Shown piece by piece: positions 1 to 64,000 of a stretch of 64,000 nucleotides of DNA. Position numbers and translations under genes: made by a program. The notes beneath the pieces are model-generated. The model saw only the letters and a program-made list of their open reading frames with translations, searched no databases and was not told where the DNA came from. The stretch is from the NCBI RefSeq assembly GCF_000143415.4, contig NW_003314348.1, positions 435,126-499,125 on the forward strand, written 5' to 3'. Positions within the stretch are counted from its first letter, which is position 1, and the number at the start of each line of letters is the position of its first letter. The stretch comes from Selaginella moellendorffii (Eukaryota > Plantae > Lycopodiophyta).

Positions 1-1239
1 CACCGCCCCTGCTGCTTGTTCGGTCATGTCCACTTTGCCAACGGAGGCACCAGCTGAAATGGCGTGTGATCACACGCCATCAAAACCACCCCATGCCACT
101 GTTGAGCCAGTTGTACCAGAGTCTACAGCTGAAATGGCATGTGCCCACACGCCATCGGATGCGATTGACCCCACATTGCAGAGGAGAGTATTTCCGCCCT
201 TCACGTTTCCTCGACCAAAACCCTCTCAACGACCATCGAGAGCACCATTCGCTAATATTGTAGATGGTAAAATTGACTTGTACCATTTTTTATGCTGACG
301 CATTTTATTTCAGAGTCACGGCGAAGGTACTGTATCGTTTTTGATCTGAACGGTGTCCTTTTCTCCCATGAGCGTGGCTCGTCCTCGAATGTCATTGCAC
401 CCTCCAAAGCCTGCGGTCGCAAGTTGGTCAAAAGAGACAGATTCACATTAATCACACGGGAGAAACTGCGGGATCTAATAATGACCATGCGACACTTAAA
501 ACAGAGGGCCGGGTTCAATTTGCAATTGGGAGTTTGGACATCCATGATGCGCCACAATGCATTAACGTTGCTACAGATGATGCACGATCAGACGCGAGTA
601 ATATTACCATTTGACTTTCTCCTAACGCAGGAGGATTGCTTGACTATGGTCCATGTGAGGGGTAGCAAGCCCATCTTCGTCAAGCCAGAGGCTGTAGTGA
701 TGAACCGGACTGCTAGCTCAAGTGAAATCCTCATCATCGATGACTCGCCGATTAAAACTGCAGCGAACACGCACACATATGCAGTGCACCCCATCTCTTG
801 CAGTATGGAAACTAGGGAGAAGAAACCGTATGTTCTGGGGGACCTTGCAAAACGGCTTGGAGCGATGGTGATAGAGAACCGGCCAGTCCAGGAGGTGGCT
901 GCAGAAATCAACCAAATGGCAGATGGAACGGTATATCAGAAGCCATTTGATCGGACAAACACCAGTCATCATTTATGGCATGTATATTGTCTAGCCAAGC
1001 ACTATCCGCATCTCCATAATCTGCTCAACCGGATGGGTTCTTCGACCACTGAACATGAGCGTGGACGTATTAGAGAAGAGATGGCATTACTATTGGGTTT
1101 AAATCCTGATAGTGTGGAGAGTGATGAAATTCCAAGATTATTGTATAGGCGTTGGAGGCAAAAAATAACAGTCTGAGATGGCATGTATTTATTTAAAAAT
1201 GTAACTTATTATGGCATGGTGTTCCATGCAATTGTATTA
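1..1239. repeat. Inverted duplicate of 31520-32758
   Basis: Position x pairs with 32759-x at both ends and at internal landmarks, so there is no net indel. The two 294-aa ORFs differ at 12 residues. Confidence 0.97.
26..1176 (+). CDS. 3' part of a spliced gene ending in an FCP1/NIF-like HAD phosphatase domain (intron 267-313; gene enters from upstream of the window)
   Basis: ORF 292-1176 has IVFDLNGVLF (HAD motif I, DxN variant), LGVWTS, QEDC, KPIFVK and ILIIDDSPIK..N, matching the plant DLNG-type FCP1-homology family. Removing GTAAAA..GCTGAC..TTTCAG (267-313, 47 nt) joins ORF 26-298 in frame. Confidence 0.8.
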
Positions 1240-1671
1240 ATATTAAAAGACAATTCTTTGAGAGGATTTGCATTATACTAGAAGTGTTACAGCATGTTAT
1301 TGGAAGTCTACGAAGTTGTTTTATTAATAATGGGAAAGTAAAGATTGAATGGGGACTTGGGCTCCACCTAGACTCGGAGCAACTGAGCCAATATTAAAAG
1401 GATGGAAAGAAATTGGACGACGATGACAAGGAGAAGAGAGAGGTGAAGCAGTGGCAGGGGGAGGAGAAGTGATTGAGTAGACATTTCCTTGTTTAAAATA
1501 AAATGGCATGTGCCTCAATGCAGTTGAATTTTGTTATATTTATATACTATATAAAGGTTTGGAAACCTTATTTTACAAGTGGGATAATGACAATTCCCAC
1601 TTTAACGAAATAGAGCTTCTTACAAATTTCTTCCATTTAATAAAGAGCCCCTTAAACAAACATACCATAAA

Positions 1672-2594
1672 TGTTGCAAATGTGACTTTGGGTATTGAAA
1701 AATATTTGTCGGTGAGTCCTTACAATACTCTTTCCTTACTGCCATGACAGCAAGATATTGGTACTGCTAGTTCCCATCATCAACCCCTCTTGTTTAAGTG
1801 TTAATAAATTGGATTTAACATTTGTACTTAGCCAAATAAACATAAGGTACGAACTTCTATGTGTTTCTAGCTGAGCATTCTCGGTCTAGCTTTTAATTCT
1901 TTTTTGCTCTGTCTTGCACTGGTTTGGCAAGAACCCTCACATATTGAGTCTAGTCCTTGAATATCATTATATGATAACTTACCGTATCTACCAAACACCC
2001 TCGCTATCATGCCTTTTGTGTTAGTCTCGTTTCGGTCACAAATGCTATTTATGGAAAGTGTCTAAATTTGCTCATTTGGCATATTTACAGAATGTAGAGA
2101 TTGTCCTGAACACAATGGTGTTTGTCCCATATTCAAATTCACAATCTAGAAAGATTCCAAATTTAATAAGTTTTGAGCTTGTCCCACATACTAACTCTTG
2201 GTATTGAAGGAGGCTTGGGGTGAAAGCTCAAAACATGTGTTCCTCATTCCTCAACGGGGGGGGGGGGGGGGGGGGTTCCAAATGTATAGTAGGGATAGTG
2301 GTTGGAATGCACATCCAACCATTTAAAACATTAGTTTGGCTTTTGCTAGGTTGTGTTGATCTTTGTTTTGCTTCTGGCTTGGGTCTAAGCCTAAGCTCCA
2401 TACTGCTCTATTCAATGGGGTACCCTCTTCCTCACATTAGGCCACTGGTATTCCAAAATAGTGCCAGAGATCATCTAACACCATTTTGCGTGTAGGTGTT
2501 AGATATGGAGAGCTAGTACTCATGAGATTGTACTGGACCCTCATTTTGTAGTGCAACAGGCTTGGAGTTTGACTCCAAATTCAAGTGCGCTATA
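1672..2594 (+). mobile_element. Solo LTR, family B variant
   Basis: TG...TA (CA mutated) termini flanked by ATAAA TSD. Homologous to 62172-63294 and to the reverse complement of 45642-46750, including the G-tract and GGGTGAAAGC motif. Confidence 0.85.
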
Positions 2595-2749
2595 ATAAAA
2601 TTGAGAAAACAGAATAACACCAAGTCATCCACTTTATACTCCATAGATGGATGATGATAAAAGTTGTAACACCATTGTTATCCCATTTATATGCAGCCCA
2701 AGTATTTGGCAAACTTGGTTGGATTAGTGGAAGAATGCTTGTCAAATAC

Positions 2750-3368
2750 TAATCTTAAAACCTAGCATAGGCAGCTCATAGCAATCATGAAGGTAAACTC
2801 AACTCTATTGACAATATTGGAATGACGTACTCTTTACCAATATTTGACTATAGAGAAAGCTTTATTAGATTAAATGCCACTAACTCAAACAAATAGAAAA
2901 TTGTAATTGACTCTAACTGTCTTTCCATAATATGAACGGGAATATTACAAGCTTGGCACTAAACGCAACTACACATATACTAAATAATATCATATCACAT
3001 CTCTGGGCTACAGAAAAATTTATGTAGCTTCTCAATCACCTTCTATTAATGTTCGAGAACCATGTAGATATACATAAAGTTTCTCAAGTTGCTACTAAAC
3101 ACCTCTTTTATGAAGTAATTCACTTTTATTAGTTGTAACATATAATTGATATATGTAATAGGATGGTGTTGACCAGGCATACTTGGGCTCTATTGCATCA
3201 ACACACCTCCAAGACCAATACTAAAAGTATCTATACCCAAAATAAAAAGTTGAGTATAGTTAGGATATGTCAAAATTGGAGGAGTTGTCAATAACTCTTT
3301 GAGATCTATAAATGCCTGCTCATAATCTATAGACAAAATAAAAGACAATATTGACAACTTCAACAATG
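2750..3368 (-). pseudogene. Decayed Ty3/gypsy RT-RNase H fragment
   Basis: Translation EQAFIDLKELLTTPPILTYPNYTQLFILGIDTFSIGLGGVLMQ (3190-3330) is the gypsy RT/RNase H connection. Left boundary approximate. Confidence 0.7.
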
Positions 3369-4363
3369 TGTAAGCAACTAAATTTTCCATTCTACTTTAG
3401 TCACTTAACCACACCTCTGACCACTTGGAGGAGTCTCATTCACAACCTCCATAAGTCCAATCCAGGACTTGGGACTTGCTAGCCCCGAGAATGGCATCCA
3501 TGCCACTCAACATTTGCACTTGGTCCAAGTGCTCCACGTGTCCGATCCTATGACCGACACTCAAAGGTACCACCGACATGCCCGCCCGTTATGCTAAGGC
3601 CATGCCCAATCACCTTTGCCACACTGGTAGTCCATTACCACTTGCATCACAGTCTTGGCTCTCCAAGACTAGGCAAACCATCCGTGAGTGGTCATCTAAG
3701 ATCCACTCCTTAGCACCCTTAGGATGCCCACCGACAAGGGGAATAGCCTTCCCCAATATCCCTCTGTCAGTCCCCACTAAGTCCCTTTCTGCCCCTGGCC
3801 GTGTTTGCCAACACTGCCACTGGATCGAGACCCACAAGCCCGACCACTAAGTCCCACAGTCCTCTGGGACTTCCTCACCACACGACTGTGTCCTTGGTCA
3901 CTACCCCAGAGGACTGCTCCTCTTCCTTTACACAGTCTAGGCCTTTGGGACAACATTTCGGAACACCATGGCCTTACGCGAGCCATCTGGGTACTCTCCC
4001 CGCCTTTCGCCTTTAGGTGCTCTAGCCATGGGCTTAGAGCGAGGTTCCGTTGAGCCACGCCTGGTATCCAAGTAGGTAGTGCCACCCACACTTGGACTGG
4101 GAGCATCGGCCAGTCGATCTCCCGGGGGAACTAGAGCCGGCTCTTGAACACTTCACCAAGCTACCCCGCTTGTCGGTCCGTATTCACTCTAGTCTTGGAC
4201 TTCCCAGTGGTCAGTTCATCACCCAACACTGGGTCTGGCCTTCCTGGGCCAAACTGGCCTTTCCTGGCCAAATTGGCTCCACTGCAGTCCTCCCCCTACT
4301 ATACTTTTGGAGCTCACCAAACCCCCCAGGGTCTGGGAGACGAACGCTTTGGGCTTTCACCCT

Positions 4364-4885
4364 CTCAGACTTGGACTCGGACTCGGACTCGGACTCGAAC
4401 TCGGACTCAGACTCGGACTCGGACTCGGTCTCGGGCTCAGCCTCGGTCTCGGTCTCGGTCCCAATCTCGGTCTCGGTCTCGGTCTCGGTCTCGACTTCGG
4501 ACTCCATCTCGGGTCCATCTCGGACTCCATCTCAGACTCCATCTTGGACTCCATCTCGGGTCCATCTCGGACTCCATCTCGGGTCCATCTCGGACTCCAT
4601 TTCGAGTCCATCTCGAACTCCATCTCGGGTCCATCTCGGACTCCATCTCGGACTCCATTTCGGGTCCATCTCGGGTCCACCTCGGACTCCAACTCGGGTC
4701 CATCTCAGACTCCACTTCGGACTCCAACTCGAGTCCATCTCGGACTCCACTTCGGACTCCAACTCGGGTCCATCTCGGACTCCACTTCGGACTCCAACTT
4801 AGGTCCATCTCGGACTCCACTTCGGACTCCAACTCGGGTCCATCTCAGACTCCACTTCGGACTCCAACTCGAGTCCATCTCGGAC
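4364..4885. repeat. LTR-internal minisatellite (GACTCG/GTCTCG hexamers, 11-12-mers TCGGACTCCATC/TCGGGTCCATC, 35-bp higher-order unit)
   Basis: Directly visible. Present in all seven young family-A LTRs with different copy numbers; source of the SDSD/LGLG/RSRS ORFs. Confidence 0.95.
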
Positions 4886-7800
4886 ACTTCCACGTGTCAT
4901 GTGTTGGTCCTTTTTGGGTCCCTTTTTGGAGCCTCGCTTTTTGCTCGCTTCGTGCTCATTCCTCGAGCACTTCTTTGGGAGTTCCACTCCCACTCTTGAC
5001 TTTTCAAGTCGGAGCTTTTGGTCCAAACGTGTTACGCTCGTTTGGCTTTCGCTTCGGCCACTACCACATGGCACCCTTCCGGCTCCACTTTGGGGCCTAG
5101 GGATTTTGTGTCTCACAACTCCACCACCCATAGACGAAGTTCGATGTCCTCATCGAACGGTAAACCATTTTGTAAAGTAACACTCGCATGTGTTACCATT
5201 TCCATCCTTGGCACCTAGCCAATATTTGTCAATGGTTTGACATTGAAGGCTCACCATGCCTTTTGCATATGCCTCAATGGTTTGACACCAAAGGCTCACC
5301 ATGCCTTGCCTATCCTCTAAGGAGGGTAGTCTCTCCAACTTAGAGATTGATTGGACCACATGTAGTGGTTCTCTCCTTTTATTGGTTTAGTTCTTGCTAA
5401 ACCTCTTAGAGACCCTTCTCTAAGTCAATCCCACTACTCCTTCTTGAGTAGTCTCAATTTCCATCTATTGAATGTTTGCACCTTGGAACTTTTACTCTTT
5501 TGACTTTTGGAAGTCAATTTCCTAGGTGTCTCCAACACCTTGCATTGCACAGATTGTGCAACTCCACTTCCCTATCCTAGGAAGTTCATTACTTGAGGGC
5601 ACCATCATCCTCTCTTCTATTTCGTGCCACCTTGGGCACTAAGTTCCATTTATCACACTTTGTGCTAGGGTTGTCCATCGCCCTATCATTTGGCTACCTT
5701 ACCGCTCCCTCCCTTGGAGCTTCCACTTTCGCCAAATCGGAGCAATTTGGAATCCATCCTTGGAAACACACTTCCTTTCCCGCAATTTGTTAGCGTCCAA
5801 CACATCAATGTTCCTCGCCTAACTTTGTCACTTGGATTCCTTCCCAGGGATTCCACGGCCCTATCTTGGCCACTCATCTTTTGCTCCTATTCGTTGATTG
5901 TTGCACCAAGCAACTTCGAATCTCTACCTCCCTCCTTGAGGTATTCTTTTAATTCCATAGCAAAGGCTCTACTTTGCCAAGACTAGGGTGTTCACCCCTA
6001 GTAAGTCTCTTTTAGCATCTTCTGCTGTGGGCTCTATCCTCGGCCCAACTTTGTGACCCTTTCATAGGTCTCTTTAGAGACTACTTTCCTTGGACACACT
6101 ATGCCATCGCAATGACATAGCTCATTTCCCTAAGGTGCTTTTCCCACTTGGTCACCTTGACCAAGCCACACCATCATCAATAGTTCAAATCAACACTTTG
6201 AACTAGGAACCTTATTCCTTAACCTAAACAAGGACCTTGTCCTTATTTAGCCACAAGATCACTTAGTGATCTCACCTCGGCACCTTAACAGGTTTGCCAA
6301 TAGGTACTAGGTCTTCCAGACCTTTAACTTGTTAACTACGACCCCGGGGGCATCCCCCACACTTGGCGGTGCGCCCAAGCCAGCCCTTCCAGCCAAGGGT
6401 CCATAGCAACTGAGATTAGGTGTCCCCATCTCACTCACCACGTCTTTGGTGCCACTTGCACCAAAGCGTTCAAGTTAGATATGCTGAGATTTCACACTAA
6501 GCAATCTAACCGTGCATCACGACTCCGAGGCATCCCTCGCTTGGCGGTGTGCCCAAACCAGTCTCCCCACTGAGAGTCCATGACCACCGAAATATGAGTG
6601 TCCTCATATTCCAAACCATCACCACGCCCTAGTGATTTGGGACTCGAACCCAAGCACTAGAGGGTCAGGACTCGAACCCAACCTCCGTATATGCATCTAC
6701 GGACGGCATCACACAAGATGCCTGGCGTGACTCCCCACGCCGGTGCACCAACTTATTTTTAAAGCACGCTACAGATCACAGCTTAGGAACCTAGTTCCTC
6801 CACACTGCCAAGTCCTCTCACTTGACATGTCTGTGATCATGCATGGACTCCTCCATGCTTGGCCCCATGGCCCACCCTTTTTGAAGTTATCACCTTCAAC
6901 TAGGGTATTTGTTCCCCCGACGTGCCAATCTCGCTTGGCAAGTCCTCCGACCACGGTAACATGGTTCCTGCATAAGCGTGAAAGTCCTTGACCATCGACT
7001 TTCGTTCAAAGCCCTCTCTTTGAACACTCGGGAACTACTTCCCTAACCTTGATAGCCTTGCCTCATGGAAAGGTTCAAGACCACGCTTCTGCTGCACCAC
7101 TCTGATTTCGCGCGTTCCACGAACCATTTACACTTGGCCTTTCTAGGTACTAAGCTACCTAGAATCGTCTTTGGGAACCTTGAAGGAACTCTGTCCCTCA
7201 GCTTGCTAAGGCCTCCCTTTTTGCAAGCCTTCAAAATGCCACATAGTCTAACATGGACAATTCCATATTTTAGACTCTTCATGGCATCACGGTTGCTAGC
7301 GGCAACACCCTTGAGCCCCCACTTGATTCTCCACTCCCAGCTGGCATAACCAACCTTGGTTATGCCCTTTGATTCCTATGGTTCGGTTCTATCCCCTTAC
7401 TTCTTGCTTTTTGGCTTAACACCTTTCCTTTGGTCATTCTCCTCCAGACCAGGAGGATAGCTTTGCACTTTCTATCACGCTTTAGCAAATATTCTTAGGG
7501 ATGAACCTACCCAATAGCCTAGGGAGTGGTTCCTCAATCCAGGTATGCTCACCTTATAATCCCACACACTGGGATTACATTGTTGCTTATGGGCCTTTAC
7601 ATGCCCATCACTAGCCTTGCCAAAATTCCATTTTTGGCTTTGTCCAACTCAGGTAGACAGTCCTCTCCTGTCTCCGCAACCTTGGACATTTGGATAGCAC
7701 CTTCTATCCATCATTCGCTAGGGACTTAGTCCCTTGGGCTTTATCCATTGCCCTCGTGACATCAAACACCACCTTCTGGTGTTCTAGAGTGTCCGGGTGT

Positions 7801-9205
7801 CCCAATGATGGCTTTCTTGACAATGAGTATTTCCTTTTATGACATTGACTTACTATATCGCAACACAAGCAACTTATCCCCCGTAAGGGTATATCCAACT
7901 TCCTTATGCTATTAAGAAGTCTTGGGTAGCTACCTTCTACCCGTTTAACCAGTTATTTTGCACCTCTTGCTTAGTTGCCTCATAGTTGTCAAGTCCTACA
8001 ACTCATTGCTCGGTGTTTTCACACTTCCATCATTATCTGGGTCACCACACTCCAACTGCATGCTCTGCAGCTTAGGCTATGCCATTCCCATTTCCATTGG
8101 GATTCCTTTGGCAAGGGGTTCTCATGAACCCACCAACATAGCCTCAAGGTATCACACCTTGGCACATTTGGTGTCTCCACACCATCGGCTCCACGAGCCT
8201 ACCTCTATGACATTTCCCCTTCGTGTCTAAGTCTTTGCCAAGACCAACACCGCTCTTTCTCATGCCAACCATCCGATAGCACTGCCCCATAGAGGTCACA
8301 CACAACTTTATGTCAAAGTTATTTTCTTCTGGGAACACCTTTCCCATAACTTTAGCATGGCACATTTTGCTATCGATGAGATACTCTCTATTCTCATCCT
8401 TGGATCCTATGATCCCCCGCCATCCTTTGTGGGGTACAACACACCTCAGTCTAAATGCTTCCATCAGTCCTTTTAGGACCATCCCTTGACTCTACTTGAG
8501 TCATCCAGCAGTTTTGGACTTGGTTAATCCACAGACCCGTAAGGTCCTACTTGTGAGGCACTAGCTCACTGGAATACACTTCTTGCATTCCTGTCCTACT
8601 CAAAAGGACTATTTTCACAAGTGTTACTCCGACACTTGATTTTGTTCTCTGGGGGCAACTTTTGCCCCTTAGGACTACTTGTCCATGCGATGAGAATACC
8701 ACTCATCTCTAAGTACACCCCCCAACTCCTTGGGTTGTTCTAGCATTTATTAAAGGTAGCCCCGACTACCATTTCAAGGACTTGAGTCCTCTTCCGTATT
8801 TGACCTTCCACGGTCATTACTTTTGGTCTCACATTCATGAGCACCAACCTCAACTATATGAGGATAATCTTGTGACTCCTTTATTGTTTTGGAGTCTCTA
8901 TCTTTCCCGTGATCCCAACTTTAGTTGTTTACCACAACAACCTTAGCCAATTTGCCGAGACAAATGCTCATCCGGATCACATCCTCAACTCAATGAGGAA
9001 AACCTGTTCCCAAGATCCCAAAGTCGTTCCATTATTGGCCCTTTTCTATCCACCACCTCATCTACAAGTTCACACATGAACTGTAATGGAGAGCCATGTC
9101 TTCCCGACTTACTACTCCTCAAGGATAGGCCCACTCCTCGGACCTTCCGATGCCAACACTAGTGGTGATATACTTGAGCACCAATAAAAGTCGGACTAAG
9201 GAACA

Positions 9206-9217
9206 GCTCCGATACCA
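9206..9217 (-). promoter_or_regulatory. Primer-binding site (tRNA-iMet type, one mismatch)
   Basis: TGGTATCGGAGC, 3 nt from the LTR; canonical is TGGTATCAGAGC. Confidence 0.9.
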
Positions 9218-10833
9218 AATTGTAAGCAACTAAATTTTCCATTCTACTTTAGTCACTTAACCACACTTCTGACCACTTGGAGGAGTCTCATTCACAACCT
9301 CCATAAGTCCAATCCAGGACTTGGGACTTGCTAGCCCTGAGAATGGCATCCATGCCACTCAACATTTGCACTTGGTCCAAGTGCTCCACGTGTCCGATCC
9401 TATGACCGACACTCAAAGGTACCACTGACATGCCCGCCCGTTATGCTAAGGCCATGCCCAATCACCTTTGCCACACTGGTAGTCCATTACCACTTGCATC
9501 ACAATCTTGGCTCTCCAAGACTAGGCAAACCATCCGTGAGTGGTCATCTGAGATCCACTCCTTAGCACCCTTAGGATGCCCACCGACAAGGGGAATAGCC
9601 TTCCCCAATATCCCTCTGTCAGTCCCCACTAAGTCCCTTTCTGCCCCTGGCCGTGTTTGCCAACACTGCCACTGGATCGAGACCCACAAGCCCGACCACT
9701 AAGTCCCACGGTCCTCTGGGACTTCCTCACCACACGACTGTGTCCTTGGTCACTACCCCAGAGGACTGCTCCTCTTCCTTTACACAGTCTAGGCCTTTGG
9801 GACAACATTTTGGAACACCGTGGCCTTACGCGAGCCATCTGGGTACTCTCCCCGCCTTTTGCCTTTAGGTGCTCTAGCCATGGGCTTAGAGCGAGGTTCC
9901 GTTGAGCCACGCCTGGTATCCAAGTAGGTAGTGCCACCCACACTTGGACTGGGAGCATCGGCCAGTCGATCTCCCGGGGGAACTAGAGCCGGCTCTTGAA
10001 CACTTCACCAAGCTACCCCGCTTGTCGGTCCGTATTCACTCTAGTCTTGGACTTCCCAGTGGTCAGTTCATCACCCAACACTGGGTCTGGCCTTCCTGGG
10101 CCAAACTGGCCTTTCCTGGCCAAACTGGCTCCACTGCAGTCCTCCCCCTACTATACTTTTGGAGCTCACCAAACCCCCAGGGTCTGGGAGACGAACGCTT
10201 TGGGCTTTCACCCTCTCAGACTCGGACTCGGACTCGGACTCGGGCTCGAACTCGGACTCAGACTCGGACTCGGACTCGGTCTCGGGCTCAGCCTCGGTCT
10301 CGGTCTCGGTCCCAATCTCGGTCTCGGTCTCGGTCTCGGTCTCGACTTCGGACTCCATCTCGGGTCCATCTCGGACTCCATCTCAGACTCCATCTTGGAC
10401 TCCATCTCGGGTCCATCTCGGACTCCATCTCGGGTCCATCTCGGACTCCATTTCGAGTCCATCTCGAACTCCATCTCGGGTCCATCTCGGACTCCATCTC
10501 GGACTCCATTTCGGGTCCATCTCGGGTCCACCTCGGACTCCAACTCGGGTCCATCTCAGACTCCACTTCGGACTCCAACTCGAGTCCATCTCGGACACTT
10601 CCACGTGTCATGTGTTGGTCCTTTTTGGGTCCCTTTTTGGAGCCTCGCTTTTTGCTCGCTTCGTGCTCGTTCCTCGAGCACTTCTTTGGGAGTTCCACTC
10701 CCGCTCTTGACTTTTCAAGTCGGAGCTTTTGGTCCAAACGTGTTACGCTCGTTTGGCTTTCGCTTCGGCCACTACCACATGGCACCCTTCCGGCTCCACT
10801 TTGGGGCCTAGGGATTTTGTGTCTCACACAATG

Positions 10834-11230
10834 CTCGCAACGATGTAGTATTATCAGAAAGATGATCAATAAAAAGTCTAAGATATTACACCTTGCATAA
10901 GAAGTGCTACACATCATTCACACACTTTAGAGTAGGAAACTAAGAACAATTGCAAGTTTATCAGGATCAATTTGCAAACTTTCACAAGAACTATGGTACC
11001 CTAGATAAGTCATGTTTTTAAACTCAAATACGCACTGGAAAAAAGTAAAAGGAATGGAAAAAATATAACAAAGTATGAGACAAAAGGGAAAAGTTTCAAA
11101 GTCATACTTGGCATGATTGCATCGCAACCAATCCATACTAAAGATAAAGTCAAAATCTTGACTCAACAGTACCCCCAACGATTGTAGCTCAAGCTTGAGA
11201 TCACCTATACACACAATTAGGTCCACCTCA
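10834..11230 (-). pseudogene. Decayed Ty3/gypsy pol remnant (protease/RT scraps)
   Basis: DFDFIFSMDWLRCNHAKYDF (protease end) and CVFEFKNMTYLGYH...LQIDPDKL (RT end) in ORF 10927-11226. Confidence 0.6.
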
Positions 11231-11659
11231 TTTTATGTGTACAGCTATTACTATAAAGAATGAAAATTAGTTCTGTTGTATAATGCAAAGACAGATGCTA
11301 ATAATTAGTAACAAGCCAAACAATAAAAGATAAATTCAAGCCTATATATCAACCAACATAGAGAGAATAATAGAAAACCTTTTGTCATAAAAACAAGCTT
11401 AAAAAGTACACACTAAATGAGAGTGTTGATGCTCCTGAAAGAAAGATGGAAGGGTCATCAACTTATCCATTACTTGTGTGACTCCTTATTTCCCAGAAGC
11501 AACTTAGTATCCAGACCTTCCATTGGAGCAACACAAATAGGATATTGTTAACACCAAAGTCTTCACTAAAGAAATAAAGGTCATTAATATAGAAAATGTT
11601 AACAATGCCGATAAGTGTGACCAACTTTATCACACACTTAACAGCAAACATCTCATATT

Positions 11660-12620
11660 TTATCTCTCAAAGACTAGGCCCTTCATCCATGAGTCCAAGA
11701 CCACACTTTAGCATCTTTAAAATGCCCAGAAACATGGGGAACACCCTTCCCCAATGTCCTTTTTTTAGTCCCTACTAAATCCCCTTTCTATCCACAACCA
11801 TAGTCATTAATACCGCTATTGGGTTAGCACCTAAAGGTCTAACTACTAAATCCCACTTACCTTTGGGACTTCCTCACCACATGACCATGCCTTGAGTCAC
11901 TATGCATTGTTCTTCTTTCTTTTCACAATCTGGGATTTTGGGATAACATTTTGGAACATTATATAGAACCCTTATAAGTGGTTTCCCCACCTTCTACCCT
12001 TAGGTACCCTATGTAAACTCTTGAGAGTTTGGACTTCCCAGGAAGTCACCCAGCCCAATACTATTCAAACCTAAGGATATTTAACCCTAAATATCCCAAA
12101 GACCCTTAATCAATTGGAAAAGAGGGTGCACTTTTATTTATGGGCTCTTTCCCTCTATATTTGAACCCCATGGATCGTCTCTCGAGTCGTTCTCTTTGGT
12201 TGCTTATAATTCACCATGCTTCCTTGCAAATTCACGCCCTTGTGAACGGAAGCTAAAAGCCACAGCTCTCCCGAAAGCCCCGCTCTTTTGACACCCTACC
12301 CCTTGGGTCGAGCTCAATAGAAGCAAATTGGACCAACCAAATGTCAATCAATATGTGGTGTAATTCCTCTAGCTAACCAACAGAGTCAAATTCGAGACCC
12401 TAACCAATTGGAAAAGAGGGTGCACTCTTATTCATGGGCCCTTTCTCTATATATTTAAACCTCATGGATTGTCTCTCAAATCGTTCTCTTTGGTTGTTTA
12501 GACCCTATCTATGTGGTTAGAGCAAGGTTCTAATGAACCACATCAAGTATTGAAGTAGGTAGTGCAACCCACACTTAAACTGGGAGCATCAACCATTCAA
12601 TCCCCCAAGGTTCTAAAGAT
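11660..12620 (-). mobile_element. Old degenerate family-A LTR fragment (interrupted by Cassandra)
   Basis: Matches such as GGGACTTCCTCACCAC and AAGTAGGTAGTGCAACCCACACTT..CTGGGAGCATC to the family-A LTR. Ends approximate. Confidence 0.7.
12012..12502 (-). mobile_element. Cassandra TRIM, internally deleted
   Basis: Homologous to 17885-18479, TSD CCCTA. PBS and the 5S part of the right-hand LTR were lost at a GAGACC/AGACCC microhomology (~12395). Confidence 0.85.
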
Positions 12621-12639
12621 CCATGGTAACAGTATATCC

Positions 12640-14100
12640 AAATCTTATCTCATGATCACATGCGTTACAATAATACCAACATATAAACCTTCCTTAATTT
12701 CCCTTTGAGGTGAATAAATGCCACCTTGCATTCCACTATCCATACTATTTTCCTTTTTCTCATTTGGTATGTTAAAGGTAGAATTACTTTTGAATAGTGT
12801 TTCATGAACTTTTGATAGTAATTATATAGTCCCAAGAATGCTATTAATTTATGTATATTCAATGGTTGTTCCCATTCCTAGATTGTTTAGACCTTTTCAA
12901 GGTCCACCTTAAGCCTATGCTTGCCCACTACATATCGAAGAAATTTTACTTTTTGTTGAGCAAAGTCACATTTATTGTTTTTAGTGTACAACTTGTTCTT
13001 AAACACCTTTGTCAAGTGTTTGGTATGCTTTTTTAACATCTCACTATAGATCAGGATATCATCAATATAAACAACTATAAAGTGATTTAGATAAGGTATA
13101 AAGATTTGGTTCATTAGTGCTAAGAATGTTGTTGGCACATCGCATAGCCTAAAGGGCATCATATTAGGAACTCAAAGCTTCTATATCCCATTCGATAGAT
13201 TGTCTTCTCGACATATTTCTTTGCTACCCTAATTTGAAGTCAAAATACCTTATTGGTGCTTGAGTTAGCTTGAATAAACTCTATGGTTCTCAGTTTTATG
13301 GTTCTCCTAACCATTACATTGTTAGTCCAGCTTGCCAGACTATGTCTATAACCACAAAATTTTCCAAAACATCCATATTAATAAAGACCTTAACAAAGTT
13401 ATTTCTAAAATTCCCTCGGAGGGCTAGTAGATCTAATAAGTGACTCTCTATCAAAGTTGTTCATATAATGAAGAACTTTGAGCTAGGGATTGGATCATAT
13501 ATTTTAAACTTCACTTGATTTAACGGCCATATTCATCTTGGCCTTCTTTAGGTAAAGATATTCTCTCGAGAAGTGTCTAACCTCTTCACAATTGAAACAT
13601 ATATTATTCTCCATGCTACTAGTGGACTATCACCCCAAGCCCAAGTCTACAAGCCTAATATAAAGGCATGGAATGCATCTATATCACTTATATTCGTGAC
13701 AAAAATCCTCTTCATCATAAATGTATTCACATATTTTTGAATGATCCTTATTTGCCAAAACTTACTTAGCTTGCCCCTTGAATGCACAGTAGCATTTAGG
13801 GAATATAGATTGCTTGGATCTTTGCCTTCATCACTTCCCAAGTGGACACTAATCCTTTGTTAGCCTTTGTTATTCTCCATAAAGACTTAGCATTATCTGT
13901 TAAATATGGTTTTGCACATAGGACCTTCTCTGAGTTTAGTAATTACAATGTTTAGAAATAATCCTTCATATTGTAAAATCAATTCTCCACCACCTTATAA
14001 TCATTCACTCCCTTGAAGACCAGTGAGGGCATTGGTTTATACCTTGGAACTACTTGAGGGATTGACACTACCTTGGTTTACTTGACCTTGTTTGGTCCCA
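12640..14100 (-). pseudogene. Decayed Ty3/gypsy gag and RT remnant
   Basis: MPFRLCDVPTTF..VVYIDDILIYS (12887-13162), AFLGLYNYYQKF (12665-12862) and gag-like scraps at 13650-14050, with many stops. Confidence 0.8.
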
Positions 14101-17100
14101 CCTTAGCGCTTGCCAAAAGGTTTATGCCTTCTACACTACTAGCACCTATAGTCTTTTGGCTTTTTTTCCATTTCTTATCACTATTAACCCCCAATCCTAA
14201 CCTCAACTCAGTTTACAAGCACCATTAGAGAGTTCTTTCAAGATTGGGTCTTTAACCTAACTATCCTTATTACACTTTGAAACCCCCTAAAGCACTTCTG
14301 TCGTGAATGTGACTTCAGGTAGCAAAAGATATTTGTCAGCCAGTCCTTATGAACACTCTTTCCTTACTGCCACGACGGTAGGAAGTCAGTATTACTAGTC
14401 CCTTTTATGGTCCTTTTTATGGTCTGCTAATGTTGGGAACCCTCTTGATATTATGTCTAGTCCCTTAATATCATTATATGATAGCTTACCATGTCTGCTA
14501 AACACCCTCACTATCATACCCTTTGTGTTAGTCTCATTTTGGTCCCAAATGCTATTTATAGAAAGTGTCTAGATTCACTCATTTGGCATATCTACAAGAT
14601 GTAGAGATTAGCCTGAACACAATGGTGTTAGAGATGCCATAGAAGAGGCTAAAGCTGATTCAGAAGAGGAAGAGCCAAATGCTGTAGTGTTGCAACGTAC
14701 AACTCATGAAGTTAAGATTGAGAATTTGTGAAGAGAAGTTTACAAATTGAAGAAGAAGAACAAAAAGAGGAAAAAAGAAGCTGAGGCAGCTAAACCAAAC
14801 AAACCTAAGCAACTGGACTCCTCTTCAAGTTTTGAGGATGATGAAGTTCTAGAATCGCCCTTGGTTGCACGAGTTTCAAAGTTTAAGCCTCCTAAACCAC
14901 CCAATTTCAAAAGCATGCAAGACTATCAGGTTTTGGAAGACTGGGTGTACAATATGGAAAACTATTTCATAGCGGCAGACATAGATGATAATGTAGTAGT
15001 TAATGCATTTGCTTAGAAGTGCATTATGATTGCAAATATAAGTGACAAAGATGTTTAAAGTTATTTCTTGGAAGGTTTAAGTTCACTTTCTCACAATGAG
15101 ATTTTAAAGTTTAAACCGAAGACATACTTAGAGTGTAAGGAGGCAGTGCAGCAAGTTACCTTTAGTCACTTGCTCATAGAACAATACAAACAACTGTATG
15201 CTAGTACTTTGGATAAGAATAAGAATTCTAGGAATAAACAAGGTGATCAAAAATAGAGGGTGAAAAGAAGGTTCCACCCTAAAGGCTCACAAGCAAAGGT
15301 TAACAAAGGTGGTAGTAGTTGGAGACCACTAGTAGCTTCTTCTAGTCCTAGGACTTCTATTCCTCCTCCTGGTGGGTACAAGTAGTAGCAACTTGCAAAG
15401 CCTACTCCTAGTGGAAGGGGTAGTGTGGGTCATTACTTCCACTGTGAAGAGTCAGGACATAGGTCCTCAAAATATCCCAATAAGCATAAGACAAGGTCTC
15501 GTATTAATGTCATAAGGGAAGACAGTGGTGGTGAAGCTGAAGGGGTTGATGAATTGGTCAATGCAAACTATGAGGAAGAGGAGGTGAGTTAATTTCATTG
15601 CTTTCCTTAAGCTTTTCTTGTAGTCAATGCAAACATTGATTCATTGATGTATCTAGTAGGCTTTGTTTGCGGATACCGAATCTGAGTGATGATTGATATA
15701 GGAGCTATGCACAACATGATATTTGAAGACTTAGTTAAGTTGTTAGGATTGAATGCTGAACGAATATTGCCTATACACTTCCAGTTTGCAGAAGGTGGGC
15801 AAGTAGCCAAAAATTTATGAGTGATGTTTTAATAAAAATATCCAAGTGGAAAGAAAAAGTGGACTTGGTAGTGTTGAAAATATTAGATTTTCAGATGGTG
15901 TTTGGTATGGATTTCTTCAAAAAATTTATTAAAGGGATTTATGGTGCTGGACAAAGTCATATCACGTTGAAGTCAGAAGGATGTCCCAATGTGTCCTTCC
16001 AATTGTAAAAGTGCTCTTTAAAGGATTGGGATGCTAAGTTCTTGATTACGAGAGCCGCTCAAAAGTAGCTAAGAAGGGATGTCAAACTTTTTGGGTTCAA
16101 GTGATAGAAGCTAAGGGTGTAAGTGACTCAGTTCAAATTAGTGATAGAGTTGATCCTGTACCAAAGATGATATTAGAGTTGTAGGCATGGAATCAAGATA
16201 TCTTCTCAAAGGATTTGCCACCAAGGCTACCTTCTAGCCGTGAGGTTGACCATCAGATTGAAGTTATTCTAGGTTCAAAACCACCTACGAAAGCTCCGTA
16301 TTGTTTGAACATCAAGGAGACGGCTGAACGGAGCTTCTTGATAAAGGTCATATCCGACCAAACAAGTCATCTTATGAAGCACCGGTCCTTTTTATTATGA
16401 AAAAGGATGGAACCATAAGGATGTGTATCGACTATTAGGCACTCAAAAAAATCATGGTAAAAAATAATTATCCTTTGCCTCGCATTGATGACTTATATGA
16501 CCAACTCTTAAAGATTAAGTATTTTATGTGACTTGATTTGCAGTCCAGGTATTATCAGATACGGGTGGCATATCAAGATGTAGAGAAGACAGTCTTTAAG
16601 ACTCGATACAAATCTTATAAGTTCCTTGTCATGCCATTTGGGTTATGTAATGCTCCATCAATATTCAACACTATGATAGATATAATATTCAAAGATTATT
16701 TGGACACATTTGTTGTCCTATATATCGATGATGTTCTAGTCTTTAGTGAAATGTTAGAGGATCATTTGAAACACTTGGAGCTAGTGTTTCAAAAGTTGTG
16801 CGAACACAAACTATATGCTAAGGAAAGTACATACACTTTCGGACAATTGCGTGTAAACTTTCTCAGACATATAGCTAGTGGTGGTGTAATTGAGGTAGGT
16901 CCAAAGAAGGTGGAAGTAGTGAAATCCTTGGAAGTCCCGACTACTATATCAGATGTTTGTTCCTTTCTTGGTTTAGTGGGATATTATTGCAAGTTTGTCT
17001 GCAATTTTGCAAGAATTGCTCTTCCGTTGACTGAGTTGATGAAAAGTAGTATACTGTTTCATTAGACACTAGCTTATTAATGTGCTTTTGTATGATTGAA

Positions 17101-17884
17101 GGAGATTTTGACTACGGTTCCTATTGTTAGGATCCCAGATCTTGATAAACCCTTCGAAGTGCATTGTGATGCATTTGGCTATGCTATTGGTGTTATATTG
17201 TAGCAAGATTGTGACAAAGCGGTTGGTGTTATGCTCAGGCAACATGGTTGTCCTGTTGCGTTCTATTCCAAGAAATTGGATGAAACCCAACGAAGATGGC
17301 CAACACACGAGAAAGAGATGTTTGTTATAGTATTGGCACTAGAACACTGGAGGCACTACTTGGGTGGACACACCAAGGTTTATACAAATAGTAACACACT
17401 AAGCTCCTTTATTATGCAGCCTAAACGTACGCTAAAGCAGGCTCGTTGGCAAGAGAAGCTTGCTAGATATGATATTGAAATCATATATAAACTTGGTAAA
17501 GACAATATTGTTCCAGATGCATTGAGTCGTTAGGCTCAATTCCGAGCAATATTGGCAATCAGTTCAGACTGGTTGGAGGATGTTTGGGCTTCATATGGAA
17601 GTGATCCGTTGGTGAAGGCAATCTTACACTATGCGGAGTTGTCCAAGTAGAACCTTAGTAGCGAAGTAGCAAAAGTTGCTAGTCACACCAATACGAAGCT
17701 TCACTTCTTAGTTCAAGATGGGCTTATATTCTATAAGCAAGAAAAATTGTATCTTCCCTTTAAGGATCTGTAGCAATTATTTCTGCGGGAACATCATGAT
17801 GTTCCGGTAGCGGGACATGGTGGAAAGAAAAAGACTTTGGCTTCATTGAATAAGGGATTTTTCTGGTTTGGTATGGAAGGTGGT

Positions 17885-18479
17885 TGTAAGCTCCTGAGTT
17901 TGGACTTCCCGGGAGGTCACCCAGCCCAGTACTATTCAAACCCAAGGACGCTTAACTCCAACTATCCCAAGACCCTTAACCGATTGGAAAAGGGGGTGCA
18001 CTCTTGTTCATAGGCCCTTTCCCTCTATATTTGAACCCCAACGGATCGTCTCTCAAGTCGTTCCCTTTGGTTGCTTACAATCCACCATGCTTCCCTGCAA
18101 GTTCACGCCCTCGTGAACGGAAGCTGAGAGCCGCAGCTCTCCCGAGAGCCCCGCTCTCTTGACACTCTACCCCTCGGGTTGAGCCCAGCGGGAGCAAACT
18201 GGACCAACCAGATGTCAATCAACATGTGGTGTGATTCCCTTAGCCAACCAACAGAGTCGGACTCGAGACCGCTCTGATACCAAATGTAAGCTCCTGAGTT
18301 TGAACTTCCCGGGAGGTCACCCAGCCCAGTACTATTCAAACCCAAGGACGCTTAACTCCAACTATCCCAAGACCCTTAACCGATTGGAAAAGGGGGTGCA
18401 CTCTTGTTCATGGGCCCTTTCCCTCTATATTTGAACCCCAACGGATCGTCTCTCAAGTCGTTCCCTTTGGTTGCTTATA
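17885..18479 (-). mobile_element. Intact Cassandra TRIM (5S rRNA-derived LTRs)
   Basis: 195-bp LTRs 17885-18079 and 18285-18479, TSD GTGGT, PBS TGGTATCAGAGC (18271-18282, minus), 205-bp interior. Inserted in the integrase region of the chromovirus. Confidence 0.95.
17902..17957 (-). promoter_or_regulatory. 5S rRNA-derived Pol III internal control region in the Cassandra LTR (second copy 18302-18357)
   Basis: Minus strand AGTTAAGCGTCCTTGGGTTTGAATAGTACTGGGCTGGGTGACCTCCCGGGAAGTCC aligns with the plant 5S A-box to C-box region. Confidence 0.9.
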
Positions 18480-20468
18480 GTGGTGTAGTGGACTATGTCC
18501 GTTCAGCATGGCCATTTTAAAGTGTGATACTTGATTTTGTCACTTGCTTGCCAAAGTCTAAGGGTTATGATACTTTGATGGTGGTTGTGGATCGGTTGTT
18601 AAAGATTGCACACTTCATTCCCACTATGGAAATAGTGAATGTGAAGCAAGCAAAAAAGCTCTTTTTCCATGAAGTAGTGTGGGTTCGTGGTCTTCCCAAA
18701 GAGATAATCTTAAATAAAGATTCGAGATTTATGGGGAAGTTTTGGGGCACACTATTCCAGTTGTTCAGTACCAAATTGAAGTTTAGTACGATTTATCATC
18801 CTCAAACTGATGGGTAGACTGAACGTGTGAATGCTCAAGTTGAGGATTATTTGTGGTACTATATCGTGGCAGACCAATGCGACTGGGTTGAGCATTTAGA
18901 TACAACAGAAATCTCTTATAACCACACATTTCATAGCACTATTGGCTATTCTCCATGGGAGATGCTACAAGGAAATGCTCGTGGAGTGCCTTAACAGATT
19001 GTTGTACTAAAACGAATGTCTGAAGTATTGGTCCCGACTGTTGAGACTTATGCAAAGCAGCTACACCAAGGTTGGTTTAGAATTACTGAGGCGATGGGCA
19101 AAGCTCAAGATAGATATCGACATGATAAGGATTAACATCGTCGGGATGTGTTCTATCAAGTGGGAGATCAAGTGTGGCTATCTTCCCAAAACTTGAACAT
19201 TAAGGGATCTTTATCTCGAAAGCTGTTACTGAGATATGTTGGACCCTATTGGCTATTGAAACGAATTGGTGATGAATCCTATCGGTTGGATCTGCTTGCG
19301 AAGATGTCCAATATTCATAATATATTTCATGCTAATCTATGGGCTCCTTACACTATGGATGTTGTGTGTTGCTTGGAGATTCGTCCGCCGCCATAGGTTA
19401 TGGATCGTGAACCTAAATATGAAGTTGAAAGCATTCTATCATGTTGCCGGAAACGTGGTGGTTGTTCTAAGGAATACCGAGTTAAGTGGAAAGGTTACCT
19501 TGTTTGTGAATCAACTTGGGAACTTCTTAGTAATCTTACACATACTCATGAGCTTGTCACAGAGTATGTGAATAGTAATAAAGACTAGCTTTTGTAAACC
19601 TTGTAATAAATCTTGCAAATCAATAAAGTAATATATTTCTATAAATCAAAGTTTTTTTTCTCTCGTTTGTTAGTACTTGGGTCAGTTTTGGCAGGTTGAC
19701 TTCAACACTTTGATGCATGTGTCCAATCCATAACTATGGGGATGACTATTATAGACTAATCTGGGGGCAAGTGGCTATGGGGGGTTCCAAATGTATAATA
19801 GGGATAGTGGTTGGAATGCATGTCCAACCACTTGAGACATTAGTTTAGGTCCCGTTGGATTGTGTCGCTTTTTGTTCTACGTGTATTAAATTTAAGCCCA
19901 AGCTCCACGCTGTTTTAGTCGGTGGGGCCCTCTTCCTCACGTTAAGCCACCGGTATGCCAAAATTATGCCAAACACTGTCTGACACAATGCTTGTAGGTG
20001 CTGGATATAGGGAGCTGGTGCTTGTGAGATTGTACCGGACCCTCATTTTGTAGCACAAGCTTGGAGTTCAACTCTAAATTCAGGTATGCTACAGCTCCAC
20101 TAAGAGATGATTGCTTTGGGTTTTCACCCACAACATGTATTAGTACTTAGACTTGGTCTTAGCTTTGATCTCAAACTCAATTTTATTTGATGAACTCTTT
20201 ATAGTTCTAGTTGCAATTCAAGGATCCTTTAGTTTATGACACATTGGGGAGTTGGTTCCTTATATCTGGCAACTAGGACAAAGAGCTCATATAGAGATTT
20301 ATTACTATATATCAATTTTTTATGTTCTTAAAGTTTTTGGCATTATAATGGTAAAGCGGTTTTCATTACCTTCACTAAGGAATTATCCCTAAACTCACGA
20401 GCTTAGCCCATAGCATCCAAAATGCACTCAAAATTTAGCTCATACGTTGGAAAATGTCATGCCTATGA

Positions 20469-20623
20469 TATAAACACTAAAAGATAACAATTTAAAAGAT
20501 GATTCATAAAGGTTCAAACATAGAGGAAAAGGGCCTATGAACAAAAGTGCACCATCTTTTGTAATCGGTTTAAGATTTTGGGGTTAAACATCATTGAGTT
20601 TGAATAGTACTAGGTTAGATGAC
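20469..20623 (+). mobile_element. Degenerate Cassandra LTR remnant
   Basis: GGTTCAAACATAGAGGAAAAGGGCCTATGAACAAAAGTGCACC..TTTGAATAGTACTAGG matches the Cassandra LTR. Ends approximate. Confidence 0.7.
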
Positions 20624-23199
20624 AAAAAATAAAAGAAGTAACATAGTTAAAATTTATGTCGCCTAAAAATCATATATATGGCATTCACTTGGACTTTGCT
20701 ATAAATACATAGCAGGCACTAATGTATGTCTAGAAGATTTAAGAATAATAGAAACTTCAATTCATTTCTAATAAACCTTAGATAAGAAACCTATTAAAAA
20801 TCAGTTAGTTTATAATATCTTCAAATCAATATAACTAATAAAAACTTTAGCTTTTAAATTAAATATTAATTATAGTAATTATGTAAACCCATATAAACCA
20901 CAAGTGGTTAAATAATCACTTAATAGTGGCCTACTAATAAACTTAAAATAACAAAACCATTATATAAAAAATCAGTTATTTTAACTACTTAATAAATGAG
21001 ATATTAAATAGTGAGCTTAAATGAAAATCTATCAAAATAAGATTTTAAAGATATTATATTTAAAATCTTGTAAAAGCCACTTAGCAATTAGTAAATTTTG
21101 ACTAATAAAACAATGTAAAACAGATTAAAAACTCCCCCACCTTCCACCACTAGAGTGCCCAACCATGTGGCTAGAATGAAATTCTAATAAACCATGTAAA
21201 GTATCCAAATAGGTAGTGCCATCTAGATTTGCCATCTAACCTTTAAAAAGAGTTATAGCTGACTCTTAAACAGTTCATCAAGTCATTCTACATATCCATC
21301 CATGTTCACTTTAACCTTGAAATGTTCACTTTATCATCAACTACTACACAGGTATAGCCTTTCGTGACCACACTCCTTTAAATCCTCCCTTTATTATCCA
21401 GTAAGGACTTACTAAGGTTTGGGAGATAATTGTTTTGGGATTGCACCCCTTAGACCTGGACTCAAACTTTGTCTTGAACTCAAATTTAGACTTGGTCTTG
21501 GTTTCACACTCAATCTCAAACTTGGACTTGAACTTAGTCTTGGGTCTAAAACTTGGACTCAATTTTGGACTTGGATCATAAATGTTTGTAAGTTTATTGT
21601 TTATAGGTTTATTAAACACATAATTTGTAGTAGATTTTATGTATATTAAATTTCTCTCAAGTTTTTAATTTTGGTTTTTATTTTTCTTAAGAAAACTTAT
21701 GTGGTAGTAGATATACCTGAAATATACTTGGATCTGGGATATTCTACCATCTAACAATTGTTATTAATTTAGATTATTTTTTATTTATAAATTATAAACA
21801 TGTTTTATTTTGATTATCTGGATTAAATATTCCTATAAATAATTAGCTCACTTTCTCAATATGGGTAGATTTTAATTTAGTATTGGCACTTCAAGAACTG
21901 CTGCATGCAATGCACATCAAATTATTTTAATATCTTATTTGATCTGATTAAGTTATAGTTTTATAGATAAATATTAATACTTTTTTTAGCAGTTCTAAAG
22001 TGGGTTTTAAATTTTAAGAATGATAATTAGATTTTACAACTAGTATATTATCAGTTAAACAGACTAATTTAGATATAGTTATTTAGATGGTTTAAAACTT
22101 TTATTTATTATTAACCCACAAGATTTATAAATGGGTTTCATCCGTAAGCTTCTCTAGCTAGTTCTTGAGATTTCCCCAAAAGTATGACATAGGTAAATAT
22201 AAGTGCATTTTAATTCACAAAGTTAATTTTATATATAAATCGTCATAAATGTATTTTGATTTTTTATAGTAATTTTTGATGAAAATTTACTTTTTCAATA
22301 GTGGTTTTTTATCTTATTATAAAATATGTTTATAAGTTGATGTAAAATAAAATTTAAAGCAGTTTTGTTGAAACTAGTTTTTTCTCTAGATTATTTTTTG
22401 GAACATATTTATTAATCTGATTATTATTTTTGTTATTAGTATTATTTGAAAGACTTTTTTGTATTTTAGTATTTTAAAATACCATCTCAAAGTCCTTAAC
22501 TGTAGAGATAAAGAAGAATGGTTCTTTTTTTTTATAACCAAGGGAATAGTTATGTGGTGGGGAAGTCCTAAAGATCACTAGAACTTAGTGGATGGGCTTT
22601 CAAACCCCAAGCCAATATAGTGTTATTAAGCATTACCATGATTAGAGAGTAATTCAGTGGGGATTGAAGAAGCAATATTGAAGGATAGTGTGTCCATGAG
22701 GCATCTTAAAAATGCTAAAAATGGTCATATATTGACCATTTATAGATTGGATAGTTTATTCTTGGAAAGACAGATTTATGTACAAGGTGATATATTGGTC
22801 TGATTGGTCTGATACATTATTATTTAAAGTGTTACTTTTTTGTTAGATGAATATATGGCTTGATAACATAAATTTGGTGTTGGGTTTTATGAAAGCAAGT
22901 TGAAGATTAATTATTGGTTATAATTCCCTATAAACTATTATATATATTTAAATTCACTCGGTGGCAAGTTGCACCTTGCATTATGGTTAGACTCTATGAG
23001 AGTATTGAGCTCTCATTAATCTTAATTTGGTGTTGGTGGCCCTATACCTTGGTTAAGAATAGTGATATTTGGCTTAGTTGTTTATAGGTTAAGTATTAGT
23101 ACTTATATAAGTTTATCTAATGATCTTCACTTTAATTTCAACTAAATTGATCATAAATAATATCTGTATGATTCATCCAAGTTCCTCTCCATCCATAGT

Positions 23200-23545
23200 A
23201 GTGCTTGCCACTAGGTTATGGCCTGAAAATCTATCCATAAGTCCCACTAACTTCTAGCACTTCCTCACAATATAACTATACCTTTGGTTACTAAGCAAAA
23301 GAGCCACTCTTCTTCTTTTTCTTTGTTAACGATTTTGGAATAATATTTCAAAACACTACAATCTAATGCAAGTCTAATCTATACTCTCACCACCTTTTGC
23401 CACCAAAGTGCCCAAGCCACATGATATGAGCTACACAAGGTATTCAAGTAGGTAGTGCCACCTATTTTTTGGATTGAGAGCATTGACCATTTGATTTCCC
23501 GGAGGCGCTATAGCTAACTTTTGAACACTTCACTAAATCACCCTA
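23200..23545 (-). mobile_element. Old family-A LTR fragment, continuing at 45128-~45630
   Basis: ..TTGAACACTTCACTAAATCACCC | CCCCACTTATTCATCTATGTTCACTCTAG.. re-joins into the family-A LTR sequence. Outer ends approximate. Confidence 0.7.
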
Positions 23546-26500
23546 TGTAACACACATGGTTTTCATTATTTATCCTATAGTGATTTACTATAGGATAATC
23601 ACAAAGCAGAACATAAACCCTCTATATACCACATATCACATGCCACGTGCCATATGCCATGTGTCCAAAGACAGCAGAGTGGAACCCAAGTTTCAAGGCT
23701 TTGGGCCATTGAATGAAAGAATGGAGCAAAGCTCCTAAGTATAGGGCCAAAGAGTGAAGGAACTGAAGCACGGGGCAATGCCTCGAGCGTACAATCCAAG
23801 GAATGAAAGGATAAAAACATGGAGAGACTTGGAATAGTCTTAGAGCATTTAACATCCCAATGCCATAACCAACATGCTAAATGGAGCTAAAAGGAGTTTA
23901 GTGTTATTTTAGCATACTAGTGGCTTAACACGATAATATAGGTACTCCACAACCTAGCATAGTGTGAAACTTGGGTTTAGACTCAAGTTAGACCACAGAA
24001 TAAAGATAAGCATACAAGTGAAAACTAGACTATACCTTAGGTTGGTCAGTCATGCCTAACCTATCCATTGTCCCTACTATACATTTGGAACCCTCTACAG
24101 CCCCGCCCCCTTGAGGAATGCATTTTTAGGGCTTTCACTGTTAGCCATCTATAAGCGGCTAAAATTTTCCATTCTACTTTAGTCACTTAACCACACCTCT
24201 GACCACTTGGAGGAGTCTCATTCACAACCTCCTTAAGTCCAATTCAGGACTTGGGACTTGCTAGTCCCGAGAATGGCATCCATGCCACTCAACCCTTGCA
24301 CTTGGTCCAAGTGCTCCACGTGTCTAGTCCCAAGACCGACACCCAAAGGTACCACTGACATATCAGCCTATTACACTAAGGCCATGCCAATTCACCTTTG
24401 CCGCACTGGTGGTCCAATACCACTTGCATCACAATCCCGTCTCTCCAAGACTGGGCTGTCCGTCCACAAGTGGTCATTCCAGATCCACTCCTTAGCATCC
24501 TTAGGATGCCCACAAACATAGGGAATAGCCTTCCCCAACATCCCTTTGTTACTTTCTGCCAAGTCCCTTTTTCGTCCATGGCCATGTTCACCAATACTGC
24601 CACTAGATCAAGGCCCGCAGGCCTGGCCACTAAGTCCCATTGTCCTCTGGGACTTCCTCACCATGTGACCGTATCCGTAGTCACTACACTAGAGGATTGC
24701 TCCTCCTCCTTTCCCCCATTTGGGACTTCGGGACAACATTTCGGAACACCATGGCCCTACGCGAGCCCCATAGGTACTCTCCCCACCTTCCGCCTTTAGG
24801 TGCTCTAGCCATGGGCTTAGAGCGAGGTTCCATTGAGCCACACTAGGTATCCAAGTAGGTAGTGCCACCCACACTTGGACTGGGAGCATCGGCCAGTCGA
24901 TCTCCCGAGGGAACTAGAGCTGACTCTTGAACACTTCACCAAGTTTACCTTGCTTGTCGATCCGTATTCACTCTAGTCTTAGACTTCCCAGTAGTCAGTT
25001 CCTCACCCAACACTGGGTCTGGCCTTCCTGGGCCAAACTAGCCTTTCTAGCCCAAAATGGCTCCACTACAGTCCTCCCCCTACTAGACTTTTGGAGATCA
25101 CCAAACCCCCCACGAATGCTTTGGGCTTTCACCCTCTCAGACTCAAATTCGGACTCAGACTCGGACTCGGGCTCAGTCTTGGCCTCGGTCTCGGTCCCGG
25201 TCTCGGCTTTGGCCTCGGTCTCGGTCCCGGTCTCGGCTTTGGCCTCGGTCTCGGTCCCGGTCTCGGCTTTGGCATCGGTCTCGGTCCCGGTCCCGGTCTC
25301 GGTCCCGGTCTCGGCTTTGGCCTCGGTCTCGGTCCCGGTCCCGGTCTCGGTCCCGGTCTCGGCTTTGGCCTCGGTCTCGGTCCCGGTCCCGGTCTCGGTC
25401 CCGGTCTCAGTCCCGGTCTCTGTCTCGGTCCCAGTCTCGGTCTCGACATTGGACTCCATCTCGGACTCCGTCTCGGTCCATCTCAGACTCCATCTCGGGT
25501 CCATCTCGGACTCCATCTCGAGTCCATCTCGGACTCCATCTCGGGTCCATCTTGAACTTTATCTCGGGTCCATCTCGGACTCCATCTTGGACTCCATCTC
25601 GGGTCCTTTTCGGACTCCATCTCGGACTCCATCTCGGTTCATCTCGAACTCCATCTCGGACTCCACCTTGGACTCCAACTCGGGTCCATCTCAGACTCCA
25701 TCTCAGGTCCACCTCGGACTCCATCTCGGACTCCAACTCGGGTCCATCTCGGACACTTCCACGTGTCATGTGTTGGTTCTTTTGGGTCCCTTTTTTGAGC
25801 CTCGCTTATTGCTCCCTTCATGCTTGGTTTTTGAGCACTCCATTGGGAGTTCCACTCCCGCTCTCGACCTTTCAAGTCGGAGCCTTTTAGTCCAAACGTG
25901 TTACGCTCGTTTGACTTTCACTTCGGCCACTACCACGTGGCACCCTTTCGGCTCCACTTTGGGGCCTAGTGATTTGTGTTTGACAAATCCACTACCCATA
26001 GACGAAGTTAGATGTCCTCATCAAACGATAAACCATTTTATAAAGTAACACTAGCATGTATTACCTTCTCCATCCTTGGCACTTAGCCAATATATCGTCA
26101 ATGGTTTGACACCGAAGGCTCATCATGCCTTGTCCAACCTCTAAGGAGCATAGTGTCTCTAACATAGAAACTCATTTGACCACCTCAGGTGGTTCTCTCC
26201 CTTTTATTGGGTTTGCTCTCTCTAAATACATTAGAGACCCGTTCTCTAGCTCAATCCCACTACTCATTCTCAAGTAGTCCCAACTTCTATTGACATAACC
26301 AATTCACCTTGGAACTTTTAATTTTGACTTCTCGAAGTCAATTTCTTTGGTGTCTTTTGACATCTTTCACTGCACATATTGTGCAACTTCACTTCCCATT
26401 CTAGGAAGCTCCCCACTTGAGGGCGCCATCGTCCTCCTTTCTATTTTTATGCCACTTTTGGCACCAAGTTCCAGCCATCGTAAGTTGTGCTAGAGCTATC

Positions 26501-29500
26501 TATGGTTCTACTTTGCCACTCCCTCCCTTGGAGCTTTCACCTTTGCCAACTTGGAGCATTTGGGAATCCATCCTTAGAAGCACACTTCCTTTCTCACAAT
26601 CCGTTAGCATCTAACACATTAGTGTTCCATGCCTAACTTTGCTATTTGGATTCCTTCCAATGAACTCCATGGCCCACACTTGGCCACTAGTCTTTTGCTT
26701 TTATCCATTGATTGTTGCACTGAGTAACATAGGATCACTACCTTCATTCTCGAGGTATCCTTTTGGTTCCATGGCAAAGGCTCTACTTTGCTAAGTCCAG
26801 CGGGTGCTCACCCCTAGTATGTCTCTTTAGCAATTTCTGCTACGGGATTTGTCCACGGCCCAACTTTGCGACCCTCTCATGGGTCTCTCCCTGAGACTAC
26901 TTTTTTGAACTTACTATACCATCGTATTGGCACAACTGATTTCCCTTTAGGTGTCTTTCCCACTTGGTCACCTCGACCAAGCCACACCATTATTAATAGT
27001 TCAAATCAACACTTTGAACTGGGAATCATATTCCTTAACCCAAACAAAGACCTTGTCTTTATTTAGCCACAAGATCACCTAGTGATTTCATCTTGACGGT
27101 CTACCAATAGGAACTAGGTCTTCCAGACCCTTTTAAATTGTTGACTATGACCCCGGGGGCATCCCCCACACTTGGCAGTGCGCCCAAGCCAACCCTTCGG
27201 GCCAAGGATCCATAGCAACTGAGATTGAGTGTCCTCATCTCATTCACCATGTCCTTGGTGCCCTTTGCACCAAAGTGTTCAAGTTAGATATGTCGAGCTT
27301 TCACTCTAAGCAATCTAACCGTGCATCACGACTTCGAGGCATCCCTCGCTTGGTAGTGTGCCTAAACCAGTCTCCTCACTAAGAGTCCATGACCACCGAA
27401 ATATGAGTGTCCTCATATTCCAAACCATCACCACGCCCTAGTGATTTGGGACTCGAACCCAAGCACTAAAAGGTTGGGACTTAAACCTCCGTATATGCAT
27501 CTACAGACGGCATCACCCTAAATGCCTGGCATGACTCCCCACGCCGGTGCACCAACTTATACTTAAAGCGCGCTATAAATCACAGCTTAGGAACCTAGTT
27601 CCTCCACACTTGCCAAGTCCTCTCACTTGACACGTCTGTGATCATGCATGGACTCTGCCATGTTTGGCCCCATGGCCCACCCCTTTTTGAAGTTATCACC
27701 TTCAACTAAGGTATTTGTTCCCCTGACTTGCCAATCTCGCTTGGCAAGTCCTCCGACCACCGTAACATGATTCCTGCATAAGCGTGAAAGTCCTTGACCA
27801 CTGACTTTTTTTCAAAGCCCTCTCTTTGAACACTCGGGAATTACTTCTCTAACCTTGATAACCTTGCCTCACGGCAAGCTTCAAGACCACGCTTCTGCTA
27901 CGCCACTTTGGTTTCGTGCGTTCCATGAACCATTTACACTTGGCCTTTTTAGGTACTAAGCTACCTAGAATCGTCTTTGGGAACCTTGAAGGAACTCTCC
28001 ATATTTTACACTCTTCATGGCATCACAGTTGCTAACAACAACACCCTCGAGCCCCCACTTGATTCTCCACTCCCAACTAGCATAACCACCTTTGGTTATC
28101 CCCTTCGATTCCTATGGTTTGGTTTTATCCCCTTACTACTTGTTTTTAGCTTCCCACCTTTCCTTCAGTCATTCTCCTCCAGACTAGGGGGATAGCTTTG
28201 CACTTTCTATCATGCATTAGCAAGTATTCTTAGGGATGAACTGACCCGATAGCCTAGGGAGCAATTCCTCAATCTAGGTATGCTCACCTTATAATCCCAC
28301 ATACCAGGATTAATGTTGTTGCTTATGGGCCCTTACATGCCTATCACTAGCTTTGCCAAAATTCCATTTTTGGCTTTGTCTAATTCGGGTAGACAGTCTT
28401 TTCCCGTTTCCGCAATATTGGACATTTGGATAACACCTTCTATCCATCGTTTGCTAAGGACTTAGTCCCTTGGGACTTATCTATTGCCCTCGCGACATCA
28501 AACACCACCTTCGGGTGTTCTAGAGTGTTTGGGTGTCCCAATGATGGCCTCTTTGACAATGAGCATTCCCCTTTTCAACATTAACTTACTATATCGCAAC
28601 ATAAGCAACTTATCCCCTATAAGGGTATAATGCTATTAAGAAGTTTTGGGTAATTACCTTTTACCAGTTTAACAAATTATCTTGCACTTTTTGCTTAGTT
28701 GCCTTATAGTTGTCAAGTCCTATAACTCATTGCTAGTGCTTCCACACGTCCATCATTGTTTTGGTCACCACACTCTACCACATGCTTTCCAGCTTAGACT
28801 ATGCCATTCCCATTTCTGTTGGGGATTCCTTTTGGCAAGGGGTTCTTATGAACCCACCAACATAACCTCAAGGTATCACACCTTGGCACATTTGGTGTTT
28901 TTACACCATTGGCCCCACGAGCTTATCTTTATGACACTACTTATTAGCGTCTAAGTCTTTGCCAAGACCAATATAGTTGTTCCTCATGTTAACTATCCGT
29001 TAGCACCGCACCATAGTATTTGCACCCAACTCTAGGCCAAAGTTGCTTTCTTCTGGGAACATCTTTCCCACAACTTTAGTATAGCACATTCTGCCATCAA
29101 TGAGATACCTACTGTTCTCATACTTGGATCTTATGATCCTCCCTATACCTCATGGGCACCATACCCTCAGTCCAAATGCTTCAACCAATCCCTTAGAATT
29201 ATTCTTTGACTCTTATTTGAATCATCTAGCTTTTTGGACTTTATCATCCGATGACCCATGAGGTCCTACCTTTGAGGTGCTAGCTCGCTAGAATACAACT
29301 TCTTGTATTCAGGTCCTACTCACAACGACCATCTTTGCAAGTGTTACTCCGACACTTGATTTGTTCTCTTAGGGCAATCTTTTGCCCTTTAGGACCACTT
29401 GTCCATGTGATGAGAATACCAACTCATCCTCTGAGTACACCCCTAACTCCTTGGGTTGTTCCAGCATTTATTAGAGGTAGCCTCAGCTACCATTTCATAG

Positions 29501-31582
29501 ACTCGTGTCCTTTTCCGTATTTGACCTCCTGCGGTCATTATTTCTAGTCTCACATTCATAAGCACCAACCTCAACTATATAAGGATAATCTTGCGACTCC
29601 TTTATTGCTTTGGAGTCTCTATCTTTCTCATGATCCCACCTATAGTTGTTTACCACAACTACATTAGCCAATTGGCTACATTAAACACTCATCTAGATCA
29701 CATCCTCAACTTTCTAAGGAAACCCTTATACTGTTCCCAAGATCCCAAAGTCGTTCCATTACTGGCTCCTTTTCTATCCACCACATCGAGCCCAAGTTCA
29801 CGCATGAACTTGAGTGGAGAGCCATGTCCTCTTGACATGCTACTCCTGAAGGATAAGCCCACTTCTAGGACATTCCAATGCTAATATCAATGGTGATATA
29901 CTTGAGCACCAATAAAAGTCGGACTAAGGAACAGCTTCGATACCAAGTTGTAAGCGACTAAAATTTTCCATTCTACTTTAGTCACTTAACCACACCTCTG
30001 ACCACTTGGAGGAGTCTCATTCACAACCTCCTTAAGTCCAATTCAGTACTTGGGACTTGCTAGTCCCGAGAATGGCATCCATGCCACTCAACCCTTGCAC
30101 TTGGTCCAAGTGCTCCACGCGTCTAGTCCCAAGACCGACACCCAAAGGTACCACTGACATATTAGCCTATTACACTAAGGCTATGCCCATTCACCTTTGC
30201 CGCACTGGTGGTCCAATACCACTTGCATCACAATCCCGTCTCTCCAAGACTGGGCGGTCCCTCCACGAGTGGTCATCCCAGATCCACTCCTTAGCATCCT
30301 TAGGATGCCCACAAACATAGGGAATAGCCTTCCCCAACATCCCTTTGTCAGTTTCTGCGAAGTCCCTTTTTCATCCATGGCCATGTTCACCAACACTGCC
30401 ACTAGATCAAGGCCCGCAGGCCTGGCCACTAAGTCCCATTGTCCTCTGGGACTTCCTCACCATGTGACCGTATCCGTAGTCACTACACTAGAGGATTGCT
30501 CCTCCTCCTTTCCCCCATTTGGGACTTCGGGACAACATTTCGGAACACCATGGCCCTACGTGAGCCCCATGGGTACTCTCCCCACCTTCCGCCTTTAGGT
30601 GTTCTAGCCATGGGCTTAAAGCGAGGTTTCGTTGAGCCACACTAGGTATCCAAGTATGTAGTGCCACCCACACTTGGACTGGGAGCATTGGCCAGTCGAT
30701 CCCTTGAGGGAACTAGAGCCGACTCTTGAACACTTCACCAAGCTACCCTGCTTGTCGGTCCATATTCACTCTAGTCTTGGACTTCCCAGTGGTCAGTTCC
30801 TCACCCAACACTGGGTCTGGCCTTCCTGGGCCAAACTGGCCTTCCTGGGCCAAACTGGCCTTTCTTGGCCAAACTGGCTCCACTGCAGTCCTCCCCCTAC
30901 TATACTTTTGGAGCTCACCAAACCCCCTAGGGTCTGGGAGACAAACGCTTTGGGCTTTCACCCTCTCAAACTCAAACTCGGACTCGGACTCGGACTCAGA
31001 CTCGGACTTGGACTCGGCCTCGGACTCGGACTCGGCCTCGGTCTCGGCCTCGGCCTCGGTCTTGGCCTCGCCTCGGCCTCGGTCTTGGCCTCGGCCTCGG
31101 CCTCGGTCTGGGTCTCGGCCTCGGCCTCGGTCTTGGTCCCGGTCTCGGTCTCGGTCTCGGTCCCGGTCTCGGTCTCGGTCCCGGTCTTGGTCTCGACCTC
31201 GGACTCCATCTCGGGTCCTTCTTCGACTCCATCTCAGATTCCATCTCAGATTCCATCTCGGACTCCATCTCGGACTCCATCTCGGTCCATCTCGGACTCC
31301 ATCTCGGGTCCATCTCGGACTCCATCTTGGACTCCATCTCAGTCCATCTCATACTCCATCTCGGACTCCACCTCGGACTCCAACTCAGGTTCATCTCGGA
31401 CTCCATCTCGAACTCCATCTCGGGTCCACCTCGGACTCCATCTCGGACTCCAACTCAGGTCCATCTCGGACTCCATCTCAGACACTTCCACGTGTCATGT
31501 GTTGGTTCTTTTGGGTCCCTAATACAATGGCATGGAACCCCATGCCATAATAAGTTACATTTTTAAATAAATACATGCCATC

Positions 31583-32467
31583 TCAGACTGTTATTTTTTG
31601 CCTCCAACGCCTATACAATAATCTTGGAATTTCATCACTCTCCACACTATCAGGATTTAAACCCAATAGTAATGCCATCTCTTCTCTAATACGTCCACGC
31701 TCATGTTCAGTGGTTGAAGAACCCATCCGGTTGAGCAGATTATGGAGATGCGGATAGTGCTTGGCTAGACAATATACATGCCATAAATGATGACTGGTGT
31801 TTGTCCGATCAAATGGCTTCTGATATACCGTTCCATCTGCCATTTGGTTGATTTCTGCAGCCACCTCCTGGATTGGCTGGTTCTCTATCACCATCGCTCC
31901 AAGCCGTTTTGCAAGGTCCCCCAGAACATATGGTTTCTTTTCCCTAGTTTCCATACTGCATGAGATGGGGTGCACTGCATATGTGTGCGTGTTCGCTGTA
32001 GTTTTAATCGGCGAGTCATCGATGATGAGGATTTCACTTGACCTAGCAGTCCGGTTCATCACTACAGCCTCTGGCTTGACGAAGATGGGCTTGCTACCCC
32101 TCACATGGACCATAGTCAAGCAATCCTCCTGCATTAGGAGAAAGTCAAATGGTAATATTACTCGTGTCAGATCATGTATCATCTGTAGCAACGTTAATGC
32201 ATTGTGGCGCATCATGGATGTCCAAACTCCCAATTGCAAATTGAACCTGGCCCTCTGTTTTAAGTGTCGTATGGTCATTATTAGATCCCGCAGTTTCTCC
32301 CGTGTGATTAATGTGAATCTGTCTCTTTTGACCAACTTGCGACCGCAGGCTTTGGAGGGTGCAGTGACATTCAAGGACGAACCACGCTCATAGGAGAAAA
32401 GGACACCGTTCAGATCAAAAACGATACAGTACCTTCGCCGTGACTCTGAAATGAAATGCGTCAGCAT
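31583..32467 (-). CDS. FCP1/NIF-like HAD phosphatase domain exon (intact)
   Basis: Same motifs as 292-1176 (DLNGVL, GVWTS, IIDDSP). Confidence 0.8.
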   Translation of the reverse strand: MLTHFISESRRRYCIVFDLNGVLFSYERGSSLNVTAPSKACGRKLVKRDRFTLITREKLRDLIMTIRHLKQRARFNLQLGVWTSMMRHNALTLLQMIHDLTRVILPFDFLLMQEDCLTMVHVRGSKPIFVKPEAVVMNRTARSSEILIIDDSPIKTTANTHTYAVHPISCSMETREKKPYVLGDLAKRLGAMVIENQPIQEVAAEINQMADGTVYQKPFDRTNTSHHLWHVYCLAKHYPHLHNLLNRMGSSTTEHERGRIREEMALLLGLNPDSVESDEIPRLLYRRWRQKITV

Positions 32468-34666
32468 AAAAAATGGTACAAGTCAATTTTACCATCTACA
32501 ATATTAGCGAATGGTGCTCCCGATGGTCGTTGAGAGGGTTTTGGTCGAGGAAACATGAAGGGCGGAAATACTCTCCTCTGCAATGTGGGGTCAATCGCAT
32601 CCGATGGCATGTGGGCACATGCCATTTCAGCTGTAGACTCTGGTACAACTGGCTCAACAGTGGCATGGGGTGGTTCCGATGGCGTGTGATCACACGCCAT
32701 TTCAGCTGGTGCCTCCGTTGGCAAAGTGGACATGACCGAACAGGCAGCAAGGGCGGTGTAGGGAGGTTCCAATGGCACGTAGTCAGACAATTGGGCACAC
32801 GTTGAGTCCGTTGGAAATGAGGATACGACCAGCTCGGCAGCTGGGGCGGCCTCATGCGGGTCCAATGGCGCCTGGTCACCGTCAGTTGGATACGTGGACA
32901 AGATTGACTCAGTGGTATGGGCAGCATCAAGTGGAGCGTGGTCAGCTTGCTTGGCGTTGATATGGATAGTAGCCTCCACCAGCTCTGATGACTCTTGCAG
33001 GCAAGTAGAGTCCACTGGCGGATCCATATGCATGTCCAAATATCTCCCTTCGATTGAGATGGTATCCTCCCTACTGGCTACTAAAAACAAACTCATTAGC
33101 ACATTGAATCGACTATACTATATTTACCATCAACTGCTATTGAGGAACTAGGACCGATATCACTTGGGCACACTGCTGATTCTGAAGGATTGGACATAAG
33201 TTTCGACCCTTGCTTGGCACTATCCTTCCTCGACACTAAAGGCTAGAGTTTGTATCTTAATTCAACTAAATAATCTCTACTTACCATTTGCTCTGCGACC
33301 TACATGGACAATGTTAGAAATGGTAAAAGGTTAGGAATGGATGTACTATTATTTACCTGATGGTTTGTCTTGTATGACCTTCCTCCGCTGCTCTTTGGCC
33401 ACCTCAGGCTGGCCATCGTCGTCATCATCGTCGTCGTCGTTATTGTGAGGACCATCCAAGTCCTCTTCGTCCTCCTCTTCTTTGTCCTCCTCTTTGTCCT
33501 TCTGCTCTTCCTGCTCATTATCTTTCTCTGGCTCCTCATCCCCCTCCTGCATTTCTTCCATAGGCTGCTCAGGCTGGATAGCTTGTTCTTCCAGGACCAT
33601 CTTGGGAAAATCATCTGGCCGAGTCTCCATCTCAAAATACAAGACATCCATAGCCTGTTTTAGTGTGTGACCTAGGACTGTATCCACTCATCAGATACTA
33701 GCCTATGGTTGTATTTGCTTTGGATGTCGATACGGCTCACGTCGATTATATATACTTTGTTGGAATAGTGACAAGTACTATTATCTGCGACGATTTTTGC
33801 TGCCTCTTCTTGCTCTTTCTGCTCTTTGCGGCTCTTCTTTTTGGTGGGTGTAGTGTTCGAACCCGAGGCAATGGCATCACCGAGTAGCTTCTTTTTTGAA
33901 GCAGGAGAGTCGGATGTCAGCTTGAGCTTGACCACCCTTTTCTGCTTCGGGGTAGTTTCCAGATCGACCCCCTTCCCCTTCGTTTCGCGAACTGGAGGCA
34001 CTCTCAATGGCTCAATGTTGGAATATAGTTTTTGAACATCGCCGTAGGTGAGGTCCGTGGATTCCATGTGATCTTCATAGACCCGCAGCGTCTTTGAAAT
34101 TGTGGGCCTCCTAGACAACCTCTCCCTAGCTCCCTCTAGGAATTCCTCATAACCGCTGCCCCCCTCCGGGAAGCCGCTAGGATGTGCAAGGTGGATCTTG
34201 AAGGCGGACGCTGTCTCTACCACAAGTGCCAGTCCATATTCTTGCATGGAACTGCATGGAGTGTCTGTCACTTGGATGAGGATCCCCATGCATTCTTTTC
34301 TCCCACCATCTGTGTTGTACAGCCTCAGATCCTCGCCTTCCATCCCGAAAGTCCAACTGGTGAGCTCCTCCCCCTTCTCTGCATCCACATTGACAGTGGC
34401 TGGAAGAAGAACGCAATTCCTCGCCTGTTCAGAAATGCACAACAATTAGAGCTGACAGATGAAAAACTAGTAGCTGGAAATAACGTGAGGCCACACGCCA
34501 TTCACCACTGCATCAGATGTCTTGAGGCTGCATCCTAAGATGGCGTGAGGCTACACGCCATCTGTAACCGGACTGCACTCGAGAGCCCAATCGGTGCATG
34601 CCAATGTTGCTACTGAATGGCATGTGGCCTCATGCCATTTTCTACTTGGCCTAAAAGACTTACCAT
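31583..34666 (-). pseudogene. Multi-exon gene: N-terminal domain, acidic tract, low-complexity linker, C-terminal FCP1/NIF-like phosphatase. 5' part disrupted; open from ATG 33687 (634 aa after splicing)
   Basis: Predicted exons: ATG 34666-34664, 34451-33357 (TAA at 34448-34446, frameshift ~33680), 33299-33285, 33235-33128, 33080-32493, 32445-31583. All introns are GT-AG and all downstream exons join in frame. Confidence 0.75.
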
Positions 34667-35328
34667 TTGAAGCCGAATGGAGGCGTGACAATCGAGGCCG
34701 GACTCGCTGGCGAATGTGCACTGTGTGTGCAGCGGATCGTAGCAGCAAGGCTACTCTGCCACTTACAGTTGGAGAGTGGCGCCGAAATCTCCCGGGACGC
34801 CAAGTGGGTTGCGTGTGGGTGGCAGAGTGGGCGGCGGAGTTGGCGGCAAAGTTACAAACTGGGTGTGTCTTGAAGTGGACACCGATGCACACGAGTGCGA
34901 TGCGAGCGCGAGTGTGATGCAAGCGCGAGTGGATGCCGATGCATACGAGAAACCTGTAGAGAAGGTAGATGAGCGCGAATGTGAGCGTGATCGCGAGTGG
35001 GAGCGCGATGCGAGCGTGAGTACGAAGCAAAATGCAAAACCTAACCTCATACGCGCGAAATGTCACGACGGTTGGTAATCCCGCAACGTCATCATTCCTC
35101 GGACTTGGGTGCCACCATTAATTTCTGCATCGCCGCGCGCATGCATGCACGTGAAATCCAAAAGAAATCCACAACGTCATCATTCCTCGGACTGCATGCA
35201 CGCGAAATCCAAAAGAAAGATCATGATTGGGATATCATTTAATACCCTCACTATATTTATACCATGCATGATTGGATATTCCAAAGCATCTTGTATTTCC
35301 AAAAATGCCAGATGTTCTGCTAAATAAA

Positions 35329-38300
35329 GAATGGTATACAATGTCCTTCTTGATGACCCTGCAAAGAAGCATCTCGATCAGACACCACATGAGACCACAC
35401 GAGCCTTACAATGTTTCAGGGGCATTTGCCATAGATCCGGCCGTTATTTTGCTCCAAGATTCTACAGTTTGGTATGCATTGACCTTTCCATCGACACTGC
35501 AAAGGGACATCACAATCAGATGCGGGATCACAAGAAACCAACTTCACTAACTCTGGTTTCACCAAGATCTACGTAAGGAGTTATGAAATGAAAGGACCCT
35601 CTCTATTGAAATGTGTTTATGGTCCTGACATATCAAAGGATTTTGCATCAAGTTCTGTATTTGCATGTTTATCAAGCTACTGAATTACTAAACTGTAAAC
35701 CCTAAATATGTGGCAAATGCTGCGTGAAGAAAGATGCCCTTTCTGGGCAAATGCTGTAAGAGGCAGATGCCGAGTAGTTACACGGCGAATAATCTTGGCG
35801 CGGATCGCTGACATGGCATGGCAAAGTTCAAATCACTAATATGGCACAGCTGGATCGAGGCAAGGACATGATGTGACAAAGTTCAACGTCCGACAGCAAA
35901 GTCTATAAGCTACTTAGTTTGAAATTTGTCAGAGGAATTATAAGATCTGGTTTGTCAGAGGATTTGATGTAACGTTCAAGCGTGTGGGCTCATGCAATTT
36001 TGATCCCAAAAAATACACCAAAAAATGCTCGGCGTCATCTGGCGTTATCGTGGGGCCGCATGCCATTTTCAGGGGCACATTTGAGTATATTCCTAGAATA
36101 TTCTAACACGTGCGAGATTTTTTTGAGTTTTCTGGAGATCCAACCGTTAGATTGCAACTAAATTTTATAGAATGGTATACAATGTCTTTCTTGATGACCC
36201 TGCAAAGAAGCATCTCGATCGGACACCACATGAGACCACACGAGCCTTACAATGTTTCAGGGGCATTTGCCATAGATCCGACCGTTATTTTGCTCCAAGA
36301 TTTTACAGTTTAGTGTGCATTGACCTTTCCATCGACACTGCAAAGGGACATCACAATCAGATGCGGGATCAATTTTCCATTCTACTTTAGTCACTTAACC
36401 ACACCTCCGACCACTTGCAGGAGTCTCATTCACAACTTCCATCAGTCCAATTCAGGACTTGGGACTTGCTAGCACCAAGAATGGCATCCATGCCACTCAA
36501 CACTTGCACTTGGTCCAAGTGCTCCACATGTCCGGTCCCAAGACCGACACCTAAAGGTACCACTGACATCTTGGCCCGTTACGCTAAGGCCATGCCCATT
36601 CACCTTTGCTGCACTAGTGGTCCAATACCACTTGCATCACCGTCCCGTCTCTCCAAGACTGGGCCATCTGTCCACGAGTGGTCATCCTAGATCCACTCCT
36701 TAGCATCCTTGGGATGCCCACAGACCTGGGGAATCGCTTTCCCCAAAGTCCCTTTGTCAGTTCCTACCAAGTCCCTTTCTGCCCCTGGCCGTGTTTGCCA
36801 ACACTGCCACTGGGTCGAGGCCCACAAGCCCGACCACTAAGTCCCATGGTCCTCTGGGACTTCCTCACCACACGACTGTGTCCTTGGTCACTACCCCAGA
36901 GGACTGCTCCTCTTCCTTTCCATAGTCTAGGCCTTTGGGACAACATTTCGGAACACCGTGGCCTTATGCGAGCCACCTAGGTACTCTCCCCGCCTTTCGC
37001 CTTTAGGTGCTCTAGCCATGGGCTTAGAGAGAGGTTTCATTGCGCCACGCCTGGTATCCAAGTAGGTAGTGCCACCCACACTTGGATTGGGAGCATTGGC
37101 CAGTCGATCTCCCGGGGGAACTAGAGCCAGCTCTTGAACACTTCACCAAGCTACCCCACTTGTTGGTCCGTATTCACTCTAGTCTTGGACTTCCCAGTGG
37201 TCAGTTCATCACCCAACACTGGGTCTGGCCTTCCTGGGCCAAACTGGCCTTTCCTGGCCAAACTGGCTCCACTGCAGTCCTCCCCCTTACTATACTTTTG
37301 GAGCTCACCAAACCCCCCAGGGTCTGGGAAACGAACGCTTTGGGCTTTCACCCTCTCAGACTCAAACTCGGACTCGGACTTGGACTCGGACTCGGACTCG
37401 GACTCGGACTCGGACTTGGACTCGGACTTGGACTCGGACTCGGACTCGGACTCGGGCTCGGGCTCTGTCTCAGCCTTGGCCTCGGTCTCGGTCTCGGTCC
37501 CGGTCTCGGTCCCGGTCTCGGTCTTGGTCTCGGTCTCGGTCCCGGTCTCGGTCTCGACCTCGGACTCCATCTCGGACTCCATCTCGGGCTCCGTCTTGGT
37601 CCATCTCGGACTCCGTCTCGGCCCATCTCGGACTCCATCTCGGGTCCATCTCGGACTCCGTCTCGGTCCATCTCGGACTCCATCTCGGGTCCATCTCGGG
37701 TCCATCTCGGACTCCATCTTGGACTCCATCTCGGTCCACCTCGGACTCCACTACGGGTCCATCTCGGACTCCATATTGGACTCCATCTCGGACTCCACTT
37801 CGGACTCCATATCGGACTCCACTTCGGGTCCATCTCGGACTCCACTACGGGTCCATCTCGGACTCCATATCGGACTCCATCTTGGACTCCACTTCGGACT
37901 CCATATCGGACTCCACTTCGGGTCCATCTCGGACTCCAACTAGGGTCCATCTCGGACTCCATCTTGGACACTTCCACGTGTTATGTGTTGGTCCTTTTTG
38001 GGTCCCTTTTTGGAACCTCGCTTATTGCTCGCTTCGTGCTTGTTCCTTGAGCACTTTGTTAGGAGTTCCACTCCCACTCTCGACCTTTCAAGTCGGAGCT
38101 TTTACTCCAAATGTGTTATGCTCGTTTGGTTTTCACTTTGGCCACTACCACGTGGCACCATTTCCAGCTCCACTTTGGGGCCTAGGGATTTTGTGTCTCA
38201 CATCACCAGGATCTATGTAAGGAGTTATGAAATGAAAGGACCCTCTCTATTGAAATGTGTTTATGGTCCTAGGGGCATTGTGACATATCAAAGGATTTTG

Positions 38301-39043
38301 CATCAAGTTCTGTATTTGCATGTTTATCAAGCTACTGAATTGCTAAACCCTAAACCCTAAATCCTAAACATGTGGCAAATGCTGCATGAAGAAAGATGCC
38401 CTTTCTGGGCAAATGCTGTAAGAGGCAGATGCCGAGCAGATGTATCTCAGGCTAGCGAAGGGGACAAACGAAAGCTAGCTATAAACATGACGGGATGCAA
38501 ATAGATTACTAGGCTGGTCCTGCGAAAATCAAAAACCATAATTGAAAACATTGAAAATGCAAAAAGAAAGGTTTATAATATTTTTGAATTTTAAGCAACC
38601 AAAGGAATGTAAGTAGGGCATGTGTTTGTAAGTTTAAAAATGCCTCAACCACTTAAATTCCCAAGTAAATAAAGCTGTTTCTATTTTTGGTACAGGTAAA
38701 CTTTATACCGTGTGGGCTCATGCAATTTTGAACCCAAAAATGCACCAAAAAATGCTCGACTAGCATTATTCTTTGAATGGCGTGTGGCCTTATATTGCCA
38801 TAAATGGACGTACACACACAGCATAATTATTCCTTTACACGGCGAATAATCTTGGCGCGGATCGCTGACATGGCATGGCAAAGTTCGAATCACTAACATG
38901 GCACAGCTGGATCGAGGCAAGGACATGATGTGACAAAGTTCAACCTCCGACAGCAAAGTCTAGAAGCTACTCAGTTTGAAATTTGTCAGAGGAATCATAA
39001 GATCTGGTTTGTCAGAGGATTTGATGTGACGTTCAAGCGTGTG
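35329..39043. repeat. Rearranged direct duplication in the intergenic spacer
   Basis: 35329-35540 = 36170-36371; 35558-35775 = 38203-38440; 35778-35985 = 38836-39043; 35980-36032 = 38709-38760. Confidence 0.9.
36371..38202 (-). mobile_element. Family-A solo LTR with one end clipped
   Basis: Full LTR body ending ..GTCTCACA. About 12 bp of the other terminus and about 28 bp of target are missing compared with the empty duplicate at 35540-35560. Confidence 0.92.
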
Positions 39044-39601
39044 TTATTTTTGAATTCTCGAACTCATTCCTAGGTCTATCATTTTTGTGCGCCGTGTTCT
39101 TGGTTCCGCTGAGCGCAGTGAGCGCTGCTTGTGTAAGCGGCGTTGTGAGCTGTGGTTTATGCGTCTACAAGCGGTTGCGGCATTGCGAGCGCCATTGCGA
39201 GCAGCAGTTTATGCGAGTGGCAGTTTGTGCGAGCGGCGCTACGAGCAGTTGCGGTGTTGCGAGCGGCGCTACGAGTAGTTGCGGTGTTGCAAGCGGCACT
39301 GTCTTTGGTGTGGCTACCGCTTCCTCTTGATATTCGGCACTTGTGCTTCCTGGTATGTTCACCATGGAATGGCTTAGGACCACGTGCCAAAGATAGCATG
39401 AGGCCTCATGCCATTAGTGGTACCACTAATGGCATGAGGGCTCATGCCAATTTTGTGAATGCGAAATTCACGTGGGTGTCAATAGCATGTTTGAATAATG
39501 GCATGTGGCCTCATGCTATTGAGGTTGTTTGGTATGTTATGATTTAGGCCATTCTCCAATAATTTTTTATATGGTCTTAACTTCTTTTCTAAACTTTCAG
39601 A

Positions 39602-39970
39602 ATGGCCTCCGCAAGTGCGACGCATGTTCCCTCCGTGGATCTTAAAAACCGTGCTACATGGATTCAGGCAAAGGTGTTTCTAAACAACCCCGAGGGGGAG
39701 GTGGTAGCTGAGGGCTTAGCCACAGTTGTCGATCCAAGAGATGCGGTTGCTAATGTAACTGTGGAGTGGTTCAAGCCAAGTTCCGGATATACAAAGGATT
39801 GCTTAGAAAAGAGATGGGTGCTGAATCCAAGGGATCCCAGCATGAGCATATCGGTGGATAATGTTGTGCATGGTTGGATGCGGAAGCAGAGTGCCACCAT
39901 CACCTTGCCAGACCATGCAAAAGATGCAGCAAGAGCATTCATAACCCGGGTTCAAGGTGAGATTCATTAA
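39602..39970 (+). CDS. Exon of a divergent spliced gene resembling CACTA Tnp1/TnpA C-terminal-type domain
   Basis: Preceded by acceptor TTTCAG (39600), with donor AAG|GTGAGA near 39957. KVFLNNPEGEVVAEGLATVVDP recalls the VAxG..xDP motif of En/Spm Tnp1-like domains (recognition only, no search). Further possible exons to ~41000. Confidence 0.45.
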   Translation: MASASATHVPSVDLKNRATWIQAKVFLNNPEGEVVAEGLATVVDPRDAVANVTVEWFKPSSGYTKDCLEKRWVLNPRDPSMSISVDNVVHGWMRKQSATITLPDHAKDAARAFITRVQGEIH

Positions 39971-41551
39971 TATTCCTTTACTAAGTTTCTAATGTATTTT
40001 ATTTCAAGGTGAACAATCCGAATCTGAATCAAAGGAGGTGTGATGGCATGTGGCCTTACGCCATTCCTAAGTGAGATGATACAAATAACAAGTATAAATT
40101 CTTAGTTGTTCTAGCAAATCTTACTTAAAGTTCAAGGTGAACAAGCCGAATATGAATTTATCGGATTGTTATAACAAATTGCGAGGTGATGGCATGAGGT
40201 GATACGCCATTTGAGAGTGGTAGCCATTCCTATATGAGGTGAGTGAAATATTTATTAGAAATACCTCATTCAATTGTGCACTTCTAAGTCTTGGTCCACT
40301 CAGTACTGTTTGCATGTTTCTATTTTAATTCTTTCTCTAAAATGTTATTTAGCATGTGGCTTCATGCCATTGCTCTCCACAATCATGCATTGAATTTTTC
40401 TATCCTTGCATAATACTTCTCCATATATATAGCATGTGCGCACATGTGATATGGTTCATTAGGCCTGATATAGTGTGTGAGGTAAAACAAAGATGATGTG
40501 ACATATGCATTTACCAATCACATGTGCATAAATCTAATAATATGGCATGTGGCCCATATTAATGGCACATAAACCCATATTGTGGGCTTACGTGCTTTAT
40601 GTACCATCATTCCCTTGCAGCGTGTGTGTTGGTTTCCTTTTATAACACAACGAACTCCATATTTTAGGGTGAAGAGCGTTCTCATGGCAAGCACAAAATC
40701 TGTAAGTGAGGCAGAAAAGGAGACGGAGAAGGAGATAGGTGAAGATGTAGAATATATAAGTCTTCCAAACTCCCCGTACTATACTCCAGGTGATCATTTT
40801 TCTGAACAAACGGCAACATTAACAACTATCAAGAACGCCCCAGTAACGTCAGAGACAACAATCCAAAGCAAAACAACTGACCTGGAGAAGGATGATAGTA
40901 CCGCTGAGAGTACCAAAAAGGAGGTGTCCACTAGCGCTTGTGTGCCCTCATGCCATTTACTTGATCACCAAACACCTTTTTCCCTTTGCACTAGTATATC
41001 TTAATACCGGTCTGAGAAATAGAATGGCATGTGCTCTCAGGCCTTTTACTAAATCACCTTTGAAAGAAATGCAAGCCTCTATGTCGTAAAAAAAAGGTAC
41101 TAGAGAAATTCCTTAATAATATGAATGTTATTTAGTTTCATGAAAATACACTAAGGGTCAAATGAGTTAAATGACTTCTCCAGACTAGCAATGCCTCTTG
41201 CTACACCTTCACAATTAGATTCATTAGAAAAAGATAACATTGAATAATATCTAAATGTTCTCACCATTAAGTTATATGTCTGGCTAATAGGAATGACATT
41301 CATCTTGGAAAGCTCACCACACGCTCAATGAACAAACAAATAGTGTGTGCGCGCATGCCATCGCTCTTCTTTAGCTTCAGATTCGGCTTGTTCACCTTGA
41401 CAATGAGATTTATTATACAACCAGATGGACTCAGTCTGGACACAAAGTCACCGCGCTAGTCACCATGCCCCAGATATGTCTAGCCCCTGGACAAAAAACA
41501 TATAATTTCACGTCATTTTTAAATACTTGAAAATTTGTACCTAGTCCCATT

Positions 41552-44540
41552 TTACTGAATAAATCCCACTTTAACGAAATAAAGCTTTTCACCAAAACAT
41601 GGCAGCCATGCTTTTTGCCACTCCTCAAGCCTCTCGAGCTTCCCCTTGTCCCGGAGGATAGCATGGTGAAGCCGTATTGCCGCCAGTGTAAGTCTCCACC
41701 ACTCTACCAGTACCTGTGATACTCTAAGCTGTGTCCCATCGAAGTGCACCCGGTTATGTGCTTCCCAAAGGGCCTGGACTCCCGTCGCACGCCATATCGC
41801 CCATCGAGCATGGCCAAGCGCCTCCCAAACGGGGACTCTATCTCCACCCCGATCACGTCCCACTGGACCTGGATCCCCCAGCCGTGTCGTCCTCTACACC
41901 TGATGTGTCGCAAGGCTGGGCCCTGGGCAGGACCCCTTGCTGCCTCGAACCAGTGGAGCACATCTCCACTGCGGGCTTCGAAATCCTGTGTCACACCCAG
42001 CTCCTTCCCTGCCTTAATAATCTGGCGCCACACCTCCTTTGCAGTGTCGCACTCCCACAGCGCATGCTTGACTGTCTCGATTTCGCCACACTCCTTGCAT
42101 CTGCGACTCGTGTCATCCTGGAATCGCTGTCCAACCGGGAGCCCATTGTTCGCTACCAACCACGAGGTGACTTTCACTTTTTCCTGCACGGGCAGCTTCC
42201 AGAAGTGAATTGTGTTGTCCACCACTTGCTCTACGTCAACCCCCTGTGCTATCCACTTCTGCCATAGCTTCGGAATCTCCTCTCTTGCCTCCTCTCGCGA
42301 TGTCAGTAGTCCATTCCGAGCTTCCTTGATTGCATAGGAGAAAAAGCTTCCCGTCCCTCGTCGCCATGCGGCAGGGTCCCAGTCCAGATCTTCTAGTAGC
42401 TGCTGTCGCCACCATATCAGTGATCCATCGCCCTCTAGCAGGTCTTCTGATTCCACCACGTCCAGCCTCTTGGGTGACTGCCTAAGCACGCTGATCCTGC
42501 CACGTACCTCATCGTCCGTGACATCCGACATCTCTTGTTTCTCACCCATTGGGAGAAGTGTGTCTCCTCTCATGATGTGAAAAGGCCATCCTATGTTGTG
42601 CTCTGGTGCGGCGACAAACCACACCTCCACATCTCCTTCTTCCCATGCTAGTGTAGGTGCAGTGAATGCTCGAGTCCATGTCCCCAGCGGACGTCGCACT
42701 GTATCGTGTTCCTCCCACTCTGTTTGCCGCTGGATTGCCACAAAGTCCCCTGCTTGAAGGCATCTTCTCGGCCACTTCGTCCCTGCTTTCGTGTCATTCA
42801 CCACTCGAAGAAGTCACAGAACGTCCAGCAGGATGTTGCGTCGCTTCCAAGGTCCAAACACTTGAGTTCTTCTCGTTGTTCACCACCAGTCCCGGTCAAC
42901 CACTCCCACCAGTTGCTTCATTGTCCGGAATCCGTTTGCATGCATTTTCCTCCAGATCGTGTGGTGTGCCTCTCGTCCCAGTGTCACACCTCCCACCTTG
43001 AACAGTGTGTTGAAAAATAGAGGCTGGTTAAGCCACTCCTCGGCCCTGGTTGGTGGTGTTTGCTCCAGCGAAAAGGCTCTCCACAGTCGGTGGAGGCTTT
43101 GGATGAAGTTGCCCCCTTTCACTACCTACGTCGGACCTTCTGTGAAGAGCCACCGTGGGTCCTCCTCTCACGGTTTGGCTGCATTGTGTTTGGGCCGAAT
43201 CGCTAGGAGGCTCTGCTAGAACATGAGTCGCCACGGCTGTCTCCCCTGTTGCAAGCCCATGAGAAAAATCTTATACCTCATCGCCTTTGCCATGTCACTG
43301 GGGTCAATGATCCCAAGCCCCCCTAGAATGCGCGGCCTCGCTGTAGATTGCCACGCCACCTTGGCCATGGTTTGCCCTGTAGCCAATGCTCCCCGCCACA
43401 TGTAAGTTCGCACCATCTGTCTCACCTTCTGCAGTGTAGTTTCCAGCACCGGCCAAATTGAGAGGTGGTACCAGATGCTGGGGAGGATCACGCTCTTGAC
43501 CACTATGATCCGAGCTGGGAGTCCGAGTTTCCTCGGTGTCCATTTCTGAACTGCAGCCTGGATCCTCCTGAGAAGCGTGTCGTCCTGCGTAGCCGCACTG
43601 TATTGGACCCCAACCTGGATGCCGAGGTACCGGGTGTCTTCGCCAGGGCGAAGCCACTGAAAGCCTATCTCCTGTCCCCAGGCCTCGATGCCTGGCTTTC
43701 CCCAGTTCACGCCTACTGACTTGTTCCAATTTATGGCTGCCCCTGCTGCCATGTTGAAGATCTCCAGCTTGGATTTTGCTGCGTCCAGGTTCCCCGGGGT
43801 GGCAAGTAGGAAGAGTGCGGTGTCATCTGCAAATGCCCCGTCTTGCAGCTCTTGCGTCACAGCTTGAGTTCCCGGGAGTTGTAGCCGTTCAGAGGGCAGC
43901 ACCAAGCCTTTTATATCCCCTCCATGTGTGAGGAAAGAGCCCAGTGTCTCTGCTACTATCAGGAACAGGTAGGGGGCAAGTGGACATCCCTGCCTCACTG
44001 AGCGTCCCAAGTGGAAGGTCGGGCCTATCTCTCCATTTAGTGTGACCCGGCTTGCAGCTCCCCTATATAGCAGTGAGATACACGAGATAGTCCTTGCTGG
44101 GATCCCTATCTTCCACATGCAATCCTCCAAGAAGTCCCAATCGACTCGATCGTAGGCCTTCTCAAAGTCTAGTAGCCACGCTACAATCTGTTGATTTGAG
44201 ACGTTTGCCCACCTCTGTGCTAGGAGGTACGTCCATATGTTTTCTGCAATCTGTCGTCTCGGCACGAATCTAGTCTGTTGTTCTCTGATGATGAGGGGCA
44301 TGACTGGCTGCAGCTTGAGTGCCATCACCTTTGCATATATCTTGTACGACGTGTTGAGCATGGTTATGGAGCGCCAGTTCCTGAGTTCCTAGAGGTCACC
44401 CCGTTTTGGGATCAATGCGATTTCTCCCTCTAGTATCTTTCCTGGAAGCACCCCTGTTTGTTGTGCGTCTCGCCATGTCTCCAAGAGCATCAGGCCAACG
44501 TCGTCCCAATACTCCTCATAGAATGCTAGGAAGAGGCCGT
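41552..44540 (-). mobile_element. 5'-truncated, pseudogenised L1-clade LINE ORF2 (RT + zf-RVT)
   Basis: WRSITMLN, LLDFEKAYDRVDW, RQGCPLAP, FADD (43216-44361); CKECGEIETVKHALWEC (zf-RVT). In-frame stops and frameshifts; cut at 44540 before the endonuclease. Confidence 0.93.
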
Positions 44541-47500
44541 CACGTGGCACCCTTTCGGCTCCACTTTGGGGCCTAGGGATTTGTGTCTCACACCATCTTT
44601 AGTACCAAGAGTTAGTTTTTAGGACAAGTGTGAAACTTACTAAATATGAAATGGCATTAGATTGTGAATTTGGATATGGGACTAACACTATTATGTTTAG
44701 GACAATCTCTACATTCCGTAGATATACCAAATTAGCAAATATAGACACTTTTTATAAATAGCTATTAGGACCAAATGGGACCAACACAAGGGGCATGATA
44801 GCGAGAGTGTTTGATAGATATGGTAAGTTATCATTTAGCAATATTGAGGGATTAATTTCAATATGCAAAGGTTTTTGTTACTAACCAGTGCAAGACACAA
44901 TAAAACAGGAACTCCTTACCAGGCTAAGTATGCTTAGCACATAGGAATTCTATCTTTATGTTTGTCTAGTCTAAGTACACTCGAAATGCTTAGTTAATTC
45001 CACTAACACAAGATGGACTGATAAAGGGTCTAGCAATATCAACCTCCTATTGTCATGATAGCAAGGAAAGAAGATTTTAAAGACTAGCTAGCAAGTAACT
45101 TTTGATACCACAATCATATTCATGACACCCCACTTATTCATCTATGTTCACTCTAGCTTTGAACTCCCTAGTGTTTATATCATCATCCACCAAGTGAACA
45201 TAGCCTTCTTTGGTCACACTAGTTCCTCTAGAGTCCTCCTCTTACTATCACATAGGGACTTATGAAACCCCCTAGGGTTTGAGAGAGGATTGCTTTGGGC
45301 TTTCACCCTTAAACATGGATTTAGTTTCAGACTCAAACTCAAACTTAGTCTTGGCCTTGGTCTCAATCATAGTCACAGTCTAGAACTTGCTCTTGGTCTC
45401 GCTCTTGAACTTGCTCTGAGACTCAATCTTGCACTTGACTTCTATGTGTCACGACATTTACCATGTGTTAGTCATTTTCTTATCCCTTTCTAGAGACTTG
45501 GTTATTAATTACTTTGTTCCTCAAGTATTTCTTTAGGAGTTCCACTCTTGCTTTCGACTTTCCGAGTTATAGCTTTTGATCTACATTGGCCACTACTATA
45601 TGGCTAATCTTCAGCTCTACTTTAGGACTCTGTTTTATACTTGTAGCGCACGTGGTTTGGACCCTTTATCCTATGGTGATTTACCATAGGATAACACCAC
45701 GAAGTGGAACCTAAACCCTCTTTGTGCCACGTGACAGATGCCACGTGTCACATGCCACGTGTCCATGCCACGTGTCCTTAGGAACCCGAGGTTCAGGGCC
45801 TTGGTGACGCCAAGGAGTGATGAAACCGGACCACGGAGCAACTCCCGAGCATATAGCCCAAGGAGCGAAGGGACAGGGGCCCGGAGCGACTTGGAACAGT
45901 CCTAGAGCAACCAGCATCCCAATGCCAAGACCAGCACGCAAAACGGAGCCAAACAGAGTTTGGCACTATTTCGGCATACCGGTGGCCTAACGCGAGGATA
46001 TAGGTACTCCACCAACTAGCATGGAATGGAACTTGGGCTTAGACCCAAGCCGGACGCAGAACAAGGACAGGCACGCAAGCGGGAGCTAGACTATGCCTCA
46101 GGTTGGTCGGCCATGCCCGACCTACCCACTATCCCTACTATACATTTGGAACCCCCCACAGCCCCCCCCCCCCTTGAGGAACACACGCTTTGGGCTTTCA
46201 CCCCAAGCCTCCCTTAGTACTAGGAGTTAGTCTCTGGGACAAGCTCGAAACTTACTAAATATGGAATGTCCTTAGATTGCGAATTTGGACACGGGACGAA
46301 CACCATTGTGTTCAGGCCGATCTCTACATTCCGTAGATATGCTAAATGAGCAAATCTGGACACTTTCCATAAATAGCATTTGGGACGAATTGAGACTAAC
46401 ACCAAGGGCATGATAGCGAGGGTGTTTGGCAGACACGGTAAGCTATCATCTAGCGATGTTGAGGGACCAAGCTCAATATCGCGGGGGTTCCCAACACTAG
46501 CAAGTGCAAGTCAACGAATGAGTTTCTCTAACCAGGTCAAGTATGCTTGACTAAATAGACACTTAGGAATTCCTTCCTTATGCTCATCTGGTCAAGTGCA
46601 CACGCGAGGACCAGTTTCTCAACTAGCTTAGGCGGAGACTGATAACGGGTCCAGCAATACCGACCTCCTGCCGTCGTGGCAGTAAGGTAAGAATATCCGA
46701 AAGGACTAGCCGACAGGTAACTTTCGATACCTGAAGTCACATTCGCGACACTCTCCCCCCCTTGGGAAGATCGACGTCCTCGTCGATGCATACTCCAGTC
46801 TAGAATACCGCCAAGGAAACAACTCCAGAAAAAGTTCACGGTACTCACACTATGTGAGAAATGCACCAACTTAAATGAGTGAGGGGGTAACCTCTTTGTC
46901 TAACGCGGATGCGCTACCAGCTCAGACACCTTCCGGCCGTCACCGACAAGGAAATGACCAACGGAGTCAGCCACCCCTGCTGCTCTGGGAGTCACCCAGC
47001 TTACAAAAGTGTGATATGCCCCTGCCCGCAGGGACATAGAGAGAGAAGCCAGAGGCCCCAACCCTCCTAAGCAAAGAAACCAAACCCGTCGGTAAGGTTT
47101 AGATAGGCTACTGTAAACAGGCAGGTAGAGTTGTTTACACGGTCACGCCCTTTCACAGAATAAGGAACATCGACAGAGAGGCGGGTTATGTGACCAGTCG
47201 ACAGTAGCTACCCCATGACTAGAGATTTCACCATGCACACGAAGTGCCGAAGCCAGTCTGCCTATACTGGCCCAAACGCAAAGATCAATGGATGGACAAT
47301 ATCAAAGTCAGAGACAATGATATCTGAGAAGCTTAATTACTAGTGATTATATCTTAGAGTAGAACACAAAAGTATTCTAAACAAGTTATCATCCGATAAA
47401 CCAGTAGTATTGTAGATAGGAACCACCAAGATCACTATCATTGGAAAACATAGGATGCACCATCCAACAAAATTCAATAGCAAGTATATCATCAAGTAAA

Positions 47501-50500
47501 CTCAATGATGAAACTGAACTACCGAAAATGGCAGATAGCATGCCAAACAACTCACAAAACACAACTCAAAGAACACAAAGTATTATTGACTAACAAGCAC
47601 AATGCTCGCGAATGTATCACCTAAAGGAAATAACATCCAAATCTATCAAAACTAACTCGAGCAATAATCAACAGAAGAGAATAAATGTGGGAAGACCAAC
47701 AAACACTCATGCTTGCTAACTATCACAAAAGCCAATCTGAATAGATCCCAGCCAACAATACCAAGGAACTCTAGTTGCCTAAGCAAGTGTTAGCAACATC
47801 CTACTGATGTTTCAAACCCAAGAAACCAATCCAGAGCAAACCACAAAGAACATGTGGTATTGCAAAAAGCCATAAGCCATCAAAGAGAACAACTAACTAT
47901 CATGAAAGATCATCAATCATTCCATCAATAAAGAGATGCATAATCATCATTGAAGAAAGAATCCACCATCCCGAACAATGGCAAATCATTTTAGATCAAC
48001 GATAATCAAGCAAAACCTTCGACAAGGATAATCAACTTTCCTAGATGATAGTCAATCATCACCAATGATTGCTAGATGCAAAAGCCAACTTCAACATTAA
48101 AGCTAATGAGCCAAAATGCCTTCCCCAACAACTTCAAACCAATGGAACAATGAGCATAAAACTCAAAGAACCAAAGCTCGAAGAAACTTATAGCTAAGTC
48201 TTGCCTAATAATGATCACGAGTCTCATAGAAGCAAATTTCAATGCTAAAGAAGAAATCATGGTGCAACCCATAATGTCTTCTTCAACACATCCATAAACC
48301 ATCCAAACTTCATAATGCCAAAGCTAATGAAGAGCATTTCTGCATCAATCCAAAAGCCAAGCATAACGAAGCTATGCCCGACAAGTGATCACTAAACGAT
48401 CCTCCATGAATCCATCTATAGCAAGACGTAACTCACTTCATAACAAGCACAAGAAGAATCACCAATGATCGATATATTCCAACTCAAACCCAATAAGGAT
48501 TCAAACTTTCCAATATCGATCACTAACTCTTCCACTTGTAGAGTTAGCATAGTCCATGACTTAATCACTTTTCAAGGAAAAGCCAGAACTCAACCTCTAC
48601 TAAACAATCTCGTCTAGAACACAACTAACCCAACTTGCCACTTAGTTTATTTGAACGTCAATACAGTTGCTAACTAGCAAATGCACGAATGCTAATAACA
48701 CAAAGCTACAACCAAATCATCAACACTATCTCTATTGAGACTAATGAAACTCAATATCAATCATAAGGATAGACATCTCATCTCACTTGAATCCCAACAT
48801 CAATAATATCAATGACAAGGCATCATTTCAATGCCATTAACACTATAACAAAACTAGAAGAAAGCAAGAGTGAATCACCACTCAAAACTCTCTAACAACT
48901 AAGCTAACCAAGGTCAAAGATACTTAATTTAGTATCCGAGACTAATCCTTCAACAATACTCAGCTACAGATAACACTTCCTCAAGGAGTGAATCACCACA
49001 TCCAAGACTCCATGAAATCCAATACTATGAACTAAATGCAACCAAATGATATAAACAAAGATAGAGTCGACATGCCAACATGGAAAACCCATGTAAGCCT
49101 AACGACACGATCCTCCGCAACACCATCCGGTAAAGCAAGCCCATCACTGCTAAATCATCATCGAGCAAAGCAAGTATCAACAGTCTTTTTGACAAAGTCT
49201 ACAAGTAATCACTAGTCGCAAAGCAACTAACAATCACCCTTCAACTTGCCTTCACAAGACCCAAACACTAACTCATGTCATCGAGTTACATACTTGTCCA
49301 ACATGAACATAATACCCCAGGTATGAGATAAAAGTTCATAGACAAGCACAAACTAAATGACCACTCGAATCCAACTCAACCGCAATAAGCTCACTAATGC
49401 ATTTAGTCAATAGCTCTGAGCATGCCTTGAAGAGGCTAGCTATGCATGATCAACACTCAGTCGAAACTAAAGTGAAGACTATGAGATGAACTCACATCGG
49501 TACACAACCTCCTCATAGACAAAGCTATAGTACGGGTACCAACATCTCAACCTCAAACAACTAAGTTGGACATCACCATCCTCAGCCAAGGTGCAGGGCT
49601 GCCAAGACTAAGTCAAGATCAGTGAGAGCTCACTACTCTCATAGAGTCTTAGCGAAATGCAAGGTGCAACCTGCCACCGAGCATAATGCTACAAAAGAAA
49701 GGCATAAGAGTCACCTTTCTTAGAAAAGTGCAGCGGCCACTTTTCTACACCAACTCCAGACTCTATCCAACTCAATTGCTTTAGCCCCAAAAGTTAGCAT
49801 CCCTTTCGGGTCGCATCATACAAATTACCTACTAAGATCTAAGTCAACCGAAGTCAACTCCAACCCCTTCACTAGTTTGTACTGGCTTTCGAAAAATGGA
49901 ATGGTTTTCGAGCAAAGTGATCAATAGATCAGCCATTGGAAAAGTCTAAGAAAATTTGTGGAAAATTTTCCATCCTAGAGAAAGAATGACTCTCAGTCCA
50001 GGAATGCAAACTTTCAGGACTCAACCAACTTCCTCCTACCAACAACTTCACATAGATTCACCTCAACACAAATTCTCAGGTCCAACAATATGCTTAAGCC
50101 TCGAACATCTTTGCCCATTTTTCCAACATCTAACTCCGACATCCGCAAAGTGCAAAATGAACATCCAAGGCTTGATCACGAAGACCACATCTTCGGATAT
50201 CCACATTGCACTAACACTCTTCTTCAATCACCTTCCAGATCCAATGTGAAGCCAAAACACTAACAAGAAAAATGACATGGAAAATCAAGGTCCAAGGAAA
50301 ATTCCTCATCACTTAAAATAACAATGCCACTTTCACTAACACAAGTGTTAGTGATGTCAATGCCCCAACTACACATCTTCTCCATCCAACAATCTACTCC
50401 AAGTGTTAACGGATCAACCAACAAGCCATAGCTAGTGAATGCTATAACTCTTTTTACCAACACCTAATGGGCAAACTCAAGTAAGCAAGGTACCAACTTA

Positions 50501-51540
50501 AGCTTAGCATAATGGACTACCATTGAGAATCCAGTCAAAGCTACTACAATGTTATTTCGTGCAAGTAGACTAGCTTCTCCATCAACCACTTTGGGGTTGA
50601 TCATCATTTAACCAAGCAACTTCGTAAACACATTGCTCATTATTACATGGATATGATATAGAAATCACAATGACTTGATCATCAATTGAGTAACGCAATG
50701 AGCAATGCCTATGTCATTACTTCACATGTTTATGTGAGTATCAAATGCCAACTCGATTCGACAAAATGCAACATAAATGCCACACTCCACCAATAGAGGT
50801 TTATGACACCCAACACCAATAATTTTTGTTCACAACACGGACAAGCTCATGCCACTCTCTTTCCGACCAAACTCAACACTAATCCAACACCAAGCTACTC
50901 AAGGAGCAATAGCAAGGTTCCCCGGAAAAGAATTGAGCATTGCAACCCAAGTCTTCCGATAGCAAGTCTAGACAAAATGGTTTAGCGTTTCACTGCTATC
51001 CATCCCACAACTCACCATTTGTAAGACCATCATCTCCAATATGCATCAAGGTAGGGACTCTTGATTGCATAATGTGAACACAAGCAATGAGTTAACACCT
51101 CGTTGCAAATCATCTCTCCAAGAAGAGAAGATGATTTACGTATTTGATCCTCCGTCCTCGATGACTCTCTTTTCGGTCTCATCTTTGACCAAACCTCAAG
51201 CTTGCTTTCGCACTGCCTTCAGTTCAATCCAAGAAAAGTTTATGAGAGAGCACGGCAATGATTACTTGAACCAATAGACTATTCCCTACAATCTTGATTG
51301 ATCCACTTATAATCATGCCTAGGAAAGATCCACTAGTGTCGCGCTAAATAGCTACGGACCAGCCTATTTGCCACTCATAGCAAACCCAGGTAGGTTTGCT
51401 TTCACCCATGGTACAAGGAATAACTCATGGAACCACCGATATGCTAACATTAATCCTGCCAACTCTAAGTGTAACCTCGAGTTGCTAATGCGCCTCACTC
51501 ACGAGCCCAAGCGCAAACTCGTGTAATGGAACAACTCAGT

Positions 51541-52157
51541 TGTGAGACACAAAATCCCTAGGCCCCAAAGTGGAGCCGGAAAGGGTGCCACGTGGTAGTG
51601 GCTGAAGCGAGAGCCAAACGAGCGTAACACGTTTGGACCAAAAGCTCCGACTTGAAAAGTCAAGAGCGGGAGTGGAACTCCCAAAGAAGGGCTCGAGGAA
51701 CGAGCACGAAGCGAGCAAAAAGCGAGGCTCCAAAAAGGGACCCAAAAGGACCAACACATGACACGGGGGAGTGTCCGAGATAAACTCGAGTTGGAGTCCG
51801 AAGTGGAGTCCGAGATGGACCCGAGTTGGAGTCCGAAGTGGAGTCCGAGATGGACCCGAGTTGAAGTCCGAAGTGGAGTCCGAGATGGACCCGAGATGGA
51901 GTCCGAGATGGAGTCCGAAGTGGAGTCCGAGGTGGACCCGAGATGGACCCGAGATGGAGTCCGAAGTGGAGTCCGAGGTGGACCCGAGATGGACCCGAGT
52001 TGGAGTCCGAGGTGGAGTCCGAGATGGACTCGAGATGGAGTCCGAGATGGAGTCCGAGATGGAGTCCGAGGTGGACCCGAGATGGACCCGAAATGGAGTC
52101 CGAGATGGAGTCTGAGATGGAGTCCGAGATGGAGTCCGAAGTCGAGACCGAGACCGG

Positions 52158-52189
<32 letters not shown>

Positions 52190-55100
52190 TCGGGACCGAG
52201 ACCAAGACCGAGGCCGAGGCCGAGACCGAGCCCGAGCCCGAGTCCGAGTCCGAATCCGAGTCCGAGTTCGAGTCCGAGTCCGAGTCCGAGTCCGAGTCCG
52301 AGTCCGGAGCCTGAGAGGGTGAAAGCCCAAAGCGTTCGTCTCCCAGACCCTGGGGGGTTTGGTGAGCTCCAAAAGTATAGTAGGGGGAGGACTGCAGTGG
52401 AGCCAGTTTGGCCAGGAAAGGCCAGTTTGGCCCAGGAGGGCCAGACCCAGTGTTGGGTGATGAACTGACCACTGGGAAGTCCAAGACTAGAGTGAATACG
52501 GACCGACAAGCGGGGTAGCTTGGTGAAGTGTTCAAGAGCCGGCTCTAGTTCCCCCGGGAGATCGACTGGCCGATGCTCCCAGTCCAAGTGTGGGTGGCAC
52601 TACCTACTTGGATACCTGGTGTGGCTCAACGGAACCCGCTCTAAGCCCATGGCTAGAGCACCCAAGGGCAGAAGGCGAGGAGAGTACCCAGGTGGCTCGC
52701 GTAAGGCCACGGTGTTCCGAAATGTCGTCCCAAAGGCCCAGACTGTGGAAAGGAAGAGGAGCAGTCCTCTGGGGTAGTGACCAAGGACACAGTCGTGTGG
52801 TGAGGAAGTCCCAGAGGACTGTGGGACTTAGTGGTCGGGCCTGTGGGTCTCGATCCAGTGGCAGTGTTGGCAAACACGGCCAGGGGCAGAAAGGGACTTA
52901 GTGGGGACTGACAGAGGGATATTGGGGAAGGCTATTCCCCTTGTCGGTGGGCATCCTAAGGATGCTAAGGAGTGGATCTGAGATGACCACTCACGGATGG
53001 TTTGCCTAGTCTTGGAGGGCCAAGACGGTGATGCAAGTGGTGTTGGACCACCAGTGTGACCAAGGTAAATGGGCATGGCCTTAGCGTAACGGGCCGGTAC
53101 GTCGGTGATACCTTGGGGTGTCGATCATGGGATCGGACACGTGGAGCACTTGGACCAAGTGCTAAGGTTGAGTGGCATGGATGCCATTCTCGGGGCAAGC
53201 AAGCCCCAAGTCCTGAATTGGACTAATGGAGGTTGTGAATGAGACTCCTCCAAGTGGTCAGACATGTGGTTAAGTGACTAAAGTAAAATGGAAAATTTAG
53301 TCCCTTACAATTTGGTATCGGAGCTGTTCCTTAGTCCGACTTTTATTGGTGCTCAAGTATATCACCACTAGTGTTGGCATCGGAAGGTCCGAGGAGTGGG
53401 CCTATCCTTGAGGAGTAGCAAGTCGGGAAGACATGGCTCTCCATTACAGTTCATGTGTGAACTTGTAGACGAGGTGGTGGATAGAAAAGGGCCAATAATG
53501 GAACGACTTTGGGATCTTGGGAACAGTGCAAGGTTTTCCTCATTGAGTTGAGGATGTGATCCGGATGAGCATTTGTCTCAGCAAATTGGCTTAGGTTGTT
53601 GTGGTAAACAACTAAAGTTGGGATCACGGGAAAGATAGAGACTCCAAAACAATAAAGGAGTCACAAGATTATCCTCATATAGTTGAGGTTGGTGCTCATG
53701 AATGTGAGACCAAAGGTAATGACCGTGGAAGGTCAAATACGGAAGAGGACTCAAGTCCTTGAAATGGTAGCCGGGGCTACCTCTAACAAATGCTGGAACA
53801 ACCCAAGGAGTTGGGGGTGTATTAAGTGGATGAGTTGGTATTCTCATCACATGGACAAGTAGTCCTAAGGGGCAAAGGTTGCCCCCAGAGAACAAAATCA
53901 AGTGTCGGAGTAACACTTGTGAAAATAGTCCTTTTGAGTAGGACCGGAATGCAAGAAGTGTATTCCAGTGAGCTAGTGCCTCACAAGTAGGACCTTACGG
54001 GTCGGTGGATTAACCAAGTCCAAAACTGTTAGACGACTCAAGTAGAGTCAAGGGATGGTCCTAAAAAGGACTGAATGAAGCATTTGGACTGAGGTGCGTT
54101 GTACCCCACAAAGGATGGGGGGGATCATAGGATCCAAGGATGAGAACAGAGAGTATCTCATTGATGGCAAAATGTGCCATGTTAAAGTTGTGGGAAAGGT
54201 GTTCCCAGAAGGAAACAACTTTGACATAAAGTTGTGTGTGACCTCTATGGGGAAGTGCTAACGGATGGTTGGCATGAGAAAGAGCGGTGTTAGTCTTGGC
54301 AAAGACTTAGACACGAAGGGAAATGTCATAGAGGTAGGCTCGTGGAGCCGATGGTGTGGAGACACCAAATGTGCCAAGGTGTGATACCTTGAGGCTATGT
54401 TGGTGGGTTCATGAAAACCCCTTGCCAAAGGAATCCCAATGGAAATGGGAATGGTATAGCTTAAGCTGCAGAGCATGCAGTTGGAGTGTGGTGACCCAGA
54501 TAGTGATGGAGGTGTGAAAGCACCAAGCAATGAGTTGTAGGACTTGACAACTATGAGGCAACTAAGCAAGAGGTGCAAAATAACTGGTTAAACGGGTAGA
54601 AGGTAGCTACCCAAGACTTCTAGTATAGGGAAGTCGGATATACCCTTACGGGGGATAAGTTGCTTATGTTGCGATATAGTAAGTCAATGTCATAAAAGGA
54701 AATACTCATTGTCAAGAAAGCCATCATTGGGACACCCGAACACTCTAGAACACCAGAAGGTGGTGTTTGATGTCGCGAGGGCAATGGATAAAGCCCAAGG
54801 GACTAAGTCCCTAGCGAATGATGGATAGAAGGTGCTATCCAAATGTCCAAGGTTGCGGAGACAGGAGAGGACTGTTTACCCAAGTTGGACAAAGCCAAAA
54901 ATGGAATTTTGGCAAGGCTAGTGATGGGCATGTAAAGGCCCATAAGCAACAATGTAACCCCAGTGTGTGGGATTATAAGCTGAGCATACCCGGATTGAGG
55001 AACCACTCCCCGGGCTATTGGGTAGGTTCATCCCTAAGAATACTTGCTAAGGCATGATAGAAAGTGCAAAGCTATCCTCCTGGTCTGGAGGAGAATGACC

Positions 55101-57973
55101 GAAGGAAAGGTGTGAAGCCAAAGGCAAGTAGTGTTGGGATGGAACGGAACCATAGAAATCAAAGGGCATATCCAACAGTGGTTATGAAAGTTGGGAGTGG
55201 AGAATCAAGAGGGTGCTCGAGGATGTTGTTGCTAGCAACCGTGATGCCATGGAGAGTCTAAAATATGGAATTGTCCATGTTAGACTATATGGCAACTATA
55301 AAGCTTGCGAAAGGGGAGGCCTTAGCAAGCTGAGGGACAGAGTTCCTTCAAGGTTCCCAAAGACGATTCTAGGTAGCGTAGTACCTAGAAAGGTCAAGTG
55401 TAAATGGTTCATGGAACGCGCGAAATCAGAGTGGCGCAGCAGAAGCGTGGTCTTGAAGCTTGCCATGAGGCAAGGTTATCAAGGTTAGGGAAGTAGTTCC
55501 CGAGTGTTCAAAGAGAGGGCTTTGAACGAAAGTCGATGGTCAAGGACTTTCACGCTTATGCAGGAACCATGTTACAATGGTCGGAGGACTTGCCAAGTGA
55601 GATTGGCCCGTCGGGGGAACAAAGACCCTAGTTGAAGGTGATATCTTCAAAAAGGGTGGGCCAGGGGGCCGAGCATGGAGGATTCCATGCATGATCACAG
55701 ACATGTCAAGTGAGAGGACTTGGCAGTGTGGAGGAACTAGGTTCCTAAGCTGTGATCTGTAGCGCGCTTTAAAAATAAGTTGGTGCACCGGCGTGGGGAG
55801 TCACGCCAGGCATCTTGTGTGATGCCGTCCGTAGATGCATATACGGAGGTTGGGTTCGAGTCCCGACCCTCTAGTGCTTGGGTTCGAGTCCCAAATCACT
55901 AGGGCGTGGTGATGGTTTGGAATATGAGGACACTCATATTTCGGTGGTCATGGACTCTCAGTGGGGAGACTGGTTTGGGCACACCGCCAAGCGAGGGATG
56001 CCTCGGAGTCATGATGCACGGTTAGATTGCTTAGTGTGAAAGCTCAGCATATCTAACTTGAACGCTTTGGTGCAAGTGGCACCAAGGTCGTGGTGAGTGA
56101 GATGGGGACACCTAATCTCAGTTGCTATGAACCCTTGGCCGTAAGGGCTGGCTTGGGTGCACCGCCAAGTGTGGGGGATGCCCCCGGGGTTATAGTCAAC
56201 AACTTGGAGGTCTAGAAGACCAAGTACCTCTTGGCAACTCTATTAAGGTGCCAAGGTGAGATCACTAGGTGATCTTATGGCCAGATAAGGACAAGGTCCT
56301 TAGTTGGCTAAGGAATGAAGTTCCTGGTTCAAAATGTTGAAATTGAACTGTTTAAGGTGGTGTGGCTTGGTCGTGATGACCAAGTGGGAAGAGCACCTAA
56401 GGGAAATAAACTATGTCCGTGAGATGGCATAGTGAGTCCGAGGAAAGTAGTCTCTATAAAAGACCCATGGGAGGGTCACGAAGTTGGGCCGTGGATAGAG
56501 CCCATAGCAGAAGATGCTAAAGAGACGTACTAGGGGTGAACATCCTCCGGACTTGGCAAAGAAGAGTCTTTGTTATGGAACCGAAACAATATCTCAAGGA
56601 GGGAGGTAGAGATTCGATGTTGCTTGGTGCAACAATCAACGGATAGGAGCAAAAGATGAGTGGCCAAGATAGGGCCGTGGAATCCCTTGGGGGGAATCCA
56701 AGTGACAAAGTTAGGCGAGGAACACTAATGTGTTGGACGCTAACAAGTTGCGGGAAAGGAAGTGTGTTTCCAAGGAGGGATTCCAAAATGCTCCGATTTG
56801 GCGAAAGTGGAAGCTCCAAGGGAGGGAGCGGTAAGGTAGCCAAATGATAGGGCCATGAACAGCCCTAGCACAAAGTATGATAACTGGAACTTTGGCACGA
56901 AATAGAAGAGAGGATGATGGTGCCCTCGAATAGAGAACTTCCTAGGATGGGAAGTGGAGTTGCACAAAAGGTGTAAGGCAAGGTGTCGGAGACACCTAGG
57001 AAATTGACTCCAAGGAGTCAAAATTCAAAGTTCCAAAGTGCAGAGGTTATATCGATGGAAATTGAGACTACTCGAGAAGGAGTAGTGGGATTGACTTAGA
57101 GAAGGGTCTCTAAGAGGTTTAGCGAGAACTAAACCAATAAAAGGAGAGAACCATTACATGTGGTCCAATCAGTCTCTAAGTTGGAGAGACTACGCTCCTT
57201 AAAGGATGGACAAGGCATGGTGAGCCTTTGGTGTCAAACCATAGACAAAGATTGGCTAGGTGCCAAGGATGGAAAAGGTAACACGTGTGGGTGTTACTTT
57301 ATGAAAGGGTTTACCATTCGATGAGGACATCGAACTTCGTCTATAGGTGGTGGAGTTGTGAGACACAAAATCCCTAGGCCCCAAAGTGGAGCCGGAAAGG
57401 GTGCCACGTGGTAGTGGCTGAAGCGAGAGCCAAACGAGCGTAACACGTTTGGACCAAAAGCTCCGACTTGAAAAGTCAAGAGCGGGAGTGGAACTCCCAA
57501 AGAAGGGCTCGAGGAACGAGCACGAAGCGAGCAAAAAGCGAGGCTCCAAAAAGGGACCCAAAAGGACCAACACATGACACGGGGGAGTGTCCGAGATAAA
57601 CTCGAGTTGGAGTCCGAAGTGGAGTCCGAGATGGACCCGAGTTGGAGTCCGAAGTGGAGTCCGAGATGGACCCGAGTTGAAGTCCGAAGTGGAGTCCGAG
57701 ATGGACCCGAGATGGAGTCCGAGATGGAGTCCGAAGTGGAGTCCGAGGTGGACCCGAGATGGACCCGAGATGGAGTCCGAAGTGGAGTCCGAGGTGGACC
57801 CGAGATGGACCCGAGTTGGAGTCCGAGGTGGAGTCCGAGATGGACTCGAGATGGAGTCCGAGATGGAGTCCGAGATGGAGTCCGAGGTGGACCCGAGATG
57901 GACCCGAAATGGAGTCCGAGATGGAGTCCGAGATGGAGTCCGAGATGGAGTCCGAAGTCGAGACCGAGACCGG

Positions 57974-58005
<32 letters not shown>

Positions 58006-59125
58006 TCGGGACCGAGACCAAGACCGAGGCTGAGGCCGAGACCGAGCCCGAGCCCGAGTCCGAGTCCGAATCCGAGTCCGAGTTCGAGTCCGAGTCCGAG
58101 TCCGAGTCCGAGTCCGAGTCCGGAGCCTGAGAGGGTGAAAGCCCAAAGCGTTCGTCTCCCAGACCCTGGGGGGTTTGGTGAGCTCCAAAAGTATAGTAGG
58201 GGGAGGACTGCAGTGGAGCCAGTTTGGCCAGGAAAGGCCAGTTTGGCCCAGGAGGGCCAGACCCAGTGTTGGGTGATGAACTGACCACTGGGAAGTCCAA
58301 GACTAGAGTGAATACGGACCGACAAGCGGGGTAGCTTGGTGAAGTGTTCAAGAGCCGGCTCTAGTTCCCCCGGGAGATCGACTGGCCGATGCTCCCAGTC
58401 CAAGTGTGGGTGGCACTACCTACTTGGATACCTGGTGTGGCTCAACGGAACCCGCTCTAAGCCCATGGCTAGAGCACCCAAGGGCAGAAGGCGAGGAGAG
58501 TACCCAGGTGGCTCGCGTAAGGCCACGGTGTTCCGAAATGTCGTCCCAAAGGCCCAGACTGTGGAAAGGAAGAGGAGCAGTCCTCTGGGGTAGTGACCAA
58601 GGACACAGTCGTGTGGTGAGGAAGTCCCAGAGGACTGTGGGACTTAGTGGTCGGGCCTGTGGGTCTCGATCCAGTGGCAGTGTTGGCAAACACGGCCAGG
58701 GGCAGAAAGGGACTTAGTGGGGACTGACAGAGGGATATTGGGGAAGGCTATTCCCCTTGTCGGTGGGCATCCTAAGGATGCTAAGGAGTGGATCTGAGAT
58801 GACCACTCACGGATGGTTTGCCTAGTCTTGGAGGGCCAAGACGGTGATGCAAGTGGTGTTGGACCACCAGTGTGACCAAGGTAAATGGGCATGGCCTTAG
58901 CGTAACGGGCCGGTACGTCGGTGATACCTTGGGGTGTCGATCATGGGATCGGACACGTGGAGCACTTGGACCAAGTGCTAAGGTTGAGTGGCATGGATGC
59001 CATTCTCGGGGCAAGCAAGCCCCAAGTCCTGAGTTGGACTTATGGAGGTTGTCAATGAGACTCCTCCAAGTGGTCAGAGGTGTGGTTAAGTGACTAAAGT
59101 AAAATGGAAAAGTTAGTCGCTTACA
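51541..59125 (+). mobile_element. Family A copy 3, nested in the family-B element
   Basis: 1769-bp LTRs 51541-53309 and 57357-59125, TSD TCAGT, PBS TGGTATCGGAGC 53313-53324, PPT AGGTGGTGGAG 57345-57355. Confidence 0.96.
55790..56200 (+). ncRNA. Putative structured RNA domain of family A (homologues on minus strand at ~6331-6740 and ~27140-27545)
   Basis: Consecutive hairpins, two T-arm-like stems, and two paralogous four-way junctions with compensatory changes (paired by eye). Confidence 0.6.
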
Positions 59126-59801
59126 TCAGTCCACCCTATAAGCCCAAGAGCAAGCTCACATAATATGGAACAAAAAGGTAACCAAAACCTATCCCAAGGA
59201 ACGATTGCGAAGTCTTTGCACCAAAACGTGTACCCACTCGGATCATCGTTTTCATCTCTGCGTATGCAACGAGACTAGTTGCCCAATCTCATTGGATAGT
59301 TCTCGCCGAGACTCATTCTCTGATACCAAATGTAACGCACGTGGTTTTGACCCTTTATACTATGGTGATTTACCATAGGATAACACCACGAAGCGGAACC
59401 TAAACCCTCTTTGTGCCACGTGACAGATGCCACGTGTCACATGCCACGTGTCCTTAGGAACCCGAGGTTCAGGGCCTTGGGCCACTGAACAAACGAACGG
59501 TGCCAAACTCCCAAGCGTGACGCCAAGGAGTGATGAAACCGGACCACGGAGCAACTCCCGAGCATATAGCCTAAGGAGCGAAGGGACAGGGGCCCGGAGC
59601 GACTTGGAACAGTCCTAGAGCAACCAGCATCCCAATGCCAGGACCAGCACGCAAAACGGAGCCAAATAGAGTCTGGCACTATTTCGGCATACCGGTGGCC
59701 TAACGCGAGGATATGGGTACTCCACCAACTAGTATGGAATGGAACTTAAGCTTAGACCCAAGCCGGACGCAGAACAAGGATAAGCACTCAAGCGGGAGCT
59801 A

Positions 59802-59901
59802 NNNNNNNNNNNNNNNNNNNNNNNNNNNNNNNNNNNNNNNNNNNNNNNNNNNNNNNNNNNNNNNNNNNNNNNNNNNNNNNNNNNNNNNNNNNNNNNNNNN
59901 N
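59802..59901. other. Assembly gap (100 N) inside family-B LTR
   Basis: N-run next to a poly-C tract; the sister LTR (46089-46161) implies about 73 bp are missing. Confidence 0.97.
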
Positions 59902-61387
59902 CCCCCCCCCCCCCCCCCCCCTTGAGGAACACACGCTTTGGGCTTTCACCCCAAGCCTCCCTTAGTACTAGGAGTTGGTCTCTGGGACAAGCTCGAAACT
60001 TACTAAATATGGAATGTCCTTAGATTGCGAATTTGGACACGGGATGAACACCATTGTGTTCAGGCCGATCTCTACATTCCGTAGATATGCTAAATGAGCA
60101 AATCTGGACACTTTCCATAAATAGCATTTGGGACGAATTGAGACTAACACCAAGGGCATGATAGCGAGGGTGTTTGGCAGACACGGTAAGCTATCATCTA
60201 GCGATGTTGAGGGACCAAGCTCAATATCGCGGGGGTTCCCAACACTAGCAAGTGCAAGTCAACGAATGAGTTTCTCTAACCAGGTCAAGTATGCTTGACT
60301 AAATAGACACTTAGGAATTCCTTCCTTATGCTCATCTGATCAAGTGCACACGCGAGGACCAGTTTCTCAACTAGCTTAGGCGGAGACTGATAACGGGTCC
60401 AGCAATACCAACCTCCTGCCGTCGTGGCAGTAAGGTAAGAATATCCGAAAGGACTAGCCGACAGGTAACTTTCGATACCTGAAGTCACATTCGCGACAAT
60501 ACCTTCTATATATAGTTAAGTAATGTAGTTTCAAAATAAACTATAGATATTCAATATGTATAGAATATTCTTATCTCAATCATATACTATATATTGCATA
60601 TATATATTTTATTGTTTACAACCTTCAAAACTATACAGTGTAATTTAAAACTATAATTCTAAACTATATCTATATACATGGACTTGTAATTTCTTTCTAG
60701 TTGGATGATAAAGGATTTGTAAATTGCAATATCCAGACTCATTCATCATCTTGAACATCCCAGCCTGTTCTACAAGGACCCACAAAGAACACACCACACT
60801 ACTTATAGCATATGTGATTATAAAATGAGATTTAGATATATTGTCAAGGTAGGTCTTTGAAACTTTAGGAGATATATAAAATAACCATTAAAGGCTTTTT
60901 TATTGTCCCTCTTTCAATTGATTTCAAGAAAGAGATATAACACTACCTAGAACCTCCACTTGGGAAATATTTCCTCCTATCCTCCTAGTCACAACCTCCT
61001 TCTAGTAGAGACTCGAGGATATCCTTCAGCAACTCTTAGGCATACTTTGTCCTAACATTTTTAGTAATTAAGCTTGCAATATTTAAGAAGCAAAAAGTGT
61101 ACATGCTATTTAATATCCCATCTATAGAATTGGAGAAGCTATATTGCATGCACTTCCAATAATATCCCAATTGTTGGACTCTCATTTTGTATTAAAGCTT
61201 TGTATAGCTTTTGGCTTTAGATATTTCTATACATATATTACTCACTTTGTAGTAAATTGCAAGGCTCTAAAGGAGCATGTTGTGTGTGATGAGATCCAAC
61301 TAATGATGCCTTTATGTTGCATATTCATTGAGCAATCCCTCTTAGTTGAGGATACTTTTCAAGAAAATATTAATAATAGTGTTATAG

Positions 61388-61581
61388 TGTAAGAAACCAA
61401 AAAGAATAACTTGAGAAATAATTTATAAGGTTAAAATATAAAAGAAAAGGGCTTATGAATAAGAATGCACCCTTTTTTTTAATCAATTAAGGGTTTTGGG
61501 ATATTTACGGTTAAGTGTCTTTAGGTTTGAATAATACTGGGTTAAGTGACCTTCTAAAAAGTCTAAATTTAAAAACTTACA
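61388..61581 (+). mobile_element. Cassandra solo LTR, AT-eroded
   Basis: TG..CA, 194 bp, TSD TATAG, residual 5S box (GGTTAAGTG..TTTGAATAATACTGGG..GTGACC). Confidence 0.85.
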
Positions 61582-62171
61582 TATAGGTGATGAGATTTGG
61601 CTCCACTCATTTCTTCATCCTAGTGAAAAGATGTTCTTGACTTGGAGAAAAGTTTCTTTAAATAGAGCACAAAAGAAAAAATCCAACTCTTTGGTTTACC
61701 TTGAGAGCCATGACTAAGTACTCAAGAGTAGCAATAGTTCTTTATAAACTTCAGATAACATAAACACTTGGGAATTGTGCCCTCAATCAACCTTGATCAA
61801 TCCATGCAACACTAAATGATCAAGAAAGAGAGCTAGAGTGAACTAGTTTAAACAATAAAAGACACTTACATGAGGAAGAAAGCAATAGTATACATTTTGG
61901 GATCCCTCTTTAAGACCTACCATGAGTTTTTAGCAAACTTAAAACATGATTTAGATTTGGTGCTTCTCATAGCAAGGTATACCAATAGCTAGCAAGAAAA
62001 AGCACTAACTAAATATAATGATGATACACCTATATACTAGAGAAGCAACTTTAAGATTGCTTCTAATCTACTAGAAATTCCCCTCATAGCTCTTAGTAGG
62101 AAAGAATTAACAATGCCATATTTTTTAGCATGCTTTGTGTTGAAAATTTATATTTGCCATAGCTTCACTCT

Positions 62172-63294
62172 TGTCGCAAATGTGACTTTAGGTATCAAAA
62201 GTTATATGTCGACCAGTCCTTACGGACACTCTTTCTTTACTGTCACGACAGTAGGAGGTTAGTATTATTGGATACGTTATCGGTCTCCACTTGAGTTAGT
62301 TGAGACATTGCTCTTCGCATGTGCATTTAATTATATGAGCATAAGGATGGAATTCCTAAGTGCTATTAATCAAACATACTTGACTTGGTTAGAGAAACTC
62401 ATTCATTAACTTGCACTTGCTAGTGTTGGAAACTCCCGTGATATTGAGCTTGGTCCTTCAATATTGCTAAATGATACCTTATCGTGTTTGCCAAACACCC
62501 TCGCTATCATGCCCTTTGTGTTAATCTCATTTCAGTCCTAATTGCTATTTATAGAAAGCATCTAGATTTGCTCATTTGGCATATCTACGGAATGTAGAGA
62601 TTGTCTTGAACACAATGGTGTTCGTCCCATGTCCAAATTCACATTTTAGTGCCACTCCAAATTTAGTAAGTTTCAAGCTTGTCATAGAGACTAACTCTTA
62701 ATACTAACGGAGGCTTGGGGTGAAAGCCCAAAGTGTGTGTTCCTCAAAGGGGCCTATAGGGGGTTCCAAATGTATAGTAGGGATAATGGGTAGATCGAGC
62801 ATGGCCAACCAACCTAAGGCATAATTTAACTTCCGTTTGCGTGCCTTTCCTTGTTCTACATCCGACTTAGGTCTAAGCCTAAGCTCCATACAATGCTAGC
62901 TGGTGGAATACCCATATCCTCACGTTAGGCCACTAGTATGCTAAAATAGCGCCAAACTCTATTTGGCTCCGTTTTGCGTATTAGTTTTGGCATTGGGATG
63001 CTGGTTGCTCTAAGATTATTCTAAGTCGCTTCGTGCTCCTGTTCCTTCACTTCTCGGGCTATACGCTCGGAAGTCATTCCATGCTCTAGTGCCATTGCTC
63101 CTTGGCTCCATGCTTGGGAGTTTAGCACCGTTCCTTTGTTTAGTGGCCCAAGGCCTTGAAACTCGGGTTCAACACCACTATCCTTTGGACACATGGCATA
63201 TGACACGTGGCACATAGACGTTTTAGGTTCCGCTTCCATGGTTATCCTATGGTAACTCACCATAGGATAAAGGGTAAAAACCACATGCGCTATA
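62172..63294 (+). mobile_element. Family-B solo LTR
   Basis: TG..TA termini, TSD ACTCT, colinear with the reverse complement of 59331-60498. Confidence 0.92.
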
Positions 63295-63325
63295 ACTCTA
63301 AATATATGAAAAGTTTTCATTAAAC

Positions 63326-63508
63326 TATAAGCAACCAAAGAGAATGACTCAATAAATAGTTTATATAGGTTTAAAAATAAAGGAAAAGGACTTATAAACC
63401 AGAGTCCAATCAATTAAAAGTCTTTGGATACATAGGGTTAAATGTCTTTACATTTGAATAGTATTGGGATAAATGACCTTTCAAAAAATTTAAATTCAAG
63501 AATTTATA
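63326..63508 (+). mobile_element. Cassandra solo LTR, AT-eroded
   Basis: TATAAGCAACCAAAG start, residual 5S box, TSD TAAAC/TAAAT. Confidence 0.75.
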
Positions 63509-63979
63509 TAAATCTTATCATATATCTTTAGCCATAGTCACCATGGCATAGACACCATGCCATAACTGTCTAGATTCCTAGTGTAGTCGATTTGGGTGGG
63601 ATAGACTGGTGCCTAGGTCATTACCACAAATATTCTATGTATACTTTATATACTCTTTTAGACTATGTTATGACTGATTGCATTATAAGGATTTTTATGT
63701 TAAAGAACTATACTTATAAATTACATAATTAAACTATAATATTTTAATTTAATAATAGAGTTTTACTTTATAGTTCTTATATGTGTGTGGTTAATCAACA
63801 ACTTTACAAACTCACAATCACTAAGATATAATATAAAAATCACAATGAATTAATCATCAATCAAGCAATCTCACAAGCAAAGCCTATATCACTATTCAAA
63901 TATTTACACTTGTACCTATTGATAAAGATTTAACACCTAGTACCACCAAGGTATAATAGAGGTATACATATACATATAG

Positions 63980-63998
63980 ACACACACACACACACACA
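63980..63998. repeat. (AC)n microsatellite
   Basis: Directly visible. Confidence 0.9.
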
Positions 63999-64000
63999 GA

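Follow-up and report, generated by a model that had tools for sequence, protein, structure and literature searches.

A tandemly duplicated hairpin-and-junction RNA module, probably under selection, in the non-coding internal domain of a LARD-type LTR retrotransposon

We detected two tandem RNA modules in the gene-less internal domain of an LTR retrotransposon of Selaginella moellendorffii, within a 64-kb stretch of DNA that was analysed as a whole (hereafter, the window). Each module spans about 102 nt and consists of a hairpin with a GACA loop followed by a four-way junction of 76–80 nt. Based on the folding of the modules, their paralogy and the changes that have accumulated in their stems, we conclude that they probably represent a real RNA structure under selection.

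The modules are found in a complete element on the + strand, copy C, which extends over 51536–59130 including a 5-bp target-site duplication, as delimited by self-BLAST and boundary inspection. The latter placed the duplication, TCAGT, on either side of the element (51536–51540 and 59126–59130). The direct LTRs have TG...CA ends and are 99.5% identical across 1772 nt; the 5′ LTR lies at 51541–53309 (+; self-BLAST), with a 12-nt tandem-repeat array detected by Tandem Repeats Finder at about 51787–52201, and the 3′ LTR lies at 57357–59125 (+). A 12-nt tract resembling a primer-binding site, which starts with TGG, is located 3 nt past the 5′ LTR (53313–53324, +), and a short purine-rich (G-rich) tract stands just before the 3′ LTR. 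The internal domain (53310–57353, +; 4044 bp) is purine-rich, hairpin-rich on both strands and devoid of gag, pol and env. Two further copies are present on the − strand, namely copy A (3365–10828), whose two LTRs, tandem repeats aside, share about 99% identity, and copy B (24152–31520), the most diverged copy with about 83% identity to copy C, together with a solo LTR of the same family (36365–38202, −; self-BLAST). Divergence amounts to 0.5–2% between the LTRs within one copy versus 7–17% between copies, so that most of it arose between replicating lineages. All module comparisons presented here take in these three copies, i.e., six modules, all within the window.

The family had been described as ORF-less in an earlier sequence-only reading of this DNA, and the present results support this. 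Every sense frame of the internal domain contains 68–91 stops in each of the three copies, and a Pfam search of 20 stop-free stretches of the domain (at least 45 codons, either strand) gave no match. Protein word searches were likewise negative for the 110-codon stop-free stretch adjoining the modules and for a neighbouring ORF of 294 aa. A helper element was not found in the 64-kb window.

In copy C, module 1 is composed of hairpin 1 (55918–55943, +), which has 11 bp by folding and a core at 55921–55940 with eight perfect pairs and the GACA loop, and of unit 1 (55944–56019, +), a four-way junction in which a closing stem of 14 pairs encloses three arms of 4, 6 and 4–5 bp with loops of 6, 8 and 4 nt, respectively. 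Module 2 is composed of hairpin 2 (56098–56120, +), with a core at 56099–56119 of 5+3 pairs, one bulged A and again a GACA loop, and of unit 2 (56121–56200, +), whose architecture matches that of unit 1. The spacer between them (56020–56091, +) is not duplicated and forms two hairpins (56020–56058 and 56062–56091). A covariance-model search located modules 1 and 2 on the − strand at 6512–6613 and 6331–6434 in copy A (span 6331–6613) and at 27321–27422 and 27140–27243 in copy B (span 27140–27422), in line with the earlier claim that both modules are kept in all three copies.

The motifs quoted in the sequence-only reading were all present at their positions, and energy-based folding recovers, for both modules, the GACA hairpins and the tRNA-sized units with three enclosed arms that it had drawn. 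Each unit gives the junction, with closing stem and three arms, both as its minimum-energy and as its centroid fold. The 291-nt region holding the two modules folds with a z-score of −5.55 (0 of 200 shuffles equal it), while the single units are not exceptionally stable (z = −1.9 for unit 1 and −1.8 for unit 2). Arms 1 and 2 are rearranged in the minimum-energy fold of copy B and of copy A's module 2. The antisense folds of the modules are weaker and lose arms. The GACA loop occurs in all six hairpins, and GACA hairpins with at least four pairs are absent elsewhere in the internal domain. Three loops are nearly fixed between the modules, namely GACA, GAUG and the 8-nt arm 2 loop. The arm 2 loop of unit 2 is palindromic in copy C only, and on that ground it was rejected as a conserved dimer contact.

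With only module 1 as its source, a covariance model recovers the full extent of module 2 in each of the three copies (53–61 bits, E = 1e-9 to 3e-11), while its sequence-only counterpart scores 24.8–33.9 bits on module 2 (E = 1e-6 to 2e-9) and plain BLAST detects just 35 nt of the paralogy. The covariance model found no further copies of the module elsewhere in the 64 kb, the next-best match having 14.5 bits (E = 0.35). The sequence-only and structural alignments share the same register. Across the six modules, standard pairs make up 99.1% of the 228 pair cells, versus 37–44% when the partners are slid by 1–3 columns, and eight pairs have changed on both sides, versus 0–2 in the slid controls; RNAalifold, unaided, returned the same architecture with nine pairs changed on both sides. 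All 39 pairs are kept despite a divergence of about 30% between the paralogs. The particular stem differences on which the sequence-only reading had based its case are real and were counted in the six-module alignment (UCAU/AUGA versus CUAU/AUAG in the closing stem and GAGG/CCUC versus GGGG/CCCC in an arm); so is GACUC/GAGUC versus GACCC/GGGUC, for which copy C reads AACCC/GGGUU, itself a compensatory change. The model matches and the pair counts against the slid controls thus bear out that the modules are true paralogs in which pairs were retained as both partners changed. Their duplication is older than the divergence of copies A, B and C. Despite sequence drift, the stems have remained paired, and the fold is better on the sense than on the antisense strand; G·U pairs fill 39 of the 228 cells (17%), which points to the sense RNA as the folded strand.

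Within the internal domain, the three copies are most conserved at 55410–56210 (+), where copies C and B are 86–95% identical per 100 nt, compared with about 82% overall. The longest run identical in all three copies measures 87 nt (55872–55958, +) and covers hairpin 1, the 5′ strand of the closing stem of unit 1 and the second of two hairpins described below that resemble a tRNA T arm. Little covariation is seen among the three copies. It comes down to two double changes in module 2: one pair of hairpin 2 changed on both sides in copy B relative to copies A and C, and one pair of the unit 2 closing stem in copy C relative to copies A and B. In module 2, the substitutions from copy C to copy B break no pairs, versus 3.6 expected if they are randomly re-placed (p = 0.002); the same test from copy B's own structure is not significant. 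Module 1 has no covariation among copies, and copy B carries two pair-breaking changes there. Outside the window, two exact 23–24-mers from invariant stretches had no match in metagenome, viral or genome contigs, exact-protein look-ups for outside copies gave no match, and a degenerate pattern of the core returned chance matches only, in bacterial and viral contigs, the best of which scored 19.6 bits under the module 1 model (E = 0.27).

Several other explanations for these observations have to be considered. The whole internal domain is rich in hairpins, so foldability alone does not single out the module region. Windows of 150 nt in the internal domains of the three copies have mean z-scores of −2.0 to −2.9 on both strands, against −0.2 to −1.0 for non-element DNA of the window, and ten hairpins within 55974–57267 share a YTTGG...CCAAG stem, far above shuffles (mean 0.25, maximum 2). 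The modules could accordingly be the best-preserved piece of a generic structured domain, one that serves compaction, acts as a source of small RNAs or is a by-product of its origin, with no specific recognition involved. We regard this as unlikely, since it leaves unexplained why loops are fixed between the paralogs while stems change, why G·U pairs are biased to the sense strand, and why an 87-nt run is invariant; moreover, copies A and B do not preserve several of the downstream YTTGG...CCAAG hairpins. Virtually no weight can be given to the possibility that 55920–56200 is a decayed coding sequence or that its hairpins coincide by chance. Stop-free stretches of 52–54 codons do overlap the module region, but the stop counts and the lack of Pfam matches on either strand given above argue against a coding relic, and the covariance-model E-values together with the compensatory changes speak against chance hairpins. 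A ribozyme had also been proposed, yet a self-cleaving one, whether of a known type or a new one, is hardly tenable. Some ribozymes contain four-way junctions; here, however, the linker bases of the junction are none or minimal, leaving nothing to form a catalytic core, and retrozyme ribozymes are located in LTRs whereas the modules are internal. Rfam gave no match at the gathering threshold in the 64 kb and none at E ≤ 10 on 55600–56400, ribozyme families included, and nothing else points to a ribozyme, even though non-autonomous plant LTR elements that bear ribozymes, the retrozymes, do exist (PMC11722881). The Rfam result agrees with the earlier expectation that the module fold would match no family. 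The related claim that the fold is undescribed stands as far as Rfam and the duplicated module are concerned, the latter not being described in the literature searched; on the other hand, LARDs and TRIMs are already known to harbour conserved RNA structures in their internal domains (PMC7215508).

The likeness of the units to tRNA calls for a separate evaluation. Two adjacent hairpins upstream of the modules (55848–55904, +) resemble a T arm, with stems of 5–7 bp and a 7-nt loop, UUCGAGU, that matches the loops of two ARAGORN-called tRNAs (L001 and L039) at six of seven positions; the second has in addition an 8-bp outer stem. The units share with tRNAs and tRNA-like structures, such as those of plant viral 3′ ends and mobile plant mRNAs (PMC8047152), a size of 76–80 nt and a four-helix junction with three arms. 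However, a 5-bp stem with a 7-nt loop, as in a T arm, is present in the two upstream hairpins and absent from the units, whose arm 3 loop has 4 nt, and their junctions have zero linker bases and a closing stem of 14 pairs, twice the length of an acceptor stem. ARAGORN called no tRNA gene in the 64-kb window, and the Rfam tRNA model had no match at E ≤ 10 on 55600–56400 (801 nt); the modules as tRNAs were rejected on these grounds, and the tRNA likeness suggested earlier therefore holds for size and shape and not for identity. The T-arm-like hairpins and cloverleaf junctions could still mimic tRNA in order to recruit host factors of tRNA binding, export, processing or stabilisation, which would serve the nuclear export, stability or movement of the unspliced element RNA. 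An export element is free of positional constraint, which would suit the mid-element location, and the second T-arm-like hairpin lies inside the invariant run. Movement of RNA in plants promoted by tRNA-like structures has also been reported (PMC8047152). Given the negative searches, the 4-nt loop, the long closing stem without linkers and the degradation of the first T-arm-like hairpin in copy B, we judge host-factor recruitment to be rather unlikely, if worth keeping in mind. A bolder version, in which two T-arm mini-helices and two cloverleaf junctions form one tRNA-mimic cluster through which the RNA would exploit the host's tRNA-handling factors to leave the nucleus, or to travel between cells or over long distances to dividing or germ-line tissue, instead of or besides recognition by a helper capsid, is very improbable. 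Alternatively, the region might be a captured tRNA-derived relic, for example a SINE or, with its polymerase III box B, a piece of a tRNA gene, which would since have been rearranged and duplicated and would now be functionless. Both T-arm-like hairpins contain GGTTC, the conserved box B core of tRNA-derived LTR elements (PMC10886601), and the arm 1 region of unit 1 can also be drawn as a D-arm-like stem of 4 bp. A longer box motif, which is treated as a lead only, is confined within the 64-kb window to the element copies. Nevertheless, box A, scanned for with the same caveat, is absent at a usable distance, neither ARAGORN nor Rfam called a tRNA, GGTTC stands in the internal domain whereas Helenus has its motif in the LTR, and the retention of every pair at the observed paralog divergence is unlike dead sequence; such an origin without present function appears quite improbable.

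The modules may have a packaging, dimerisation or export role, and they are best explained as a tandemly duplicated and selectively maintained structure of the sense-strand (genomic) RNA of a LARD-type element, in which the GACA hairpin would be stacked beside the junction. An element without genes would have to keep only its cis-acting signals, and from this it follows that the module is most likely a recognition site in the RNA for proteins supplied in trans. The first-choice partner would be the capsid/nucleocapsid protein (Gag) of a putative helper element, which would choose the RNA to be packaged; contact could be made through the conserved loops, and the duplication would equip each RNA with two binding sites. 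As the specific role, packaging or Gag recognition is put forward tentatively, as a possibility that we do not yet rate as probable. The repetition of stem-loops with a conserved loop motif (GACA in six of six hairpins) is as expected for packaging signals. Known retroviral packaging signals lie in the 5′ leader, whereas the modules start some 2.6 kb further downstream than the primer-binding-site-like tract. The leader has a conserved run of its own at 53322–53367, which ranks second in length among the invariant runs of the internal domain, overlaps the primer-binding-site-like tract and counts against a packaging role of the modules. In addition, GACA is not self-complementary, and loop–loop dimer contacts of the tetraloop type are thus not evident; no pairing over long distances was detected between the invariant run and the leader, the U5/LTR ends or the 3′ end (z = −0.6 to −1.2). 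Overall, the sequence-only reading is supported in that the family is ORF-less, the modules are paralogous, their pairing is kept and no Rfam family matches, and it is not supported as to tRNA likeness beyond shape, a ribozyme, or a foldability special to the site.

Gene-less LTR retrotransposons can form a large share of a genome, and to our knowledge it is largely unknown how the machinery on which they depend recognises those of plants. The module offers a concrete candidate for such a recognition signal, being compact and duplicated, with compensated stems and fixed loops, and it can be traced across the family and in possible helpers. Its covariance model can also be used for annotating the family, of a kind that protein-based repeat finders miss.

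Among known systems, the GACG-tetraloop signals of alpha- and gammaretroviruses offer a parallel to the hairpins, since in some retroviruses repeated hairpins sharing one tetraloop act in packaging and dimer formation (PMC516450). In either case a reverse-transcribing element carries, in its genomic RNA, hairpins whose 4-nt loops are identical, and the loop is conserved while the stems vary. The modules differ in their GACA loop and in the placement of their two hairpins, which are separated by 180 nt, lie 2.6 kb from the primer-binding site rather than in the 5′ leader and are each joined to a four-way junction, so the likeness would be one of working principle only and not of membership. Helenus/TRIMp3 and Cassandra are, like this element, non-autonomous LTR elements with a short tRNA-like motif containing GGTTC. 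In those elements the sequence resembling a small RNA is located in the LTR and has a polymerase III promoter role (PMC10886601, PMC7215508), whereas here it is in the internal domain and has no box A partner, and the element measures 7.6 kb and is not a miniature; tRNA-derived boxes A and B inside the LTR, as in Helenus/TRIMp3 (PMC10886601), were not found with the box motifs that were scanned, GGTTC being confined to the internal domain. By its structural features the element fits a LARD-type non-autonomous LTR retrotransposon, with LTRs that are here 1.77 kb long and a duplicated hairpin-plus-junction module that is apparently undescribed within the literature searched. LARDs and TRIMs have been reported to specify conserved RNA structures in their non-coding internal domains (PMC7215508). 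With LARDs such as Sukkula of barley, the element shares a complete LTR organisation with target-site duplication and with candidate tracts for the primer-binding site and the purine tract, an internal domain of several kb without coding capacity and with a conserved predicted RNA secondary structure, and a presumed dependence on a helper (PMC7215508; bioRxiv 10.64898/2026.03.01.708851).

The two structured modules lie on the plus strand within copy C (51536-59130, +), one of three copies of one LTR retrotransposon family in the window, together with copy A (3365-10828, -), copy B (24152-31520, -) and one solo LTR (36365-38202, -; 87% identical to the copy C LTRs). Copy C is bounded by target-site duplications (TCAGT, 51536-51540 and 59126-59130), and its LTRs (51541-53309 and 57357-59125), which start with TG and end with CA, share 99.5% identity along 1772 nt. 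A primer-binding-site-like tract starting with TGG is found at 53313-53324, and a short G-rich tract precedes the 3' LTR. The internal domain (53310-57353; 4044 bp) is non-coding: no stop-free stretch on the sense strand exceeds 110 codons, a protein word search with the longest one gave no match, and none of the 20 stop-free stretches tested on both strands matched Pfam. With 68-91 stops per sense frame in the three copies alike, the family is devoid of reading frames, as the sequence-only reading had claimed. Considering the LTR structure and the lack of coding capacity of the internal domain, we conclude that the element is a LARD-type non-autonomous LTR retrotransposon. In the LTRs themselves, ~35 tandem units of 12 nt precede an array of 6-nt units (51787-52201 and 57603-58017); the LTRs of the other two copies and the solo LTR have these arrays too, at varying length. 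Owing to the arrays, ORFs of 236-369 codons stay open in several frames of both strands, and their translations are low-complexity repeats.

The window also holds other repeats. Direct repeats of ~1 kb (45642-46700 and 59331-60448; 89-99% identical, 13.7 kb apart) flank copy C, with an inverted partial copy at about 62749-63170, and no ORF of at least 150 codons lies between the two direct repeats; copy C may be nested in another repeat-bounded element or in a segmental duplication. An inverted duplication (1-1239 and 31520-32758; 98% identical), one arm of which reaches up to the outer boundary of the copy B 5' LTR, contains an ORF of 294 codons that weakly matches the NIF phosphatase domain; a protein word search found no relative, and a look-up of exact records returned none. 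The DNA of the window is plant-like rather than human, and it includes reverse-transcriptase ORF fragments of the plant LINE type with RVT_1 and zf-RVT domains, at 41704-44361 (-) and 16538-17065 (+), which are unrelated to the structured modules.

The motifs quoted in support of tandem four-way-junction RNAs at 55920-56200 were all found where the sequence-only reading had placed them. Folded alone, unit 1 (55944-56019) forms a 14-pair closing stem around three arms, and unit 2 (56121-56200) adopts the same architecture. Without their hairpins the units have unremarkable z values (-1.9 and -1.8), while the modules including the hairpins (55918-55943 and 56098-56120) reach -3.97 and -2.36, and the entire 291 nt spanning both modules -5.55. 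For copies A and B, folding always recovered arm 3 and the closing stem together with the hairpin; arms 1 and 2 took a different arrangement in copy B and, for copy A, in module 2. In the six modules, 39 of the 228 pair cells are G·U, which on the opposite strand would read as A·C mismatches; antisense RNA gives weaker folds in which arms are lost, and when DNA parameters are applied, folding is weak for both strands, to a similar degree. These predictions suggest that the folded molecule is most likely the sense RNA, i.e., the genomic transcript of the element.

Plain BLAST detects similarity between the modules over 35 nt only, and covariance models were therefore used. The model that combines the three copies of module 1 with the module 1 fold recovered module 2 end to end in all three copies (53.5-61 bits, E = 1e-9 to 3e-11), compared with 24.8-33.9 bits for a sequence-only model from the same alignment, and no other match in the 64 kb exceeded 14.5 bits. 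Each element contains exactly two modules, 180 nt apart and ~68-72% identical. The sequence-only alignment gives the same register as the structural one, so the pair counts are not a fitting artefact. Standard pairs make up 99.1% of the 228 cells, and both-sided changes occur in 8 of the 39 pairs, seven of these separating module 1 from module 2; a shift of the partners by 1-3 columns reduced pairing to 37-44% of cells, with 0-2 doubly changed pairs. RNAalifold independently predicts the same architecture, with compensation in nine pairs and a covariation term of -5.4 kcal/mol. In most module comparisons conservation of the unpaired columns equals or exceeds that of the paired ones: the GACA hairpin loop and the GAUG loop of arm 3 are present in all six modules, and in copy C the two modules share six of the eight positions of the 8-nt loop of arm 2. 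Drifting stems with fixed loops are the usual mark of an RNA recognised through its loops. Overall, these results show a duplicated sense-RNA fold that is selectively maintained.

Among the three copies themselves, the evidence for covariation is thin. Only 33 of the 291 columns vary, and both-sided changes affect two pairs in total, one in hairpin 2 (copy B versus A and C) and one in the closing stem of unit 2 (copy C versus A and B); at three rows the shuffle control has no power. When the observed changes were randomly re-placed on sites with the same base and CpG status, module 2 showed no broken pairs from C to B against 3.6 expected (p = 0.002), with p = 0.035-0.2 in the other directions. 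Module 1 showed no deficit, copy B having two pair-breaking changes there. The LTR pairs within one copy differ by 0.5-2%, far less than the 7-17% between copies, which indicates that the divergence mostly arose between still-replicating lineages. The best-conserved internal block is 55410-56210, and the longest stretch identical in the three copies, 87 nt at 55872-55958, takes in one T-arm-like hairpin and hairpin 1 as well as the 5' strand of the closing stem of unit 1; the invariant run around the primer-binding site is shorter (46 nt).

A gene-less element requires no more than its cis signals, and the module therefore most likely serves as a site of protein recognition. Our first choice among roles is that the Gag of a helper element would recognise it for packaging, the duplication giving two recognition sites per RNA, and we put this forward tentatively, at somewhat below an even chance. 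Against packaging count the distance of 2.6 kb from the primer-binding site, the GACA loop, which is not self-complementary, the lack of a helper element in the window, and the failure to find long-range pairing to the leader or the element ends. Recruitment of a host factor via tRNA mimicry is a rival, and a lead for it, and for a possible origin, comes from two adjacent T-arm-like hairpins just upstream of the modules (55848-55904; 5-7 bp stem, loop UUCGAGU). Of the 7 loop positions, 6 match the loops of two tRNAs called by ARAGORN in fetched loci; the second hairpin is invariant in the three copies, and the first is degraded in copy B. The hairpins include GGTTC, a sequence that forms the conserved box B core of tRNA-derived LTR elements (PMC10886601). 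Neither ARAGORN nor Rfam, even at E <= 10, called a tRNA in the hairpins or the modules, and neither a T loop nor linker bases occur in the units, so the region was not filed as a tRNA or tRNA-like structure. Further rivals are a functionless tRNA-derived relic, a ribozyme, and a coding relic or chance.

A generic structured domain must also be considered, as the internal domains (53310-57353, 5121-9217 and 25987-29948) are hairpin-rich and far more foldable than shuffled sequence, 150-nt windows having a mean z of -2.0 to -2.9 on both strands in the three copies versus -0.2 to -1.0 in other DNA of the window. The UUGG..CCAA arms belong to this wider pattern, because ten hairpins between 55974 and 57267 share the stem words YTTGG...CCAAG (at most 2 in shuffles); the internal domain has 22 occurrences of CCAAG where ~3 are expected, and copies A and B have not retained several of these hairpins. 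The region is set apart by duplication with compensation, fixed loops and invariance, not by foldability alone.

The module matched no Rfam family, and no description of it was found in the literature searched. Its kind, a non-coding LTR element with conserved RNA structure, is already known, conserved RNA secondary structures having been reported as specified by LARDs and TRIMs (PMC7215508). For the GACA-loop hairpins, a precedent is found in some retroviruses, where repeated hairpins sharing one tetraloop act in packaging and dimer formation (PMC516450).
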